Part shown: positions 1-64,000 of the stretch, piece after piece | Layout: every line of letters starts with the position of its first letter | Position numbering within the stretch: the stretch's first letter is position 1 | NCBI GenBank assembly: GCA_965368975.1 | Contig: CBDUPA010000005.1 | Span: 64,001-128,000 of the forward strand | Direction of reading: 5' to 3' | Length of the DNA stretch: 64,000 bases | Source: an uncultured bacterium | GTDB taxonomy: Bacteria > Acidobacteriota > Thermoanaerobaculia > Multivoradales > JAHZIX01 | Made by a program: the position numbers and the translations under genes | Notes under the pieces: model-generated | Database searches by the model: none | What the model saw: the letters and a program-made list of their open reading frames with translations, nothing else | Told to the model about the DNA's origin: nothing

Positions 1-426
1 TGCTTGGAGCAGGTAGGCATTCCGGAACTCGCCAGCCGCCAGATCAGCCAGCTCAGCGGCGGCCAGCAACAGCGCGTCTTCCTGGCGCGCGCACTGGCCC
101 AGGACGCCCGGCTCTACTTGATGGACGAGCCCTTCGCTGGCGTCGATGCGACCACCGAGCGAGCGATCCTGTCGCTGCTACAAGAGCTGCGCGCTAGTGG
201 TCGCACCGTCGTGGCCGTGCACCACGACTTGCAGACCGTCGCCGAGTACTTCGACCACGTTGTGCTACTCAACATGCGACTGGTGGCCGAGGGGCCGGTC
301 GAGACGACCTTCACCTCCGAGAATCTGCAGCGCACCTACGGCGGCCGGCTCACGGTGCTGACCCAGGCCGCCGAGGCACTGCTGGCCGCGCGCGCTGAAA
401 AACCATCGCTGCAGCAGCAGCGCTGA
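1..426 (+). CDS. Mn/Zn/Fe ABC transporter ATPase (TroB/MntA-like), 5' truncated by window edge
   Basis: LSGGQQQR signature, Walker [14 protein letters not shown]-loop VHHDL; followed by two ABC-3 permeases. Confidence 0.93.
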
Positions 427-452
427 GACGAGGTTCGCCCAGGGTTACCGTC

Positions 453-1742
453 ATGTTCGAACTCTCCTTCACCGCCCGCAATGTCCTGATCGGAGCCACG
501 CTTCTGGGTGTGGTTGGCGGAGTGTTGGGCTGCTTCGCGTTGCTGCGCCGCCAGAGTCTGCTCGGCGACGCCCTCGCCCACGCGGCCCTGCCTGGCGTGT
601 GCCTGGCCTACCTGATCACTGGCAGCAAGAACCCGCTACCGCTGTTCGCCGGTGCCTTGGTGGCGGGCTTCGCCGGGGCGCTGCTGATCCTGGTGGTGGT
701 GCGCTGGAGTCGCATCAAGGAAGACAGCGCCATCGGCTTGGTGCTGAGCGTTTTCTTCGGCGTTGGCATCGTGCTCTTGACGCACATCCAGAAGCTGCCG
801 CTGGGCAATCAGAGCGGGTTGGACAAGTTCCTCTTCGGCCAGGCCGCGACGCTGATGCCACGTGACATCCAGATGATGGCGATCCTCGGTGGCCTGGTGC
901 TGACGACGGTGCTCTGGCTGTACCATCCGCTCAAGCTCTTCTGCTTCGACCGCGATTTCGCGGCCAGCCAGGGCCAGCCTGTGCACCGCCTGGAGATCGT
1001 GCTGACGGTGCTGCTCGTGGTGGTCGTGGTCGTCGGCCTGCAGACCGTAGGTGTGGTGTTGATCGTCGCCACGCTGATCACCCCCGCGGCGGCGGCGCGC
1101 CAGTGGACCGAGCGCCTGAGTGTGATGCTGGTGTTGGCGGCGTTGGTGGGCGGCAGTGCCGGCGCCGTGGGGGCGCTGTTCAGCGCCAGTGTTGCGCATC
1201 TGCCCACCGGGCCCGTGATCGTGCTGTGCTCCAGTCTGATGCTGGTCGTCTCGCTGCTGCTGGCTCCGCGTCGCGGCATGCTGTGGGCCTGGGTCGAGGA
1301 GCGGCGCGTGGCGGCACGCATTCGCAAGGAGAACCTACTCAAAGATCTGTACCGTCTGGGCGAACGGCGCGGCGACTGGCAGGGGCAGGTGTCCTGGGCG
1401 CAGGTAATGGGGGAGCGTGGACAGAGTCGCACGCAGCTGCGACGCGTGGTGGCGCGCGCGCCGGTGCGCGGGCTGGTCGAGATCAACGGCAGTGGTCTAC
1501 GGTTGACCGCCGAGGGCCTCGCCGCCGCTGAGCAGGTGGTCCGCAAGCACCGCTTGTGGGAACTCTATCTGACGCGTCGGTTGGAGCTGCCCAGCGACCA
1601 CGTGCACCGCGACGCCGAGACCATGGAGCACGCGCTGACCCAGCAAGACGTGGCGCGCCTCGAGGAAGTCTTGGGCTTTCCCGAGGTCGATCCGCACGGG
1701 CGCCCGATTCCTGGCGGCGAGACGTCGAGGAGCGCGGCATGA
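453..1742 (+). CDS. Metal ABC permease (ABC-3, TroC-like) fused to C-terminal DtxR/MntR-type domain
   Basis: LLGDALAHAALPG, EDSAIG, LFGQAA motifs; C-terminal VRKHRLWELYL...HVHRDAETMEHAL...DPHGRPIP is the DtxR metal-binding/dimerisation pattern. Confidence 0.92.
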   Translation: MFELSFTARNVLIGATLLGVVGGVLGCFALLRRQSLLGDALAHAALPGVCLAYLITGSKNPLPLFAGALVAGFAGALLILVVVRWSRIKEDSAIGLVLSVFFGVGIVLLTHIQKLPLGNQSGLDKFLFGQAATLMPRDIQMMAILGGLVLTTVLWLYHPLKLFCFDRDFAASQGQPVHRLEIVLTVLLVVVVVVGLQTVGVVLIVATLITPAAAARQWTERLSVMLVLAALVGGSAGAVGALFSASVAHLPTGPVIVLCSSLMLVVSLLLAPRRGMLWAWVEERRVAARIRKENLLKDLYRLGERRGDWQGQVSWAQVMGERGQSRTQLRRVVARAPVRGLVEINGSGLRLTAEGLAAAEQVVRKHRLWELYLTRRLELPSDHVHRDAETMEHALTQQDVARLEEVLGFPEVDPHGRPIPGGETSRSAA

Positions 1743-2860
1743 ACCCGACCTGGACCATTCTGCTGGTCGGCTCGTGCGTCGCGGCCTCGTGTGCCTTGCT
1801 CGGCAGCTTCCTGGTGCTGCGCCGTATGGCTCTGCTCGGCGATGCCATCAGTCACGCCGTGCTGCCTGGCATCGCCATCGCTTTCCTGCTCACGGGTGAG
1901 CGCTCGCCGTTGCCCATGCTCCTCGGTGCCGGCGCGCTCGGTGTTCTCACCGTCTTCCTGGTCGCGCTGTTCAACCGCACCCGCCGTTTGCGCGAAGATG
2001 CGTCCATCGGCGTCGTCTTCCCGGCACTCTTCTCCCTCGGTGTCATCCTGATCAGCCGCTACGCTGGGCAAGTCGACCTCGATCTCGATTGCGTCCTCTA
2101 CGGCGAGATCGCCTACACGCCCTGGGACGTGCTGTTCTGGAATGGCCAGTCGATCGGTGCCAAGGCGCTGTGGCTCAACGGGTTCGTGCTGGTCTTCGAT
2201 CTGGCCCTGGTGCTGCTGCTGTTCAAGGAACTCAAGCTCACCACGTTCGACCCCAAGCTCGGTGCGGCGCTTGGCTTCGCGCCGGTGACGCTGCACTACC
2301 TGTTGATGACCGCGGTCTCGGTGACCGTCGTTGGCGCCTTCGAGTCGGTGGGTGCCATCCTGGTGGTCGCCATGCTGGTCGTGCCGCCAGCCACCGCCTA
2401 CCTGCTCACCGACCGTCTGGTGACGCTGCTCGGCTTGGCGGTCGGACTCGGCATTACCTCTGCCGTCGCCGGCTACTGGCTGGCCCGCTGGTGGGATGCT
2501 TCCATCGCTGGCGCCATGGCGAGCGTCACCGGGGCATTGTTCCTGCTCGCTTTCCTGCTGTCGCCGCGCTACGGCCTGCTCGCCAAGCTGCACCGCGGCC
2601 GTCAGTTGAAGAGGGCGATGGCCGAGCAACTAGTGCTGCTCCATCTGCGTCGCGGTGGCAGTGGCATCCCCATGGCTCAGCTGGGTGGCCGCTTTGCGTG
2701 GTCCCCTGAGCGGTTGCAGCGTGTGGTGCAACGCCTGCGACGTCTCGGCTTGGTGAAGCTGGAGGCCGAGGGCGTCCAGCTCACGGGTGCTGGTCTGGAG
2801 GCCTTGGAACGCAGCAAGCTGGCGCCACTGCGTCACCAGCTGGAGGTCGCCGGCGGCTGA
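1739..2860 (+). CDS. Metal ABC permease (ABC-3, TroD-like) with C-terminal winged-helix-like tail
   Basis: ATGA overlap with upstream stop; GDAISHAVLPG, EDASIG, VLYGEIAY, AFESVG motifs. Confidence 0.9.
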   Translation: MNPTWTILLVGSCVAASCALLGSFLVLRRMALLGDAISHAVLPGIAIAFLLTGERSPLPMLLGAGALGVLTVFLVALFNRTRRLREDASIGVVFPALFSLGVILISRYAGQVDLDLDCVLYGEIAYTPWDVLFWNGQSIGAKALWLNGFVLVFDLALVLLLFKELKLTTFDPKLGAALGFAPVTLHYLLMTAVSVTVVGAFESVGAILVVAMLVVPPATAYLLTDRLVTLLGLAVGLGITSAVAGYWLARWWDASIAGAMASVTGALFLLAFLLSPRYGLLAKLHRGRQLKRAMAEQLVLLHLRRGGSGIPMAQLGGRFAWSPERLQRVVQRLRRLGLVKLEAEGVQLTGAGLEALERSKLAPLRHQLEVAGG

Positions 2861-2925
2861 AGGCCTGGCGGCGGCTGCAGCGTGCTTGGATGCGTTGCAA
2901 GGGCAATCGGTTAAACTACCCAATT

Positions 2926-5412
2926 ATGCGCCAAGACTTTCGCCTGGCCTGGCGTGCACTGCGCCGCCGGCCACTCCTGACGCTGATCGTGGGCTCGACG
3001 CTGGCCCTGGGAATCGGTGTGACCGGCGCCGTCTTCGGACTGGTGGATGTCTTGTTGCTGCGGCCGGTGCCGGGAGTGACAGCTCCCGAGGAACTGGTGT
3101 CCGTGCACGGTACCCGCAGAGGCAGTCCCGAGGCGCTGATACAGCTGACCTACGCCGATTTCCGAGACTACGACCGGGGCACCACGGAAGTACTCAGTGG
3201 GCTGGCTGCCTACGCGGAAGCCAGCTTCGCTCTCAGTGCCGGCGAGCCGAGTGTGCGGGTTCCGGGAGTGGCGGTCAGCACCGACTACTTCCAGGTCTTG
3301 GGCGTTCAACCCCACTTGGGGAGCTTCGCGGCCTTTCGCGACCAGCCGACGCCAGCGGTCGTCGTGCTCGGCTACGACTACTGGCATGGGCATCTGGACG
3401 CCGATCCGGACATCCTTGGGCGCCGGATCGATCTCAACGGGGAACCGCTGACGGTCGTTGCGGTGGCTCCGCGTGGTTTCCGTGGTGTGGACCTGGTGTT
3501 CGAGGCGTCGGTCTGGGTGCCGCTTGGCCAGTTCAAGCAACTGGCCCGCGGAATCTTCGCCCAGTTGGGAGGCGTCGAGAACCGGCAACAGGCTTGGCTG
3601 CGCGCCGTCGGCCGCGTTGCGCCAGGGCAGCAGTTGGAGCAGGCGCAGCTCGTCTTCGACGCGCTCTCCGGCAGCCTCGCGGAGGCTTACCCCGAAGTTG
3701 CCAAGGGGCGCGGCGCCAAGGTGCTGCCCCTGGCCCAGGTGGCTTTCGGGCGTGGCATGCGTGGCCACGTGGTGCGATATGCAGGGCTCTTGCTAGCGGT
3801 CACTGGCTTGCTCTTGCTGGTCACCTGCCTCAACGTCGCCGGCCTGCTGGTGGCGCACGGCCTGACGCGGGATCGCGAGATGGCGGTGCGGCGCAGCGTC
3901 GGCGCCGGTACCTGGAACCTCGTCCGGTTGCTGCTGTTCGAGAATCTTGGGCTGGCTCTGCTCGGCGGTCTCGGTGGCCTAGGGTTGGCCGCGGGACTCT
4001 TGCCTCTGCTGTCGCGCTTGCACTTGCCGCTCAACCTCGACGCCGCTGCCGTCACGCCGAATCTCGACCTGCGCTTCGCAGCGCTGGTCTTTGCTCTGGC
4101 AGTAGCCAGTGGGCTGATCTTCGGCGTGCTGGCGGCACTGCGCACCGCCCGTGTCGATCTACGCACGATGCTGCAGGGGGGCTACAGTCGTTCGGCGCGT
4201 TGGACGCTCTTCGGCATGCGCGACCTGCTCGTGACCGGTCAGATCGCGTTGTGCGGCGTGGTGCTGGTGGCCGCAGTTCTACTACTGTCGACCTGGCGCA
4301 ATCTCGACGCTGTCGAGACCGGTTACGAAGATCGCAACCTGCTGCTGGCCAGCCTCGACCCGGAGGAGAGCGGCTACCCGGCGTGGAAGTTGCCCCAGTT
4401 CTACGACAAGCTGCGGCAGCGCCTGGAACGCTTGCCCGGAGTCGATCGCGTGTCGCAGGCCAACGCGCTTCCCATGCTCGGCGCCGGCATGGCGGTCGAG
4501 TTGACCGTCGAGCCCTACGACTACGTACCTCCAGAGGAGGCCGCCGCCTGGCCTTCTGCCAAGCACGCCATGGTCGGTCCGGGTTTCTTCGCCACCGCCG
4601 GGGTCAAGTTGCTGCACGGCCGGACCTTCCAGGAGATGGATGGTCCGGACGCACCGGCGGTTGTGTTGGTCAATGAGACATTGGCGCGCGAGTTCTGGCC
4701 CGATCAGCCGGCGATCGGCCGGCAGCTCGAGCTGTATGACACACCGGAGCCGTTCGAAGTCATTGGTGTGGTCGCCGACTGTAAGTACGCCAGTCTGCGA
4801 GAATCGCCGCGTCCAACTTTGTTCCTGGCTTTCTCGCAGTGGTCCAAGAGCAAGTTGGGACCGATGCTGATGTCGCCGATGACCGTCATGGTGCACGCGG
4901 ACGGCGCCCCGGGAGCCCTGGCGGCCGACCTGCGCAACACGGTCGAGGCGCTCGACTCGATGCTCCCGGTCTTCGACCTGCGCACCCTCGACGAGACCCG
5001 TTCTGCCGCCATGCGCTCCGAGCGTCAGCTGGCGGCGCTGTTCGGTTCTTTCGCCATCTTCACGCTGTGCTTGGCGATGTTCGGTCTGTTTGGTGTCCTG
5101 ACCCACGCCGTGCTGTGCCGGCGCCGTGAGATGGGTATCCGCCTGGCCTTGGGTGCCCGTCCCCGTGATCTTCGACGATTGGTGGTACGGCGGGCGCTGG
5201 TCCTGTGTGTGCCCGGGATTCTCGGTGGTCTGGCGGCGGCGCTGGCCCTGTCGAGTTTCCTTTCCGGCCACCTCTTCGGTCTCGGTGCCGCCGATCCGGC
5301 CACCTACGTCAAGGTCGCACTGACATTGATCGGCTTTGCCCTCCTGGCTAGCCACCTACCGGCGCGCCGCGCGGGCCGCCTGGCACCGGAGTCGTTGCTC
5401 AAGGAGGCGTGA
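2926..5412 (+). CDS. ADOP-type duplicated ABC permease (2x MacB_PCD/FtsX)
   Basis: MRQDFRLAWRALRRRP start, CLNVAGLL...REMAVR, VTGQIAL, REMGIRLALGA, PARRA motifs. Confidence 0.9.
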   Translation: MRQDFRLAWRALRRRPLLTLIVGSTLALGIGVTGAVFGLVDVLLLRPVPGVTAPEELVSVHGTRRGSPEALIQLTYADFRDYDRGTTEVLSGLAAYAEASFALSAGEPSVRVPGVAVSTDYFQVLGVQPHLGSFAAFRDQPTPAVVVLGYDYWHGHLDADPDILGRRIDLNGEPLTVVAVAPRGFRGVDLVFEASVWVPLGQFKQLARGIFAQLGGVENRQQAWLRAVGRVAPGQQLEQAQLVFDALSGSLAEAYPEVAKGRGAKVLPLAQVAFGRGMRGHVVRYAGLLLAVTGLLLLVTCLNVAGLLVAHGLTRDREMAVRRSVGAGTWNLVRLLLFENLGLALLGGLGGLGLAAGLLPLLSRLHLPLNLDAAAVTPNLDLRFAALVFALAVASGLIFGVLAALRTARVDLRTMLQGGYSRSARWTLFGMRDLLVTGQIALCGVVLVAAVLLLSTWRNLDAVETGYEDRNLLLASLDPEESGYPAWKLPQFYDKLRQRLERLPGVDRVSQANALPMLGAGMAVELTVEPYDYVPPEEAAAWPSAKHAMVGPGFFATAGVKLLHGRTFQEMDGPDAPAVVLVNETLAREFWPDQPAIGRQLELYDTPEPFEVIGVVADCKYASLRESPRPTLFLAFSQWSKSKLGPMLMSPMTVMVHADGAPGALAADLRNTVEALDSMLPVFDLRTLDETRSAAMRSERQLAALFGSFAIFTLCLAMFGLFGVLTHAVLCRRREMGIRLALGARPRDLRRLVVRRALVLCVPGILGGLAAALALSSFLSGHLFGLGAADPATYVKVALTLIGFALLASHLPARRAGRLAPESLLKEA

Positions 5413-5442
5413 GCCCGAGACGCAGCTTGGCCGAAGACAGAA

Positions 5443-5474
5443 CGACCCCCGCGACCGTCAAGGCACGGGGGTCG
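5443..5474. terminator. GC-rich hairpin downstream of the ADOP gene
   Basis: CGACCCCCG...CGGGGGTCG inverted repeat between convergent genes. Confidence 0.5.
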
Positions 5475-5487
5475 GCTAGATCCGGCT

Positions 5488-5509
5488 GGGCTCTTCAGCT
5501 GAAGAGCCC
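5488..5509. terminator. Perfect 22-bp palindrome just downstream of the 53-aa peptide gene
   Basis: GGGCTCTTCAGCTGAAGAGCCC, 2 nt beyond the TGA of 5512..5673 (-). Confidence 0.6.
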
Positions 5510-5511
5510 GC

Positions 5512-5673
5512 TCAGAACGGGTCGCAGACGTCGCAGCGGCTGCCGGCCGAGTCCGGGTCGAGGAAGGTTTCCGGCAGATCCGGCTCTTTGCCACCGGCCA
5601 GGTGCAGGTTGCTGTCCGCCAGACGGCGCAGGGTCTCGCGGTTCAGGGTCAGTTTCTTGCTGCTCTTCTTCAT
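5512..5673 (-). CDS. Putative RiPP precursor B, 53 aa: MKKSSKKLTLNRETLRRLADSNLHLAGG/KEPDLPETFLDPDSAGSRCDVCDPF (not in ORF track)
   Basis: Translated by hand; GAGGAGG RBS upstream of ATG; KKLxLxRETLRxL leader-type motif, GG cleavage site, acidic core ending CxxC. Confidence 0.85.
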   Translation of the reverse strand: MKKSSKKLTLNRETLRRLADSNLHLAGGKEPDLPETFLDPDSAGSRCDVCDPF

Positions 5674-5747
5674 GGACTAGGTCCTCCTCGATCAAAGTGA
5701 GTCGTCAACATCGGTGCTTCTGCTCGAACTGATTTCGAGCGGTATCC

Positions 5748-5777
5748 ATTGTCCGAGGCCGGGGAGCCCCTTGTCAA
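5748..5777 (-). promoter_or_regulatory. Sigma70-type promoter for precursor B
   Basis: Minus strand TTGACA (5777-5772), 18 nt spacer, GACAAT (5753-5748); a second TTGACA at 5791-5786. Confidence 0.6.
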
Positions 5778-5826
5778 TTCATGGCTGTCAATGCAGGCTC
5801 TCCCTGCAGGGCGGTGGAATCAGGCT

Positions 5827-6969
5827 TCAGGCAGCCGGGGCGTCCTCCGAGGCTTCTACGAACGTCCCTTCCGGGGGCACACGGTGCGTCTGCCTGGCGG
5901 CTTCGAGGCGTTTGAGGGCCCGCGGTCGCAGGTCAGCGTAGCGCAGGCTACTGCGGCTCTCGTTCCAGTCGAAGTCCCCTTGGGCGGCGGAGCGGCCCTG
6001 GATCAAGAAGTCGGTGAAGGCGTCGAGCAGCGGGTAGCCGGTGGCGTGTTCGAGGAACAAGAATTGCCCCATCTGGTTGACCTCCAGGAAGAGGTGCCGG
6101 CCGTCCGGGGTGACGATCAGGTCGAAGCAACCGAAGACCAGGCCGAGGTGGTCGAGCAGGCGGCTGCAAGCGTCGACTACGGCGGTGGGCAGTTCGATCG
6201 GCTCCATGTGCAGCTCGTGGTACGACTTGCGCCAGTCGAGTCGGCCGGTGCGTGTCTGTTGTGAGCAGACCTTGAAAGCGAAGGGACGCCGGCCCATGAG
6301 CGTCAGGCGGATCTCGTAGGCCTTGGGCACCAGGGCCTGGTAGATGCCCGGAGCGGCGCGCAGGAGCTCGTCGCTCACCAGGTCGTCCTCGGTGACGCGG
6401 CTGGTGTAGGGCATCCAATAGGTCTCGTCGTCCTTCCAGGGTAGCCCCTTGAGTGGCTTGTAGACAGCACTACCGCCCTGGTCCCGTAGGAAGGCGCGGA
6501 TTTCGTCCGGATCGTTCGAGTACAGCGTTTCGGGCACTTCGAGACCGACGCGCGAGGCGTGGTACGACTGCAAGATCTTGTTGCCATGGCGGACGGCGCT
6601 CTGCGGGTTGACCCAGAAGGCCGACGCTTCGAGCAGTTGCATCAGCCCCTGGCGCGATGTGCGCACGCTCCACTCAGCGAAGTCTCGGTCTGCCGGGTGC
6701 AGGGTGAGGGGGTCGAGGTAGTGCGTCGGACGCCGGTTCCACACCACGTCGAAGTGGGGGTCCTGGAGGTCGAAGTCGGGACCGCGCAGGCGAATCGAGG
6801 TCGACACCCGACCCTCGGAGGCGGCGAAGCGCATGCTCTCGCCTGCGTTCATGGGGAAGTCGGAGGTGTGCCACAACACGGGAGACTGTCCTTTGGCTTC
6901 CAGCGCGGTCTGGACCGCGTAGGCGTGCAAGTCATCCGGCTGCGACAGGATCAGAATCGAAGTCGACAT
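5827..6969 (-). CDS. ATP-grasp RiPP maturase, MvdC/MvdD (graspetide synthetase) family
   Basis: ILILSQPDDLHA start, VWNRRP, WVNP..NKILQ, VYKPL, PGIYQALVPKAYEIR, LDWR, LGLVFGCFDLI, FLEVNQMGQF. Confidence 0.92.
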   Translation of the reverse strand: MSTSILILSQPDDLHAYAVQTALEAKGQSPVLWHTSDFPMNAGESMRFAASEGRVSTSIRLRGPDFDLQDPHFDVVWNRRPTHYLDPLTLHPADRDFAEWSVRTSRQGLMQLLEASAFWVNPQSAVRHGNKILQSYHASRVGLEVPETLYSNDPDEIRAFLRDQGGSAVYKPLKGLPWKDDETYWMPYTSRVTEDDLVSDELLRAAPGIYQALVPKAYEIRLTLMGRRPFAFKVCSQQTRTGRLDWRKSYHELHMEPIELPTAVVDACSRLLDHLGLVFGCFDLIVTPDGRHLFLEVNQMGQFLFLEHATGYPLLDAFTDFLIQGRSAAQGDFDWNESRSSLRYADLRPRALKRLEAARQTHRVPPEGTFVEASEDAPAA

Positions 6970-7018
6970 AGCAGGTCATCCCTAGAGCAAGAGGTGAAAC
7001 AAGGAGAGAGAGGGAAAA

Positions 7019-7054
7019 CGGGGCGGTGCCCCTTGTGACAGGAACACCGCCCCG
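7019..7054 (-). terminator. Stem-loop between precursor A and the ATP-grasp gene
   Basis: CGGGGCGGTG...CACCGCCCCG 10-bp stem, followed on the minus strand by TTTTCCCTCTCTCT. Confidence 0.7.
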
Positions 7055-7079
7055 GTATGTCGTACGGAGTGTGGAAGGT

Positions 7080-7262
7080 TTAGTCGCCGTCTGGCCCGAG
7101 GTTGGTGACGTCAGTGCCGCCACCCGTGATCTCAGGAGTTGTGGTCGGATCGGAATCATCGCGACCACCACCGCCGAGGATATTGCGAAGGTCCTCGGCA
7201 AGTACGCGGGCCAGAACGCGACCGGAGCGGGGATGCTGCAATTGAGCAACGTTCTTACGCAT
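7080..7262 (-). CDS. Putative graspetide precursor A, 60 aa: MRKNVAQLQHPRSGRVLARVLAEDLRNILGG/GGRDDSDPTTTPEITGGGTDVTNLGPDGD
   Basis: AAGGAG RBS before ATG 7262; helical leader, GG site, Thr/Asp-rich core; directly upstream of ATP-grasp gene. Confidence 0.87.
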   Translation of the reverse strand: MRKNVAQLQHPRSGRVLARVLAEDLRNILGGGGRDDSDPTTTPEITGGGTDVTNLGPDGD

Positions 7263-7470
7263 GGCTGCTCCTTTCAAGGTGAGTGAAGGACGCGGGCGAA
7301 CCGCGATTCCTCCGTATTCAAAGCCACTCCCGTGGGCGCGTCCGTTATTCGGACTCGTCTATACCTACGTAGAACAAGCCTCTGGGGTATACCGTGGATT
7401 CCTGGTTTTACAGTTTTTTGCAACTCGCGGTTTTCGGAGGCAGGCATGCGGGTGCGCTAAGATCGCGGCA

Positions 7471-8760
<1,290 letters not shown>

Positions 8761-8762
8761 CG

Positions 8763-9362
8763 ATGAGCGACGGCACCGATGGCATCACCGAGATCCTTCG
8801 AGAGTGGTGCGGCGGGACGCCGGAAGCGCTCGAGAAGCTCATGCCGCTGGTCTTCGGGGAGCTACGCAAGCTGGCGCGCTCACACTTCCGGCGCGAACCG
8901 TCCGGCCATACGCTACAGCCGACGGCCCTGGTCAACGAGGTCTATCTGCGCCTAGAGCGGCAGATGCACGTGCAACTGATCAACCGCACGCAGTTCTTCG
9001 CCTTCGCCTCGCGCCTGATGCGCCGCATCCTAGTCGACCACCACCGAACACGGCAGGCGGAGAAGCGCGGGAACGGGCAAGTCCTGGTGACTCTCGACGA
9101 GGCTCTGCGCGGGGGCCGCGCCGCCGCCCGCGCGAGGACGATCGAGCGAGTCGATATCCTGGCGCTGGATGAGGCCTTGGAGTTGCTCAAGGAGCTGGAT
9201 CCACGGCAGTGCCGAGTCGTCGAGCTGCGTTACTTCGGGGGCTTGACGATTCCCGAGACAGCACAGGTGCTGGGCATTTCGCCGGCCACTGTCAAGCGCG
9301 AGTGGGCCGTTGCCAAGGCGTGGCTGCAGTATCGACTCCGTTCGCCGGGGGTGTCCGTGTGA
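8763..9362 (+). CDS. ECF sigma factor, TIGR02999-type (kinase-associated)
   Basis: LMPLVFGELRKLA, HTLQPTALVNEVYLRL, VELRYFGGL, TVKREWAVAKAWL. Confidence 0.93.
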   Translation: MSDGTDGITEILREWCGGTPEALEKLMPLVFGELRKLARSHFRREPSGHTLQPTALVNEVYLRLERQMHVQLINRTQFFAFASRLMRRILVDHHRTRQAEKRGNGQVLVTLDEALRGGRAAARARTIERVDILALDEALELLKELDPRQCRVVELRYFGGLTIPETAQVLGISPATVKREWAVAKAWLQYRLRSPGVSV

Positions 9363-11653
9363 CGCGCTGGGAACGTCTGAAGCAGGTTCTGGGTGCGGTG
9401 CTCGAGCTGCCGGCCGACGAGCGGCGCGCTTTCCTCGACGCTCACTGCAATGCTGAGCTGCGGCACGAGGTCGAAGCGATTCTCGATGCTCACCAGGACG
9501 AGGGCTTTCTGGAACAGCCGGTGATCGGCGATGACAGCCTGCTGCCGGCCGAGCGTGTCGGGCCGTACCGACTGCTGGGGCGTTTGGGTTCCGGCGGCAT
9601 GGGAGATGTCTTCTTGGCCGAGCAGGAAGAGCCCATCCGGCGCCGAGTGGCACTCAAGCTGATGCGTCCCGGTGCCTTCGGCGGAGCCGCCGCCGCGCGC
9701 TTCGAAATCGAGCGCCAAGCGCTGGCACGCATGCAGCATCCCAATATCGCGCGGGTGTTTGACGCTGGCGCCGTCGAGATCGACTCGATCTTGGGTGGCC
9801 CAACCGACCGCCGTTCCTTCTTCGTCATGGAGTTGATCAGTGGCCGTGCGATCACCCGCTATTGTGACGACGAAGCGCTCAGCCTGGAGCAGCGCCTGGA
9901 GCTCTTCGTCCAGGTTTGCCGGGGCGTCCAGCACGCCCACCAGAGAGGGATCATTCACCGCGACCTCAAGCCGTCGAACGTTCTGGTCCTTGAGGAAGAC
10001 GGCCGTCCGGTACCCAAGATCATTGACTTCGGCGTCGCCAAGGCCGTCGAGACCGTGGAGGCCGGAGCCTCCGCGCAGGGCCTCACTGCTGCCGGAGCCC
10101 TGACCGATAGCGGGGCTCTGACCGGCGCGGGGCAGTGGATCGGCACACCCGAGTATATGAGTCCGGAGCAAGCCGACGCCGGCGGCAGTGCGGTGGATAC
10201 GCGCGCTGACGTCTATGCGCTGGGCGCGTTGCTCTACGAGTTGCTGACTGGGTGGCAGCCCTTCGATCCCGAAGAGCTGCGCGGTGGCGATCTGCGGCAT
10301 CTTCGTGAAGTGCTGCGCACGCATGAGCCTGTGGCGCCGAGCCGGCGCGTCGATCCCGGCAGCGAGCGCGCGCGGCGGTTGCGCGGTGATCTCGACGCCA
10401 TTGTGTCAAAGGCTTTGGAGAAAGAGCCGGAGCGCCGCTTCGCCTCAGTGGTCGAGCTGGCGGCCGACATCCAGCGCCACCTGCATCACGAAGTGGTCAG
10501 CGCCGTACAACCGAGCCGCGGGTACCGGCTGAGCAAGTTCGTGCGTCGGCACAGGACCGGTGTGGCGACGGCGGTGGCAGTGGTGCTAGCTCTTGGGTTC
10601 GGGCTGGCAGCAGCGATGGTCGGCATGGTACGAACGCGAGATGCAGAAGCTGAGGCGCTGGTTCAAGCTGCGCTGGCAGAAGAGAAGGCGGCAACGGCCG
10701 AGCAGGTCACGCTCTTTCTTTTCGACTTGTTCGAAGCCGCCAATCCGTCGCGGGCACCCCGGCCGGAACTCACCTTGCGCGAGGTTCTGGACCGCGGAGC
10801 AGAGCGTGTGCGGGTGAAGTTGGCCGATCAGCCGGAAGCGCGCGGGCAGTTGCTGTTCACCATTGGCCGTTCTTACAAGGAGCTGGGTCTGTTCGATCAG
10901 GCGCGCGAGATGCTCGAAGAGTCTGTGGCGGTTCGGCGTGGTTGTTTCGGCGACGATCACCTGATGGTTGCCGAGAGCCTGCATGTTCTGAGTGCCGTGT
11001 ACATCGACCTGGCGCTCTTCGAGACTGCCCGCTCGACAGCGCGTGAGGCGTTGGAGATCCGCAGGCGTCACCTCGGCTCAGAGCATCTCCATATCGCTGG
11101 CACCCTGAACAACCTGGCGGTGATCCACAAGCGCCTGGGAGATCTCACCGAAGCGCGGCAAGACCTTGAACGCGCACTGACGATCTACGAAAGCCAGGGT
11201 GCCTCGGCGGCGCAGCGCGCCCAGGCGCTTGACAATCTCGGTCTCTTGCTGGCTGAGTCAGGGCAGCCGGCCCTGGCACGCCCTCATTTGCAGCGCGCTC
11301 TGGCCCTGCTTGAAGCCGAGTTCGGAGTCGACAGTGGCAGACTGTCCGGAACGCTCAACAATCTGGCACTGGTCGCGGCGGAGCTGGGTGACCATGCTGC
11401 CGCTCGGGACGAGTGGCGGCGGGTGCTCGACATCGACCGTCGAACCTACGGCGACGAGCATCCCTATATCGCCTTCGGCCACTTCAATCTGGGCAAGTTG
11501 GCCGAGGAAATGGGCCAGTGCGAGATCGCCGAGGAGCACCTACGTGCCGCCGTCGAGATTCTGCGTCAGCGCCTCCCTTCGGAGCACCCGAGGCTGCGTG
11601 AGGCCACAGACTACCTCGCATCCCTCTCAGCAGGCTGTGAGGCCGGATTTTGA
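9359..11653 (+). CDS. Ser/Thr protein kinase with TM segment and TPR repeats
   Basis: GTGA overlap with sigma gene; LGSGGMGDV, VALK, HRDLKPSN, DFG, GTPEYMSPEQ; TM helix then TLNNLA-type TPRs. Confidence 0.93.
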   Translation: MTRWERLKQVLGAVLELPADERRAFLDAHCNAELRHEVEAILDAHQDEGFLEQPVIGDDSLLPAERVGPYRLLGRLGSGGMGDVFLAEQEEPIRRRVALKLMRPGAFGGAAAARFEIERQALARMQHPNIARVFDAGAVEIDSILGGPTDRRSFFVMELISGRAITRYCDDEALSLEQRLELFVQVCRGVQHAHQRGIIHRDLKPSNVLVLEEDGRPVPKIIDFGVAKAVETVEAGASAQGLTAAGALTDSGALTGAGQWIGTPEYMSPEQADAGGSAVDTRADVYALGALLYELLTGWQPFDPEELRGGDLRHLREVLRTHEPVAPSRRVDPGSERARRLRGDLDAIVSKALEKEPERRFASVVELAADIQRHLHHEVVSAVQPSRGYRLSKFVRRHRTGVATAVAVVLALGFGLAAAMVGMVRTRDAEAEALVQAALAEEKAATAEQVTLFLFDLFEAANPSRAPRPELTLREVLDRGAERVRVKLADQPEARGQLLFTIGRSYKELGLFDQAREMLEESVAVRRGCFGDDHLMVAESLHVLSAVYIDLALFETARSTAREALEIRRRHLGSEHLHIAGTLNNLAVIHKRLGDLTEARQDLERALTIYESQGASAAQRAQALDNLGLLLAESGQPALARPHLQRALALLEAEFGVDSGRLSGTLNNLALVAAELGDHAAARDEWRRVLDIDRRTYGDEHPYIAFGHFNLGKLAEEMGQCEIAEEHLRAAVEILRQRLPSEHPRLREATDYLASLSAGCEAGF

Positions 11654-11789
11654 CTGGGCGCTAAGACAGAATCTCACAAGCCCTGAGCCTGTCTTGCAGT
11701 GTGTTGCGCGATGAGGTGATGAGAGTCCTCTGGCCAGTCCTACGTCGTGCTGGCTGGAGTCTCGAAACTCGAAACCAGAGGAGGAGACT

Positions 11790-12119
11790 ATGTTCCAGTC
11801 CATCCGTGTATCGTCTGGCTTGATGGCACTGCTCGTTCTGCTAGTCGCGTTTCCGGCCTTCGCAGATCAGCGCGCTGATGTCGAAGCCGTGCCCGAGGTG
11901 GAGCAGGAGGCTGTACCCATGAGCAGTGAGGCGAGTAGTGCTCTTGCTATCGACGGCGAGCGAGAGGCGAGTCCCCTGGCCTTTCTGCTGCCGGTTCCAC
12001 CTCCATACTGCTACGAAGGCCAACCTTGTCAGAGTCGCTACGACTGTGGCCACCAACACCCGTTCAGCCCTGACATTTCCTACGGTTCCTGCCAGTGGTG
12101 GGGCTGCATCTGCCCATGA
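11790..12119 (+). CDS. Secreted small protein with acidic pro-region and C-terminal 6-Cys domain
   Basis: GAGGAGGAG RBS; signal peptide ending AFA; C-x5-C-x5-C-x14-C-x4-C-x-C at C-terminus. Confidence 0.8.
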   Translation: MFQSIRVSSGLMALLVLLVAFPAFADQRADVEAVPEVEQEAVPMSSEASSALAIDGEREASPLAFLLPVPPPYCYEGQPCQSRYDCGHQHPFSPDISYGSCQWWGCICP

Positions 12120-12137
12120 GTTCAGCTGTGGAGTAGT

Positions 12138-13613
12138 TCAGCGAGCGGTGTGCAGGTGCGCGATGGAGTTCGCGTAGTACTTCAACACCGGTAGCTGTTC
12201 CGGGACGGCGGCATACAAGCCGTCGTCCCGTTCTTGCGCCAGGCGTCGCAGCAGCAGCATGCGCAAACCTACGGTGATCGCGTAGTCGCCGTCCTGGCGC
12301 GGGACGTAGACGTGCGCTCCGCTGGACTCGAACGCCTCGATCCGTTCCTGCACCCGTGCCTTGAGCTCCAACTCGGAAACGCCGCTGCAGTTCGCCTCCA
12401 ACAGGACATCGGCTACCAGTGCCACCGGCAGCACCGGAATCACGTCGCCAACCGAGGCCATCAAGTGGCGGCCCAGGTTCTCGATATGGGCGAAGTAGGG
12501 TTCCTGCTCCAGGTCCGCGAAGCCGTCGAGTTCGTGTTCGGCGAGCCAGCCGCGCATGGAGATCGGGCGCCCGAAATTGACGCAGGCGTAGCCGTAGCGA
12601 TACCAGCGCCGCGTCAGCATGCGCCATACCTGACCGCCGAAGAAGCGCAAAGTCGTCCAGGCCGCCGAGACCCCCGTCTTGCGTTCGACACCTTCCTGGC
12701 CCGCCCGCTCTTGGTTCAGCGGTGCGACATCACCCGCATCCGGGGGCGGGGCGGCGTCGAGCAAGAGCGTACGGTCCTCCAGCACACGGTCGTAGTTCAA
12801 GCCCACGGGGACGAAAACAATATCGCGCTCGCCGCCACGGTCAAATTCACGCAGCATGTAGCCGAGCAAGCCCAACTTCGCTGGCTGTAGTCGACCATCT
12901 CGCGACAGCCCACCCTCCGGGTAAATCGCTTGCGTCACGCCGTTGGCACTCGCCATCTGCACGTAGCGCTGCAGCACCCGCCGGTACAGCGCGTTGCGCG
13001 AGCGTCGACGCACGAAGTACGCACCCATCGCGCGGATCAAGGTCTCCAGCGGCCAGATGCGCGCCCATTCGCCGACCGCGTACGACAACGCCGAGCGAGC
13101 CGCCACCATGTACGACACCAGCACGTAGTCCATGTTCGAGCGGTGGTTCATCACGAACACCACCGTCGCATCCTGCGGTACCTGTTCCAGTGCTTCCTCG
13201 TCGATCGAGCCCAGCCGTACCCGGTACATCAAGCGTGCAGCCCAGCGAGCCAGCCAGTAGCCCAGCCGGAAATAGACATAGGCGTTGAATGCCGGCACGA
13301 TTTCTTCCGCGTAGCGCCGCACCTTGCCCATCACCACCTCGCGCGGCATTCCCTCCGCGCGCGCGAACTCGTCGACTGCTTCGAGCACTTGCGGATCGTA
13401 GATCAGCCGATCCAGCAGCACCTGCCGCTTGGTCAGCTTGAAGGGCTGCAGCCGGATGCGCAGGCGCGAGTTCAGCTCGTCGATCACCCGGTTCACCCGC
13501 CTGCGCAGGAACCAGCGGACCGAGGGGACGAGCAAGCGGTAGATCAGCGCCCAGCCGGCAAAGACCACCAGCAGCGCCACCAGCCACAGGGGCAGGGTGA
13601 TGGGTTGGGACAT
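12138..13613 (-). CDS. Glycerol-3-phosphate acyltransferase-like protein (PlsB/LPLAT family)
   Basis: NHRSNMD (HX4D), GAYFVRR, YPEGG motifs; N-terminal TM. Confidence 0.85.
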   Translation of the reverse strand: MSQPITLPLWLVALLVVFAGWALIYRLLVPSVRWFLRRRVNRVIDELNSRLRIRLQPFKLTKRQVLLDRLIYDPQVLEAVDEFARAEGMPREVVMGKVRRYAEEIVPAFNAYVYFRLGYWLARWAARLMYRVRLGSIDEEALEQVPQDATVVFVMNHRSNMDYVLVSYMVAARSALSYAVGEWARIWPLETLIRAMGAYFVRRRSRNALYRRVLQRYVQMASANGVTQAIYPEGGLSRDGRLQPAKLGLLGYMLREFDRGGERDIVFVPVGLNYDRVLEDRTLLLDAAPPPDAGDVAPLNQERAGQEGVERKTGVSAAWTTLRFFGGQVWRMLTRRWYRYGYACVNFGRPISMRGWLAEHELDGFADLEQEPYFAHIENLGRHLMASVGDVIPVLPVALVADVLLEANCSGVSELELKARVQERIEAFESSGAHVYVPRQDGDYAITVGLRMLLLRRLAQERDDGLYAAVPEQLPVLKYYANSIAHLHTAR

Positions 13614-13679
13614 GGTCGCCTATTGTGGCACAGGCACGCGACTGAGGAAGGGGCGTCGTGTGGGCGCTATACTTGTGCC

Positions 13680-13922
13680 ATGAACATGGACAAGGACACG
13701 CGCCAAGGGCTGCTCGAGGGTTTTGCGTCGAAGCTGCGCTTCCCACAGCTCTTCTTCTTCACCGCCATCATCTTTGGCATCGATCTCTTCGTGCCCGACG
13801 TCATTCCCTTCGCCGACGAGATCCTGCTCGGCCTGATGACGGTGCTACTGGCCAACCTCAAGAAGAAGGATAGTCAGCAGGAAGAGCGGCCGATGAAGAA
13901 CGTGACGCCGCCGACGGACTGA
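13680..13922 (+). CDS. Small membrane protein (DUF6116-like)
   Basis: LRFPQLF...DLFVPDVIPFADEILLGL pattern; real gene is the C-terminal part of ORF 12930..13922. Confidence 0.7.
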   Translation: MNMDKDTRQGLLEGFASKLRFPQLFFFTAIIFGIDLFVPDVIPFADEILLGLMTVLLANLKKKDSQQEERPMKNVTPPTD

Positions 13923-13943
13923 CGGCGTCTCCCCCCACCTGCC

Positions 13944-15332
13944 TCAGATGTGAATCGCCCGGCCGTCGACCGCCAGCGCCGCTTCCTTGACGATCTCGGC
14001 GAGCGTCGGGTGGGCATGGGTGGAGCGGGCGATGTCTTCGGCGCTGGCGCTGAACTCGATGGCGACGGCGAGTTCGGCGATCAGGTCGCCGGCGTTGGCG
14101 CCGAGGATGTGAGCCCCGAGGAGACGGTCGGTGTCTTTGTGCGCCAGGAGCTTGACTTGACCTTCGGTGGCGCCGATGGCGCGGGCACGGCCGTTGGCCA
14201 TGTAGGGGAAGGTGCCCTTGGTGTAGGGGATGCCGGCGTCTTGGAGTTCTTCTTCGGTCTTGCCGGCGCAGGCGATCTCGGGGTAGGTGTAGACGACGCT
14301 GGGGATGGCGTCGTAGTTGACGTGGCCGTGGCCCTTGACGATGCCTTCGACGCAGGCGATGCCTTCGTCTTCGGCTTTGTGGGCGAGCATCGGGCCGGGA
14401 ATGACGTCGCCGATGGCGTAGTGGTTCTCGACGTTGGTGCGGAAGTGCTGGTCGACTTCGATGACGCCGCGGTCGGTGGTCGAGATGCCGGCTTTGTCGA
14501 GATCGAGGCCATCGGTGTTGGGTTTGCGACCGACGGCGACCAGGACGCGGTCGCACTCGATGGGATCGTTGCCCTCTGATTCGACGATGCACTTGTTCTT
14601 ATCGACCTTGGTACCCGTCACCTTGACGCCGAGCTTGAAGTCCATGCCCTGCTTCGTGAAGATCTTTTGCGCGCTCTTGGCCAGCTCGGCGTCCATGCCG
14701 GGCAGGATGCGGTCGAGGTATTCGAGCACGGTGACCTTGGCGCCCAGACGGTTCCACACGGAGCCGAGTTCGAGGCCGATGACGCCGGCGCCGATGACCA
14801 CCAGGTGACCGGGAACCTCGGGGTAGGAGAGGGCGGTGGTGGAGTCGCCGATGCGGTCGTCGTCGAACTCGATGCCGGGCAGGCCGGTGACCTTGGAGCC
14901 GGTGGCGACGATGACCTTGCCGGCCTCGATCGTGAGCTCATCCTTTCCGTCGACGCTCACCACGCCGGGGCCGTCGAAGCGCGCGTGCCCCTCGTAGCGT
15001 GTGATCTTGTTGCCCTTGAACAAGCCGGCCACACCCTTGGTCAGCAGGGTGACGGTCTTGTCCTTGTGCTTCATCATGCGAGCCAGGTCGAGCTCGACGC
15101 CGCTGACGCCGATGCCGAACTTCTTCAGCTCGTGCTGGGCTTCGTGGTACTTGTGGCTGGCTTCGAGCAGGGCTTTGGACGGGATGCATCCGACGCGCAG
15201 GCAGGTGCCGCCGAGGGCGCTTTCTTTCTCGACGCAGGCGACGTCGAGGCCCAGTTGAGCGGCGCGGATGGCGGCGACATAGCCGCCCGGGCCGGCGCCG
15301 AGGACCAGCAGATCGTGCTTGGCTTGTTTCAT
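13944..15332 (-). CDS. lpdA: Dihydrolipoamide dehydrogenase (E3)
   Basis: GAGPGGY, GGTCLRVGCIPSK, HAHPTLAE motifs. Confidence 0.97.
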   Translation of the reverse strand: MKQAKHDLLVLGAGPGGYVAAIRAAQLGLDVACVEKESALGGTCLRVGCIPSKALLEASHKYHEAQHELKKFGIGVSGVELDLARMMKHKDKTVTLLTKGVAGLFKGNKITRYEGHARFDGPGVVSVDGKDELTIEAGKVIVATGSKVTGLPGIEFDDDRIGDSTTALSYPEVPGHLVVIGAGVIGLELGSVWNRLGAKVTVLEYLDRILPGMDAELAKSAQKIFTKQGMDFKLGVKVTGTKVDKNKCIVESEGNDPIECDRVLVAVGRKPNTDGLDLDKAGISTTDRGVIEVDQHFRTNVENHYAIGDVIPGPMLAHKAEDEGIACVEGIVKGHGHVNYDAIPSVVYTYPEIACAGKTEEELQDAGIPYTKGTFPYMANGRARAIGATEGQVKLLAHKDTDRLLGAHILGANAGDLIAELAVAIEFSASAEDIARSTHAHPTLAEIVKEAALAVDGRAIHI

Positions 15333-15342
15333 GATGTCTCTC

Positions 15343-16599
15343 TTAGGCTTCGATCAGCATGCGGGCCGGATCTTCGATGCAGTCCTTGACGCGCACCAGG
15401 AAGGTGACGGCTTCGCGGCCGTCGACCAGGCGGTGGTCGTAGGTGAGGGCGACGTACATGATCGGGCGGATGACGACTTCACCGTCGATGGCGACCGGGC
15501 GCTGCTGGATGTTGTGCATGCCCAGGATGCCGCTTTGCGGCGGGTTGACGATCGGCGTCGACAGCATGGAGCCGTAAATGCCGCCGTTGCTGATGGTGAA
15601 GGTACCGCCCTGCAACTCGTCGGCAGTCAGGCTGCCGTCCTTGGCCTTGCCGGCCAGTTCGCCGATGGTCTGCTCGACCCCGGCGAAGCTGAGACGCTCG
15701 GCGTTGCGAATCACCGGCACCACCAGGCCTTGACCGCCGCCTACCGCGACGCCGATGTCGTAGTAGTTGTGGTAAAGGATCTTGCCGTCGTCGATGCGCG
15801 CATTCAGCGCGGGGATCTCTTTCAGGCCTTCGATCACCGCCTTGACGAAGAAGCTCATGAAGCCGAGCTTGATGCCGTGCTTCTTGACGAAGGCGTCCTG
15901 GTGCTGCTTGCGCAGGTTCATGACGGCCGACATGTCGACTTCGTTGAAGGTGGTGAGCAGCGCGGAGGTCTGCTGCGATTCGACCAGGCGCTCGGCGATG
16001 CGTCGACGCAGGGTCGTCATGCGCACGGCCTTTTGCTCGCGCGCGCCGCCAGGGGACGCCACGGCCGGCGATGCCGCGGCAGGCGATGCTGAGGGTGCCG
16101 CTTGCGGAGCTGTCTTCTGCTGTGCTGTCTTCTGCAGCGTCAAGTGACGTTGCACGTCTTCCTTCAGCAGACGGCCACCAGGGCCACTGGCTTCGACGTC
16201 GGCGGCGTCGAGGCCGGCCTCGTCGAGCAGGCGGCGTGCGGCGGGCATGACGCGCTCGTCGCTGGCTGTCTCGCCACCCTTGGCTTTGTCGCCGTCTTGG
16301 TCCTTCTCGGTGCTGGCCTTCTTCTGGTTGGCGCTGGCGCTATCTCCGGCAGTAGCGACTTCCCCCTCTTCCATCTTGCCAATGACCTCGCCGACCTCGG
16401 CTTCTTCGCCCTCTTGCTTGAGGATCTCGATCAGTGTGCCGGACACCGGCGCGGGCAGCTCGGTGGTGACCTTGTCGGTCTCGATAATGACGATCGTATC
16501 GTCGGCCTTGACCGATCCGCCGGGCTGGACTTGCCACTCGCCGATCACGACTTCGGTGATGGATTCACCCACGGAGGGGACTTTGAGTTCGATGGCCAT
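15343..16599 (-). CDS. sucB: Dihydrolipoyllysine succinyltransferase (E2o)
   Basis: Lipoyl IETDKV, E3-binding GSGPGGR-like segment, TYDHRLVDG; between sucA and lpdA. Confidence 0.96.
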
Positions 16600-16614
16600 G
16601 CTTTCCTCTCGGGC

Positions 16615-19600
16615 TCAGGCGGCGCGCAGGGCGGCGTCGATGAGTTCTTTCTGTTCTTTGTCGTGGGCGGCTTTAGAACCGGTCGCGGGGCTGGCGGAGG
16701 CGGGGCGGTAGATGCCTTGCAACTGCCTCTTGCCCAGGGCGCCGCCACCTGAGGCGCCACCGGTGAGATGAGCTTGCAGGAAGCGCCAGGCACCCATGTT
16801 CTCGGGCTCTTCTTGGACCCAGACGACGGGCTTGGATTCGGGGTAGACGTCGAGCACCTGGCGCAACTCGCCGGGTCGCAGGGGGTAGTACTGCTCGAGG
16901 CGCAGGATGGCGGTATCGTCGAGGCCGCGTTCAGTGCGGGCGGCGGTGAGGTCGTAGTAGACCTTGCCGCTGCACAGCAAGACCCGCTCGACCTTCTTCG
17001 GGTCGAGGCCGGTAGTGTCGGGCAGGATGCGCTGGAAGCGTCCGTTGGCCAGCTCGTCGAGGCTGGAGATGGCTTCCTTGTGGCGCAACAAGCTCTTGGG
17101 CGACATGACGATCAGCGGCTTGCGCAGGGGCCGGTGCACCTGACGGCGCAGGCAGTGGAAGAGCTGTGCCGGGGTGGTCAGATTCACCACCTGCAGGTTG
17201 TCCTCGGCGCACAGATTGAGGAAGCGCTCCAGGCGTGCGCTCGAGTGCTCGGGGCCTTGTCCTTCGAAGCCGTGTGGCAGCAGCATTGCCAGGCTGTTGA
17301 GCCGGTGCCACTTGTCTTCGCTGCTGGAGATGAACTGGTCGATGATCACCTGCGCGACGTTGACGAAGTCACCGAACTGCGCTTCCCACAGGGTCAAGCC
17401 ATCCGGGAAGTCGAGGCTGTAGCCGTACTCGAAGCCGGTTGGGCCGACTTCGGACAGCGGACTGTCCCAGACCTCGAAGCGTCCGGGCGGGCTGCTGACG
17501 TCGTCGAGGTGCTCGTGCAGGTACTGCAGCGGCAGGTAGAGACCACCGTCTTTCTGGTCGTGCAGCACCGCGTGGCGATGGCTGAAGGTGCCGCGGCCTG
17601 CATCCTGGCCACTCAAGCGCACCTGCTTGCCCTCGGTGAGGAGGGTCGCGAAGGCGAGCGCTTCGCCGGCCGCCCAGTCGAGCGGTCGTGCGCCGGCGGC
17701 CATGTCACGGCGGGCCTGCAGCAGAATGCGGCGCAGGGTCTTGTGGACCTCGAAGCCTTCCGGAACCTCGGTCTGAGCGCGCAGCAAAGCGCTCAGCCGC
17801 TCGGCGTCGACCCCGGTGTCGACATCCTCGACCTCGTGATCGATGTCGCCCTTGTAGGGGGTCCAGACGCCACCGCCGAAGTCGACGTCCGTATGCTCGT
17901 AATCGTCGCGGCGGGCTTCGTCGAGGGCCTTGTCCAGCAGCTCGTGGCGCTCTTTCTCGATGCTGTCGGCTTCTTCGGCGCTGACCTCACCGAGTTGCAG
18001 CAGGCTATCCAGGTAGCCCTCGCGCACCGACTTGCGCTGTGCAATCTTGTCGTACATCTGTGGCTGCGTGAACCATGGCTCGTCGCCTTCGTTGTGGCCG
18101 TAGCGACGGTAGCAGTACATGTCGATAATGACATCGCTGTCGAAGGTGCGGCGGTAGTCCATGGCGATGCGCAGCACCTGCGCCACCGCCTCGGGATGCT
18201 CGCCATTGACGTGGAAGACCGGCGTCTGCAGCATCTTGGCGACATCGGTGGCGTAGTGGCAGGAGCGGCCGCTCTCGGGCGGCGTGGTGAAGCCGACCTG
18301 GTTGTTGACGATGATGTGCAGAGTACCGCCGGTGCGGAAGCCGGGTAGCTTGCTCATGTTGAGCATTTCCTGCACCACGCCCTGGCCGGCGAAGGCGGCG
18401 TCGCCGTGGATCACCAGGCCCATGACGCGCTCGCGTCGGGCGCCGTCGCCGCGGCGGTCCTGTTTGGCGCGCACGCGGCCGAGGACCACGGGACCGACGA
18501 ACTCCAGGTGGCTGGGGTTGAAGCACAACGACAGATGAAGCTGCTTGTCGTTGGAGGTGGTGCGGTCCGAGCTGTAGCCGAGGTGGTACTTGACGTCGCC
18601 GCGGCCAAGGTACTTCTCCGGGTCCACATCCTCGAACTCGCGAAAGATGCGCGCCGCGCTCTTGCCCAGGATGTTGGCCATCACGTTGAGCCGGCCGCGG
18701 TGCGCCATGCCGATCACCACTTCCTCGACGCCGTGTTCGCCGGCTTCGTCGAGTGCTTGGTCGAGCAAGGGGATCAGGGTTTCGGCACCCTCGGCCGAGA
18801 AGCGCTTGGCGCCGCGGAACTTGTTGTGGATGAACTCTTCGAAGATCTGGGCGTCGGTGAGCTTGGTGAGAATGCGCAGTTGCTCGTCACGGCTCAATTT
18901 GCGCCGCTGCTCGGGGTCTTCCAGGCGCTCCTGCAACCAGCGTTTGGGCGCCGGGTCGTCGATGTGCATGTACTGGACGGCGATCGACTTGCAGTAGCTG
19001 GCTTCCAGGCGCTCGCGAATCTCACGTAGGGTGAGGAAGGTGGTGCCCGGGATGGTGGTGCTCGAGAAGACGGTGTCGAGGTCGTCCTCGCTGAGGTCCC
19101 ATTCTTCGAGCCGTAGCTCGGGAATGGTGTTGCGCTCGGGCGGGGGGCTCAGGGGATCGAGGTGGGCGAGCAGGTGGCCACGCACGCGGTAGACGCGGAT
19201 CAGCTGGTCGACGCGGTCTTGCTTGCGGTCGATGTCGCGGATGCGGGTCGACAGGCCGCGTAGCAGGCCGCGGGCCAGTGCCGGACGCTCGTTCAGGCGT
19301 GCCATCAGCACCTTGCCGGGCAGGCGCAGCAGACGGGTCGTGCCGCGGCACACGGCGTTGGCGATGCGCGGCTGCTGCTGCAACACGCCCAGCTCGCCTA
19401 CCATCATGCCGACACCGAGCTCGGCACGCACGCGGCCGTCGACGGTGATCACGACGCTACCGTCCAGCACCACGAACAGCGCTTCGCTCGCGTCGCCCTG
19501 GCGGAACAGCAGGTCACCGGAGGCGTACTCCAGCTCTCTGGCATGCTCGAGCAACTGGCGGATCTCGTCGTCCGGTAGGTCGTGGAAGAGGTCCAGGCTG

Positions 19601-19926
19601 TGCAGCGATGGCAGCAGGTCGCCGGTAATCGGCTCACGGCGTCGGGGTTGCGCCAGTTGGGCCGCCGGGGCCGTCTGGGCTGTCGGAGCTGCACCGGGAG
19701 GATTGAACAAGCTCGTCGCTGCGAACGGGGATCCGAAGCTGAGCTCGGAGGCATTGCCTGTGTCGACACTGCCGCCGCTGCTGCCGGCCGCGTCGTCGGC
19801 ACGCAGGCGCTCGAAGAGAGGGCGCCAGGCGGCGTCGACCGAATCGGGGTCGTCGCGGAAGCGTTGGTAGAGGGATTCGACGAAGGGGAGGTTGTCGCTG
19901 TTGAGCAGCTCGCCAAGTTCTCGCAT
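16615..19926 (-). CDS. sucA: 2-oxoglutarate dehydrogenase E1 with inserted cNMP-binding domain
   Basis: DPDSVDAAW, YRVRGH, GAKRFSAEG, GMAHRGRLN, HGDAAFAGQG, WEAQFGDF, GPEHSSAR motifs; extra CAP-type domain at about 19234..19605. Confidence 0.96.
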   Translation of the reverse strand: MRELGELLNSDNLPFVESLYQRFRDDPDSVDAAWRPLFERLRADDAAGSSGGSVDTGNASELSFGSPFAATSLFNPPGAAPTAQTAPAAQLAQPRRREPITGDLLPSLHSLDLFHDLPDDEIRQLLEHARELEYASGDLLFRQGDASEALFVVLDGSVVITVDGRVRAELGVGMMVGELGVLQQQPRIANAVCRGTTRLLRLPGKVLMARLNERPALARGLLRGLSTRIRDIDRKQDRVDQLIRVYRVRGHLLAHLDPLSPPPERNTIPELRLEEWDLSEDDLDTVFSSTTIPGTTFLTLREIRERLEASYCKSIAVQYMHIDDPAPKRWLQERLEDPEQRRKLSRDEQLRILTKLTDAQIFEEFIHNKFRGAKRFSAEGAETLIPLLDQALDEAGEHGVEEVVIGMAHRGRLNVMANILGKSAARIFREFEDVDPEKYLGRGDVKYHLGYSSDRTTSNDKQLHLSLCFNPSHLEFVGPVVLGRVRAKQDRRGDGARRERVMGLVIHGDAAFAGQGVVQEMLNMSKLPGFRTGGTLHIIVNNQVGFTTPPESGRSCHYATDVAKMLQTPVFHVNGEHPEAVAQVLRIAMDYRRTFDSDVIIDMYCYRRYGHNEGDEPWFTQPQMYDKIAQRKSVREGYLDSLLQLGEVSAEEADSIEKERHELLDKALDEARRDDYEHTDVDFGGGVWTPYKGDIDHEVEDVDTGVDAERLSALLRAQTEVPEGFEVHKTLRRILLQARRDMAAGARPLDWAAGEALAFATLLTEGKQVRLSGQDAGRGTFSHRHAVLHDQKDGGLYLPLQYLHEHLDDVSSPPGRFEVWDSPLSEVGPTGFEYGYSLDFPDGLTLWEAQFGDFVNVAQVIIDQFISSSEDKWHRLNSLAMLLPHGFEGQGPEHSSARLERFLNLCAEDNLQVVNLTTPAQLFHCLRRQVHRPLRKPLIVMSPKSLLRHKEAISSLDELANGRFQRILPDTTGLDPKKVERVLLCSGKVYYDLTAARTERGLDDTAILRLEQYYPLRPGELRQVLDVYPESKPVVWVQEEPENMGAWRFLQAHLTGGASGGGALGKRQLQGIYRPASASPATGSKAAHDKEQKELIDAALRAA

Positions 19927-20036
19927 CTCGGCGATTGTATCCGGAATCTTTTACTCCTGTCCCGCGGTAGTAGAGGGCAGGTACGGAGTATAGGTACGAT
20001 GTCGAAGTGCGCGAACCGGAGGAGGAACGGAGACTG

Positions 20037-21965
20037 ATGCAGATTCGATGCGATCGGACGCTCTCGGGAATTGTCAGGTCATTTTGGACACAGGTCTGGA
20101 CGCTGGCTCTGGTCTTGGTTGGGACGGCGGCGGTTCCCGCCCTGGGAAGTGCACTTCCATCCGAGGCAAGCCTGCCTTCCGAAGACGTGGTTTGGTGGCG
20201 CCTGGACACGCACAATTTCACGCTCTTCAGCTCCGCTGACCTGGCGGTCGCGGAGTCCGTTATCCTGGATCTCGAACGCCTGCGGGCGGTGCTGGCACGG
20301 CTGGGTGGCGAGAATTTGGAGCTGAACTCGCCGGTGCCGACCTACCTCTTTCTCTTCGCCGACGGAGAGAGTTTCGGGCCCTATACGCGTTGGAGGAGCA
20401 CGCAGCCTCAGAAAGCAGTCGCCGGCTTCTTCCTGCCCGGTCCGATCGCCAACTATGTCGCCATGCGCGGCGATCTCGGGGCCGAGCGCGCGTCCGAGGT
20501 GGTGTACCACGAGTACTTGCACTACTTGCTGGAGAGCAACTTTGCGGATGTACCTCTGTGGTTCAACGAGGGCTTGGCCGAGTTCTACAGCACCTTCCGT
20601 GTCACCCGCCGACACGTGGTGCTCGGCATGCCGATCCTTGATCATCTACGACGCTTGGAGAAACGGGGCTTGATGCCGCTGGACTTGCTCTTCGCCATCG
20701 ACAGCGACTCTGAGGTCTACCGGCAGCACAGCCTTCGTCGCGACACCTTCTATGCCCAGAGCTGGGCACTGGTGCATCACTTGCTGAACGACGAGCAGCG
20801 CCGGCCGCAGATTATGCAGTACTTGCAATTCCTGGCTGCCGACGTGCCGCTGCGAGATGCTTTCGATCAGGCATTCGGCGGTGACAGCTTCGCCACGTTG
20901 CGCGGCGAGGTGCAAATGGCGCTGGACAACCATCGCTTCCAAGCTACTTCCGTACCGCTGGTCGAGATCGGCCTGCTGGAGCCACCGGAGCTTCTGCGCC
21001 GGGAGCGCATGTCCCGTGCCGAAGTCCTCGTGCGGTTGGGTGACCTGCTGATCCAGCTGCGAGGTGTCGAGGCTCACGAGCCGCGCGAGTTCTTTAGTGC
21101 TGCTCTCGATCTCGACCCCGAGCACGGCCTCGCCTGGTTCGGTTTGGCCCAACTCAAGGAACGGGCGCTGAGCTGGGACGAAGCCGAGGTCCTGTACCGG
21201 CAGGCGGTGGAGCTGACACCGAATGATTTCCGGCCGTACTTCTTGCTCGCCAACAATCTGTTGCGTCCTTACAGCGGGCTGCGCATCTCCATGGGCGATG
21301 TGCAGGCAGAGGACCAGGCGCGTCTGCGCGAGGCGCGCATTTTGTACCGTCAAGCGCTGGAACTCAATCCGCGCTTCGGTGAAGCCTGGGGTGGTCTCGG
21401 GGCCAGCTGGCTGCTGGAAGAGCGACCTTCCCAGGAAGCCCTGGGGGCTCTCGATACGGCGCGCCGGTTACTGCCCGGCCGCAGCGATGTCACCTTCAAT
21501 CTGGCGGTGCTGCAGGCGCGCCTCGGTCGGCTCGACGTGGCTCGTACGCTGATCGAGCGTGAGTTGGAGCGTCCCGATGTCGATCCCAACCTGGCTCGTG
21601 GCGCACGCGAGGCCGTGCTGTGGGCCGAGGTTCGTCAGGCCGAGCGCTTGCTGACGGCGGGCCAGGTCGAGAAAGCCTTGGCTCTGCTCGAAGATGTCAC
21701 CAGCCGCGCCGAAGACCCGCAGCTGCAAGCACAGCTACGAGAGCATCTGGAGGCGGTTCGCTCGGCTGAGCACAACCCACTGCGGGCCGAGTATGAGCAA
21801 GCTGTCAGCACCATCGAACGCGGGCAGTACGAGCAAGCCGAGGAGCAGCTGGTGGCCATGCTCGAGAAATTGGGGCCGGAGCCCGCCGGCGAGCGCGAAC
21901 GTTCCTTGCGTCGTTGGGCCGAGACGCAGTTGGAAGCGGTGCGCTGGCTACGTGCTCGGCAGTGA
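20037..21965 (+). CDS. Secreted gluzincin-like (DUF1570/peptidase MA-like) domain plus TPR protein
   Basis: Signal-like N-terminus; YHEYLH...WFNEGLAE, FYAQSWALVH; TPR-like C-terminal half; GGAGGAGG RBS. Confidence 0.78.
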   Translation: MQIRCDRTLSGIVRSFWTQVWTLALVLVGTAAVPALGSALPSEASLPSEDVVWWRLDTHNFTLFSSADLAVAESVILDLERLRAVLARLGGENLELNSPVPTYLFLFADGESFGPYTRWRSTQPQKAVAGFFLPGPIANYVAMRGDLGAERASEVVYHEYLHYLLESNFADVPLWFNEGLAEFYSTFRVTRRHVVLGMPILDHLRRLEKRGLMPLDLLFAIDSDSEVYRQHSLRRDTFYAQSWALVHHLLNDEQRRPQIMQYLQFLAADVPLRDAFDQAFGGDSFATLRGEVQMALDNHRFQATSVPLVEIGLLEPPELLRRERMSRAEVLVRLGDLLIQLRGVEAHEPREFFSAALDLDPEHGLAWFGLAQLKERALSWDEAEVLYRQAVELTPNDFRPYFLLANNLLRPYSGLRISMGDVQAEDQARLREARILYRQALELNPRFGEAWGGLGASWLLEERPSQEALGALDTARRLLPGRSDVTFNLAVLQARLGRLDVARTLIERELERPDVDPNLARGAREAVLWAEVRQAERLLTAGQVEKALALLEDVTSRAEDPQLQAQLREHLEAVRSAEHNPLRAEYEQAVSTIERGQYEQAEEQLVAMLEKLGPEPAGERERSLRRWAETQLEAVRWLRARQ

Positions 21966-22033
21966 CTTCAGAGTGATTCTCAGAGTTTCTAGTCTCTGAG
22001 TGATGCCTCGGAGGTTTCGGAGTCAGCGTCGAA

Positions 22034-23245
22034 TCAAGTCGAGACGAGTTGGGCGATGCTCTTGCCGACCCGCGGTGCGGCTTGCCAGGAACCAAAGATG
22101 AAGCGTTGCGCCGGGCCGAAGGCCCCCTCGGAGATGCCACCGGCCATGTAGAGGCCGGGCACCACGGTCTGGAAGGCTCCGTCCAGGGCCGGTGGCTGGT
22201 CGGGGTCACCGAGGGCGTCACGCAGGCGGTCCGAGAGGAACGGGATGCCGCGGACGGTACAGCGGTAGCCCGTCGCCGCGATCACACGGTCAAAGGGGCG
22301 CTCGTCGCCGGTCTCGGCCGAGGCTGCGGTGCAGATGATGCCACCTTCGACCGCCGTGAGCCCCAGTTCGGCCGCGTCGCCGTAAATCTTCCTCACGGCA
22401 CCATCTTGGAACACTGGCCTCAGGTCTGGCGTCACCGTGGTACGGAAGCACGTACGGCCGAGCCATACGCGCAGGGGCTGTGGCAGCCGGTAGTAGGCGG
22501 CGGAGCCGCGCAGTACCAGGCGGAAGAGCGGCCGTGGTAGCCGCAGTGGCTCGCCGAAGAATGACGGCGCCTCGCGCATCGCCCAGGTGACCTCGTTGCC
22601 GTGACGTCGCAGGCAGGCGACGGTCTCCGCGGCGCTCTGGCCGCTGCCGATCACCAGCAGTCTCTCGCCTTGCAGCGGCTGAATACGGTCGGTTTGCCAG
22701 CTGTGCAGCACGCGCTCGGTCGGCAGTGCCGCCAGCGGTGGTGGAAAGTGCTGGTGCGGTCCCATTCCGGTGGCGACAACCACCGCTCTGGCCGTCACCT
22801 CCTGGCCGTCGTCGAAGCGAGCACGGAAGCTGGGATGGTGGGCTTGCTGCAGCGCTCCGTCCTCCAGCAAGCGAGGCTCATCAGCGAAGTCCAGATGCTC
22901 GACCTGGGCTGGTTCGACCTCGAACGGCAGCTGGTCGGACACCCAGTGCAAGTAGTCGCGGAAGATCGCCACCGGCACCTGACCATCGACCATCGGTGTC
23001 CTGCCATTCGATGGTGCCTTGCCGTTCAGCTGCGTCTTGAAGTGGCGGAAAGCGTAGCGGCCGTCGCGCGAGTAGATCTCCGAGGCGTTCTGGTCCGAGC
23101 GCAGCTTGATCGAGTCCAGCGTGTGCTGCAGCCACAGGGCGAAAGGTTCGCCACAGATCCGGAAGCCGAGGCCGCGGTGGTGCAGTTCTTGAGCGATGCC
23201 GGTGCCATACGGCCCGGCGCCGATAATCAGAGCTTGGTTGTCCAT
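22034..23245 (-). CDS. FAD/NAD(P)H-dependent oxidoreductase (flavoprotein monooxygenase-like)
   Basis: IIGAGPYG, VATG, VIGSGQSAAE, AATGY, VPGLY motifs. Confidence 0.83.
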   Translation of the reverse strand: MDNQALIIGAGPYGTGIAQELHHRGLGFRICGEPFALWLQHTLDSIKLRSDQNASEIYSRDGRYAFRHFKTQLNGKAPSNGRTPMVDGQVPVAIFRDYLHWVSDQLPFEVEPAQVEHLDFADEPRLLEDGALQQAHHPSFRARFDDGQEVTARAVVVATGMGPHQHFPPPLAALPTERVLHSWQTDRIQPLQGERLLVIGSGQSAAETVACLRRHGNEVTWAMREAPSFFGEPLRLPRPLFRLVLRGSAAYYRLPQPLRVWLGRTCFRTTVTPDLRPVFQDGAVRKIYGDAAELGLTAVEGGIICTAASAETGDERPFDRVIAATGYRCTVRGIPFLSDRLRDALGDPDQPPALDGAFQTVVPGLYMAGGISEGAFGPAQRFIFGSWQAAPRVGKSIAQLVST

Positions 23246-23253
23246 CGAGTGTC

Positions 23254-24081
23254 TTAGCGGTCTTGGGCTTCGCCGGTCATCGTCGGTGCGCGTACCGGCG
23301 CTACCTTGCGGCGTTCGAGGCCGTCCTCGGTCTTGGTGATCACGACGAGGTCTTGCAAGAACTCGCCGCCGCCGATCGGGATCACCATCTTACCGCCATC
23401 TTTGAGTTGGTCGAGTAGCGGTTGCGGAATAAAGGGGGGAGCGGCAGTGAGGATGATGGCGTCGAAGGGCGCTTGCGCCGGCCAGCCGTTGTAACCGTCG
23501 CCGATACGCACGTCGATGTTCGTAAAGCCCATGGTTGCCAGCCGTCGCCGGGCCAGGCGGCCGAGCACTTCGCTGATCTCGACCGTACACACCTGACGCG
23601 CCACGCGCGCCAGGACTGCAGTGTGGTAGCCCGAGCCAGTACCGATCTCCAGCACCTTCTCGTCACCGCTCAATTCGAGCAACTCGGTCATGCGCGCCAC
23701 CATGTAGGGCGGGTAGATGCTGGGCCCCTCGTGGCCCGCTCCGGTCAGTGGGATCGGCTCGTCCTCGTAGGCGCGGGCGCGCAGCCGGTCGGGGACGAAG
23801 AGGTGTCGCGGCACGTTCTCCATGGCTTCGAGCACGGACTCCTGCGAGATGCCGCGCGGGATGATCTGTTCCTGCACCATCATCTGCCGCAGGTCGCGCT
23901 GTGAGGGGTCGTCACCGAGAGTTCCGGGAGCCGCGGTCTGAGCCGCCGCGGGTTGCACAGTGGGTATTGCGAGCAGGCCGCAAACGAGCAGGCTGCAGAC
24001 AAGCCGGCCGGAGGAGAGGCAGCTCATCCACCGGGGTGCTGCGAGGCGTCCGGCGCCCACGGCCGGCTGGCGAGGACTCAC
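23254..24081 (-). CDS. pcm: Protein-L-isoaspartate O-methyltransferase with N-terminal signal-like extension
   Basis: VPRHLFVP, VLEIGTGSGYHTA, GDGYNGWP..APFDAII, QLKDGG. Confidence 0.9.
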   Translation of the reverse strand: MSPRQPAVGAGRLAAPRWMSCLSSGRLVCSLLVCGLLAIPTVQPAAAQTAAPGTLGDDPSQRDLRQMMVQEQIIPRGISQESVLEAMENVPRHLFVPDRLRARAYEDEPIPLTGAGHEGPSIYPPYMVARMTELLELSGDEKVLEIGTGSGYHTAVLARVARQVCTVEISEVLGRLARRRLATMGFTNIDVRIGDGYNGWPAQAPFDAIILTAAPPFIPQPLLDQLKDGGKMVIPIGGGEFLQDLVVITKTEDGLERRKVAPVRAPTMTGEAQDR

Positions 24082-24944
24082 GGGGTTTCTTCCTCTCGGA
24101 CCTTGCCCGTCATGGGCACGAAGCGCACCGGACTGACGGTGCGTCGGCGGTAGCCGTCCTCCGTCTTGGTCAGCACGATCAGATCTTGCATGAAGTCACC
24201 CAGGGGGAGCACCAGTCGACCGCCCACGACCAACTGGTCGAGCAGCGGTTCCGGGATGCGTGGGGGTGCGGCGGTGAGCAAGATGGCGTCGAAGGGGGCG
24301 TGCTCGGGCCAGCCATCGTAGCCATCGCCAATGCGCGTGTGCACGTTGTCGTACCCCAGGCTTCGTAAGACCGTCGCCGCCCGCTGGCCTAGTGGTCCCA
24401 CGATCTCGATGGTGTAGACATCTTTGACCAGCTCAGCGAGGATTGCCGCTTGGTAGCCAGAGCCGGTGCCGATCTCGAGCACTTTGAAGTCGGGTTCCAG
24501 GGTCAGCAACTCGGTCATGGTAGCGACCACCAGCGGCTGCGAGATGGTCTGGTCCCAGCCGATCGGTAACGGGTAGTCCTCGTAGGCTTCGTCTCGCTGA
24601 TCCTCTGGCACGAACTCGTGTCGCGGCACGGTCTCCATGGCCCGCAGTACGCCGGGGTCCGTGATGCCACGGGCGCGGATCTGGTCGCTCACCATGCGCT
24701 GGCGAGCGAGGAGCGGGTCGGCGGGGGTATTGCTGTTCATGGTGAGCGGGGCGCTGGATGCACGTCGCTGCGGAGCCGCTATGAGCACCGTGGCCATCAG
24801 CAGTCCGGCGACCGCGAAGGCACTGCTGAGCAAGACCAGAGAAGTCCGAGCGCGGTCGCGGCGACGAAGCGGCCGTCCAGCCAGGCTGCGAGCCCTGCGC
24901 CGAGCGGTGCTTCGAGCGGTGCCATGACCGGCGGGACAGGTCAT
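24078..24944 (-). CDS. pcm: Protein-L-isoaspartate O-methyltransferase with N-terminal signal-like extension (start uncertain)
   Basis: VPRHEFVP, QTISQP, VLEIGTGSGYQAA, APFDAIL, VRFVPM. Confidence 0.92.
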   Translation of the reverse strand: MTCPAGHGTARSTARRRARSLAGRPLRRRDRARTSLVLLSSAFAVAGLLMATVLIAAPQRRASSAPLTMNSNTPADPLLARQRMVSDQIRARGITDPGVLRAMETVPRHEFVPEDQRDEAYEDYPLPIGWDQTISQPLVVATMTELLTLEPDFKVLEIGTGSGYQAAILAELVKDVYTIEIVGPLGQRAATVLRSLGYDNVHTRIGDGYDGWPEHAPFDAILLTAAPPRIPEPLLDQLVVGGRLVLPLGDFMQDLIVLTKTEDGYRRRTVSPVRFVPMTGKVREEETP

Positions 24945-26701
24945 GGGGAGGGGGTTTCCACGTCGCGCTGGAACACGATCTCTCCATCGACCAGGGTCAG
25001 GTCGACCTGTACCGAGGGGATCTCGCGAGCGTCTACGGTCATGATATCGCGCTCGAAGACCACGATGTCAGCCCGCTTGCCTGGGGCCAGGGAGCCGACC
25101 TCGCCGTCCAGGAACAGCGAGTACGCGGCGTCGAGCGTGAAGCCTCGCAGGGCTTCTTCCCGGCTCAGGCGCTCGTCCGGTAGCCAGCCACCTTCGGGTG
25201 CGCCGTTCGTATCCTGACGGGTCACGGCGGCATACAGGCCGAGACGCGGATCCGGATACTCGACCGGGAAGTCGCTGCCCAGCGCCAGGCGGCCGCCGGC
25301 GTCGAGTACCTTGCGCCAGGCGTAGGCACCCTCCAGTCGACGGTGCCCGACACGGTCGCCGGCCCACGGCATGTCCGAGGTGGCGTGGGTGGGCTGCATC
25401 GAAGCGATGATGCCGAGGCGAGCGAGGCGGGCGAGGTCGGAGGTGCGGGCGATCTGGACGTGCTCGATGCGGAAGCGCACTTCGGGCCGTGGCCGACCGT
25501 CGAAGGCGGCCTCGAGCGCGTCGAGCACCATCAAGTTGCCGCGGTCGCCGATCGCGTGGATGCCGACCTGGAAGCCTCGATCCAGGGCTTTGCGAGCCAC
25601 GTCGAGAACGTGGTCGCCACGGGTGGTCAGTAGGCCCAGGTTGCCGGCGTCGTCGCTGTAGGGCTCGACCAGCGCCGCGCCGCGGCTACCCAGAGCGCCG
25701 TCTCCGTAGAGCTTGATGCCGCGCACCTGCAGGCGTGCCTGGGGATCGAGCATCGGGCCGCGCTGGAACCAGGTGTCGAGCAGCTCGGCGTCGTCCGTCA
25801 GGAAGAGGGCGGCGCGCAGGGGCAATTCGTCGGCCTGGCGTAGCGTGTGGTAGGCCTCCAGGGTCGCGCCGCCGACACCCATGTCGGTGACCGTCGTCAG
25901 GCCGAGTCGCAGACAGGTCTGTGCCGCCAGCGTCAGCCTCCGTGTGCGATCCTCAAGGCTCGGCGCAGGTACGCGAGCGCCGACGACGTCCATGGCGTTG
26001 TCGATCAGGACGCCGGTCAGGGCTCCGTCGTCGTCACGCAGAAAGCGTCCGCCGGAAGGGTCTTTGAGAACCTCGGCGGAGTCCCCGGTGGGAAGGCCCA
26101 GCGCCACGAGTGCCGCTTGGTTGAGCAGCGCGGCGTGGCCGTCGACGCGCGTGGCCCACACAGGGTGTTCGGGCAGTGCCTCGGACAGGGACCGGTGGTG
26201 CGGAAAGTCCTTCTCCAGCCATCGGTTCTGATCCCAGCCGCGTCCCCGCACCCAGCTACCGACGGGCAGCGACTCGGCGGCCGCGCGCAGGCGCGCGATC
26301 ACCTCGTTGTAGCTTGCAGCTCCGGTCAAATCGACCTGCTCGAGCGCCGTGCCGAGATTCTCCAGGTGACTGTGTGCATCAATCAGGCCGGGGATGACGG
26401 TGCGTCCCTGCAACTCGACGATCCGCGTTTCGGCACCACGGAACCGGTTGGCCTGTGCGTCCGGGCCAACGAAGAGGATGCGTCCTCCCTGGATGACGAG
26501 GCTGCCTTCGATCCGTCCTGGCGGCTGGACAGGGTAGATCACGCCGCCGCGTAGGATGAGGTCGGCGGACGGTGGTGTGCTGGCGGTGGGGCTGGTAGCT
26601 CCACTCGTCGCCTGGGGCAACGTCAACAAGGCGAACGTCAAGGCAGCGGGGATCATTCTCATCGTCATCCTCATGGAGTTCGTAGTGAAACGAGACTCCA
26701 T
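24941..26701 (-). CDS. Amidohydrolase 3 family (YtcJ-like), probably exported; start uncertain
   Basis: PGLIDAHSH, DGALGSRGA, HAIGDRG, RIEHVQ, GSDFPVE, GKRAD motifs; signal-like segment. Confidence 0.9.
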   Translation of the reverse strand: MESRFTTNSMRMTMRMIPAALTFALLTLPQATSGATSPTASTPPSADLILRGGVIYPVQPPGRIEGSLVIQGGRILFVGPDAQANRFRGAETRIVELQGRTVIPGLIDAHSHLENLGTALEQVDLTGAASYNEVIARLRAAAESLPVGSWVRGRGWDQNRWLEKDFPHHRSLSEALPEHPVWATRVDGHAALLNQAALVALGLPTGDSAEVLKDPSGGRFLRDDDGALTGVLIDNAMDVVGARVPAPSLEDRTRRLTLAAQTCLRLGLTTVTDMGVGGATLEAYHTLRQADELPLRAALFLTDDAELLDTWFQRGPMLDPQARLQVRGIKLYGDGALGSRGAALVEPYSDDAGNLGLLTTRGDHVLDVARKALDRGFQVGIHAIGDRGNLMVLDALEAAFDGRPRPEVRFRIEHVQIARTSDLARLARLGIIASMQPTHATSDMPWAGDRVGHRRLEGAYAWRKVLDAGGRLALGSDFPVEYPDPRLGLYAAVTRQDTNGAPEGGWLPDERLSREEALRGFTLDAAYSLFLDGEVGSLAPGKRADIVVFERDIMTVDAREIPSVQVDLTLVDGEIVFQRDVETPSP

Positions 26702-26757
26702 TCTCTGTTCTCGTACTGCAAAGAACAAGCCAGTGACCTGTAGTATTCTCCCAGTCC

Positions 26758-28134
26758 ATGAGTCCTCCGGATCCAGCCGTCTCTCCGTTTCCCAACCCTC
26801 AGCAAGTGCGTGACTTGTTGCGCCAGGTTTTGGAGACATCGCCCGCGGACTTCACGGAATTGGCCTGGCTCGGACGCACAAGCTGGCGCGCCACGACCAG
26901 TGCGAAGGTCGAGGCGATCGAAGACCCTCGGCAGGTTGTGCTGCTGCGGGTGGTCGAACGAGGGCGGGTTGGCCTGCAGCGACTTGGCGGCGTCGACATC
27001 GCGGACTTGCGAATGGCGGTGCGCCAAGCGCTGGCGCACGCACGGGCAGAACCGGTGACGTCGCCACACTTGCCGAAGACCAGCGATGCCGAGCGGGCAG
27101 CGCAGGCCCTGGGTACCGACGAACTCTATGATCACGGCTTGGCCGAGTTGGTGCCGGCCGGTGTGCCGGGGTTGCTGGCGTCGTACCTACGCCGACGACA
27201 GGCGGCGGCGCTGGACTGGACGCACGGCAGCCTGGTGGTGGTCAACAGCGGTGGTCTGGAGCGCCGCGTCGATGCCACCTGCGCGACCTTGCGCGTGGTT
27301 TGCGGCCGCGGGCCGCATGCCGGCTTGGCGGCGGCCTCGGGACGGACGCTTGACGACTTGGACCCGGCATCGGTGGTCGAGCGGGCGCAAGAGAGAGAGG
27401 CGGAAGGAACCGTCGAGCAACCCGTGCCGCCGACGGCGCCCCTCGTGCTGGCACCCGAGGTCGTGACGGTCTTGCTGTCGCAACTCAATCACTGTGCGCT
27501 CACCGCCAGTAGCTTCCTCGAGGGCAGCTCGCCGCTGGTGAACAAGCTGGGAGAAGCCTGTTTCGATTCTTCGCTTCATCTGTGGGACGACGGCATGGAC
27601 CAGGACGGTTTGCCGTTCCCGTGCGATCTGCGAGGGCATGGCAAGCGGCCGCTGGAGATCGTGGTCGATGGCGTCCTGCGGACACCGGCCGTCAATGACG
27701 TGCTTGCCGCGAGGCTCGGCGACAAGGCCGGCACGTCGAGCGAGGTGACGTGGGCTACGACACCGCACGCGGTGGACGGTGACGAAGCCCGCTTTTGCCA
27801 TCTGTTTCTGGGCGGCGGTGAGCGGCTCGAAGACGAGTTGGTGCAAGACCTCGAAGACGGCTACTACATCAGCTCGCTGTCGCGCGTCGAGTTTTTCCCT
27901 CACGAGAGCCGGTTGCCGTTCCGCGTCCGTCTGTGTGGCGTACGTCACATCCGCGACGGTCACTTCGCCGAGGCGTTGCCTGAGCTGGTGTGGGAAGACG
28001 ACTTACTGCGCGTGCTGCAGAAAGTCGAAGCCGTCGCGCGCGAGCCCGTCAGTCTGGCCTGGGGTGATGGCTTCCTTGGCGGCGTGACCGCGCCGGCACT
28101 GGTGGTGGTGGCGCAGGGACTGCGCGCAAGCTAG
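26758..28134 (+). CDS. TldE/PmbA-family protein
   Basis: VVVNSGG, LVLAPE, LHLWDDG, PCDLRG..RPLEIVVDGVL, VTAPALVV motifs; no HExxGH. Confidence 0.78.
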   Translation: MSPPDPAVSPFPNPQQVRDLLRQVLETSPADFTELAWLGRTSWRATTSAKVEAIEDPRQVVLLRVVERGRVGLQRLGGVDIADLRMAVRQALAHARAEPVTSPHLPKTSDAERAAQALGTDELYDHGLAELVPAGVPGLLASYLRRRQAAALDWTHGSLVVVNSGGLERRVDATCATLRVVCGRGPHAGLAAASGRTLDDLDPASVVERAQEREAEGTVEQPVPPTAPLVLAPEVVTVLLSQLNHCALTASSFLEGSSPLVNKLGEACFDSSLHLWDDGMDQDGLPFPCDLRGHGKRPLEIVVDGVLRTPAVNDVLAARLGDKAGTSSEVTWATTPHAVDGDEARFCHLFLGGGERLEDELVQDLEDGYYISSLSRVEFFPHESRLPFRVRLCGVRHIRDGHFAEALPELVWEDDLLRVLQKVEAVAREPVSLAWGDGFLGGVTAPALVVVAQGLRAS

Positions 28135-28196
28135 TACCGTCGCAGGGCCACTCTGTGGCCAAGACAGGCGCAGGCGAATACCAGCGCAAGGCGACT

Positions 28197-28547
28197 TCAG
28201 TCGCCCATTGCCTCCACGGCCTGCGCTTCATCCGGATAGATGTCGGCGTACTGAGCCAGGCCCATGATGTGGAAGGTCTTCTCGATCGTCGGGGTGAGGC
28301 AGCAGAAAGCCAGGCGGCCGCCGATCTCGATCATCTTCTCGATGATCTCGATCAAGATGGAGATGCCGATCGAGTTGACGATCTTCGTCCCGGACAGGTT
28401 GAGCAGCAGCAACTTGTGCCCCTGCTCGATCAACTCATAGGCGATGCGGGCGATCTCTTCGCCCCCCTGGTTGTTGATGTAGCCTTCCGTGTAGATGATC
28501 GCCAAGGGGTCTCTACGATCGACAGACAATTTCAGGCTTTCGGTCAT
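28197..28547 (-). CDS. STAS anti-sigma factor antagonist (RsbV-like)
   Basis: LLLNLSGTKIVNSIGISILI, TFHIMGL. Confidence 0.88.
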   Translation of the reverse strand: MTESLKLSVDRRDPLAIIYTEGYINNQGGEEIARIAYELIEQGHKLLLLNLSGTKIVNSIGISILIEIIEKMIEIGGRLAFCCLTPTIEKTFHIMGLAQYADIYPDEAQAVEAMGD

Positions 28548-28668
28548 GACGGTGTTCCTGTTTCAGCCTGTTTCTGTTCTAGCCTGGTTCCCGGATCTGC
28601 GATGCTGCTGTGTGTCCGCCCCGGTCGCCGTGGAAGCTCTCGAGGGCGCGGTGGCAGGTGGGAGCATA

Positions 28669-29103
28669 TCAACGCAGCTTGCACATGACGACCTTGGTTC
28701 CGCTCGAGCTGGAATCGATGGAGACTTCGTCCATCAGGCCGCGGATAATGGTCAGGCCCCAACCGCGCTTGCGGCTGGACTTGATCTTCTGCTCCATGTT
28801 GGGCGTTTCGAGTTCTTGAGGCGAGAAGCCGACGCCGGAATCCTGCACCGTGATGCAAAGTTTCTCCGGGTCCTGCTGGCCGAGGATCGCGACGCGCAGG
28901 TGCACTTCGCGGTCTGAGGCGTTGCTGTGCTCGAAGGCGTTGATACACGCCTCCACGACAGCCATCCGGACCTCGTCGATCTTGTCCGGACTCATCCGCA
29001 TCTCCTCGGCAAGGGTCGTGGCCGTCTTGCAGGCCTCGATCTCCATGTCGGGAAGCATCGGTAGCCTCAGGGTCACCTCCCTGATTGTGGCATCTCCCGC
29101 CAT
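28669..29103 (-). CDS. Anti-sigma factor Ser kinase (RsbW-like)
   Basis: EACINAFEH, VQDSGVGF, RGWGLTIIRGLMDEV. Confidence 0.9.
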   Translation of the reverse strand: MAGDATIREVTLRLPMLPDMEIEACKTATTLAEEMRMSPDKIDEVRMAVVEACINAFEHSNASDREVHLRVAILGQQDPEKLCITVQDSGVGFSPQELETPNMEQKIKSSRKRGWGLTIIRGLMDEVSIDSSSSGTKVVMCKLR

Positions 29104-29159
29104 AGCCGTTGACCCCTCAGGCTGGTTCTTCTTGGCATGGACAGACCCAGTACAGGCTG

Positions 29160-29315
29160 TCAGAAAGTGAGGTACAGCTGCAGGAAGAAGACCGCGATGG
29201 GGTGAACGAGATCATGGGCGAGAAGCCAAGCGAAGGTCGCCAATACTCCCACGGAGAGGACTGCTTCGGATGAGATGACAGGTACTGCGACGAGCTTACG
29301 GACTGAGTCTAGCAT
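29160..29315 (-). CDS. Small hydrophobic protein, 51 aa (MLDSVRKLVAVPVISSEAVLSVGVLATFAWLLAHDLVHPIAVFFLQLYLTF)
   Basis: AAGGAGGT RBS before ATG 29315; co-oriented upstream of rsbW/rsbV-like pair. Confidence 0.6.
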   Translation of the reverse strand: MLDSVRKLVAVPVISSEAVLSVGVLATFAWLLAHDLVHPIAVFFLQLYLTF

Positions 29316-29710
29316 AGCGACCTCCTTGATGCCCTCCTCTATCGCAAAGGTGCTGCCAAGTCTGATTCGATGCGCTGGCACAGGCGGAAGTCGTTTGTTC
29401 TTAGATATTTGATGGAAGTCAGCGGTGGTAATGGCAGTCATGGGGACCGGGGCATTATGTCGCGCTTCGTGAGGTGGTAGCCATCTGTACACCAGATTTC
29501 CATAGTTCCCCGGGGTGCGACCTTTGCCAGTGGGGCGAAATGTCGCGTGCGGGGCATTGTGGCGCGGGCGCTGTCCCGAGTTCTGGACGCCTGCTGTCCC
29601 CGGTTCTGGACGCTTTGACTGTTCCTGTGTCCCTTGTGGTCGCAGTGCCGCGCTAAGAAGCGCTGGGATAGACTGCCTGTCATGGACCACCAGCGAGGAA
29701 CTCACCACCC

Positions 29711-30745
29711 ATGAACGACCCGTCTATCAACTACCAAGCCATGAAGAGCCCGTCTCGCAACCACCAGCCGATGCCCTTTTGGGTCGTGGCGGTGTCATGT
29801 CTGCTGCTGTGGTCGCTGTTCTTACCCGGTGCGGCAGTCGCGGACGATCTGCAACGTGCGCGTGAGCTGATCGATGCCGGGGAACCCGAGGAGGCGTTGG
29901 AAGAGATCCTGAATCCCTGGATTCGCCGGCACTCGACGGACGCGCAGGCCCTGCTCCTGCGCAGCACGGCTCGCTTCATGGTCGATGATCCGATCCGTGG
30001 CAGGCAAGATCTGGATCTGGCGCTGGAACTCGATCCGAGCTTACGCCAAGGGTGGCTCAACCGGGCTGCCCTCTACCTCAGCGAAGGGCGTTACAGTTCA
30101 GCGTTGCAGGCGCTGCTGCAAGCGCGCGAGCTGGACCCGTCGGCGGCGGACAACGACCTCAACATCGGTGCCGTGCTCCTGCTCATGAACCGTCGCGAAG
30201 AAGCTCAGGCATCCCTGGGACGCTATTTGGTCGCCCATTCGGACAGTGCCGAGGCCGAGTACTTGGTGGCATCGAACTACGCCAGTGTAAGTTGGGCTGA
30301 GCCAGCTCTGCGCCACCTGAGTCGGGCGATCGAACTCGAAGAACGCAGCCGCCTACGCGCGCGTGCCGACGGCAATTTTACCCCCTTGGCGGGTGATTCT
30401 CGCTTCCAGCAGTTGCTGAGCCGGGACACCTACCGTCTGCCATCCGGAGCCCGCCAGGAGCGACGTACCTATCCGGTGGCCTACGATGCGCGGGAGGCTC
30501 GGCTACTCGGTGCTGTGCTCGATGCGGTGCGCGCGGCTGGCCTGAGCTTCGATCCACGCGTCGAGGTGACGTCCGAGTGGGCGCTCGTGTGGGGTGAGTT
30601 GCGCATCAAGGTCTCGGGCACGGGGGGTACTGGCGTTGTCGAAGTCAGCGCGCCGGCAGAATCTCTGACGGAAACTCAATGGCAGCAGCGCACGGCTCGC
30701 CTGTTCCAGGCGGTTGATGCTGAACTGGCCAAGCGCGGAGGATAA
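29711..30745 (+). CDS. Secreted TPR-repeat protein
   Basis: Signal peptide ending AVA; ALELDP-type TPR repeats. Confidence 0.75.
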   Translation: MNDPSINYQAMKSPSRNHQPMPFWVVAVSCLLLWSLFLPGAAVADDLQRARELIDAGEPEEALEEILNPWIRRHSTDAQALLLRSTARFMVDDPIRGRQDLDLALELDPSLRQGWLNRAALYLSEGRYSSALQALLQARELDPSAADNDLNIGAVLLLMNRREEAQASLGRYLVAHSDSAEAEYLVASNYASVSWAEPALRHLSRAIELEERSRLRARADGNFTPLAGDSRFQQLLSRDTYRLPSGARQERRTYPVAYDAREARLLGAVLDAVRAAGLSFDPRVEVTSEWALVWGELRIKVSGTGGTGVVEVSAPAESLTETQWQQRTARLFQAVDAELAKRGG

Positions 30746-30747
30746 GC

Positions 30748-32037
30748 ATGCGACACCGAAACACGATTCTGCACAGCAAGCTGGCCACGGCAGGCGGGCT
30801 GCTGCTGAGCCTGACTTTGACGGCGCTCCCCGTGTTGGCGCAGCGCGGTTGGGGTGGTCACGATCGGGGCTGGGTACGATACGAGCGGGAAGGCGGCTGC
30901 ATCGGCGGGGACCGCTGCGAGCGCAACGGCGAGCGCCTGCGGGTGCCGTTGTATGACGACACGGTCTACGGTGTGCGCTTCCATGCGCACGACGATGTCG
31001 GCAACCGCAGCCGCGGACACTTGAGAGTGTCGATCGATGCGCGGGTGATCGCCTACGACATCGATATCGCCAAGCGTGGTGAGGTCTATGAACTCGCCGT
31101 GCAGGGCATGCGCGGCAGATACCTGGAATTCGAGGCCTTGTACAACGATGAAGTTGTGGTGTCTGATATCGAAGTCTGGTACGGGCGCGGCTACCGGCCG
31201 CCGGGCGACCAGCCCGGTGGTGGCTACGGTGGCCCAGGCTATGACGATCACCCAGGGTATGGCAGTCCGGGCCATGGCAGCTCTGGGGGCGGCTATGACG
31301 ACTGGGATGACGCCTGGCGCCGGTATCAGCAGCAGGGTTGTATCGGTGGTGCCCGCTGCGACGAGCAGCAGAGTTTGCGCGTCTCGCTGGAGTCGGCACC
31401 GGTGACAGCGGTTCGCTTCGATGCCCACGATGATGTTGGCGATCGTAGCAACGGTTTCCTGCGCGTGCGCATCGATGATGCCATCCTCGAGTACCGTCTG
31501 GACATTGCCAAGCGTGGTGATACCTACGAGATCCCGGTGCGGGGCCTTCGCGGGCGGACGTTGATCTTCGAGACCGCCACCGACGATGAGGTCGTGGTGC
31601 GAGATATTGCTGTGCGCTATCAGACCGGGTACAGCTCGGGCTGGCATCCGGGCGGGCAACCGGGTGGCGGGCAGCGGCCTTCGAGCTATGGTAGTAGCCG
31701 AGGCTGGACGTCCTACGATCGCTACGGCGGCTGTTTCGGTGGTGCCCGCTGCGACGACCGTGGCGGACAGATCCGTGTGCCGCTAGAGGATCAACCGGTT
31801 CTGGAGGTCCGCTTCTACGCCCACGATGACGTCGGTGACAAGAGCCGTGGGCACCTGCGCGTCTCGATCGACGGCTGGACCCTGCTCGAAGATCTCGATG
31901 TGCCCAAGGAGGGCGATGTCTTCGTGCTCGACGCTGATGGCCTGCGTGGCCGGGCCCTGGTCTTCGAGACGGTGCGCGACGACGAGATCGTCGTCCAGCA
32001 CATCGAGGTGCGCTACGGCCGCCTGATCAGGCGCTAG
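30748..32037 (+). CDS. Secreted protein with three copies of a ~103-aa beta-rich domain
   Basis: Signal peptide ending VLA; three repeats with GCxGGxRC, VRFxAHDDVG, GxRGRxLxFE, DEVVV; Gly-rich linkers. Confidence 0.85.
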   Translation: MRHRNTILHSKLATAGGLLLSLTLTALPVLAQRGWGGHDRGWVRYEREGGCIGGDRCERNGERLRVPLYDDTVYGVRFHAHDDVGNRSRGHLRVSIDARVIAYDIDIAKRGEVYELAVQGMRGRYLEFEALYNDEVVVSDIEVWYGRGYRPPGDQPGGGYGGPGYDDHPGYGSPGHGSSGGGYDDWDDAWRRYQQQGCIGGARCDEQQSLRVSLESAPVTAVRFDAHDDVGDRSNGFLRVRIDDAILEYRLDIAKRGDTYEIPVRGLRGRTLIFETATDDEVVVRDIAVRYQTGYSSGWHPGGQPGGGQRPSSYGSSRGWTSYDRYGGCFGGARCDDRGGQIRVPLEDQPVLEVRFYAHDDVGDKSRGHLRVSIDGWTLLEDLDVPKEGDVFVLDADGLRGRALVFETVRDDEIVVQHIEVRYGRLIRR

Positions 32038-32068
32038 TCTAGGGGCCCCAGGCATGATCTGATTCTGG

Positions 32069-32094
32069 GGAGGGGCGGCCCCGCGTGGCCGCCC
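32069..32094 (+). repeat. REP-like palindrome, copy 1
   Basis: GGAG-GGGCGGCC-CCGCGT-GGCCGCCC between convergent genes; related copy near 42719. Confidence 0.55.
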
Positions 32095-32121
32095 TGCGGT
32101 GTAGCCGCATCCAACGTTTGG

Positions 32122-33327
32122 TCAGGACTCCCGGATCGCCGCTCCGACCTGGTCGCGCATATCGCGCGGGCAATACACGCGGAATTGCTCGATGCGGCCC
32201 AGGTGACGAATGAAGTGGCTGGCCTGGTGCATCGGTACCAGGCTGCCATCGCGCTTGCGCACCAGGACGCCACTCTCTTCTAGCTTGTGCGGGTTCTTCG
32301 ACGAGTTCGACACTAGCACGTTGCCGGCGCCGAAGCGCTGCTGCAGCGGTGGGAGCAAGGCGGCGACGCGGTCGCGTTCCTGCGGGCTCAGGTGCTCTTC
32401 TGTCTCGAAGGCGAGCGTGAAACGCTCACGGTGCGTCAGGGCGCGCGCGTGCAGACTCTCCGAGCGCCGCAATTCGGCGGTGACGGTGACGTCGTCTTCC
32501 TCCAGGAAGCGTTCGGGATCCGCGGGCCAGCGGCGGCCGGACTCGCGCAGCCACTCGTTGAGGTGCAACTCCAGAACCTTACCTGTGACGTTGAAGTAGA
32601 CCTGTGTGAACATGTAGTACCGGGCCATCACCAAGGCTTCGAGGGCGTGCACGCCTCCGACCTCGATGCCGATGTTCCAGCTGCCTTCCTGCGACGCATC
32701 GCCCTCCGTTGCGGGGGTTTCCAGCGGCAGCATGGTGTCGAGCAAGCGGTCGAGGTCGAAGTTGCCGTAGCGAACGCCGCAGAACAGCGAGTCCCGCATC
32801 AGGTAGTCCATCTTGTCGACGTCCAGCTCGCCCGAGATGACCTGCGCCAAGAGCCGTCGCGGTCCCTCGACCTGGCCGGCAAGCAAGTCGACGACCTCCT
32901 GTGCTTCGATACCGTCACCGTAGGTCTCGAAAGCCTCCTGGACCTGCGGCAGCAGCAGCAGCCTGCGGCTCATCTCCTCGTGGTCGATGCCACGCTCGAA
33001 CAGATCTTCGGCAGTGTGGCTGAATGGTGCGTGGCCGATGTCATGCAGCAGCGCGGCGGCACGCACGAGACGCCGCTGGCGGACATCCGGGCCGACCGGC
33101 AGTAGGCCGCCGCTCTGCGCCGCGAGTCGATCATAGACGCGTCCAGCCAAATGCATGGCGCCGAGTACGTGGCTGAAGCGGCTGTGCTCGGCGCCGGGGA
33201 AGATCAGGTAGGTGACGCCCAGCTGGCGCACGAAGCGCAGGCGCTGCATCGGGCGCGTGGTGATCAAGGCTTCTTCCAGCCGATCAGCGTGGATGAAGCC
33301 GTGGATGGGGTCACGAAAGGCGAGCAC
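32122..33327 (-). CDS. HD-domain phosphohydrolase (dNTP triphosphohydrolase/SAMHD1-like); start uncertain
   Basis: RDPIHG, QRLRFVRQLG, HSRFSH, LLHDIGHAPFSH, DVDKMDYL. Confidence 0.9.
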   Translation of the reverse strand: MLAFRDPIHGFIHADRLEEALITTRPMQRLRFVRQLGVTYLIFPGAEHSRFSHVLGAMHLAGRVYDRLAAQSGGLLPVGPDVRQRRLVRAAALLHDIGHAPFSHTAEDLFERGIDHEEMSRRLLLLPQVQEAFETYGDGIEAQEVVDLLAGQVEGPRRLLAQVISGELDVDKMDYLMRDSLFCGVRYGNFDLDRLLDTMLPLETPATEGDASQEGSWNIGIEVGGVHALEALVMARYYMFTQVYFNVTGKVLELHLNEWLRESGRRWPADPERFLEEDDVTVTAELRRSESLHARALTHRERFTLAFETEEHLSPQERDRVAALLPPLQQRFGAGNVLVSNSSKNPHKLEESGVLVRKRDGSLVPMHQASHFIRHLGRIEQFRVYCPRDMRDQVGAAIRES

Positions 33328-33359
33328 GGTGTTTCGAGCAGCGGCCGAGAAGGCCGCCG

Positions 33360-34058
33360 TCAGACGTCGCCGACTCGGCGCACCGAACGCAGCAGTTCCA
33401 TGAAGGCTGTGCGCTGCGCGGTCAGGGTCGTGTCTGGACCGGTGGCCTTGAAGAACCATGGGCCGCCCGGGCCTTCAACGACCGCGCCGAGTAGGCGTGA
33501 GTTGGGCTGGTCGGTGGTGGGGCCAGTGCCCATCGTGCTGGCCCTCAGCGTGCCGGCGACCTCGATCCAAGAGACGTTCAGATCTTGGCTGTCGAATTGT
33601 CCTCTCTCGGGCTCCGTGCCGGCGGCCACTTCCATCTGGCTGACCCAGCGTTGCAGGTTCGCCTCGACGCCGCCGCCGCCGCCTGGGCCGAAGTAGAAGA
33701 CGGTCAGCTCGGCGGCACCGGCCTCACCCGGGATGGTGGCCTGAGCCAGGCGCATGCGTGAACTCGGCTGCTGTTCCTGCCAGCTCTCCGGCAGCGTCCA
33801 GCTGATGCCGGCACCGGCAGCTGAGGGCGCTGGGGTACCCGGAGCCGCGTTGACCGGTGTGCCCTGTGACGTACGCGGCACCAGCGCCGAGCCGGGAGCG
33901 GAGCTGTCAGAGCCCTGGGCGGTGGTGTCCTCAGTAGCGCCGTCTCCGGAAGCCGCGAGGGGCGAAGGATCGTCGTCATGCACCTGCGCGTCTCGCGCGT
34001 TGCCGCAGGCGGCGAGCAGGAGCAATAGCAGGGCAGCCAGGGTAGCGGAAAGTCTCAT
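33360..34058 (-). CDS. Lipoprotein of unknown function
   Basis: LLAAC lipobox; WTLPESW, MRLAQ, GGGGGVEANLQRW, WFFKATGP. Confidence 0.8.
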   Translation of the reverse strand: MRLSATLAALLLLLLAACGNARDAQVHDDDPSPLAASGDGATEDTTAQGSDSSAPGSALVPRTSQGTPVNAAPGTPAPSAAGAGISWTLPESWQEQQPSSRMRLAQATIPGEAGAAELTVFYFGPGGGGGVEANLQRWVSQMEVAAGTEPERGQFDSQDLNVSWIEVAGTLRASTMGTGPTTDQPNSRLLGAVVEGPGGPWFFKATGPDTTLTAQRTAFMELLRSVRRVGDV

Positions 34059-34356
34059 CGGAGGAACTCCTTTTGTCGAAGATCTTGCGAGCGCTACTTG
34101 CGAACTCGGGGGGCGCCGACGTAGCTGATCGTGGGGTGGTTGGCAGCGAGCCCGACCGGGCTCGTCCCAGCGTGGTGGCACGACTATAGAGCATCCCACG
34201 AGAGGACTCTACCTCCCAGCGTGCGGGTCTCGACCGGTGAGTTCGGCGTTGCCGTCGGTAGTCTGGGTGGCTTCGAGGCCTTGGCCACACACCCGCAGGT
34301 GCGATACCGTACGACGCCGCGCCGGTCCTGGATCTCAGATCCAGTACAATGCGCAT

Positions 34357-34456
34357 GGAAGCGCTCGGGGGCTGGTGCCTCCCGCGGTCTTCAAAACCGT
34401 TGTTCCGCGTCGGATGCGGCGTGGAGGGTGGGTTCGATTCCCATGCGCTTCCGCCA
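34357..34456 (+). tRNA. selC: tRNA-Sec (anticodon UCA)
   Basis: 8-bp acceptor GGAAGCGC/GCGCTTCC, 6-bp D stem with TGGT loop, CTTCAAA anticodon loop, long variable arm, TTCGATT T-loop, encoded CCA; TACAAT -10 at 34345-34350. Confidence 0.95.
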
Positions 34457-34512
34457 ATCGTTCCGGAGTTCCGTGCCGTTCTGGTGCTCACCGTCCAATC
34501 TCGGAGCAGCCC

Positions 34513-35631
34513 GTGTCCAGGAAACCGCCAAGACATCACGCCGCCGGTGCACCGTCCACGGATGGCGCTGCATCCTTGGGCGAGCGCGACGTGGCGATTC
34601 TCAAGGATGTCATTGTCACCCACATGCTGAGTGCCGAGCCGGTCAGCTCGCGCACGGTGTGCAAGTACGGACAGCTCGGCCTGTCGGCGGCGACCATCCG
34701 CAACGTCATGGCCGATCTTGAGGAACAGGGCTTCCTGGTACAGCCACACACCTCTGCTGGTCGCATTCCGACGCCACGGGCCTATCACTTGTTCATCGAT
34801 GAATTGATGAGCGCGAAGACTCTGAGCGACGACGAGCGTCAGTACATCCGCCAGAGCCTCGACGGCGCGCGCGACGATTCCGAAGGCTTGATGAGCGTGG
34901 CCTCGCATCTGCTGTCCGAGCTGTCGCAGCAAGTCGGCGTTGTGCTGACGCCCGCCCTCGCCGAGACGACGCTGCGGCGCGTCGAGTTCGTACCGCTGTC
35001 CGATGACCGCTCCGGCCACAAAGTGCTGTGCGTGGTGGTGTCCGAGAGCGGCTTCGTCGACACCAAGCTGGTCGAGACCCACGATCCGGTGGCGCGTGAA
35101 GACCTGATTCGCATCTCCAACTACCTGACCGAGAACTTCACCGGGATGACCCTGCGCGAGATCCGTCAGCGCCTCGTCGGCCTGATGGCGCAGGAGCGAG
35201 CCCACCTCGACCGCCTGATGGCGCTGACCATTGAGGTGGCCCGGAAAGGTCTCGACATGGGGCGGTTGCAGGACGTGCTGGTGGAGGGCACCAACGAAGT
35301 TCTCAACTTGCCCGAGCTGGCTGACCTGGAACGGGTGCGCAAAGTGCTCGAAGCCTTCTCCGACAAGGCCCGCCTCGTCTACTTGCTCACCGAATGCATG
35401 CGTGGCAAGGGCGTACGCGTGCTGATCGGTGAAGACAGCGATCTGACGTCGGAGCTGGGCTTCAGCCTGGTCGCCAACACCTATAGCGTCGATGACCTCC
35501 CCCTGGGGACCCTGGGCGTGTTCGGTCCGTCGCGCATGGAGTATCCACGGCTGATTCCACTGGTAGACTACCTGGGACGAACTCTCAGCCGTGCCTTGTC
35601 CGAGTGCCTGTCGGAGCGCCGCTCCGCCTAG
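34513..35631 (+). CDS. hrcA: Heat-inducible transcription repressor
   Basis: EPVSSR, SAATIRNVMADLE, QPHTSAGRIPT, GPSRMEY; GTG start with GGAG upstream. Confidence 0.94.
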   Translation: MSRKPPRHHAAGAPSTDGAASLGERDVAILKDVIVTHMLSAEPVSSRTVCKYGQLGLSAATIRNVMADLEEQGFLVQPHTSAGRIPTPRAYHLFIDELMSAKTLSDDERQYIRQSLDGARDDSEGLMSVASHLLSELSQQVGVVLTPALAETTLRRVEFVPLSDDRSGHKVLCVVVSESGFVDTKLVETHDPVAREDLIRISNYLTENFTGMTLREIRQRLVGLMAQERAHLDRLMALTIEVARKGLDMGRLQDVLVEGTNEVLNLPELADLERVRKVLEAFSDKARLVYLLTECMRGKGVRVLIGEDSDLTSELGFSLVANTYSVDDLPLGTLGVFGPSRMEYPRLIPLVDYLGRTLSRALSECLSERRSA

Positions 35632-35679
35632 CCGAAACTCAACCTGATAGACGACTCATTGGAAACGAACTCTGAACCC

Positions 35680-36429
35680 ATGGCAAGAAAGAAAAAGAAT
35701 CAAGCGGTAGAGGCAGAGCTGCAAGAAGGAGCTCAGCCGGAAGACGACCGTGTAGAGATCGAGGTTCTCGACGAGGATGAGGCTGCGGTGCTCGCGGAGG
35801 ACTTCGAAGAAGAGGTCGACGATAGCAGCGAGGAAGAAGCCGAAGAAGCAGACGTGGACGACGACGTCTACGATCTGGACGAAGATCCCGATGAAGAGGA
35901 GGATCCCGAGAACGGCATTGCGGCCGATGCCGAGAAGGTACACCGCGATCTGGCGCAGATGCGTGACAATTACATGCGCACGCTGGCCGACTTCGACAAC
36001 TTCCGCAAGCGCTCCGAGCGCGAGATGCGCGAGCACAAGCGCTACGCGCTGACCGAGCCGATGCGCGAGATCTTGCAGGTCGTGGACAATCTGGAACGTG
36101 CCCTGGACGCCGCCAAAGTGGGCACCAATGCCGACGACCTGAAGGTGGGTGTCGAGATGACCCTGCGCCAGATGCAGGAAGTGCTGCGCCGCTTCGGTGT
36201 CGTACCGGTGCACGCCATCGGCGAACGTTTCGACCCGACGGTGCACGAAGCGATCTCGCGGGAAGAAGATGCACAGGTCCAGCATCCGACGGTGCGTCAC
36301 GAGATGCAGCGCGGCTACAAGCTGCACGAGCGACTGCTGCGGCCGTCGCTGGTCGCGGTCGCGGTGCCGGGTGCCGCTCCGGCGAAGGATGGCGACGGCG
36401 CTGCAGAAGACGATGGTACCGACGCCTGA
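35680..36429 (+). CDS. grpE: Nucleotide exchange factor GrpE with long acidic N-terminus
   Basis: ADFDNFRKR, DNLERAL, FDPTVHEA, GYKLHERLLRP. Confidence 0.95.
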   Translation: MARKKKNQAVEAELQEGAQPEDDRVEIEVLDEDEAAVLAEDFEEEVDDSSEEEAEEADVDDDVYDLDEDPDEEEDPENGIAADAEKVHRDLAQMRDNYMRTLADFDNFRKRSEREMREHKRYALTEPMREILQVVDNLERALDAAKVGTNADDLKVGVEMTLRQMQEVLRRFGVVPVHAIGERFDPTVHEAISREEDAQVQHPTVRHEMQRGYKLHERLLRPSLVAVAVPGAAPAKDGDGAAEDDGTDA

Positions 36430-36478
36430 GGACTGACGCTGGGTAAATCGACTCTGGGCAACTAGACGGGAAACGACG

Positions 36479-38296
36479 TTGAGCAAGATTTTAGGCATCG
36501 ATCTGGGGACGACCAACAGCTGCGTGGCGGTGTTTGAAGGCACTGATCCCGAGGTGTTGGCGAACTCGGAAGGGAGTCGCACGACGCCCTCGATCGTTGC
36601 CTTCACCGACGACGACGAACGTCTCGTCGGGCAGATCGCCAAGCGGCAGGCGATCACCAACCCGGAGGCCACAATCTTCGCCGTCAAGCGCCTGATCGGG
36701 CGCAAGTTCGACAGCGAGGAAACCAAGCGGGCCAAGAAGGTTCTGCCGTATGGCCTGGCCAAGTCCGGCAACGGCGACATCAACGTCACGATCCACGACA
36801 AGGAGCACAGTCCACAGGAGATCTCCGCCTTCATCTTGCAGGAGCTGCGCAGCTACGCCCAGGAGAGCCTGGGCGAAGACGTCGACCAGGCGGTGATCAC
36901 AGTCCCGGCTTACTTCGACGACTCGCAGCGCCAGGCGACCAAAGACGCTGGTGAGATCGCCGGTCTCGACGTTCTGCGGATCGTCAACGAGCCGACCGCC
37001 GCGGCGCTGGCCTACGGCCTCAACAAGAAGGACGAGGCGAACGTCAAGGTCGTCGTCTACGATCTCGGCGGCGGTACCTTCGACGTCACGGTACTGGAGC
37101 TGCAGAAGGGGGTTTTCGAGGTCAAGTCGACTTCCGGTGACACCTTCCTCGGTGGTGAAGATTTCGATCAGGCGATCATGGAGTGGTTGATCCGCGAGTT
37201 CCAGGACGAGACGCAGATCGACCTGCACGAGGATCGCATGGCGCTGCAGCGCCTGAAAGAGGCCGCGGAAAGGGCCAAGTGCGATCTGTCCACCGAGACC
37301 GAGGTCGATATCAACCTACCGTTCATTGCCGCGGATGCCCAGGGGCCGCGCCATTTGGCGCGCAAGCTCGATCGCGACACCTTCGAGAAACTGGTCAAGG
37401 AACTGGTGGATCGCACCGAGGGACCGTGCAGTGATGCCCTGGAAGAAGCTGGTTTCAGTGCCGACGACATTGACGAGGTCCTGCTGGTTGGCGGCCAGAC
37501 GCGCTCACCGATCATTCAGCGCAAGGTCGAGGAGATCTTCGGCCGCGCTCCCAACCGCGAGATCAATCCAGACGAAGTGGTGGCCATGGGTGCCGCCGTG
37601 CAAGCCGGTATTCTGGATGGTCAGATCGAAGACATGGTGCTGCTCGATGTCACGCCACTGTCGCTCGGCATCGAGACCCGCGGCGGCATGTTCGTCAAGC
37701 TGATCGAGCGCAACTCGACGATTCCCACCAAGAACGGCCTCACCTTCACCACCGTGGTCGACAACCAGGACACGGTGGAGATCCACGTCATGCAGGGCGA
37801 GCGCGAGGTGGCGATAGAAAACAAGAGCCTCGGCCGCTTCAAGCTGGTGGGCCTGCCGCCGTCGCCGCGCGGTGTGCCGCAGGTCGAGGTCAACTTCGCG
37901 ATCGACTCCAACGGCATCGTCAACGTCGCCGCGCGCGACATGGCAACCAACAATTCACAGAGCATCGAGATCAATCCTTCCAGTGGTCTCTCCGGGGAAG
38001 AGATCGAGCGCCTGGTCCAGGAAGCCGAGCAGGCCGAAGCCGAGGACGCCAAGCGGCGCGAGCTGAGCCAGCTCAAGAACCGCTTGGAAGGTCTGGTCTA
38101 CGCCAACGACAAGGTCTTCGACCAGGTGCGCGGCAACCTCAAAGAAAAAGAGCAGAAGGAATTGAACGAAGAACTCTTGAAGGCCCGCATGGCGATCCAG
38201 GAAGAAGAAGACCCGTCCGAGGTCGAAGCCTTGATCTACGACATGACCGGCGTGTCGCAGAAGCTCGCCGAACTCATGCTCGGCAACAAGCACTGA
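36479..38296 (+). CDS. dnaK: Hsp70 chaperone
   Basis: [38 protein letters not shown]. Confidence 0.96.
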
Positions 38297-38398
38297 TCCT
38301 CGCCGCCAGCCACGGTGCGGACGAGTTTGTCTCGCCCCCCGGTCTCCTGACTTTCCTACCTCAACCTCCAGCCGCAGAACGGAGTGGTTTCCAACAAG

Positions 38399-39508
38399 AT
38401 GGCAAAGCGTGACTACTACGAAGTCCTGGGCGTCGCCCGGGACGCCGATAGCAATAGCATCAAGAAGGCGTACCGCAAACTGGCGATGAAACATCACCCG
38501 GACAAGAATCCGGGAGACCAGGAAGCCGAGGCACTGTTCAAGGAGGCCGCCGAGGCCTACGCGGTACTGTCTGACACCGAGAAGCGCGGTCGCTACGATC
38601 GCTTTGGGCACCAGGGCGTCGAGGGCGGCGCCAGTGGTTTCGATCCCAGTATCTTCGCCGACTTTTCAGACATCCTCGGCGACATCTTCGGTTTCGGCGA
38701 CGTCTTCGGCCGCCGTGGCCGCGGTGGCGTGGCGCGGGGCGCCGACCTGCGCTACGATTTGTCGCTGAGCTTCGAAGACGCCGCCTTTGGCACCAACACC
38801 ACCCTGCGCATTCCGCGCCTCGAGCGTTGTGAAACCTGCGATGGCAGCGGGGCCAAGCCAGGCACCCACCCGATCCCGTGCTCGGCTTGTGGTGGTGCTG
38901 GTCAAGTACGTTTCAGTCAAGGCTTCTTCAGCGTCACCCGCGCCTGCCCGCAGTGTGGCGGCCGCGGTCAAGTGATCGAAGACGTGTGCAGGACCTGTCA
39001 CGGTGACGGCTTGAAGGAGCGCCAGCGTGAACTGGAAGTGCGCATTCCCGCCGGTGTCGATACCGGTGCCCGCCTGCGTCTCAGCGGTGAAGGTGAGCAT
39101 GCCGCACAAGGTGGCGTGCCGGGGGACCTCTACGTGGTCATCCAGGTCGAACCGCACAAGACCTTCCAGCGCCAGAACTCCGACGTCATCGCCGAGGTCG
39201 GTATCAGCTATGCGCAGGCAGTGCTTGGCACCAGCCTCGAGATCGACACCCTGCACGGCAAAGAAAAGCTCGACATTCCGCCCGGCACGCCCTACGGCAA
39301 GATCTTCAAGCTCCGCGGCAAGGGCATTCCGCGTCTCAACGGCAGTGGCAAGGGCGATCACGTGGTGCAGATCTGGATCGACGTTCCATCGCCCAAGCAC
39401 CTGGACAAGGACAGTCTCGAACTACTGCACCAGCTGGCCGAAGTTGAAGGTTCCGAGGTCAAGCACGGACGCGGGATCGTCGATCGAGTGAAGGATCTGC
39501 TGCACTAG
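38399..39508 (+). CDS. dnaJ: Chaperone DnaJ
   Basis: J-domain HPD, G/F region, four CxxCxGxG repeats. Confidence 0.96.
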   Translation: MAKRDYYEVLGVARDADSNSIKKAYRKLAMKHHPDKNPGDQEAEALFKEAAEAYAVLSDTEKRGRYDRFGHQGVEGGASGFDPSIFADFSDILGDIFGFGDVFGRRGRGGVARGADLRYDLSLSFEDAAFGTNTTLRIPRLERCETCDGSGAKPGTHPIPCSACGGAGQVRFSQGFFSVTRACPQCGGRGQVIEDVCRTCHGDGLKERQRELEVRIPAGVDTGARLRLSGEGEHAAQGGVPGDLYVVIQVEPHKTFQRQNSDVIAEVGISYAQAVLGTSLEIDTLHGKEKLDIPPGTPYGKIFKLRGKGIPRLNGSGKGDHVVQIWIDVPSPKHLDKDSLELLHQLAEVEGSEVKHGRGIVDRVKDLLH

Positions 39509-39513
39509 CCTTG

Positions 39514-39963
39514 ATGAATTCCTATGACAAAGCGTCGGACTTGCTCGCGCGTCGCTCGCACTTTCGGGCCGAGCTGGCCAACAAGCTGCGCCAGCGGGGT
39601 TACGGTGAAGACGAGATCGAGTCGGCGCTCGATCGCCTGACCGAGCACGGTTATCTCGACGACGAACGTACCGCTCGCGAGTTCGCGCGCAGCAGGCTGG
39701 CTCGCGGTCCGATCGGTCGTCGGCGGTTGCGTGCCGAGTTGCAGCGCCGTGGCGTGCCGGATGCGGCGGTCGAGGCCGGACTGGAAGAACTGCCCGACGA
39801 CGAGGCGGCGGCCGTGCGAGAAGCCGCAGAGCGTTATTTGACCCGCAGCGGCAAGCGCAATCGCGCCGCGCTGGGGCGTCATCTGGAGCGCAAGGGCTTT
39901 GCACGCCATGCTATCTTTGCCATCCTGGACCAGTTTGCCGACGAAATCGAGAGCCCATCATGA
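39514..39963 (+). CDS. recX: Regulatory protein RecX
   Basis: LLARR..ELANKL, GYLDD..AREF, G..RLRAELQRRGV, LERKGF; precedes alaS. Confidence 0.85.
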   Translation: MNSYDKASDLLARRSHFRAELANKLRQRGYGEDEIESALDRLTEHGYLDDERTAREFARSRLARGPIGRRRLRAELQRRGVPDAAVEAGLEELPDDEAAAVREAAERYLTRSGKRNRAALGRHLERKGFARHAIFAILDQFADEIESPS

Positions 39964-42665
39964 AAGCCAACGACGTTCGCCAAAGCTTCCTCGACTACTT
40001 CGCCGACCGAGGCCACCGCCGGGCCGACAGCGCGCCGCTGGTGCCGCAAGACGACCCCACCCTGTTGTTTGTCAACGCAGGCATGGTGCCGTTCAAGAAC
40101 CAGTTCCTCGGCCGCGAGACGCCCGAGAGTCCGCGTGCCGTCAGTTGTCAGCGCTGCTTGCGCGTTTCCGGCAAGCACAACGACCTCGAGAACGTTGGTC
40201 CGAGTGCGCGACACCACACCTTCTTCGAGATGCTCGGCAACTTCTCGTTCGGTGACTACTTCAAGGAAGACGCCATTCGCTTTGGCTGGGAGTTGGTTAC
40301 CGAGGGGTATGGTCTGCCGCCGTCGCGCCTCTTCGCCACCGTCTTCCGCGAGGACGACGAAGCGTGGAATCTGTGGTCCAAGATCTCCACTCTGCCCGAC
40401 GAGCGCATCCTGCGTTGCGGCGAGAAGGACAACTTCTGGGCCATGGGGGACACCGGTCCCTGCGGACCGTGCAGCGAGATCTTCGTCGACCTCTACCCGG
40501 ATCGCCCCCTCGTCGACTGGGAGGAGGGGGACCGCACGGGTCGCTATCTGGAGATCTGGAACCTGGTCTTCATGCAGTTCGAGCGCGGCGACGACGGCGA
40601 GCTGCGCGATCTGCCCAATCCCTCAATTGACACGGGTGCTGGCGTCGAGCGCATCGCTTCGGTGCTGCAAGGGGTGCGGTCGAACTACCACACCGACCTG
40701 TTCCAGCCCATCCTGCGCGCCGCTGCCGAGCTGGCTGGCACGCGTTACGGTGGCATCAGCTCCGGAGCGGCCAGTTCCGGCGGGAGCAGCGACGCTGACG
40801 TCTCGCTGCACGTCATCGCCGACCATCTGCGGGCTGTCAACTTCCTGCTTGCCGACGGCGTCATTCCCGGCAATGAAGGTCGCGGCTACGTATTGCGTCG
40901 CATCCTGCGCCGTGCGCTGCGCCACGGTTTGCGCTTAGGGCTGGAAGAGCCCTTCCTGTACCGTCTCGGCCCCGTGCTCGAAGAGGTGATGGGGGCCACC
41001 AATCCACAGCTCGCCGCTACCCGCGACGCCAACGCCGCGACCGTCCAGGCCGAGGAAGAGAAGTTTCTCGCTACCCTCGCCAGTGGCTCCAGCCACATGC
41101 AAGCCGAGATCGAAGCCGCGCGCGGCCGCGGCGACCGTCAGCTGAGTGGGGCCGTCGTGTTCCAGCTCTACGACACGCACGGCCTGCCGCTGGAAGTGAT
41201 CCGTGAGATCGCTGAAGAAGAGCGCATGCAACTCGACGACGCCGGCTACGAAGTCGAACTCGAGAAACAGCGCACGCGCTCGCGCCAGGCCACCGGCGAA
41301 GGCCAGAAAAAGTTGCTCGCCTTACAGCAAGTACTGGCCGGCGGCGAAGAGGCCACCGTCACGCCTTTCGACGGCTATGCGCACACCGCCAAGCCCGGCG
41401 TGCGCGTCGAGCGTCTGGCGCGTCTGGGCGAGATCGCCGAGGCCGTCGACGTGTTGCGAGCCGGAGAGAGCGGTGCCGCAGTGCTCGCCGAGACGGTCTT
41501 CTACGCTGAATCCGGTGGCCAGGTGGCGGATGTCGGTGAGCTCCGCTGGCCAGGAGATGGTGCCACGGTCTGTCGTGCCACGGTCAGCGACGTGCAGAAG
41601 AATGCCGCCGGAACCTTCTTCCACCTGATCACCGTCGAGGAAGGGGAACTGCGCGCCGGCAGCCAGGTCGACCTGCACGTCGACGCCGCCCGCCGCCGCG
41701 CCACCGAGCGCAACCACACCGCGACGCACCTGCTGCACGCCGTGCTGCGCGACATCCTCGGCCCCAGTGTCCGCCAAGCCGGTTCCCTGGTCGCCCCCGA
41801 CCGCCTCCGCTTCGACTTCACCTGCCCGCGGCCCGTCACCCCCGAGCAGCGAGACGAGATCGAGCAGAAGGTCAACCACTGGGTGCTCGAAGCCGTCGAT
41901 ACGCAGACCACCTGGCGCGACCGCGAGGAAGCCATCCAGGGTGGCGCCATGGCCCTGTTCGGCGAGAAGTACGGCGACCGAGTGCGCACCGTCGAGATTC
42001 CAGGCATCAGCCTCGAATTGTGCGGTGGTTGCCACGTCACCAACACCGGCCAGATCGGTCCGGCCGTCGTCACCGCCGAGCGCGGTATTGCTTCCGGCGT
42101 GCGCCGTATCGAAGCCGTTACTGGTGCTGGTGCTCTCGATCTCCTGCGCGAGCGTCAGCAGCGCCTCGACGCCGTCGCCGAAGCTCTGGGCACGACCCCG
42201 GAGCGCGCCGTCGACGAAGTGGGACGCCTGCGCAAGGAACTCAAGGAGCGCGACGCCGAACTTGCCAAGCTACGTATGGAACTCGTCTCCGGTGCCGCTT
42301 CCGGCGGTCAAGACGATGGGGGCAGCGAGATCGACGGCATTTCCGTCATGGTCAAGGAAGTGCCTCCTGCCCCCGTCAACGAGCTGCGCAACATGGCCGA
42401 TACCCTGCGCTCGAAGCAGGGCTCCGGCGTCGTTGTTCTTGGCACTGGCGCCGAGGGCAAGGTGACCCTGATCGTCAGCGTCAGCAAAGACCTGGCCGGC
42501 AAGAAGGTGCACGCCGGCAACCTGGTCAAGGCTCTCGCCGGTGCCGTCGGCGGCGGTGGCGGCGGCCGTCCCGACTTCGCGCAGGCCGGCGGCAAGCAGG
42601 TCGAGAAGTTGCCGGACGCGTTGGCGTCCGTGCCGGACCTGGTGCGCGCGCAGCTGGCTGGTTGA
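39960..42665 (+). CDS. alaS: Alanine--tRNA ligase
   Basis: DPTLLFVNAGM, HHTFFEMLGNFSFGDYFK, NHTATHLLH, ELCGGCHV, GGGGGGRPDFAQAGG. Confidence 0.98.
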   Translation: MKANDVRQSFLDYFADRGHRRADSAPLVPQDDPTLLFVNAGMVPFKNQFLGRETPESPRAVSCQRCLRVSGKHNDLENVGPSARHHTFFEMLGNFSFGDYFKEDAIRFGWELVTEGYGLPPSRLFATVFREDDEAWNLWSKISTLPDERILRCGEKDNFWAMGDTGPCGPCSEIFVDLYPDRPLVDWEEGDRTGRYLEIWNLVFMQFERGDDGELRDLPNPSIDTGAGVERIASVLQGVRSNYHTDLFQPILRAAAELAGTRYGGISSGAASSGGSSDADVSLHVIADHLRAVNFLLADGVIPGNEGRGYVLRRILRRALRHGLRLGLEEPFLYRLGPVLEEVMGATNPQLAATRDANAATVQAEEEKFLATLASGSSHMQAEIEAARGRGDRQLSGAVVFQLYDTHGLPLEVIREIAEEERMQLDDAGYEVELEKQRTRSRQATGEGQKKLLALQQVLAGGEEATVTPFDGYAHTAKPGVRVERLARLGEIAEAVDVLRAGESGAAVLAETVFYAESGGQVADVGELRWPGDGATVCRATVSDVQKNAAGTFFHLITVEEGELRAGSQVDLHVDAARRRATERNHTATHLLHAVLRDILGPSVRQAGSLVAPDRLRFDFTCPRPVTPEQRDEIEQKVNHWVLEAVDTQTTWRDREEAIQGGAMALFGEKYGDRVRTVEIPGISLELCGGCHVTNTGQIGPAVVTAERGIASGVRRIEAVTGAGALDLLRERQQRLDAVAEALGTTPERAVDEVGRLRKELKERDAELAKLRMELVSGAASGGQDDGGSEIDGISVMVKEVPPAPVNELRNMADTLRSKQGSGVVVLGTGAEGKVTLIVSVSKDLAGKKVHAGNLVKALAGAVGGGGGGRPDFAQAGGKQVEKLPDALASVPDLVRAQLAG

Positions 42666-42718
42666 GCGTTGAGTTGGTCGGCAATCGCTGGCGCCTCGCG
42701 GAATGGCCTCTGATCTGG

Positions 42719-42744
42719 GTAGCGGCGGCCCCATGTGGCCCCCC
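42719..42744 (+). repeat. REP-like palindrome, copy 2 (degenerate)
   Basis: GTAG-CGGCGGCC-CCATGT-GGCCCCCC with TGATCTGG 5' flank similar to copy 1. Confidence 0.5.
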
Positions 42745-42751
42745 TCCAGGG

Positions 42752-43162
42752 TCAGCTCAGGTAGCCGAATTTGGCCAGCGTGGCGATGATGACCGTCAGT
42801 AGCAGCGCCAGGTGAAAAGGCCAGAGCGTTCTGGACACGACGGTACCTAGATACCAGCCAGCATCTATGTATCGTGTGTCCATCTCGAACTCGATCTCCT
42901 TCTCGCTACGTTTCCGGACCACGTCCCAAAACTTTCGAAACCTCTTTTCCTGGTGCAGGAAGTAGGCGTCCAGAAACCAGAAGATCACGGCGGGTAGAAA
43001 GGCGATGGGCATCAGCCACTTGTTGCCGTGCTCGGAGGCTGAGAGAGCCAAGATCGCTGCGATCAAGGTGACCGACCAGCCCTTGATCAGGAACGAATTC
43101 CCGGCCATGCGGGTGATGATGGCCTGAATGAACTCCAAGTGCTTGATCTTGTTTGTGCCCAT
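42752..43162 (-). CDS. Small multi-pass membrane protein of unknown function
   Basis: KHLEFIQAIITRMAGNSFLIKGW and FWFLDAYFL.QEKRFR; three hydrophobic segments. Confidence 0.8.
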   Translation of the reverse strand: MGTNKIKHLEFIQAIITRMAGNSFLIKGWSVTLIAAILALSASEHGNKWLMPIAFLPAVIFWFLDAYFLHQEKRFRKFWDVVRKRSEKEIEFEMDTRYIDAGWYLGTVVSRTLWPFHLALLLTVIIATLAKFGYLS

Positions 43163-43268
43163 TTCTCACTTCCTGAATTATCTTGCTGAACACAGTGTAG
43201 CTCGGGTGGGTCTAAAATCTACGATGGAGTAGATTCATCGGCGTAGATCACGCATTACATGGGAAAAA

Positions 43269-43284
43269 CGTGATGATGATCACG
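43269..43284. promoter_or_regulatory. CRP/FNR-family-like operator
   Basis: CGTGA-TGATGA-TCACG preceded by AAAAA, in AT-rich divergent intergenic region; 8/10 match to TGTGA-N6-TCACA. Confidence 0.5.
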
Positions 43285-43335
43285 TAACTGCTGTGAAAAA
43301 TTGGCGCGTCCCCGCTTTTATGGTACATATTCGGT

Positions 43336-44649
43336 GTGGAACGCAGACTTTACTCCGACCTGACTGCCTGGAAGACTTCGCGACGTCGAAAGCCGCTGTT
43401 GCTGCGAGGAGCCAGGCAAACGGGCAAGACCTTTCTGCTGCGTCAATTCGGGGAGCGTGAGTACGATCACGTCGCTTACTGCAACTTCGAGGCAGACCCT
43501 GGGCTCGACAGCTTCTTCCGCCGGGATTTGAATCCGCAACGTATTGTGTCCCAGCTTGCGCTGTACAAAGGTTTTGAGCTGCGGCCCGAGAAAGACCTCT
43601 TGGTCCTGGACGAGATTCAGAACTCGAATGCTGCTCTGAACTCGCTCAAGTATTTCCAGGAACAGGCCAACGACTACCACATTGTGGCCGCTGGTTCTCT
43701 GCTAGGTGTCCAGTTGTCGCGTCCAGGTTCCTTTCCGGTGGGCAAAGTCAGCTTTCTGGATCTCCATCCGATGAACTTTGCCGAGTTCTTGGAAGCGATG
43801 GGGAAGGCCCAGTACGTGCAGATGCTTGGCACTGTCGAGATGGAGCCGCTGCCGGAGCCCATTCACCTGGAGCTTCTAGATCTCTTGCGGCAGTACTACT
43901 TCACGGGTGGCATGCCGGAGGCGGTGAAGGTCCATGTCGAGAGTCGGGATTCGCGAGAAGTACGGATAGTCCAGCGAGAGATCCTGGATTCCTATGAACT
44001 GGACTTTGCCAAGCATGCACCGTCGACCGATATCCCCAAGCTCGGCCTGGTCTGGGATTCTCTGCCACGGCACTTGGCCAAAGAAAACAAGAAGTTCATG
44101 TTCTCAGTGGTCAAGAAGGGCGCCCGAGCTAGAGAGTATGAGAATGCGCTCAGGTGGCTGGCGGATACTGGCCTGATTCACTTGTGCCATGCGGTGGAGA
44201 CGGGACGTACCCCTCTGGCGCACTATGCGGATCACAGCTGCTTCAAAGTTTACGCTGTGGATATCGGGCTTCTCGGTGCAATGGTGGGAGTGGCCCCGGA
44301 GTTGACCGTGGAGGCTGAGCGCCTCTTCACCGAGTATCGAGGAGCTCTGGCCGAGAACTATGTCGCGCAGCAACTGGTTGCCGCCGGCTGCGACAAGCTC
44401 TACTACTGGCGGAGTGCCGGAGGCATGGCCGAATTGGATTTTATGTTAGAGCGAGGAGCGCAAGTCGTGCCGGTCGAAGTGAAGGCTGGCGTGAATCCGC
44501 GCAGCAAAAGTCTGCAGTCATACGATCAGCAATTCGATCCCCCGCAGCTCTTGCGTACCAACCTGTTGAACCTCAAGAATGACGGCAAGATTTGCAATGT
44601 TCCGCTCTATGCCGTGTCCTGGGTGACTCGACTTCTCGACTCTGTATGA
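43336..44649 (+). CDS. AAA_14 ATPase with DUF4143 domain
   Basis: GARQTGKT Walker A, LDEIQ, AAGSLLG, YYFTGGMPEAV, ELDF...PVEVK. Confidence 0.9.
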   Translation: MERRLYSDLTAWKTSRRRKPLLLRGARQTGKTFLLRQFGEREYDHVAYCNFEADPGLDSFFRRDLNPQRIVSQLALYKGFELRPEKDLLVLDEIQNSNAALNSLKYFQEQANDYHIVAAGSLLGVQLSRPGSFPVGKVSFLDLHPMNFAEFLEAMGKAQYVQMLGTVEMEPLPEPIHLELLDLLRQYYFTGGMPEAVKVHVESRDSREVRIVQREILDSYELDFAKHAPSTDIPKLGLVWDSLPRHLAKENKKFMFSVVKKGARAREYENALRWLADTGLIHLCHAVETGRTPLAHYADHSCFKVYAVDIGLLGAMVGVAPELTVEAERLFTEYRGALAENYVAQQLVAAGCDKLYYWRSAGGMAELDFMLERGAQVVPVEVKAGVNPRSKSLQSYDQQFDPPQLLRTNLLNLKNDGKICNVPLYAVSWVTRLLDSV

Positions 44650-44674
44650 GCTGAAGCTTGTCTGAGCTAGCGTC

Positions 44675-47047
44675 TTACGGAGGATTGCTCGGATTGGTCC
44701 CTGGAACGGCTGCACCGCTGCTGCGCGCGCGGTTCGCGCGAGTGCTCGCGGTGACGACCCCTGATTCCGCGACCACAGGTTCGCGTTCGGAGAGCTGGTC
44801 CGTCAGGTCGTGGTACTCGGCGAGGGAAGTCAGGACTTTACGCACGTAGTTACGTGTCTCGCGGAAGCTGACCTTGGTGTAGAACTCTTCCGGCTCGTCG
44901 CTGAAGCAGTGGCCGATCCACAGGCGCGTCTGCTCGACACCGGCGTTGTAGGCCGCGACAGCGAAGTGCTGCTCACCCTGGAACTCTTGCAGGAGCTCGG
45001 AGAGATAGGCCGCGCCGAGGTGGATCGAGATACCCGGGTCGTAGAGCGCGTCGGGGGCGATACGGCCGAGGCCGTTGTTGCGCGCGACGCGGCGGGCGGT
45101 GGGGAGGGTGAACTGGGCGAGACCACGGGCGGCGGCGCCGGAGAGGGCGTCGGCGTCGAAGCGGCTCTCTTCGCGGATGATGGCTCGCAGCAGGTTCGGA
45201 TCGATCTGGAACTCGGCGCTCTGCGCCTCGATCTGCTCTCGGTAGGCGTCCGGGAAGAGCAGACGGCGGAACGGTGTCGGCAGCATGCGCGCGGGAACGC
45301 GAGTCGGGATGCCTTCGTTCAGCGTCTCGGCATGGAGAAGGGAGCGACGCAGCTCTCCAGCGCGTTGCAGCAGTGTCGCACCGGTCAGGGCCAACGAAGG
45401 CTCACGGATGGGAAAGTGCCGCGGAATCGCTGCGGCGCCTTCGCGCCACAGGCCCAATCCGAGCAGCAACTCGTCCGGACGCCGCAGCGGCAGCTGCCAC
45501 AGCGGCCACTCTTCGACCGCCACCTGGGTCATGGTGAGGTAGTCGGCAGTGCGGTCTTCCGCCAGCAGAGCGGCGCGCAGGCGGTCGGCAACGGCGCCTT
45601 CCTGAGGGCTACCAGCGAGCAGGAGCCAGGCGCGGTACAGGTCCTCGGTGGTGCTGCGCTGGGCGAGACGTCGTCCTTCCGCGCGTGCGATGTCGACCAG
45701 TGGGTCGCTGGCCAGGCGGTCTCGAGCACCCAAGGAAAGGGGGTGGAAAGGAGACTCGACGAGGGTTCGGAGGTAAGCCTGGACGGCGCGCTGTGGTTCG
45801 CCTTGCAGCTCAGCGAGGCGGCCGCGCCAGTAGGAGAGTTCGAGTTGCTCACGGCTGCGTGCGTCGACTTCCTGCAGCCAGTGTCCGGCGCGGTCGGAGC
45901 GGCCCCGTACGAGATCGGAGGAAGCCAGGAAGAGCCCCGCGAGCACAGCCATGCGTCGCTCACGCGGGCGTGTCTTGAGCAGTTCGTAGAGTTCTAGCGC
46001 ATCGTCTTCCTGTCCGGCCCGCCACTCCAGTCGCAAGGCGGAGAGCAGCGCTGCACCGGCCCAGTCGCCACTGGGTTCCTCGTTGTAGGCCGTGCGAAAG
46101 GCGTCGGAGGCCTTCTGCCAGTTGCGCATCAGCTCGAAGCAACGGCCCTGTTGGAAGCGTGCCTGGGCCCGGTATTCGGCCCGGTGCGTCGACGTGGCCA
46201 GCTCCTCGAAGTGCTCGGCAGCCTGCACATAGTTGTTGACCCAGAAGTAGCTGCGAGCGATGGCATAGCGGGCGTCGAAGCGCTGGCGAGCGGTCAACTG
46301 TTCTTCCTGGCGTAGGGCTTGGCGCAGTGCGCTGACGGCGCGCCGGAATTCGCGGTGCTGGTGGAAGGTGAGCCCAACCAGCAGGGGGACTTCGGCTTCG
46401 ACTTCCTGATGGGGCAGAAGCTGCAACAGGCTGACCGCCGCCTCGCGGGCGACGTCGTCGCTGCGCCTTTCGCGGAGCAGGTCCACCAACAGTTCGAAGC
46501 CATCTTGCGGACGGCTGAGGCGCAGGGCGCACCAGGCCCGGATAAGAGTCAGGTGGCGCCGGTGGTTCTCGGCGAACTGGCGGCCATGAAGGTTGTGCAC
46601 CACTCTGCAGTCGCCACCCTGGCGCAGCGTCAAGTGCAGAAGCGGAACCGCGCGGGGTACCAGGTCCGTCGGCGGATCAGAGCCGAGCAGGCCGGCGACC
46701 AGGCCGGCTGCCACCTCGGGGTGGCGCTGCGACGTCTCCAGGTGGGCGATCCGGTAGCGGCTGTAGGGGGTCAGGGTCGGTGCAAAGTCGCGGGCGGCGG
46801 TGAAGGCGCGGGCGGCGTCGCGCGGGCGGTGCGCTTCAGCGAAGAGGTGGCCTTGCAGGTAGGGGATGCCGAGTTGCCTCGCCAGCGGCGCGTTGTCGCT
46901 CAGCAGTCGCGCCGTCTCTCGCAGCAGGGCTTCCTGGTTGCCCTCGAGGTGGAGCTCAGCGAGGTGCGGTCGCGGGTCGTCGCCAGGTGCCGCGGGAGCG
47001 TTGAGCAGCAGAGTCAGGAGGAGGGTTGAGGAGCTGAACACTGGCAT
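44675..47047 (-). CDS. Soluble lytic transglycosylase (Slt family) with TPR-like helical domain
   Basis: IIREESRF, SGAAARGLAQF, AAYNAG, ETRNYVRKV. Confidence 0.9.
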   Translation of the reverse strand: MPVFSSSTLLLTLLLNAPAAPGDDPRPHLAELHLEGNQEALLRETARLLSDNAPLARQLGIPYLQGHLFAEAHRPRDAARAFTAARDFAPTLTPYSRYRIAHLETSQRHPEVAAGLVAGLLGSDPPTDLVPRAVPLLHLTLRQGGDCRVVHNLHGRQFAENHRRHLTLIRAWCALRLSRPQDGFELLVDLLRERRSDDVAREAAVSLLQLLPHQEVEAEVPLLVGLTFHQHREFRRAVSALRQALRQEEQLTARQRFDARYAIARSYFWVNNYVQAAEHFEELATSTHRAEYRAQARFQQGRCFELMRNWQKASDAFRTAYNEEPSGDWAGAALLSALRLEWRAGQEDDALELYELLKTRPRERRMAVLAGLFLASSDLVRGRSDRAGHWLQEVDARSREQLELSYWRGRLAELQGEPQRAVQAYLRTLVESPFHPLSLGARDRLASDPLVDIARAEGRRLAQRSTTEDLYRAWLLLAGSPQEGAVADRLRAALLAEDRTADYLTMTQVAVEEWPLWQLPLRRPDELLLGLGLWREGAAAIPRHFPIREPSLALTGATLLQRAGELRRSLLHAETLNEGIPTRVPARMLPTPFRRLLFPDAYREQIEAQSAEFQIDPNLLRAIIREESRFDADALSGAAARGLAQFTLPTARRVARNNGLGRIAPDALYDPGISIHLGAAYLSELLQEFQGEQHFAVAAYNAGVEQTRLWIGHCFSDEPEEFYTKVSFRETRNYVRKVLTSLAEYHDLTDQLSEREPVVAESGVVTASTRANRARSSGAAVPGTNPSNPP

Positions 47048-47120
47048 CGCGGATCGGGTCCACCTTTCGGAGGCTGCCGTGGAAGTTCTGGTCGACGAGA
47101 CAGCCCGTCGAGCCGAGCCG

Positions 47121-48392
47121 TCAAGCCGAGTCCGGGTGTCGCTCTACCCGGGCCCCTAGAGCATGCAATTTCAGTTCCATCTGCTCATAGCCACGATCCA
47201 AGTGGTAGATGCGGTGGACGATCGTCTCGCCATGTGCCACCAAGCCGGCCAGCACCAGACAAGCCGAGGCACGCAGGTCGGTCGCCATGACGTGCGCGCC
47301 GGACAGCTGGGTTGGTCCGTGGACTCTGGCGTAGCGGCCGTCCAGCTGAATGTCCGCGCCCATGCGCACGAGTTCGGGCACGTGCTGGAAGCGGTTTTCG
47401 AAGACGGTCTCGCAGATCGTCGCTTGACCCTGAGCGTGGGTCATCAGCGCCAGGTACTGTGCTTGTAGGTCGGTCGGGAAGCCGGGATGCGGCGAGGTGA
47501 CGATGTCGCGCGCGTGAACCTCGAGGCCGCCGCGGACACGGATGTGGTTGACACCCGTCTCGACCTCGGCGCCGGTTTCGGCCAGTTTCTCCAGCAGGGG
47601 CGCCAGATCGGCAGGCGCTGTGTCTTCGAGGCACACGTCACCTCCGGTGAGGACGGCTCCGATCAGGTAGGTCCCACCCTCGATCCGATCGGGAATGACT
47701 CGGTGTTCGGCACCGTGCAGGGAGTCGACTCCCTCGATCTCGATACGCTCGCTGCCAGCGCCGTCGATCTTCGCGCCCATGGCGGTGAGCAACTTGCCGA
47801 GATCCTGGATTTCCGGCTCGCGGGCACAGTTCTCCAGCACCGTCGTACCCTTGGCCAGGCAGGCGGCCATCATCAGGTTCTCGGTGCCGGTCACGGTCGG
47901 CATCTGGAAGCGGAAGCGGGTGCCGCGCAGGCGGGCGGCACGGGCCTCGACGTAGCCGTGCTCCAGCTCGACCTCGGCCCCCATCGCTTCGAGGCCGGCC
48001 AGGTGCTGGTCGATCGGTCGCACGCCGATGGCGCAGCCGCCCGGCAGTGACACGCGCGCGTGGCCACGCCGGGTCAGCATCGGGCCGAGGGCGAGTACGC
48101 TGGCGCGCATGGTCTTGACCAGTTCGTAGGGGGCATCGTCCGGGGAGCCGTTACCGTGGGGGGACAACACCAGGGCGCCATCGTCGCGTTCGCCGCTGGC
48201 CACACACAGGTGGTCGAGCAGCTTGCGCAGGGTGCGCAGATCGCGTACCCGCGGCACGCGGTGCAGGATCAGAGCCGAATCGCCATCGAGCAGCAGACTG
48301 GCTGCGAGGGCGGGAAGGGCGGCGTTCTTGGCACCGCTAGCACGCACAGTGCCTTGCAGGCGGTTGGGACCCTGGATGCGAAAGACGTCCAC
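47121..48392 (-). CDS. murA: UDP-N-acetylglucosamine 1-carboxyvinyltransferase
   Basis: SGAKNAALP, MRAS, LPGGCAIGVRPID, PGFPTDLQAQ, DLRAS, LDRGYE. Confidence 0.97.
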   Translation of the reverse strand: MDVFRIQGPNRLQGTVRASGAKNAALPALAASLLLDGDSALILHRVPRVRDLRTLRKLLDHLCVASGERDDGALVLSPHGNGSPDDAPYELVKTMRASVLALGPMLTRRGHARVSLPGGCAIGVRPIDQHLAGLEAMGAEVELEHGYVEARAARLRGTRFRFQMPTVTGTENLMMAACLAKGTTVLENCAREPEIQDLGKLLTAMGAKIDGAGSERIEIEGVDSLHGAEHRVIPDRIEGGTYLIGAVLTGGDVCLEDTAPADLAPLLEKLAETGAEVETGVNHIRVRGGLEVHARDIVTSPHPGFPTDLQAQYLALMTHAQGQATICETVFENRFQHVPELVRMGADIQLDGRYARVHGPTQLSGAHVMATDLRASACLVLAGLVAHGETIVHRIYHLDRGYEQMELKLHALGARVERHPDSA

Positions 48393-48483
48393 GCTGGCTC
48401 CTTGTTCGACGTGTGGTGTAGCAGACCGTTCAGCAGAAGTGCAGGAAGCAGAGGTTATACCGAAGCACGCTCGGGAGCATTAC

Positions 48484-49338
48484 TTACCACACCTGTCCGC
48501 GGGCGATCACGATGCGGCGAACTCCGGCGTAGTCGGCCAGAATGTCTTGCACCTCGACGCCGCTCTGGTCCGCCAGTTTGTGCACCAAGTCCGCCTGATC
48601 GTGACCGATCTCGAACAGGATCGAGGTCCCGGCGCGCAGTCGACGACTCAGTGCCAACAGGTCACGGATCACGCGTGTTCCGCAAGTGCTGGCAAAGAGG
48701 GCCGATGGCGGTTCGAAGGTGGTCACTTCGAGCGACAGCTCGGGTGTTGCTGCTGGGTCGATATAGGGCGGATTGCTCACCACCATGTCGACTCCGTGCA
48801 CGTCGACGCCCGCTGCCACGTCGGTGGCGATCCGCTGCACACGATCCAACACGCCATGCCGTCGGGCGTTGGCAGTGGTTACGGCAAGTGCGGCCGGTGA
48901 AATGTCCGTGGTCGTGACGCGTGCCCGCGGCAGTTCTGACGCCAGCGTCACTGCGACGCAGCCAGAGCCGGCACCGACATCGAGGATGTGTGGAGCCTCG
49001 GGCAAGTCGTGGCACCGCTCCAGGGCACTCTCGACCAGGTGTTCCGTTTCCGGCCGCGGGATCAACACCCGTGCGTCGACGAAGAAGTCACGACCATAGA
49101 ACTCGCGCTCTCCGAGCAGGTAGGCCACCGGTTCTCCCTGCAGACGTCGTTGCACGAGCGCCTCGAAGCGCTCCGCGACCGTTGCTGGCACTTCTCGATC
49201 GTCGCGGGCGAGGACCTGGGCCTCGCTCCAGTCCAGTAGTCGTCCAAGAAGCAGTGCCGCTTCGCGGGTCGAGGGCTGAAAGTGGGCTTGCCTCAGCCGC
49301 TGCCGTGCGTCGACGAGGAGGGCCGCTACGGTAGGCAT
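48484..49338 (-). CDS. prmC: Release factor glutamine methyltransferase
   Basis: GEPVAYLLG, VLIPRPETE, LDVGAGSG, VSNPPY; real start is internal to ORF 48484..50139. Confidence 0.95.
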   Translation of the reverse strand: MPTVAALLVDARQRLRQAHFQPSTREAALLLGRLLDWSEAQVLARDDREVPATVAERFEALVQRRLQGEPVAYLLGEREFYGRDFFVDARVLIPRPETEHLVESALERCHDLPEAPHILDVGAGSGCVAVTLASELPRARVTTTDISPAALAVTTANARRHGVLDRVQRIATDVAAGVDVHGVDMVVSNPPYIDPAATPELSLEVTTFEPPSALFASTCGTRVIRDLLALSRRLRAGTSILFEIGHDQADLVHKLADQSGVEVQDILADYAGVRRIVIARGQVW

Positions 49339-49340
49339 GT

Positions 49341-51788
49341 TCAGCGCTGCGTGTGGAAAATGCGACGGACGCGCAGGGAGATGCCGGTGAGCAGTTCGTT
49401 GGGGATGGTGCCGGCGAGTTCGGCTAGCTCTAGCAGGCACGGTTCGTCGTCGCCCGGACCGAACACGACGACGTCGTCGCCGGGTTTGACGCGATCGCCC
49501 AACTCTGTGACGTCGATCATCACGACATCCATGCACACGCGACCGACGACGTTGCAGCGTTGGTCGTGGACCAGCATCCAGCCCTTGTTCGACAGGGAGC
49601 GCAGGTAGCCATCGTTGTAGCCCAGGGCGACGACGGCGATGCGTCGTGGTTGCTCGCCGGTATTCCAGGCGCGGCCGTAGCCGACGTCGTGGCCTGGAGG
49701 CAGATCCTTGACGTGCACGATCTGCGTGACCAGCCGCAGCGCGGGTCTCTGCCCCATGGCGACGCGTTCCGGCACCCTGCTGTAGCCGGCGACCGCCAGG
49801 CCGGCACGCACCAGGTTGTAGTGGGCTTCCGGAAAGCGCGCGATGCCGGCGCTGTTGCAGGCATGCACCCAGCGCGGTCGACCGCCCAGATCCTCGACGA
49901 TCTTGCGGGCGGTGTCGAAGCAGTGGATCTGCTGGCGCGTGAAGTCGTCCTGGTCGGGCTCTTCGGCGACCGAGAAATGGGTCATCAGGCCCTCGAGCTG
50001 CAACCAGTCGTGTTGCACGATGGTCCGTGCCAGGTCGGCGACGTCTTCGAGGAAGGTGCCGGCGCGGCCAAGGCCGGTCTCGACCTTCAGGTGGACGCGC
50101 AGCACGTGCCGCTGTCGCCTCGCCTCGGCGGCCAGCCAAGTTGCCTGTTCGAGGCTACCGATGGCGGCGCTCAAGTCGTGGTGCACGAGCTTGTCGGCCT
50201 CCATCGGCACGGTGTTGAGCACCAGGATCGGCAGGCCGATGCCACGGTCGCGCAGCAGCGCGCCCTCGTCCGGGTAGGCGACGGCGAGGTGGGCGATGCC
50301 GGCCCGCTCGAGCACGCGCGACACGCGCACGGCGTCGAGGCCGTAGCCGAACGACTTGACCACCGCCATCACGCCGCAGTCCGGTCCCACGGCCTGCTGG
50401 ACGCGCTGCACGTTGCTGACCACCGCGTCGAGGTCGACGTAGACGCGGGCCGGCGACACCGATTCGAAGAAGATCGGGGCGATGCGTTCGAGCGCTTCCG
50501 GGCGACTGCCCTTGAGCAATACGCGATCACCGGGCCGGGTGTGTTCGTCGAGCACCATGGCGGCTTCGGTGACGTCTTCGACCTTGTGCACTCGCTGTGC
50601 ATCCATGCCGGCGTCGATCGCTGCCTGTGCGATCTCCGCGCCGCCCGCGCCGACGCCGATCAGTCGATCGACACCGTGCGCGACGACCATTCCACCGATG
50701 CGTTCGTGGGCGTCCGAGCCGGCCATGCCGAGCTGGGTCAGACCGGCCAAGACGGCGATGTTGTCGCCGTCGGCTCGTTCCTTGGCCAGGGCTTCCAGGG
50801 CCACCTCGACGCTGGTCGGATCGCCACTGTAGGCGTCGTTGATCAACATGACCCGGCGCGGCGTGATGCTCATCTCGAGACGCATCGGCGCAGGTCGCCA
50901 GCCGGTGAGTCCGGTGTGCATCAGCTCGGGCTTGGCACCCAGGCGCTTGGCCGCTTCGAGCGCCAGAGCAGCGGCTCGTCTCAGGTGCGGTTGCTGGAAC
51001 AGCTCGGATTCCGGCAGACCGTCTGTGGCTTCATCTGGATCGACGCCGTCGACGATATCGATGGCGTTGATACCCTGCTCCCGGAGCGCTGCGCGTGCCA
51101 GCTCTTCGGATTCGGGCACAAGAACCCAGTTCGGGGCGCTGACGCGCCGGAACAGTCCCGCCTTCTCTCGCGCGCACGCTTCCAGGTCTCCGAGTCCCTC
51201 CAGGTGCTCCGGGCCGACATGCACGAAGATGCCGCAGTCGGGGCGGACGATGCGCTCCAGCCGCTCCATCTCGCCCACCTCACTGATACCGCACTCGATC
51301 ACCGCGACGTCGGCCTGCGCCTCGAGCTTGACCAAGGACAGCGCGACACCGACTTGCGAGTTGTAGGACTGTGGACTGGGGAAGACGCGCCGGCTGTCGG
51401 CGAGTGCGGCGACCAGCATCTCCTTGACCGTCGTCTTGCCCATCGAGCCGGTGATTGCCACGACGGTGCCCTTGAACGCCTCGCGTGCCGCGATGGCCAG
51501 GGCATGCAGGGCTGCCAGTGGATCCTCGACGCGGATCCAAGCCTGGTCATCGGCCAGTGTCGGTGGCATGTGTGCCGGGCCGGCGATGACGATCGCAGCC
51601 CCGTCTCGCAGTGCACGGGCGGCGAACTTGCCGCCGTCGTGATTGGGTCCTACCAGTCCCAGGAAGACGTCCCCGTGGTTCACCTTGGCGCGCGAATCGG
51701 TCAACAGGCGCAGACCCGAGGCCTGCGGGTTGCCGAGAAGGTGTGCGTCGAGGATGTCGGCGAGTTGGTGCGCGGTGATCGGCCACAT
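49341..51788 (-). CDS. MurF-like ligase / alanine racemase fusion
   Basis: N-terminal AITGSMGKTTVKE, SYNSQVGV, LINDAY, LLKGSR; C-terminal AVVKSFGYG, HLKVETGLGR, MTHF, HACNSAG, VGYG, GRVCMD. Confidence 0.92.
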   Translation of the reverse strand: MWPITAHQLADILDAHLLGNPQASGLRLLTDSRAKVNHGDVFLGLVGPNHDGGKFAARALRDGAAIVIAGPAHMPPTLADDQAWIRVEDPLAALHALAIAAREAFKGTVVAITGSMGKTTVKEMLVAALADSRRVFPSPQSYNSQVGVALSLVKLEAQADVAVIECGISEVGEMERLERIVRPDCGIFVHVGPEHLEGLGDLEACAREKAGLFRRVSAPNWVLVPESEELARAALREQGINAIDIVDGVDPDEATDGLPESELFQQPHLRRAAALALEAAKRLGAKPELMHTGLTGWRPAPMRLEMSITPRRVMLINDAYSGDPTSVEVALEALAKERADGDNIAVLAGLTQLGMAGSDAHERIGGMVVAHGVDRLIGVGAGGAEIAQAAIDAGMDAQRVHKVEDVTEAAMVLDEHTRPGDRVLLKGSRPEALERIAPIFFESVSPARVYVDLDAVVSNVQRVQQAVGPDCGVMAVVKSFGYGLDAVRVSRVLERAGIAHLAVAYPDEGALLRDRGIGLPILVLNTVPMEADKLVHHDLSAAIGSLEQATWLAAEARRQRHVLRVHLKVETGLGRAGTFLEDVADLARTIVQHDWLQLEGLMTHFSVAEEPDQDDFTRQQIHCFDTARKIVEDLGGRPRWVHACNSAGIARFPEAHYNLVRAGLAVAGYSRVPERVAMGQRPALRLVTQIVHVKDLPPGHDVGYGRAWNTGEQPRRIAVVALGYNDGYLRSLSNKGWMLVHDQRCNVVGRVCMDVVMIDVTELGDRVKPGDDVVVFGPGDDEPCLLELAELAGTIPNELLTGISLRVRRIFHTQR

Positions 51789-51867
51789 GCGGTAAGTCTA
51801 CGACGACAGTCCACGCCGACACCAACGTCTCGATCGACTCGGGCCGCCGATCTGGGCCAACTGGGAT

Positions 51868-52695
51868 CTAGGCGAGCTGGCCCGCGGTGCGGATACCGCG
51901 CAGTGTGAAGGCTCGCTTGACGCGCTCGGTGACGTCCGTGCCGAAGGCGGTTTCGTAGCGACCGTCGAAGACGTACGCCTTGAGTGTCAGGCGAACGGCG
52001 AAGCGCAGGCCGGCCTCGGGTACGGGGCCTTCGCGTACCACCACCGTGATCGGCTTGCCGAGAAACACGTAGCGACTGGCAGCCGCGGCCTCGTGGACGA
52101 TCTGCTTGGCGATCTCGAAGTCTTCGTCGCAACCGATGTAGAAGTCGAAGACGCACATCTGGTTCAGTTCGCCGGCATTGGCACAGGCCACCACGCCGGT
52201 GAGGAACTGGTTGTTGGGGATCGAGATCAGGTTGTCGTCCAGGGTCACGAGTCGCACGGTGCGCAGGCCGATCTCGAGCACCTCGCCATAGTGGCCGGCG
52301 AACTCGACCCGGTCCCCGACCTGGAAGGGGCGGTCAAACAGCAGGATGAGGCCGGCCATCAGCGATGCCAACAAGTCCTTGAAGGCGAAGCCGAGGGCGA
52401 GCGTCAGCGTGCCGCCGATGGCCAGCAGGGCCTCGTCGGACAGGCGCAGCACGCTGGTGGCGAGGACCACCGTGGCGAGTAGCAGGATCAGGAAGCGGCT
52501 GACCGCGGCGATCTGCTTCAAGCGCAGCCGGCGGGCCGTGAAGCGCTCCCCGAGCGCGTCGAGATAGCGGCTGATCAGGCCGCTGACGATCCAGGCGGCG
52601 GCGAGGACCAGCGGGACCAGCCACAAGCGATCGAGCACCAGGAAGCGCAGCACGTTGTCGGAGCCCGCGTCGGCGAGGCTGAGCATCTCGTCCAT
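51868..52695 (-). CDS. Small-conductance mechanosensitive channel (MscS family)
   Basis: ALGFAFKD, DRPFQVGDRV, GEVLEIGLR, SIPN. Confidence 0.9.
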   Translation of the reverse strand: MDEMLSLADAGSDNVLRFLVLDRLWLVPLVLAAAWIVSGLISRYLDALGERFTARRLRLKQIAAVSRFLILLLATVVLATSVLRLSDEALLAIGGTLTLALGFAFKDLLASLMAGLILLFDRPFQVGDRVEFAGHYGEVLEIGLRTVRLVTLDDNLISIPNNQFLTGVVACANAGELNQMCVFDFYIGCDEDFEIAKQIVHEAAAASRYVFLGKPITVVVREGPVPEAGLRFAVRLTLKAYVFDGRYETAFGTDVTERVKRAFTLRGIRTAGQLA

Positions 52696-52700
52696 CGTGG

Positions 52701-55406
52701 TCAGCCCACCGTTCCGGGTAAGCGCAGTTCCAAGAAATGCTTGGAGTGCAACAGGCGCAAGATCGCTGGCCGCCAGGCGAGGTCGATACTGTAGTGCACG
52801 CCAGCGTCGTCTCCGTCGAGCAAGCCGCGTCCTTCGAGATGCCGACACACCGATCGCAGGCGTGCCGGCGGCATGTTCAACACCTGGCTGAGCTGCTCGG
52901 CGCCGAGGCCGTCGTGCACCACCAACGCTGACAGCACGAACAACTCGTCGGCTCGCAAGTTCTCGGTGTCCTCACGCGTCGGCGCTTCGAACAGGCCAAC
53001 CGCCGCGTCGCGGATGGGTTCCTGGGCGCTCTCGTCCACCGGCGTTTCCGTGGAGCTGTCTTCTGCTCGAGCTTCCTCGCTGTCCGCGAGCGTCTGGCGG
53101 GGTGCGGGCAGGGCATGACCATCGTGCAGGCCATCCAGCCAGTAGTGCAGCGCGACGTGCGGGTTGCCCATGCTGGCGTCGGCGAGCAGCCGCCAGAAGG
53201 CATCCGTGGTGCGGTGGAGGGCACGCTCGGAGTCGGCACCGATCAGGGCCGGTGCGACGAGTGGCTCGAAGCGCAGCCGGCAGCCGGCAACGCGGCACCG
53301 TCCCTCCAGCCAGTCGCGCAGCTGCTCGGCACGAAACTCTTGCAGTGGCAGCACGTGGCTGAAGACGCCCAGATTGACCAGCTCGGGCACGCCTTCGAGG
53401 TAGCTCCAGGTGGGCAGGTGGAAGGTGGTGAGCCAGAAGTGCTCCTCAGCCGTCACCTGCAGCACTTCCAGCACCCGTCGCAAGGCATCGAAGCCTCCGA
53501 CTGAGCGCAGCAGCAGCTTGTGCAGGTCGTCGACCAGAAAGACGTGCGTCGGCATCGCCTCGAGCTTCTCGCGGAGTTCTTGCTGCAGGTGCTGGACCTT
53601 CGCGTCATCCGCGTCGTGGTGGTTGCCGTTCGCCAAGGTAACGCAGCTCTGGGCGTGGGTCGTTTCGCGGGTCGTTTCGTGTGGCGTCTCGTGTGGTGTT
53701 GTCGCCGGTACGTCTGTCAGGGTTGTCGACAGCCAGCGCAGAGCTTCGAGCGGTGAGTGCAGGTGATGCTCCAGCCGCAAGCGCTGCAACTTGGGTGCGG
53801 CAGCGCCCTCGCTACGCAACAGCCGCAGCAGGTGCACCTCCGCTTGATCGAGGAACGTCGATTTGCCCATGCCGGTGTCACCGAGCACTACGGCCAGTCC
53901 GCTGCGCTGCGACCGGCGCCAGGCGACGTAAGCGTCTTCGACGACCTGTCGCTCTTGCAGCCGTGGTAGACGTACCGTTTCCGCGGCCAGCAGATCCTGG
54001 CGCAGCTTCGGCGGTAGCGGAGCTCGGCGCGCCAGCGTGTCTCGCAGCTGACGCCTCGCCAGCAGCGTGCGGAGCCAGGTCGACCAGGCATGGTTGCCGA
54101 ATATCTCGCCGACCAGGCGCGCCAGTGCCAGCAAGATCAGCAGCAGCGCCGCACAGCTGGCACGCAGCAGGCGCATCGGCGGGCCACCGTCGGTGCGGAT
54201 CAGCCAGCGGGTGACAGGGTTGGCTTCCAGCTGCAGTGCCACCGCGCCGCGCAGCCACGGCGCCCAGGCGCCCAGGAAGAGCAGCAGGAGCAGCAGGGTG
54301 CCTGCCACAAACACCTGCTGCCAGTAGCCGTGCAACCGCTCCAGGCCCAGGCTGAGCAGCAAGCGCGACACCACCAGCGTGCCGAGACCCCACAGCAGCA
54401 GCACGCGCACCGTCCGCTCCACCAGCAGGCGGCGCGCTCGCCCCATCAAGATCAGGCCTGGGCGCTCGGCGTCGGCAGAGGTCACGACCAGTCTCGCCAG
54501 GTGCATGCCGAGTCGGAAGATGCTGCTCAACAGCCAGAGCAGCGCCAGCAAGTGCAACAGCGGCCAGGGCGCCAGCACCCAGCGGTAGCTGGCGAAGGCG
54601 ACCAGCACGTCGATCAGCGTCCGCACCACCGCTGCCGACGGCTTGGCCAGGTCGCGTAGGTCGACCGCGACGCCGAAGTGGTCGAAGCGGGTCAGCTTGC
54701 CGGACTCGTGCAGGCGCTGGCGTCGTGCCTGCATGACCTTGAACCAGCGCATGAGTCGCGGCTGGGCCCAGCGCCGCGCGTAGAACCAGCCGAGCGCCAG
54801 CAGCAGCAGTTCGAGCGAGCCCAGCAGCACGACGAAGAATTCGTCGAGACTGAGCGTCACCCAGCGCTGCGGCTGCTCCACGCTCAGGCGGGCGAGTTCG
54901 CGTCCCCAGGCCGCTACCAGGTGCCGTGCCTCGCCGATCTCCTGCTCGATCAGCGTCAATTCTTCGTTCCAGCCCACTGTTGCCTCGGCAGCCGGCGCTG
55001 CATTCGCAACCTGCCGGTGCGCCTGCTTGGCTTCGATCAGCAGAAGGATCCAGCGGTCGCGCTCGGTCACGACTTCGGCCGCCTGGCTATGCTTGCGGAT
55101 CTCCCGTACGGTGCTGGCGAGTGCGTCGCGTGCCGCGATCAGAGCGTCGCGACGAGGTTCGGTGGGAAAGAACGGTCGCTCCAATGCCTTCTCCGCCGCC
55201 TTGCGCTGGACTTCGAGTTGTGCCCGCAGGCGAGCTTGCGATGTCGGGCCGGTATCCAGCGTTGCTAGAGCGTCCGTGTCGAGCGCTGCTGTTTCCAGCG
55301 TCGGGAACTCCGGGGTGGAGGCGCTCGAAGATTGAGCCCTGGTGTCCGGAACCAGGGACAGCAGGCACAGAGCCGCCAGAGCGAGCGAGAGGAATGGGCG
55401 CGACAT
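52701..55406 (-). CDS. Membrane protein with P-loop NTPase domain and C-terminal winged-helix-like region
   Basis: Signal peptide, helical region, several TM helices, GDTGMGKST Walker A, FLVDDLH Walker B. Confidence 0.8.
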   Translation of the reverse strand: MSRPFLSLALAALCLLSLVPDTRAQSSSASTPEFPTLETAALDTDALATLDTGPTSQARLRAQLEVQRKAAEKALERPFFPTEPRRDALIAARDALASTVREIRKHSQAAEVVTERDRWILLLIEAKQAHRQVANAAPAAEATVGWNEELTLIEQEIGEARHLVAAWGRELARLSVEQPQRWVTLSLDEFFVVLLGSLELLLLALGWFYARRWAQPRLMRWFKVMQARRQRLHESGKLTRFDHFGVAVDLRDLAKPSAAVVRTLIDVLVAFASYRWVLAPWPLLHLLALLWLLSSIFRLGMHLARLVVTSADAERPGLILMGRARRLLVERTVRVLLLWGLGTLVVSRLLLSLGLERLHGYWQQVFVAGTLLLLLLFLGAWAPWLRGAVALQLEANPVTRWLIRTDGGPPMRLLRASCAALLLILLALARLVGEIFGNHAWSTWLRTLLARRQLRDTLARRAPLPPKLRQDLLAAETVRLPRLQERQVVEDAYVAWRRSQRSGLAVVLGDTGMGKSTFLDQAEVHLLRLLRSEGAAAPKLQRLRLEHHLHSPLEALRWLSTTLTDVPATTPHETPHETTRETTHAQSCVTLANGNHHDADDAKVQHLQQELREKLEAMPTHVFLVDDLHKLLLRSVGGFDALRRVLEVLQVTAEEHFWLTTFHLPTWSYLEGVPELVNLGVFSHVLPLQEFRAEQLRDWLEGRCRVAGCRLRFEPLVAPALIGADSERALHRTTDAFWRLLADASMGNPHVALHYWLDGLHDGHALPAPRQTLADSEEARAEDSSTETPVDESAQEPIRDAAVGLFEAPTREDTENLRADELFVLSALVVHDGLGAEQLSQVLNMPPARLRSVCRHLEGRGLLDGDDAGVHYSIDLAWRPAILRLLHSKHFLELRLPGTVG

Positions 55407-55436
55407 GTGGCCGCAGGATATCAAGATTCACTCTTT

Positions 55437-55516
55437 ATCCCCGCGGCCACTGATCCCCGCGGCCACTGATCCCCGCGGCCACTGATCCTCGCAGCCACTG
55501 ATCCCCGTGGTCACGG
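55437..55516 (+). repeat. Tandem repeat, 5 x 16 bp (ATCCCCGCGGCCACTG)
   Basis: Three perfect and two degenerate contiguous units. Confidence 0.9.
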
Positions 55517-55552
55517 GCTCTGCCGGTGATCTCGACTGCCGTCGGCTACCAA

Positions 55553-55897
55553 CTAGTCGGACACGACCGGTTCTGCTTCACTTTGCCTGCCCGTGGCTGT
55601 GCGGAGCTGCTGCTCGAGCGACCACAGCGAGGAGAACCGGCCCGACCCCTCGTAGATCCGTACTTTGTGCCGCTGGCCGTTGACTGGTGGTAACTCCAAA
55701 ATCTCGATCGCCGCCGCCAGACCGGCGACGCCGGCACCCAGGATGTGGAATACCTGCGGCTCTTCCAGGGCTCGTCCGAGGTCCTTCAGCTTCTTGCGAC
55801 GTTCCGTGATCGGGGTCCAGTACTGCTGCCAATCATTCGATGCACTCCTTGGTGATCCTCCTTCACCGTGAAGAGTGCTGCGATGGTCCGGGATCTC
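55553..55897 (-). pseudogene. Remnant of an FAD-dependent oxidoreductase N-terminus (Rossmann motif), no start codon upstream of the motif
   Basis: Hand translation gives ...QVFHILGAGVAGLAAAIEILELPPVNGQRHKVRIYEGSGRF...; same frame as upstream ORF after its TGA. Confidence 0.65.
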
Positions 55898-57913
55898 TCA
55901 GTTCGAGTGCAGCACGATCGAAATCGGAGCCTCCAGCGAGTCTAGAAGTTGGGCAGCCGGCCGGTAACCTAGAGCTTCGACGCGGAGTCCGTAGCCCCTG
56001 TAGGTGCCAGCCGGGATCGGCGCGCTGGCGGCACCCGCTGAGTTGGACTGTAATGTCCGCTCCGTAGTCAGGCTCTCGAGCCCGGCCCCTTCCAGCCGGA
56101 TCGACACTGTGGCCCGAGGAATCGGATTACCTGCGGTATCCAGGACCTGCACGTGGAGCCAGGCTGTTTCCTGCAAAGGCAACCGGATCCCGGTCACTTC
56201 TGCTTCCTCGGCGAGGACCACGCGTACCTCTGCACTGATGCGGGGCTTCGAGGGGTCGCCAGCGGCGGCACGGAGTGCCCAGGTGCCAGCGGGCAGATTG
56301 CGCAGTTGGAAAGTACCGTCGTCGGCACTACTGCCGGTACCCGCCCCTTCGTCGACCGGATTGCCATCGGTGGAGGTGTTTTCGCCCGCCAATGAGTGGT
56401 GTCCCGGCGCCTCCAGCCGTCGTGCTATCACCGTCGCGCCGGCTACGGGGCGGGAATCCGTGTCGAGGACCACACCGCGAAGGCTGCCGTCAGGCAAGTG
56501 GAGTTCCAGTTCCCGATCCGGTGAACTCAACTTGAGGGTCTCGTCGAGCAGCAAGGGAGTCACCTGTTCTGTCGTGCGGAACCAGGCTCGATAGTCACCG
56601 GTTTCGGGTACGCCGATCACGAAGGCACCCTCTCTATTCGAGTAGGTCGACGGTAGCCGTTCTCCGTTCAGAATTTCCGGGTCGATTGGTTGTAGTTGCA
56701 AGAAAGCGCGCACGGGTTCGCCGCCGCGCAGTACACGTCCGTGGAACATGTGGCCGGCGGAGGGTAGCCAGTAGATCTCAGCGCTGTCAGGAGCCACCGA
56801 AACAGCATCCCGGGCGACGGTGAACACGGTTCCCTGGGGATGGTGGCACTGGACCGAGAATCGCCATTGTCCCGGTGCCAGAGCCAGAGGACCGACGGTG
56901 TCGTCCTGCTGGAAGCGCGCTTCCACAAGAGTTCGATTCAGCCATCCGCAGCCCGGGTCCAGGTGACCGACGAGGCGGAACTCACAGTCGGCGAGGTGTG
57001 CATCGGCACTCTCAAGACCGATGGAAATCTTGGCGGCCTGCGGCAAGATGATGTCTTCGAGCCGCACTTCCGTCTCTGGAGTCAACTCGAACGGACCGTA
57101 GAACACCGGCGCCAACTCTGGAGCTGCTGATCTGGCCCGTAGGCGCAAGATACCGGGAGGTAAGCCCGCCAGGCGTACCCATCCGTTAGCGTCGGTACGG
57201 CCCGGCCAGCCGACCTCGCGTTGGTCGGCACCGTAGGTTTGTTCCGCGACTTGGCGGAAGTCTTCTGCCGGAAAGACCTCCAGGATCGCCCCTGATATCG
57301 GCGCTCCGTCATCCCCAACTACCCGCGCCACCAGCGCTGCCCCTGTTTGCAGGTCGATCTTACCTAGGTTGAGCACGGTCTCTGAGGTGAGTTGCTGTTG
57401 CGGCCAGGTGACCGGTGTCGCGGGGCCGATCCTCAGTGTGACGTCCCAGCAGCCCAGCGGAACGGTAGCTGTCAGGCGCCGTCCGTTGATCAAAGCCGGT
57501 ACGACACCGAAACGAAATGTCTCACCGCAGCGGACGAGGTGAACCTTACCGGTAGCTAGTCCGATCGCTTCCGTCAGGCTGCCAGTGACTTCGGTAGCCG
57601 GTTCTAGCACGATCGGGAGAGGTCCCGCCGCTGGGCATCCCGGAATCGCCATAGGTCGACTGATGGCGCTGTCCGTCCGCAGGACGATCACCGAGTTCTG
57701 CAGGCAGCCTCGAGGTGATCCAATGAGCCCCGGAGTCTGTGTGTCTCGGAGCTGCAGTTTCTGCTGTGTAGCTTCTGTGATTTGCCAAGCCTCTACCTGC
57801 TCAGCTGTCAATGACTGCTGGAGTCTAAGCAGCAGATCTGGCGCATCCGATGGCTGTGCGGCCACAGGCAGTTGCAAGCTGCAGAGCAGAAAGAATGCCA
57901 GCCAGAAGCCCAT
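55898..57913 (-). CDS. Secreted protein with carboxypeptidase-regulatory-like (beta-sandwich) repeats
   Basis: Signal peptide; repeated GxVxDxxGxP(I/V)xGA, TDANG, F.L..LP.G.W motifs. Confidence 0.78.
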   Translation of the reverse strand: MGFWLAFFLLCSLQLPVAAQPSDAPDLLLRLQQSLTAEQVEAWQITEATQQKLQLRDTQTPGLIGSPRGCLQNSVIVLRTDSAISRPMAIPGCPAAGPLPIVLEPATEVTGSLTEAIGLATGKVHLVRCGETFRFGVVPALINGRRLTATVPLGCWDVTLRIGPATPVTWPQQQLTSETVLNLGKIDLQTGAALVARVVGDDGAPISGAILEVFPAEDFRQVAEQTYGADQREVGWPGRTDANGWVRLAGLPPGILRLRARSAAPELAPVFYGPFELTPETEVRLEDIILPQAAKISIGLESADAHLADCEFRLVGHLDPGCGWLNRTLVEARFQQDDTVGPLALAPGQWRFSVQCHHPQGTVFTVARDAVSVAPDSAEIYWLPSAGHMFHGRVLRGGEPVRAFLQLQPIDPEILNGERLPSTYSNREGAFVIGVPETGDYRAWFRTTEQVTPLLLDETLKLSSPDRELELHLPDGSLRGVVLDTDSRPVAGATVIARRLEAPGHHSLAGENTSTDGNPVDEGAGTGSSADDGTFQLRNLPAGTWALRAAAGDPSKPRISAEVRVVLAEEAEVTGIRLPLQETAWLHVQVLDTAGNPIPRATVSIRLEGAGLESLTTERTLQSNSAGAASAPIPAGTYRGYGLRVEALGYRPAAQLLDSLEAPISIVLHSN

Positions 57914-57915
57914 TG

Positions 57916-58368
57916 CTACGAATCCACCCTCTTGGTCGCTGTTCGCCTTGGCTCGTCGGAAGTTTCAGGTTCCGTGGGATCCGAAGCGACCAGTGAGTCC
58001 GGGACCGTACTCACGGGTTGAATCAGCGCTTTTGCACAACCACCACCGAAGTCACAGTAGGCGTTTCCATCCTGCCACTTTACCGAGCAATCGCTGCCTT
58101 CGCCTCTGCAAGAGCCACCATTCACAATGGTTAGGAAGAAACATGATGTCTTGCCGGAGCAACTGGCTAGCCTACCTTTTTGGTAGCAAGTCATGCAGGA
58201 GGTAGTGCTGCCGCTTCCGCCCGTTGTCGGATCCGAACTACAGAAAGGGTCGTCGATTCCAAGGCAGGTATCTACGCCTGGATCGTCTTGGTATTGTGCT
58301 TCTGCCACACTGGGCAGTACAAGGAGAGCTAGGGCTGTAAGGATGAGCTGAAGAGTGCGTCGTTGCAT
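57916..58368 (-). CDS. Secreted Cys-rich small protein (10 Cys)
   Basis: Signal peptide ending AEA; 10 Cys in about 80 aa; abuts downstream gene. Confidence 0.75.
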   Translation of the reverse strand: MQRRTLQLILTALALLVLPSVAEAQYQDDPGVDTCLGIDDPFCSSDPTTGGSGSTTSCMTCYQKGRLASCSGKTSCFFLTIVNGGSCRGEGSDCSVKWQDGNAYCDFGGGCAKALIQPVSTVPDSLVASDPTEPETSDEPRRTATKRVDS

Positions 58369-58462
58369 AATTGCGGATTCTCCCTGATAGAGCATGGCGG
58401 ATAAGTTGAATTAGGGTAGTCCTCGCAATATCAGTAAGTCAAGCGTGGATATCGTCTCCTCT

Positions 58463-60259
58463 TCACCCCCCGACGCGCACGCTCATCCGCACCGTCGAAT
58501 CGACCGCTGCGACCTCATCTCGCACGCCAACCGCGATGCGTTGGAAGCCTTCGCGCATGCGCAGCTTGAACGTGTAGCCCGCGAACTGACCGCGCGCGAT
58601 GTCCATCTTGTCGAGCGGGATCTTGATCGGCACCACGACGTGACTCACGGGGGAGGTGCCGCCTTCGAGGTCGCGCACGGCGATGAAGAGGGAGATACGA
58701 CCCTGGTAGGAGTCTTCGGTGGGCAGCAGGGCGACATTGGAGATCGGGACTTTGACCAGCACGGGGACGAGGAAGGTGTCGTCCTCGTCGGGCTGACTCT
58801 CGGCGCGTTCCAGCTCGATGCCGAGAGGGTTGTCGAAGACGTTGAGCAGCAGCGCGGACATGGTGCGGTCGCTCATCTTGTCTTCGGCGCTCTTGTCGAC
58901 GTAGCCGGCGCGGTGACGCACGCGCACGTTGTCGCGCAGGACTTTGACCTCTAGGCGGCGGTACTCGCCGTCGCCCTGAGTGGCTGGGGTGTAGCCGAGG
59001 GAGTAGAAGCTCTCGAAGTCACTGGCCAGGTGCGACAGGGTGTTACCGAGGCCTTCGGTGTTGAGGAAGGAGAGGCCGCCGGTGCTGTCGGACATGAACT
59101 GCATGGTGCTGCGAATGGTGGCGCTTTCGAGCGAGTCGGTGCCGACGTTCTGGACGCGGCCACCGCCGGCGGTGCTCAGGGAGCCGACGTCGAAGCCGCC
59201 GGTCTCGGCGGAGATGCTGCTGTAGCCGCGCGGGCCGCCGGCGTCGATGGTGTAGAGCACGACGCGGTTGGCGTTGGCGTGGGCGACGAGCTTGGCCAGA
59301 TCCGGGGTGCTGTCGTAGGAAAGGGTCTCGGCGGTGGTGCTGACGCCGAGGTCGTCGGCAATGACGGCGAACTTGTTACGCCAGGCTGCGAACAGGCTCT
59401 GTGTGGGATTCATCGGCATGCCGCCGCTGATATACAGCATCGCCTTGCGGCCGGGCAGACCGGCGAGGCTGTCGATCAGGCGGGCCATGGCGTTCATCGA
59501 GTCGCGGTTGCGCTTGATGACGCGCTGGCCGAAGACCTGGATTTGACCTTTGAGCTGGTCGGCGAGGACGAAGCTGGTGTAGTTGGACCTACCATCGAGG
59601 TCGAGAGTGACCTCTTCGATGGTGTTCAAGATCAGCCGCCGTTCGAGTGCGATCTCTCGCGCGCGGCCGGTGCTCTTGGCCAGATCGTCCAGGGGTTCGT
59701 AGAGCAGTTCGGGGATGGAGGTAAATTCCTGGTGGATCTTCAGATTGCCATCGAAGCTGGCGAGCAGGACGCGATCCTGGTTGTCGATGCTGGTGCGCAG
59801 GAAGCGGCGTAGGTGTTCGAGCACGCGGTTGCGCTCGTTGGCCGCGAGGTTGAGGTTGTCGATGAAGACGACTACGTGCAGCCGCTGGTCCTGCGGGATC
59901 TCGAATTTCTCTAGCGCGGCCTCGTCGGCGGTGACGGCCTCCGTGCGCGCGGCGCCATCGACGGCCAGGAAGTTGCTGATCTCGACACTGTCGCCGTCGG
60001 CATAGAGTTCGAAGTCGTCGCGCGTCAGATCGCTGATCGGGTTGCCGTTGCGGTCGGTAACGAAGACTTCTACGTTGACAACGTTCACCTCGACACTGTC
60101 GAAGAACAACTCGTCGGGGGCCGCCGAGGCGCCTCCCTGCGAACCGGTGGTGCCTTCTTGGGCGCGGACGGCGAGCGGGCTCAGGAGCAGGGCGAGGCCC
60201 AAGAAAAGGGTGTTGAGTCGTAGCTGGGCGCGGCTGTTCCGGAGGCTGTGAGGGCTCAT
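58463..60259 (-). CDS. VWA domain protein, acidobacterial VWFA-related type
   Basis: VEVNVVNVEVFVTDRNGNPISDL, LPGRKAMLYISGG, STGG, YSLGY, YRRLEVKV, VRHRAGY. Confidence 0.88.
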   Translation of the reverse strand: MSPHSLRNSRAQLRLNTLFLGLALLLSPLAVRAQEGTTGSQGGASAAPDELFFDSVEVNVVNVEVFVTDRNGNPISDLTRDDFELYADGDSVEISNFLAVDGAARTEAVTADEAALEKFEIPQDQRLHVVVFIDNLNLAANERNRVLEHLRRFLRTSIDNQDRVLLASFDGNLKIHQEFTSIPELLYEPLDDLAKSTGRAREIALERRLILNTIEEVTLDLDGRSNYTSFVLADQLKGQIQVFGQRVIKRNRDSMNAMARLIDSLAGLPGRKAMLYISGGMPMNPTQSLFAAWRNKFAVIADDLGVSTTAETLSYDSTPDLAKLVAHANANRVVLYTIDAGGPRGYSSISAETGGFDVGSLSTAGGGRVQNVGTDSLESATIRSTMQFMSDSTGGLSFLNTEGLGNTLSHLASDFESFYSLGYTPATQGDGEYRRLEVKVLRDNVRVRHRAGYVDKSAEDKMSDRTMSALLLNVFDNPLGIELERAESQPDEDDTFLVPVLVKVPISNVALLPTEDSYQGRISLFIAVRDLEGGTSPVSHVVVPIKIPLDKMDIARGQFAGYTFKLRMREGFQRIAVGVRDEVAAVDSTVRMSVRVGG

Positions 60260-60711
60260 GATGCGGTCTCCACGTCGTAGATGAACTGCACCGGCATGTC
60301 GACGCCTTCGCCCAGGCTGCGGTGAACCGGACAGTGCAGGGCGGCGCGTTCGAAGATCAGGCGATGCTTGGGGCTCAGGTGGTTCGGCAGGTGCAGGTCG
60401 ACGTGCAGGGAGCCGATGCGGCGCGGGCCGTCGGTCATGTGCTTCTCAACCTGGAAGTGGCTACCGCCGAGGTCGATCTCGTGCCGCTGGGCCAGGATAC
60501 CGAGGATGGTCAACATGCAGGCGCCGAGCGCACCGGCGACCATGTCGGTGGGCGAGAAGGAACTACCGTCGCCATTGTTGTCCACCGGGGCGGCGGTGGT
60601 CAGATGAGTGCCCGAGGGGCCGTGGGTCAACTCGGTGCGCAGGCCGCCAAGGTAGGTGCCAGTGATGACGGGTGCAGCGGAGGGATGGGAATGGGTGTCA
60701 GGGGTTGGCAT
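60256..60711 (-). CDS. OsmC/Ohr family protein
   Basis: APVDNNGDG..FSPTD, ALGAC, CPVHRSL. Confidence 0.9.
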   Translation of the reverse strand: MPTPDTHSHPSAAPVITGTYLGGLRTELTHGPSGTHLTTAAPVDNNGDGSSFSPTDMVAGALGACMLTILGILAQRHEIDLGGSHFQVEKHMTDGPRRIGSLHVDLHLPNHLSPKHRLIFERAALHCPVHRSLGEGVDMPVQFIYDVETAS

Positions 60712-60835
60712 GGCATCCTCGATGTGGGTTCGGATTGCGGTCGAGTCACGAGCGCTGGCAGCTTACCAGTTCAGCGTTGCTTCCCATGGACTCTCCACGC
60801 GGGTGCAAACGGCTGAAAGGCGCTGGAGATTCCCC

Positions 60836-62446
60836 TCAGGGAGGGGCGACGGCGGCTTCTACCGCTGGCGCATCTGCGACGGGCTGGCGCAGCGCCGGTC
60901 GTCCGTACCGCAGGCACGCCCACAGTTGGCGAGCTTCCAGGCGCAGCCACAGGCCGAGACCTCGGCACAGCGAACGCAGCGCGTCGCGTGGCGCGAGGCC
61001 GAAAGCCTTGCCATAGATCCGCGTGCCGAAGTTGCGACGTCCGTAGAGGCCCGTGTAGCGGCGCAGGCGAGCCAGTCGGCGCAGGCGTTGGTTCCAGGCG
61101 CGCATGATCTTGTAGGCGATCACGGACTGAGGTGCGTCGAGGCCGAAGGGCGGATTGCGCAAGGACGTGAGATCTCGATACACCGGGCCCACGACCCCCA
61201 GGTAGTAGAGCGCGGTGTCGAGGGTGTAGGCCGCCGCCACGAGGTCGGCGTCGCCCAGGATCTCGTACTTGCCGTCGTACAAGGCTCCCCACCAGCGAGG
61301 GTAGGAGTCGGCAAAGGCCTTGTTGTGGGTCTCGATGTCGGCGTCGCTCAAGGTCTGGGCTGGGTCCAGGTCGCGCACCAGGAGTTGCACGGTGGCGTAG
61401 ACGGAGATCGACGCGTGGTCGAGGCCCGGGCTGTACAAAGGGTCGAGAAAGCCGGCGGCGTCGCCGAGCAGGGCCCAGCCGCGCTCCATGTAGCGGCTGC
61501 TCTGGTAGGGCAGATGGTTGTAGGACTGGAAGTCGTTCTCGTCGAGCTGGGCGCTGGCCAGCAAGTCCCGCAGGCCATCCTGCGAGGTGACAAAGTCGCG
61601 GAAGCGCTCGAGCTTGCTGCCCTTGCCGGGTAGCTCGAAGAGGTCCTTGTGGTAGACGAGGCCGATGCTGGTGTCACCGCCAGCAGTTCCACCGCCAGAG
61701 AGCGGGATCACCCAGCACCACCAGCCGTAGCCGCAGAAGTGGTTGGTCGCCAGGCGTCGCTGGGTGTCGACCGCCGGCAGGCGCGGTGGAGCGTCCGCGG
61801 TGGCCTCGGTGTAGGTGGGGCCGTCCAGATCCTGGACGCCGCTCCAACGACCCCACAGTGCTGCCGTCGGGTGTGCCTCCAGCCGCTGGAGCAGGCGCTT
61901 GCGGCGGGCCAGGAAGGCGTGCCGGCCGGAGGCGTCGAGGACCCAGCGCGTGTGGAGGGTGTGTTCGCCGTCGGCGCTTTCGATCCGCACCTGACTGCTG
62001 CCCGAATCCGTGTCCACCGTGTCGACGGCCAGCACGCGTGCCGGCCGCAGCACTTCGCAGCCTTCTAGGTCAGCGAGGTGTAGCAGGTACTCGTCGAGCT
62101 TGGCGCGGTCGAGTTGGAAGCTGGCCAGCCGCGGAGCTTCGTCGGCGCCGATCTCGGTCATGTCTTCGAGCGCTCGGCTTTGGCCGTCGGTGAGCCAGAA
62201 GCGCAGGCCGTGCTTCTCCAGGTGCTCACGTTCCAGGTAGTCGGAGAGGCCCAGCACCTGGTGCAGGAAGTAGCCGGACACCTCGACCGTCGCTTCTCCG
62301 ACGCGGCGGCCGAAGTGTTCGCTTTGCTCGACCACGACGATGCGCGCTTGGGGCCGTTGACGGCGCAGGAGTAGGGCCGCGGCGGTTCCGCTGAAGGAGC
62401 CTCCGATGATGACCGCGTCGTAGTGAGTCTGGGGCGCGTGCGTCAT
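60836..62446 (-). CDS. Flavin-dependent halogenase-family protein
   Basis: IIGGSFSG FAD motif, VGEAT, LDRAKLD, DASGR, WCWVIPL (WxWxIP), GDAAGFLDPLYSPG. Confidence 0.87.
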   Translation of the reverse strand: MTHAPQTHYDAVIIGGSFSGTAAALLLRRQRPQARIVVVEQSEHFGRRVGEATVEVSGYFLHQVLGLSDYLEREHLEKHGLRFWLTDGQSRALEDMTEIGADEAPRLASFQLDRAKLDEYLLHLADLEGCEVLRPARVLAVDTVDTDSGSSQVRIESADGEHTLHTRWVLDASGRHAFLARRKRLLQRLEAHPTAALWGRWSGVQDLDGPTYTEATADAPPRLPAVDTQRRLATNHFCGYGWWCWVIPLSGGGTAGGDTSIGLVYHKDLFELPGKGSKLERFRDFVTSQDGLRDLLASAQLDENDFQSYNHLPYQSSRYMERGWALLGDAAGFLDPLYSPGLDHASISVYATVQLLVRDLDPAQTLSDADIETHNKAFADSYPRWWGALYDGKYEILGDADLVAAAYTLDTALYYLGVVGPVYRDLTSLRNPPFGLDAPQSVIAYKIMRAWNQRLRRLARLRRYTGLYGRRNFGTRIYGKAFGLAPRDALRSLCRGLGLWLRLEARQLWACLRYGRPALRQPVADAPAVEAAVAPP

Positions 62447-63291
62447 GACATGTGCTCGGATTCTAGCTCGCGGAGTAGGTCGGCGGTGGCGGCGTGGGCT
62501 TCGTCGGCCAGCTCGCGACGGTCGCCGACCTGCAGGTCGCGGGTCGGAATCGGTGCACCTACGAGTACGTGGATTGTGGTCGGGCGGATGCGCACGGAAC
62601 CCGTGGGTAGGCAGTATCCGGTGCCGGTGAGCGCGATCGGCACCACCGGGATGGCCATTTCGATGGCCGGCACCAGGGCACCCGATTTGAAGCGTCGTAG
62701 CTTCCCGTCGCGGCTGCGTGTTCCCTCGGGGAAGGTGAGAATGCTTCTGCCGCCTTCGATCTGTGCGCGCGCTCCACGCAAGCTGCGCAGCGACTGTGCA
62801 CGGTCGCCGCGGCGAACGAAGATCATGCCCATGGCGGCGGCGTACCAGCCGAGAAAGGGGACTTTGCGCAACTCTTCTTTGAGCACGAAGACCAGGGGTA
62901 CCGGCAGGGCCGCGTAGAGAGCCGCGATGTCCGCCATGCTCTGGTGGTTGGCGGTGAAGAAGTGCGGCTTGGAGGCATCGAAGCGATCGAGGCCCGCGGC
63001 TTCGACGCGCTGGCCAGTGAGACGCAGGATGCCGGGGGCCCAGCAGGTGTGGGCCATGCGCAGTGCCGGCAGGGGACTGCGACGCAGCCAGCGCACCAGC
63101 AGAGCGGCGGTGATCCAGAAGGCGCTCCAGGCGGTGACGGCGAGCAGTTGCAGGCCGTTGACCACGGCGCGCAGCGGACCGGGGAGCTTCCAGGCACGTC
63201 CAGAACCACCTACGGTCTTGGTGCCGCTGGCTGCTGACCTAGGCTCTGTTTCGTCGGGTGGGGTGGAGAGAGAGGAGTCCTGGTGCATCAA
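62443..63291 (-). CDS. 1-acyl-sn-glycerol-3-phosphate acyltransferase family (PlsC-like)
   Basis: NHQSMAD, FVRR, FPEGTRS, PVVP. Confidence 0.9.
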   Translation of the reverse strand: MMHQDSSLSTPPDETEPRSAASGTKTVGGSGRAWKLPGPLRAVVNGLQLLAVTAWSAFWITAALLVRWLRRSPLPALRMAHTCWAPGILRLTGQRVEAAGLDRFDASKPHFFTANHQSMADIAALYAALPVPLVFVLKEELRKVPFLGWYAAAMGMIFVRRGDRAQSLRSLRGARAQIEGGRSILTFPEGTRSRDGKLRRFKSGALVPAIEMAIPVVPIALTGTGYCLPTGSVRIRPTTIHVLVGAPIPTRDLQVGDRRELADEAHAATADLLRELESEHMS

Positions 63292-63326
63292 CCGTACTCT
63301 AGTGCATCGACGCTACCGAAACGGTT

Positions 63327-64000
63327 CTAGCGCATCGAGGGGAGTGAAGAGGCGTTCGGCTGGGTGTCTGGCAGAGGGACCGCCCGCAGCTGCCGAGTGG
63401 CGAGGGTCGTGAGCAGGCCTGGCAGGACGTCGAGGACGATCGCTGCGTCGGCAGCGGTGCGGCGTCTTGCGCCCCAGACCCCCGCGGTGTCGTGCAAGAG
63501 CAGGATATCGCCGGCCGCCAGGTCGCGCTGCAGGCGTCGTTCGACACGCCGCGGATCGCGTTCGACGGTGTCGAAGCCGCGCCTCGTCCAGGCCGCCAGG
63601 GTCAGGCCGCGCCGGTGCAGGATGGGGTCGAGCCAGGGATTGCGGATGCCGGCAGGCGCACGGAAGTAGCCGGGGGGACGCCCACCGAGATCGGTCAGCA
63701 CGTCCTGTGCACGGTCGACCTGAGCCGCCATGGTGCGCGGGCCGTGGAAGGCGAAGGAGTTGGGGTGGCTGTAGGTGTGGTTTTCCAGTCGGTGACCCCG
63801 GCGCACAATCTCCCGCGTCAAGGCCGGCAGGCGCTCGGCACGCTGTGCGATGCAGAAGAAGGAGGCTCGGGCCCCGTGTGTGTCGAGCAGGTCGAGGACG
63901 CGCGGTGTCACTTCGGCGTCGGGGCCATCGTCGAAGGTCAGGGCGACGTGTCGACTTCCGGTGGGCAACTGGCTCAGGGCGGGGCCGAGCCAGCGACTGC
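63327..64000 (-). CDS. Polysaccharide deacetylase (NodB domain), 5' end probably outside window
   Basis: ALTFDDGP, ENHTYSH, YFRAPAG, ILLLHD. Confidence 0.9.
   Translation of the reverse strand, partial: SRWLGPALSQLPTGSRHVALTFDDGPDAEVTPRVLDLLDTHGARASFFCIAQRAERLPALTREIVRRGHRLENHTYSHPNSFAFHGPRTMAAQVDRAQDVLTDLGGRPPGYFRAPAGIRNPWLDPILHRRGLTLAAWTRRGFDTVERDPRRVERRLQRDLAAGDILLLHDTAGVWGARRRTAADAAIVLDVLPGLLTTLATRQLRAVPLPDTQPNASSLPSMR

Follow-up and report, generated by a model that had tools for sequence, protein, structure and literature searches.

How many kinds of substrate does a graspetide synthetase serve when its gene lies between two short peptides with nothing visibly in common? The question is raised by a locus on the minus strand of a 64,000-nucleotide stretch of DNA from an uncultured member of the Acidobacteriota (the window), in which the gene for an ATP-grasp ligase is preceded by one precursor-like peptide, A, and followed by another, B. 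A preliminary description read this arrangement as a graspetide-type RiPP locus of an uncharacterised group, possibly with one enzyme serving two substrate classes. Our analysis points to another answer, namely a group 8 graspetide operon consisting of A and the ligase, next to an unrelated, independently promoted lanthipeptide-type precursor, B, which we hold to be the probable explanation of the locus.

The elements listed in the preliminary description are all where it placed them on the minus strand, most of them beyond chance expectation. Peptide A (60 aa; 7080-7262 with its stop, i.e. coding sequence 7083-7262 and stop codon 7080-7082) has an AAGGAG ribosome-binding site 5 nt ahead of its ATG, while that of peptide B (53 aa; 5512-5673 including the stop) is GAGGAGGA, 8 nt ahead of the ATG. 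Both sites are strong and both peptides do have a leader ending in GG and an acidic core with Thr/Ser, as had been noted. The ligase (380 aa) occupies 5827-6969. In the gap between A and the ligase, folding outlined a terminator-like hairpin (7019-7054, minus strand) of 15 pairs, 11 of which are GC, followed by a T-run (TTTTCCCTCT tail), with a dG of -32.7 kcal/mol and a z of about -5.3, a stability reached by 0 of 200 shuffles. This hairpin is probably an attenuator setting the ratio of precursor to enzyme transcripts. The gap between the ligase stop and the B start holds a sigma-70-like promoter (5748-5777, minus strand; TTGACA and GACAAT separated by 18 nt), which was identified by consensus matching and is the sole promoter-like site within 5300-7600, against 0.2 expected from shuffles. 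Directly 3' of the B stop is a perfect palindrome (5488-5509, assigned to neither strand; dG -23.8, z -3.84) that sits between convergent genes and has no T-run. It is likely a terminator for B and possibly one for the opposite-strand ADOP gene as well. The same convergent gap contains a second GC-rich hairpin (5443-5474, minus strand; dG -26.2, z -2.5), a weak candidate.

The locus does have an ADOP permease (TIGR03434, 704 bits) on one side and an MFS transporter resembling AmpG on the other, as the preliminary description had it. Both were considered as cluster members and rejected. The MFS transporter was matched in 0 of 92 related loci, and the 9 of 92 loci in which the permease was matched are about the chance rate for abundant ADOP paralogues (a background rate that is itself an estimate).

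Profile comparisons support grouping the ligase with the MvdC/MvdD/SAV_5884 maturases and not with RimK or the glutathione synthetases, the alternative that the preliminary description had proposed to check. Among NCBIfam models, TIGR04187 (E = 1e-65), MvdC (TIGR04185, 1.6e-48) and MvdD (TIGR04184, 3.8e-48) match it, the scores being under the curated cut-off for every NCBIfam graspetide model, and PF21068 matches weakly. RimK reaches only 1.8e-4 and glutathione synthase 1.8e-2, within an overall range of 1e-4 to 3e-2 for these two types of model. The closest solved structures are those of the microviridin enzymes MdnC and MdnB (PDB 5ig9 and 5ig8), the only solved relatives found being MdnC, MdnB, AMdnB, CdnC and PsnB. 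These two enzymes belong to the same fold family and align with the ligase over its full length (for MdnC 5ig9, E = 8e-39 over residues 12-328). The logic would also be shared, with a leader helix that activates the enzyme and leads to omega-ester rings, a mechanism outlined by Makarova et al. (2022). However, the locus differs from microviridin clusters in that both the PFFARFL leader and the TxKYPSD core are absent (as had been noted from the start), in that there is a single ligase gene instead of an ester- and amide-forming pair, and in that no Lys donor occurs at the conserved positions of A. Altogether 632 homologues of the ligase were retrieved. A search for close orthologues, meant to show whether B is conserved, gave nothing above 35% identity in the five same-family genomes covered, and a match with E <= 1e-40 is present in only 7 of 38 good genomes, source genome included.

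What identifies the ligase as part of a graspetide cluster, beside these models and structures, is the peptide that stays with it. Peptide A has a RVLARVLAEDL leader followed by GG/GGGG, and a core with three Thr clusters and a C-terminal D-V-T-N...D-G-D. When small ORFs from 84 loci were searched with A (phmmer, E <= 0.03), 46 matched besides A itself, and nearly all of these lie on the ligase strand, ending no more than about 100 bp 5' of the ligase gene. The inspection of short ORFs beside ligase homologues, as suggested in the preliminary description, has thus uncovered a conserved neighbour, since an HMM of the A family detected such peptides in 62 of the 79 related ligase loci. Nine of the remaining 17 have, as judged by eye, a related RxLxRxLAxEL..GG peptide. 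In an alignment of 28 distinct cores from the subfamily, Thr, Thr, D-I-T-N and D-x-D are conserved, so that A is what is expected of a graspetide precursor, adjacent to the ligase and with a conserved leader, Thr/Ser/Lys donors and Asp/Glu acceptors. The ligase phylogeny tells the same story, with the proviso that the tree of 82 ligases is a quick search with long, unreliable rows (L084, L057 and L009, probably resulting from automatic frame extraction). The enzyme of the window falls inside a 53-row clade (SH-aLRT 100), 45 rows of which are labelled as carriers of a RVLARxLA leader. Leader type requires three changes on this tree as opposed to 17.4 in shuffles (0 of 500 shuffles were as low). 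These findings support A as the predicted cognate substrate of the ligase. Peptides of the A-type subfamily, with its RVLARVLAEDL leader and D-I-T-N..D-G-D core, occur widely among uncultured Acidobacteriota as well as Archangiaceae.

The graspetide part of the preliminary description therefore stands for A and the ligase; its proposal of a novel group does not. A and the ligase most likely form an ordinary member of the already catalogued group 8, to judge from sequence comparisons. Group 8 dates from Lee et al. (2020), according to Makarova et al. (2022). Its number is the one used by Lee et al. and by Ramesh et al. (2021), in a scheme that Carter et al. (2026) have extended. When the leader of A was compared with the Makarova cluster75 (gr_08) consensus and with the entries for group 8 in the supplementary table of Carter et al. 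(2026), it displayed the R-x-L-x-R-x-L-A-x-E-L helix followed by GG that is typical of the group. Relatives of A are filed under group 8 in that table, counts from which are lower bounds: its rows include at least one Thermoanaerobaculia peptide with the same leader as A and a D-I-T-N..D-G-D core, and peptides identical in every residue to those from loci L057 and L007 (Carter et al., 2026). In pairwise comparison, the ligases of L007 and L057 match that of the window at 1e-130 and 3e-95, respectively, far beyond the alignment score of 70 used as network threshold by Carter et al. (2026), which is indirect evidence that the enzyme would cluster with the group 8 synthetases. L007 also lies in the tree clade into which the window's ligase falls, whereas L057 sits on a long branch and is not reliably placed. 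Neither is the group wholly uncharacterised, since the two-precursor group 8 cluster of Legionella pneumophila, encoding Gra-7A and Gra-7B, has been expressed, with three dehydrations reported per peptide (Ayikpoe et al., 2022). The double-glycine protease domain LahT150 served to take the leader off Gra-7A.

The locus resembles group 8, and Gra-7 in particular, in several respects: the ligase is of the MvdC/D type (group 8 enzymes are ~370-380 aa long), it is adjoined by a short precursor in which the helix precedes a double glycine, the core offers Thr as donors and three Asp at its C-terminal end as acceptors, each ligase goes with one precursor or two, and the C39-type exporter is often encoded elsewhere. 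The cluster75 consensus, T..T-G....D...D...D, is compatible with the Thr and three Asp of A, the spacing being variable among subfamilies. There are nevertheless differences. The leader of A is shorter than the Legionella consensus and lacks its S-x-E-E-L extension, and the core of its subfamily is D-I-T-N..D-G-D. The locus is also without an NHLM/PCAT transporter, with which group 8 shows high co-occurrence (Carter et al., 2026), an NHLM-type/C39 neighbour being frequent in the group but not obligatory. Makarova et al. (2022) describe the C39-type peptidase as typically not encoded within ATP-grasp loci. In agreement with the preliminary description, no C39 peptidase was found on the contig that carries the locus (C5), the genome's three C39 hits being confined to C8 and C13. 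In the literature consulted, no reported product of the Acidobacteriota/Myxococcota subfamily of A was found.

By analogy with these systems, the pathway can be pictured as follows. Once A is translated, its RVLARVLAEDL helix would dock on the ligase, which would phosphorylate the C-terminal Asp residues at their side-chain carboxylates and join them to the conserved Thr in omega-ester rings. The number of rings would probably be three, in line with the Thr and Asp positions kept by the 28 subfamily cores and with the three dehydrations of Gra-7A/B. The hairpin 3' of A would stop most transcripts short of the ligase gene. The double-glycine leader would then be cut off; the genome encodes three C39-peptidase ABC exporters away from this locus, one of which is the probable protease.

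Where does this leave B? Peptide B is a real gene, and its leader belongs to a different family. It matches NF038153 (lant_leader_L1a), the curated class I lanthipeptide leader model, with 24.4 bits for a cut-off of 22, and a leader HMM recovered 48 dispersed frames in the source genome, B included (E <= 0.01). B has the third best score of all, a partly circular result, the model having been built with B among its sequences. Of 23 members scanned with NF038153, 13 match at E <= 0.01 and six reach the cut-off. Four of the 48 peptides are found within 600 bp of a LanC gene, and two of these four are placed with a pair of LanC genes on one side and a full LanB on the other; those flanked by LanB and LanC are on C13, where the Lan genes lie at 45177-51790, and the LanC-adjacent ones on C1 and C13. 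The other side of this picture is that 42 of the 48 have no member of the four enzyme families considered (LanB, LanC, C39 and ATP-grasp) in their vicinity, which makes a position beside an unrelated gene normal for this family, and that a scan of 81 ORFs revealed no RiPP enzyme in seven of the eight clusters inspected. Cys is present in 47 of the 48 cores. That of B contains two Ser and a single Thr along with two Cys (in a C-x-x-C), a set from which thioethers could be formed as far as composition goes, with Ser/Thr standing upstream of Cys as lanthionine rings require. It is the most acidic of its family (7 of 26 residues are Asp/Glu) and among the 10 least Cys-rich of the 48.

B is thus like NF038153 class I precursors in its double-glycine leader end, its Ser/Thr-then-Cys core and its paralogues adjoining LanB and LanC genes in the source genome, and unlike them in its unusually acidic core with two Cys only, and in its neighbourhood, where the adjoining gene is a graspetide ligase and no LanB, LanC or C39 exporter gene was found on the contig. 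Many dispersed precursors with one conserved leader, hypervariable cores and one enzyme are the hallmark of the prochlorosins, a class II (LanM) system of cyanobacteria. The 48 peptides, with a common leader, hypervariable cores and few Lan enzyme genes, are reminiscent of this organization, except that the linked enzymes are of class I (LanB/LanC) and that the host, to judge from its closest hits, is related to Acidobacteriota. Literature searches retrieved nothing relevant on class I lanthipeptides in Acidobacteria and no graspetide-lanthipeptide hybrid from this group. On this evidence, B would be an independent gene with its own promoter, one of 48 dispersed NF038153-type precursors, and would most likely be processed in trans by the LanB/LanC enzymes and a C39 exporter of the genome, not by the adjoining ligase.

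The opposite possibility, that B serves the ligase as a genuine second substrate, i.e. is a second precursor that has acquired a lanthipeptide-type leader so that one enzyme handles two leader classes (or, in a variant, yields an ester and thioether hybrid), seems improbable to us, even though its position is suggestive. B is on the same strand as the ligase, 154 bp 3' of it, and a second precursor occupies the same slot in loci L025, L028, L041 and L058 and in the genome's own second cluster (on C18); a ligase between two precursors is a recurrent group 8 layout, and Gra-7 itself has two precursors. Moreover, a B-type peptide is found within 2 kb of two of the four graspetide ligase loci of the source genome, the other one (C18:53976) lying 1.7 kb from the C18 ligase, when random placement of 48 peptides in 7.1 Mb would give roughly 3% per ligase locus by our own post hoc arithmetic. 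This peptide, the only other family member near a ligase, is also among the 10 least Cys-rich of the 48, and the acidic, Cys-poor core of B with its Thr/Ser speaks in the same direction, as does the lack of LanB, LanC and C39 genes on the contig. At least one peptide with a B-type leader, adjoining the cognate one, is a predicted group 8 precursor in the RODEO table of Carter et al. (2026). Against this, ligase phylogeny follows the group 8 leader type, and the leader families of A and B have no detectable relation in a profile-profile comparison (17.7% probability), in fair agreement with the absence of visible similarity noted in the preliminary description. Frames with a B-type leader occur beside related ligases in only five of 79 loci, always with a group-8-type peptide and never as the sole peptide, and the B family is linked to Lan genes, not to ATP-grasp genes. 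In a DNA metagenome contig ~91% identical to 5797-7400, collinearity extends across the ligase and A, but similarity stops 30 nt past the ligase stop codon. B is absent from what follows, although the contig runs only 151 bases beyond the break and a diverged B could lie further on. As far as these loci and this contig show, B is no conserved partner of the ligase, and with a class I lanthipeptide-type leader common to 48 dispersed peptides and a promoter-like site of its own, it does not support the idea of one enzyme with two substrate classes. That the ligase acts on both peptides, whether by leader-promiscuous macrolactonisation or to produce a hybrid with an ester-bridged acidic core and a thioether- or disulfide-bearing C-x-x-C end, is accordingly quite doubtful. 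A complex prediction for the ligase and B (27-row alignment) gave no answer, with a score of 0.00 in both runs, and carries no weight either way.

B might also be independent of the ligase without being a lanthipeptide, i.e. a secreted peptide, for instance a bacteriocin or a signal, that is unmodified or has no more than a C-x-x-C disulfide and whose leader would serve as a tag for C39 export and cleavage. The many family members with none of the four enzyme families nearby, the seven inspected clusters in which no RiPP enzyme was seen, the double-glycine end together with the three C39 transporters of the genome, and the presence of two Cys only are in accord with this scenario, which we nonetheless regard as unlikely given the fit of the leader to the curated lanthipeptide model, the relatives directly between LanB and LanC or beside LanC, and the Ser/Thr retained upstream of Cys. 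Finally, B could be a decaying, non-functional copy that yields no product, as might be said of an orphan with few Cys compared with most paralogues. This is very improbable in view of its intact frame, strong ribosome-binding site, promoter-like site and following palindrome, its high leader score (with the circularity mentioned) and its independent match to NF038153 over the cut-off. A 203-nt RNA-library contig identical to 5527-5729, which covers B, adds a hint of transcription, a weak one because DNA can be present in such libraries. Its cover is limited to the B region and does not bear on expression of A or the ligase. Only small shares turned up in sequencing runs, two of which supplied this contig and the ~91%-identical one, and contigs give neither starts, ends nor strand.

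The apparent surprise of two substrates most likely reflects, then, a neighbour from a large, dispersed lanthipeptide-type family next to a group 8 operon. This is a warning for genome mining: where dozens of leader-bearing peptides are scattered through a genome, adjacency to a RiPP enzyme does not by itself make a short ORF the substrate of that enzyme, and RODEO-type tools can list such neighbours as precursors. Were the ligase to act on both peptides after all, a group 8 synthetase would have recruited a precursor with a lanthipeptide leader into its second-precursor slot. In either case, the locus adds one member to group 8, a catalogued group that still awaits its first solved ring topology, and the subfamily of A is a reasonable small target for solving the structure of this group.

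On the minus strand of window positions 5488-7275, the transcription order is peptide A, a hairpin, the ligase, peptide B and a palindrome. The candidate graspetide precursor peptide A (60 aa; CDS 7083-7262) has AAGGAG 5 nt ahead of its ATG and is followed, on the same strand, by a hairpin of 15 pairs and a T-run (7019-7054; dG -32.7 kcal/mol, z -5.3), the 380-aa ATP-grasp ligase (5827-6969) and the 53-aa peptide B (5512-5673), with GAGGAGGA 8 nt ahead of its ATG. A perfect palindrome lies past peptide B (5488-5509; dG -23.8, z -3.8). On the plus strand, the locus is flanked by an ADOP-family duplicated permease (2890-5412; TIGR03434, 704 bits) on one side and by an AmpG-like MFS transporter (about 7261-8760) on the other. 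All the elements and flanks listed in the preliminary description were found, which confirms its observation in every part. After the MFS gene, translations point to an apparent ECF-type sigma factor and an 814-aa Ser/Thr kinase with TPR repeats (8439-11653, plus strand).

The ligase is, as previously suggested, of the MvdC/D type and does not group with RimK or glutathione synthetases: NCBIfam graspetide maturase models match it with E values of 1e-65 (TIGR04187), 1.6e-48 (MvdC), 3.8e-48 (MvdD) and 2e-22 (grasp-with-spasm), whereas RimK, LysX and glutathione synthase models reach 1e-4 to 3e-2 at best. Because its scores stay under the curated cut-offs of all graspetide models, it represents a divergent subfamily. 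Among solved structures, those closest to it are the microviridin ligases MdnC (8e-39, residues 12-328) and MdnB, followed by AMdnB, CdnC, 9bou and PsnB. A large protein collection holds 632 homologues at E ≤ 1e-3, the top ones (50-57% identical) being from Archangium, Hyalangium, Vitiosangium, Thermoanaerobaculia, Holophagales and one Planctomycetota genome. Five same-family genomes were searched and yielded no orthologue of more than 35% identity, and matches at E ≤ 1e-40 occur in just 7 of 38 good genomes, this one counted, so the distribution of the gene is patchy.

Peptide A is predicted to be the cognate precursor of this ligase. When it was compared by phmmer with the small ORFs of 84 loci (79 fetched around ligase relatives and five from the same genome), 46 matches besides itself were found at E ≤ 0.03, nearly all ending, on the ligase's own strand, within about 100 bp 5' of that gene. 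The search for a conserved adjacent peptide beside ligase homologues was thereby borne out, a family HMM finding A-type peptides in 62 of the 79 loci; nine of the other 17 carry, by eye, a related peptide up- or downstream with the leader R-I-L-G-R-R-L-A-R-E-L..GG. What stays constant in A-type peptides is their leader, in which (G)RVLARVLAE(D/E)L is followed after about five residues by GG; the cores split into several subfamilies. That of peptide A (28 distinct peptides) conserves a Thr pair, another Thr and a C-terminal D-I-T-N plus D-x-D, a pattern that would provide three potential donors along with three acceptors. A quick maximum-likelihood tree of 82 ligases, a few long rows of which are unreliable, places the window ligase as sister to Archangiaceae enzymes within a clade of 53 rows (SH-aLRT 100), 45 of them labelled with an A-type leader, and leader type requires 3 changes, versus 17.4 in shuffles. 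At locus L037, where the HMM found no A-type peptide, a short plus-strand frame (804-965) ends in ..S-G-D-N-D-G-P-H-V-P-P-P-I, as in sister-locus precursors, suggesting a frameshifted or mis-assembled precursor.

Judged by sequence, the A-ligase locus most likely belongs to graspetide group 8 (numbering of Lee et al. 2020). Carter et al. 2026 (PMC13097080) file several relatives of peptide A under this group in a supplementary table, among them a Thermoanaerobaculia peptide that shares the leader of A and has the core D-I-T-N..D-G-D, and the precursors of two fetched loci (L057 and L007) are letter-identical to group 8 peptides in that table. Group 8 is relayed as cluster75 by Makarova et al. 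2022 (PMC8939145), with the consensus leader R-V..L-A-Y..A-R.L-S.E-E-L..V-S-G-G and core T..T-G..D..D..D, beside a 'new' Xanthomonas cluster208 (leader G-R-V-L-A-R-V-L). A Legionella pneumophila group 8 cluster of two precursors and one ligase has been expressed; each precursor lost three waters, the changes in one of them were placed in its core with the double-glycine protease LahT150, and the ring topology was left unsolved (Ayikpoe et al. 2022, PMC9576775). These listings and the Legionella expression mean that the group is already catalogued and partly characterised, and the proposal of an 'uncharacterised graspetide group' finds no support. No product of peptide A's own subfamily is reported in the portion of the graspetide literature searched.

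The same genome harbours a second group-8-like cluster on contig C18 (55288-57247; locus L002 and surroundings), in which a 392-aa ligase (55782-57002), 41% identical to that of the window, is flanked up- and downstream by related 60- and 62-aa precursors with near-identical cores and leaders of the form R-I-L-x-R-x-L-A-x-E-L-S-x-E-E-L..GG; a B-type peptide (C18:53976) lies 1.7 kb upstream. A tandem pair of graspetide-type ATP-grasp genes, 33-36% identical to the window ligase, is present on contig C7 (133397-135357), and a weaker match of this type on C13 (115882-116472) lies about 6 kb from a C39 peptidase match (C13:122306).

Peptide B most likely comes from a family other than A's, a dispersed one whose leader looks to be of class I lanthipeptide type. 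Its residues 1-25 match NF038153, a curated 'class I lanthipeptide' leader domain (24.4 bits, cut-off 22). A search of the genome with peptide B revealed 20 places carrying its leader, and an HMM built from these picks out 48 distinct frames (E ≤ 0.01) across the 7.1 Mb, all with the leader K-K-L-x-L-x-R-E-T-L-x-x-L....GG and hypervariable, mostly Cys-rich cores (Cys in 47/48); NF038153 itself matches 13 of 23 scanned members at E ≤ 0.01, six of which reach its cut-off. Apart from peptide B, all these places are outside the window, for example C1:252986-253276, C26:11841-12149, C10:200822-201124 and C11:197981-199391 (four in tandem). Class I lanthipeptide enzymes are encoded in the genome. 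A LanC gene is less than 600 bp away from four members, and two of these four, on C13, are flanked by two LanC genes and by a complete LanB. Of the 48, 42 are near none of the LanB, LanC, C39 or ATP-grasp genes, and Pfam scans of 81 ORFs around eight B-type clusters found unrelated neighbours in seven, so adjoining an unrelated gene is normal for this family. The pattern resembles the prochlorosin arrangement, here with class I enzymes instead.

Synteny places peptide B outside the conserved A-ligase unit. Entering from beyond position 7400, a DNA contig about 91% identical stays collinear across A and the ligase; 30 nt after the ligase stop codon, at 5797, it parts from the window sequence, and it ends 151 letters further on. 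No convincing relative of peptide B was found by phmmer in related loci. The single B-type peptide under group 8 in the PMC13097080 table also adjoins a cognate precursor. A metatranscriptome-library contig, identical over 203 nt, spans 5527-5729, taking in B together with the 56 nt before it. As such libraries can contain DNA, this hints only weakly at expression of B.

The analysis does not support the idea of one enzyme serving two substrate classes. That the ligase acts on both A and B, or that B is a hybrid, would fit the position of B in the second-precursor slot, 154 bp past the ligase, because a ligase between two precursors is a recurrent group 8 layout (L025, L028, L041, L058 and the C18 cluster). 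The core of peptide B is also more acidic than any other in its family and contains few Cys, the sole other member near a ligase (that on C18) is likewise Cys-poor, and B-type peptides occur within 2 kb at two of four ligase loci, versus about 3% per locus if randomly placed, a post hoc comparison. These points keep the reading in play, but as an improbable one: the B-leader HMM finds just seven frames, in 5 of the 79 related loci, all five of which have a group-8-type precursor besides. Moreover, a sigma-70-like site (TTGACA, 18 nt, GACAAT), the only one in 5300-7600 (0.2 expected), precedes B after the ligase stop, and the leader profiles of A and B, said earlier to share no visible similarity, are indeed not detectably related (hhalign probability 17.7%), with their double glycines in register. 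Two Thermoanaerobaculia contigs carry orthologous peptides with B-type leaders upstream of group 8 ligases (L068:2357-2506 and L069:944-1210); their cores are short, Thr-rich and acid-containing, with one Cys, and both ligases also have a cognate T-W-T-L-T-D-P-P-D-G-P-Y precursor. L068 contains three B-type frames in 7 kb, which form a local island beside its ligase.

Alongside the directly observed family memberships, synteny and separate distribution of B, we infer a mechanism that, for peptide A, draws on graspetide knowledge (PMC8939145, section 5; PMC13097080, introduction). The leader helix of A would bind and activate the ligase, which would use ATP to phosphorylate Asp side chains and would join them to Thr hydroxyls in omega-ester rings, probably three; at the hairpin (7019-7054), most transcripts would stop after A. 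Removal of the double-glycine leader would fall to a C39 peptidase exporter whose gene lies elsewhere, the three C39 matches of the genome being on C8 and C13, in agreement with the reported lack of a dedicated one at the locus. Peptide B, as a member of the dispersed family, would be expressed from a promoter of its own, undergo dehydration and cyclisation in trans by LanB/LanC and be exported via the same kind of transporter (C39 type). The A-ligase locus would lend itself well to solving a group 8 ring topology, and is a cautionary case for precursor calling where genomes scatter leader-bearing peptides.

What the first reader, a model, noticed from the sequence alone, without database searches (positions are those of the whole stretch)
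19234..19605. Cyclic-nucleotide-binding domain inserted into 2-oxoglutarate dehydrogenase E1
Seen: between the conserved N-terminal DPDSVDAAW helix and the YRVRGH motif there is about 125 aa reading LDLFHDL...LFRQGD....LFVVLDGSV...GMMVGELGVLQQQPRIANAVC..TRLLRL, which makes SucA 1103 aa. Known: this is the CAP/cNMP fold with an intact phosphate-binding cassette (GE...PR.A); canonical SucA has only a flexible linker here, and described bacterial ODH control uses other routes (e.g. OdhI/GarA in actinobacteria). Inference: direct cAMP/cGMP allosteric control of the TCA cycle at the carbon/nitrogen branch point. I do not know of a characterised example.
Basis: partly seen in the sequence, partly recalled or inferred. 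Interest (0 to 1): 0.85.

Follow-up and report, generated by a model that had tools for sequence, protein, structure and literature searches.

The report
Cyclic-nucleotide sensor built into SucA
The only 2-oxoglutarate dehydrogenase E1 enzyme of this bacterium carries an intact cyclic-nucleotide-binding domain joined by one long predicted helix to its catalytic core, a conserved but untested design that suggests a second messenger directly controls a central TCA-cycle step.

Summary
ORF 16615-19926 (-) encodes a 1103-aa SucA/E1o (NCBIfam equivalog 1217 bits against a cut-off of 764). It has a PF00027 cNMP-binding domain (52.7 bits against 27.5) at residues ~104-235. The domain sits between the N-terminal docking helices plus disordered linker and the E1 core.

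It is not an assembly chimera. The same architecture occurs in 12 of 61 related genomes, in 31 of 80 loci kept from public MAG contigs, and in 117 stored protein-cluster representatives. The phosphate-binding cassette is almost invariant: Gly 117/117, Glu 115/117, Arg 115/117. The distance from the domain to the YRVRGH motif has no indel in 36/36 aligned fusions. AlphaFold2 predicts one uninterrupted helix (215-253) from the sensor's C-helix into the E1 core.

This is the genome's only SucA and it heads a sucA-sucB-lpd operon. An FHA-GAF-class III cyclase is present elsewhere in the genome.

The most likely reading is cAMP-dependent allosteric control of E1o. Ligand, direction and effect are inferred, not shown. 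Five literature searches found no description. I file it as a new variant of known kinds.

The parts
16615..19926 (-). sucA: 1103-aa 2-oxoglutarate dehydrogenase E1 component with an inserted cNMP-binding domain. It is the only SucA of the genome.
   Evidence: ORF. Pfam five-domain architecture. NCBIfam NF006914 1217 bits against cut-off 764. PF16870 has a single match in G000. The AF2 model matches V. vulnificus SucA 6kma/6km9 at TMt 0.94-0.95.
19798..19905 (-). N-terminal docking region (residues 8-43, PF16078), predicted as helices 10-25 and 35-47.
   Evidence: Pfam 39 bits against cut-off 27. AF2 helices with pLDDT 77-89. The equivalent human E1o residues 18-40 bind E2o and E3 (PMC8146983, passages read).
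19642..19779 (-). Disordered Gly/Ala/Pro-rich linker (residues ~50-95).
   Evidence: AF2 pLDDT is 30-35 over residues 50-90 with no secondary structure. The stretch is variable and gapped in the alignments.
19222..19617 (-). Cyclic-nucleotide-binding (CNB) domain, residues ~104-235.
   Evidence: PF00027 52.7 bits. AF2 pLDDT 78-91 with beta-barrel plus helices. Foldseek matches to CRP, GlxR, PKA-R, PKG and HCN CNB domains at E ~1e-11. Profile hits to solved CNB domains.
19360..19398 (-). Phosphate-binding cassette GELGVLQQQPRIA (G177, E178, R187, A189).
   Evidence: Translation. Conservation: G177 117/117, E178 115/117, R187 115/117, A189 116/117 cluster representatives; 36/36, 36/36, 33/36 and 36/36 in alignment A3.
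19168..19284 (-). Predicted single helix 215-253 that joins the CNB C-helix (with invariant R228 and R230) to the first helix of the E1o core (QDRVDQLIRVYRVRGH).
   Evidence: AF2 full-length helix H215-253 with pLDDT 80-91. The same helix appears in the domain-only model as H118-158. Residues 108-255 number exactly 148 in 36/36 fusions. Only 6 of 117 representatives have any indel.
16615..19221 (-). E1o catalytic core (residues 236-1103): E1_dh, Transket_pyr and OxoGdeHyase_C.
   Evidence: 45-49% identity to solved SucA chains.
15343..16599 (-). sucB: E2o dihydrolipoyl succinyltransferase (lipoyl, E3-binding and catalytic domains), directly downstream.
   Evidence: Pfam PF00364, PF02817 and PF00198. 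A SucB homologue lies directly downstream in 16 of 29 fusion loci.
13944..15332 (-). lpd: E3 dihydrolipoyl dehydrogenase, third gene of the operon.
   Evidence: Pfam Pyr_redox_2 and Pyr_redox_dim.

Best explanation
The gene encodes the housekeeping E1o (SucA) of the 2-oxoglutarate dehydrogenase complex with a built-in cyclic-nucleotide receptor. The N-terminal helices (8-47) still dock the enzyme to E2o/E3 through a disordered tether (50-95). After the tether comes a canonical CNB domain (104-235). Its C-helix is predicted to continue, without a break and at a fixed length, into the first helix of the E1o core.

I propose that cAMP binds the cassette (E178, R187). cAMP is the likely ligand because the genome's clear class III cyclase is of the adenylate type. 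Binding would move the C-helix, as in other CNB proteins. Through the rigid helix, that movement would shift the E1o core between a resting and an active state. This would tune flux through the 2-oxoglutarate node.

Shown here: the architecture, its conservation, the intact cassette, the junction of fixed length, the single SucA copy, the operon, and the presence of a cyclase. Inferred: ligand binding, ligand identity, transmission through the helix, and the sign of the effect.
For: The five-domain architecture passes every curated cut-off.

The architecture recurs widely. It is in 8 further clusters in the first protein search, in 12 of 61 related genomes including G000, and in 30 complete plus 1 truncated of 80 public MAG loci. 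Of the 182 proteins stored span the domain-to-core junction, and 105 of those are full-length.

The cassette residues are nearly invariant, and so are R228 and R230 in the C-helix. No indel occurs between residue 108 and 255 in 36/36 fusions.

AF2 predicts one helix, 215-253, at pLDDT 80-91 in the full-length model and again in the domain-only model.

The domain profile and the model match bona fide cNMP binders.

The fusion is the only SucA in G000 and in 5 of 5 tested relatives, and it heads sucA-sucB-lpd.

The genome has an FHA-GAF-Guanylate_cyc protein (96-99 bits). This protein has Lys four residues before the second metal Asp, which marks the adenylate type by a rule that I recall. All 5 of 5 tested fusion-bearing relatives also have class III cyclases.

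There is a precedent for the E1o core switching between resting and active states under allosteric ligands: acetyl-CoA and OdhI/GarA in OdhA/KGD (PMC10415282, passages read).
Against: There is no biochemical evidence of any kind.

Three of 36 aligned fusions (L028, L043, L086) have Trp in place of the cassette Arg and an altered beta2-beta3 loop. Two of 117 representatives have Trp or His there. So cNMP binding is not universal in the family.

No cyclase gene lies next to the fusion in 0 of 29 loci.

The FHA-GAF cyclase is found across the order. It gives matches in 54 of 61 genomes, including families without the fusion, so there is no specific co-occurrence.

The continuous helix is a prediction from 42 and 31 sequences. 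I could not inspect model coordinates, so contacts between sensor and core are unknown.

CRP/FNR-type folds can bind ligands other than cNMP (recalled).
Confidence: 0.55

Rival explanations
1. The domain has the CNB fold but senses something other than cAMP/cGMP (another nucleotide, a nucleoside, or a metabolite such as 2-oxoglutarate), or it is a ligand-free structural or dimerisation module of E1o.
For: Cassette Arg is replaced by Trp in 3 of 36 aligned fusions, and those members also have a changed beta2-beta3 loop, yet they keep the domain. Foldseek's best matches include CRP-family regulators with the long C-helix that forms their dimer interface. By recall, the CRP/FNR superfamily contains members that bind 2-oxoglutarate, haem or other ligands, and trypanosome PKA-R binds nucleosides (6flo and 6hyi are listed as cAMP-independent).
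Against: Gly-Glu...Arg-x-Ala at the canonical spacing is kept in 115-117 of 117 representatives. The top sequence matches are genuine cAMP/cGMP binders. The window's own protein has all the cassette residues.
Confidence: 0.22
2. The domain binds cNMP but controls assembly rather than catalysis. It would change how E1o is tethered to, or released from, the E2o core (or which core it joins), because it sits next to the docking segment and linker.
For: The domain lies directly after the flexible tether that follows the E2o/E3-docking helices (PMC8146983 passages).
Against: The conserved, fixed-length, helical connection is on the core side, not the tether side. The tether is variable and disordered. 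17 of 105 full-length representatives, and loci L023, L024 and L055, lack the N-terminal segment altogether but keep sensor plus core.
Confidence: 0.12
3. Assembly chimera or mis-joined contig: the domain does not belong to sucA.
For: None found.
Against: The same in-frame architecture is present in dozens of independent assemblies from NCBI, JGI, ENA and Logan at 35-55% identity. There is no compositional break. A 798-nt soil-metagenome contig at 92% identity spans 18900-19301, across the sensor/core junction (record 1).
Confidence: 0.01

Closest known systems
Canonical bacterial SucA / E1o (E. coli 2jgd, Vibrio vulnificus 6km9/6kma)
   Same: Same N-terminal docking motif, ThDP-dependent core, Transket_pyr and C-terminal domains. 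45-49% identity and TMt 0.94-0.95 to the model. Same sucA-sucB-lpd operon.
   Different: Canonical enzymes have only a linker where this protein has a ~130-aa CNB domain. No cyclic-nucleotide control of them is on record in the searches I ran.
Actinobacterial OdhA/KGD with its regulators OdhI/GarA (FHA proteins) and acetyl-CoA
   Same: An E1o with an extra domain fused ahead of the small helical domain of the core. The core switches between resting and active conformations under allosteric effectors at the 2-oxoglutarate node (PMC10415282, passages). Foldseek matches 2xt6, 8p5r and 8p5v.
   Different: There the fused domain is an E2o acyltransferase joined by a 17-residue linker, and regulation is by a separate FHA protein and acetyl-CoA. 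Here the fused domain is a sensor, no PF00198 is present in the protein, and the join is predicted to be helical and of fixed length.
Mycobacterial cAMP-regulated protein lysine acetyltransferase Pat (Rv0998 type; NCBIfam NF058543)
   Same: A CNB domain at the N-terminal side of an enzyme in one polypeptide. That cAMP acts directly on that enzyme is recalled; I saw only search listings. The window's domain hits this model's CNB part (35.3 bits, residues 111-194).
   Different: The enzyme there is a GNAT acetyltransferase. The whole-protein score here is far below the cut-off (35.3 against 460), so this protein is not a member.
CRP/GlxR-family cAMP receptor proteins
   Same: CNB fold with a long C-helix. 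They are the best structural matches of the domain model (4ev0, 3r6s, 4a2u, 1g6n).
   Different: No helix-turn-helix DNA-binding domain follows here. The C-helix leads into an enzyme instead. NCBIfam CRP score is 33.1 against cut-off 266.

Membership tests
2-oxoglutarate dehydrogenase E1 component (SucA/E1o) | Whole-protein match to curated equivalog models | tested here: met
   NF006914 1217.2 bits (cut-off 764); TIGR00239 1071.5 bits (cut-off 770)
2-oxoglutarate dehydrogenase E1 component (SucA/E1o) | E1_dh (ThDP), Transket_pyr and OxoGdeHyase_C domains in order, plus the N-terminal PF16078 motif | tested here: met
   All four are over their Pfam cut-offs
2-oxoglutarate dehydrogenase E1 component (SucA/E1o) | Fold of solved SucA | tested here: met
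   AF2 pLDDT 82.6; Foldseek 6kma E 1e-87, TMt 0.95, 49% identity
2-oxoglutarate dehydrogenase E1 component (SucA/E1o) | Genomic partnership with E2o and E3 | tested here: met
   sucB and lpd lie directly downstream on the same strand
2-oxoglutarate dehydrogenase E1 component (SucA/E1o) | 2-oxoglutarate decarboxylation and reductive succinylation activity | not testable with these tools
   Needs an enzyme assay
Cyclic-nucleotide-binding domain (PF00027) | Profile match over the gathering score | tested here: met
   52.7 bits against 27.5, E 4.1e-14; over the cut-off also in L024, L055 and L028
Cyclic-nucleotide-binding domain (PF00027) | Phosphate-binding cassette: Gly-Glu, then Arg nine residues after the Glu, followed by x-Ala (residue-level motif recalled; the role of the PBC is given in PMC2246266) | tested here: met
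   GELGVLQQQPRIA; conserved in 115-117 of 117 representatives
Cyclic-nucleotide-binding domain (PF00027) | Eight-stranded beta-barrel with flanking helices | tested here: met
   AF2 domain model pLDDT 85.8; Foldseek hits to CRP, PKA-R, PKG and HCN CNB domains
Cyclic-nucleotide-binding domain (PF00027) | Binding of cAMP or cGMP | not testable with these tools
   Needs ITC, DSF or a co-structure
CRP/FNR transcription factors | C-terminal helix-turn-helix DNA-binding domain and whole-protein model score | tested here: not met
   No HTH family in Pfam; NF008732 33.1 bits against cut-off 266
cAMP-regulated acetyltransferase Pat (NF058543) | GNAT domain after the CNB domain; model cut-off of 460 bits | tested here: not met
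   35.3 bits, CNB part only
Actinobacterial two-in-one OdhA/KGD | E2o acyltransferase domain (PF00198) fused N-terminally to E1o | tested here: not met
   No PF00198 in this protein. NF008907 aligns only its E1o part, model positions 396-1240.

The most novel reading that the evidence does not exclude
In several lineages of uncultured bacteria, cAMP acts directly on the TCA cycle. By record labels these are mostly Acidobacteriota/Thermoanaerobaculia and Myxococcota, plus a few Gammaproteobacteria. The housekeeping E1o would be a second-messenger-gated enzyme: ligand-driven movement of the sensor's C-helix is passed down a rigid, register-locked helix into the core. This would be a built-in counterpart of the actinobacterial OdhI/GarA switch at the carbon/nitrogen branch point. 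In the window's lineage it could be fed by a conserved FHA-GAF adenylate cyclase, and so ultimately by Ser/Thr-kinase signalling.
Probability: 0.4. Interest if true: 0.8.

Novelty: new variant of a known kind. Interest (0 to 1): 0.62.

Why it matters
Known control of bacterial 2-oxoglutarate dehydrogenase works through gene expression, metabolite effectors such as acetyl-CoA, or FHA-protein inhibitors in actinobacteria (the last two in PMC10415282, passages read; the first recalled). A cyclic-nucleotide receptor fused in a fixed register to the only E1o of a genome would be a new, direct route from a second messenger to central carbon and nitrogen flux.

The fixed-length junction makes the mechanism easy to test. 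Insertions that shift the helical register should uncouple sensor and enzyme. The design could also be reused as a cAMP-switchable ThDP enzyme.

It would also give a physiological output for cAMP signalling in poorly known, mostly uncultured soil and sediment phyla.

Tried and rejected
(1) Chimeric assembly was rejected on recurrence.

(2) Read mapping of the source sample could not be done. No run held more than 0.09 of the sampled words and no RNA holder was listed. Laying four coded runs at 80% likeness gave only relatives' fragments. One 798-nt contig spans 18900-19301. I draw no expression or habitat conclusion from this.

(3) Complex prediction with two copies of residues 98-262, to ask whether the sensors pair through the long helix as CRP does, gave 0.30 against a mark of 0.42. 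That is no verdict, and I do not use it either way.

(4) A cyclase as gene neighbour: 0 of 29 fusion loci.

(5) Specific co-occurrence of the FHA-GAF cyclase with the fusion was rejected. Matches occur in 54 of 61 relatives, including families without the fusion.

(6) The phylum-wide profile tally (93 of 401) is not a fusion count, because generic CNB proteins pass E 1e-25. Only hits that reach the junction count: G000, G333 and G081.

(7) My first motif-based count of fusions missed variants. I replaced it with an HMM-based count.

(8) L008 (G004) contains withheld N stretches and was left out of all alignments. L016 (gene split by a frameshift) and L023 (cut by the contig end) were left out of A3 and the tree.

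(10) Supplementary files of papers were not available. The family tables of the 2007 CNB census (PMC2246266) may list architectures that its main text does not.
Full report
**What is there**

On the minus strand, ORF 16615-19926 encodes a 1103-aa protein. Pfam finds five domains in order:
- 2-oxogl_dehyd_N, residues 8-43, 39 bits
- cNMP_binding PF00027, residues 132-209, E 4.1e-14, 52.7 bits against a gathering score of 27.5
- E1_dh, residues 362-677
- Transket_pyr, residues 748-948
- OxoGdeHyase_C, residues 954-1100

NCBIfam's SucA equivalog scores 1217 bits against a cut-off of 764, aligned from residue 230 onward.

The cassette GELGVLQQQPRIA lies at 19360-19398. Plain SucA relatives show only gaps across this stretch. 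GC content shows no break.

**Context**

Directly downstream on the same strand lie sucB and lpd. sucB (15343-16599) has lipoyl, E3-binding and acyltransferase domains.

The window's genome is 7.13 Mb in 59 contigs and 99.3% complete. It has a single match to the SucA C-terminal family, and that match is this gene. The sensor therefore sits on the housekeeping enzyme, not on a spare paralogue.

The same holds in 5 of 5 tested fusion-bearing relatives and in three further genomes reached through loci. Two genomes whose records are labelled Gammaproteobacteria carry a second SucA as well.

**Not a chimera; a family**

- A search with residues 1-260 found 8 further clusters with the same five-domain architecture from four sources.
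- Among 61 related genomes (including the window's own), 12 have a hit that runs from the sensor into the YRVRGH motif within a frame of 1004 aa or more. By family that is 5 of 5 in the window's own family, 5 of 6 in one other and 1 of 1 in a third. None was found in the nine other families sampled in the same order.
- A scan of public genome contigs with a domain alignment kept 80 loci out of 253 confirmed. Of these, 30 have sensor and E1 core in one ORF, and one more is cut by a contig end.
- The record labels of those 31 loci split as follows: 15 Acidobacteriota, Thermoanaerobaculia or Ca. Multivoradales; 8 Myxococcota, 'Deltaproteobacteria' or Bradymonadales; 4 gammaproteobacterial orders; 4 other or unlabelled. 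Labels of MAGs are not reliable. One record labelled Deltaproteobacteria has the same first 60 residues as a member of the window's own family.
- A profile search for longer proteins gave 155 hits at E <= 1e-20, of which 120 were listed.
- Of the 182 proteins stored, an HMM-based script found 117 that span sensor to junction. Of those, 105 are at least 900 aa with E1 motifs.
- In an even sample of 401 genomes of the phylum, only 3 had junction-spanning hits: G000, G333, and G081 with two copies. The design is therefore patchy.
- A FastTree of the E1 core alone used 84 rows and 852 columns, with the sensor excluded. It puts 35 of 36 fusion rows in one group at support 85, below the star threshold. 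P0009 is unresolved next to a small clade of plain SucAs. This fits one origin with later spread, but it does not prove it.

**Is the sensor intact?**

| Residue | 36 aligned fusions | 117 representatives |
|---|---|---|
| G177 | 36/36 | 117/117 |
| E178 | 36/36 | 115/117 |
| R187 | 33/36 (Trp in L028, L043, L086) | 115/117 |
| A189 | 36/36 | 116/117 |
| R228 (C-helix) | 36/36 | 117/117 |
| R230 (C-helix) | 36/36 | 116/117 |

The Glu-to-Arg spacing and the Gly-Glu...Arg-x-Ala pattern are the canonical cassette. The residue-level motif is recalled. That the cassette anchors the cyclic phosphate is stated in PMC2246266 (passages).

A profile of the domain hits solved PKG, PKA-R, Epac, Crp and MlotiK1 domains. 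An AF2 model of residues 98-262 (pLDDT 85.8) matches CRP, GlxR, PKA-R, PKG and HCN domains by Foldseek.

**How it is joined**

From residue 108 to 255 every one of the 36 aligned fusions has exactly 148 residues. Among the 117 representatives, only 4 have a one-residue insertion and 2 have deletions.

The full-length AF2 model (42-row alignment, pLDDT 82.6, pTM 0.78) gives the following:
- helices 10-25 and 35-47
- a disordered stretch at 50-90 (pLDDT 30-35)
- a confident sensor
- one uninterrupted helix, 215-253, from the sensor's C-helix through RIRDIDRKQDRVDQLIRVYRVRGH into the core (pLDDT 80-91)

The domain-only model repeats this helix. The rest of the full-length model superposes on V. 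vulnificus and E. coli SucA and on M. smegmatis KGD.

So the flexible tether lies upstream of the sensor, and the rigid connection is to the core. A variant architecture supports this. 17 of 105 full-length representatives, and loci L023, L024 and L055, start with the sensor and lack the docking segment, yet keep the same junction.

**Ligand supply**

The genome has one clear class III cyclase, an FHA-GAF-Guanylate_cyc protein. It has Lys four residues before the second metal-binding Asp, and an Asp ahead of the conserved Asn-containing helix. By a rule I recall, this pair marks adenylate rather than guanylate cyclases. About ten other CNB domains occur in the genome.

All five tested fusion-bearing relatives have class III cyclases. 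However, the FHA-GAF cyclase is widespread in the order whether or not the fusion is present. No cyclase lies beside the fusion in 0 of 29 loci. This shows only that a ligand is available.

**Mechanism proposed**

The N-terminal segment corresponds to the part of human E1o (residues 18-40) that binds E2o and E3. Crystal structures of E. coli E1o lack the first 77 residues (PMC8146983, passages).

In actinobacterial OdhA/KGD the E1o part begins with a small helical domain. The core there switches between resting and active conformations under acetyl-CoA and the FHA inhibitor OdhI/GarA (PMC10415282, passages).

I propose three steps:
1. A cyclic nucleotide, most likely cAMP, binds the cassette.
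2. Binding repositions the C-helix.
3. Because that helix is continuous with the first core helix at a fixed register, the movement biases the E1o core between such states.

Whether the ligand activates or inhibits cannot be told from sequence.

**Rivals**

- A different ligand or a structural role (0.22). This is supported by the Trp variants and by the CRP-like long helix.
- Control of assembly rather than catalysis (0.12). This is weakened by the variable tether and by the variant that lacks the docking segment.
- Chimera (0.01).

**Comparison and novelty**

The protein is a member of SucA/E1o, and its insert is a member of PF00027. It is not a CRP-family regulator, not a Pat-type acetyltransferase and not a two-in-one OdhA.

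It works most like a CNB-enzyme fusion of the mycobacterial Pat kind (recalled; I saw only listings). It occupies the regulatory niche that OdhI/GarA fill in actinobacteria.

I found no paper on this architecture:
- '2-oxoglutarate dehydrogenase' with 'cyclic nucleotide-binding domain': 3 papers, all unrelated by title and abstract start
- 'cNMP' with 'SucA': 0 papers
- a four-term search: 0 papers
- 'ketoglutarate dehydrogenase' with 'cyclic nucleotide-binding': 1 paper, unrelated
- the main text of the 2007 CNB census has 0 occurrences of 'dehydrogenase' or 'oxoglutarate'; its supplements were not visible

Sources that name these proteins mostly call them '2-oxoglutarate dehydrogenase E1 component'.

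Two earlier notes of this scan describe the same architecture in other genomes. They are leads, not evidence. My own results agree with them.

**Verdict**

The feature is real and conserved, and it is new as a variant of known kinds. The function is plausible but untested.

Noticed in passing
L023, L024:3995-6961, L055:3938-6937; 17 of 105 full-length cluster representatives: A variant architecture starts with the CNB domain and lacks the N-terminal E2o/E3-docking motif (no PF16078 hit), yet keeps the same sensor-core junction. The genome of L055 has a second SucA. The genome of L024 does not have one in what is held.
   Followed up: partly
L028, L043, L086 (also G010/L014 and G038/L011): A subclade has Trp in place of the cassette Arg (PWSAD) and an altered beta2-beta3 loop, but retains the domain and junction. 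It may have lost or changed its ligand.
   Followed up: partly
G000:C14:185192-186844 (L001:397-2049): FHA-GAF-class III cyclase of 551 aa. Matches at E <= 1e-20 occur in 54 of 61 related genomes, with near-full-length hits at 52-60% identity in most families. An FHA domain on the cyclase suggests an input from Ser/Thr-kinase signalling.
   Followed up: partly
window 20007-21965 (+): A DUF1570 plus TPR protein is encoded divergently, 80 bases upstream of sucA. A homologue lies upstream of the fusion in L015 and L022 (2 of 29 loci).
   Followed up: partly
window 9209-11653 (+): An 814-aa Ser/Thr protein kinase with a long TPR region lies about 2.3 kb beyond the end of the suc operon.
   Followed up: no
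G081:C222:7496-7981 and G081:C227:2225-2713: One genome of the phylum sample carries two junction-spanning CNB-SucA copies (frames of 1114 and 925 aa).
   Followed up: no
L016:3752-6268 and downstream: In this long-read MAG the CNB-sucA gene is split by a frameshift. The remainder of the E1 core continues in another frame.
   Followed up: no
fusion loci L024, L027, L030, L031, L034, L036, L038, L039, L044, L045, L053, L055, L061: In 13 of 29 fusion loci no SucB homologue was found in the flank downstream of the fusion, so the operon link is not universal.
   Followed up: no
window 12138-13613 (-), 22034-23245 (-), 23254-24081 (-): The neighbours are a PlsB-like glycerol-3-phosphate acyltransferase, a flavin monooxygenase-like protein, and a protein-L-isoaspartate O-methyltransferase with a long hydrophobic N-terminal extension. 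None was found next to the fusion in other loci (0 of 29).
   Followed up: partly
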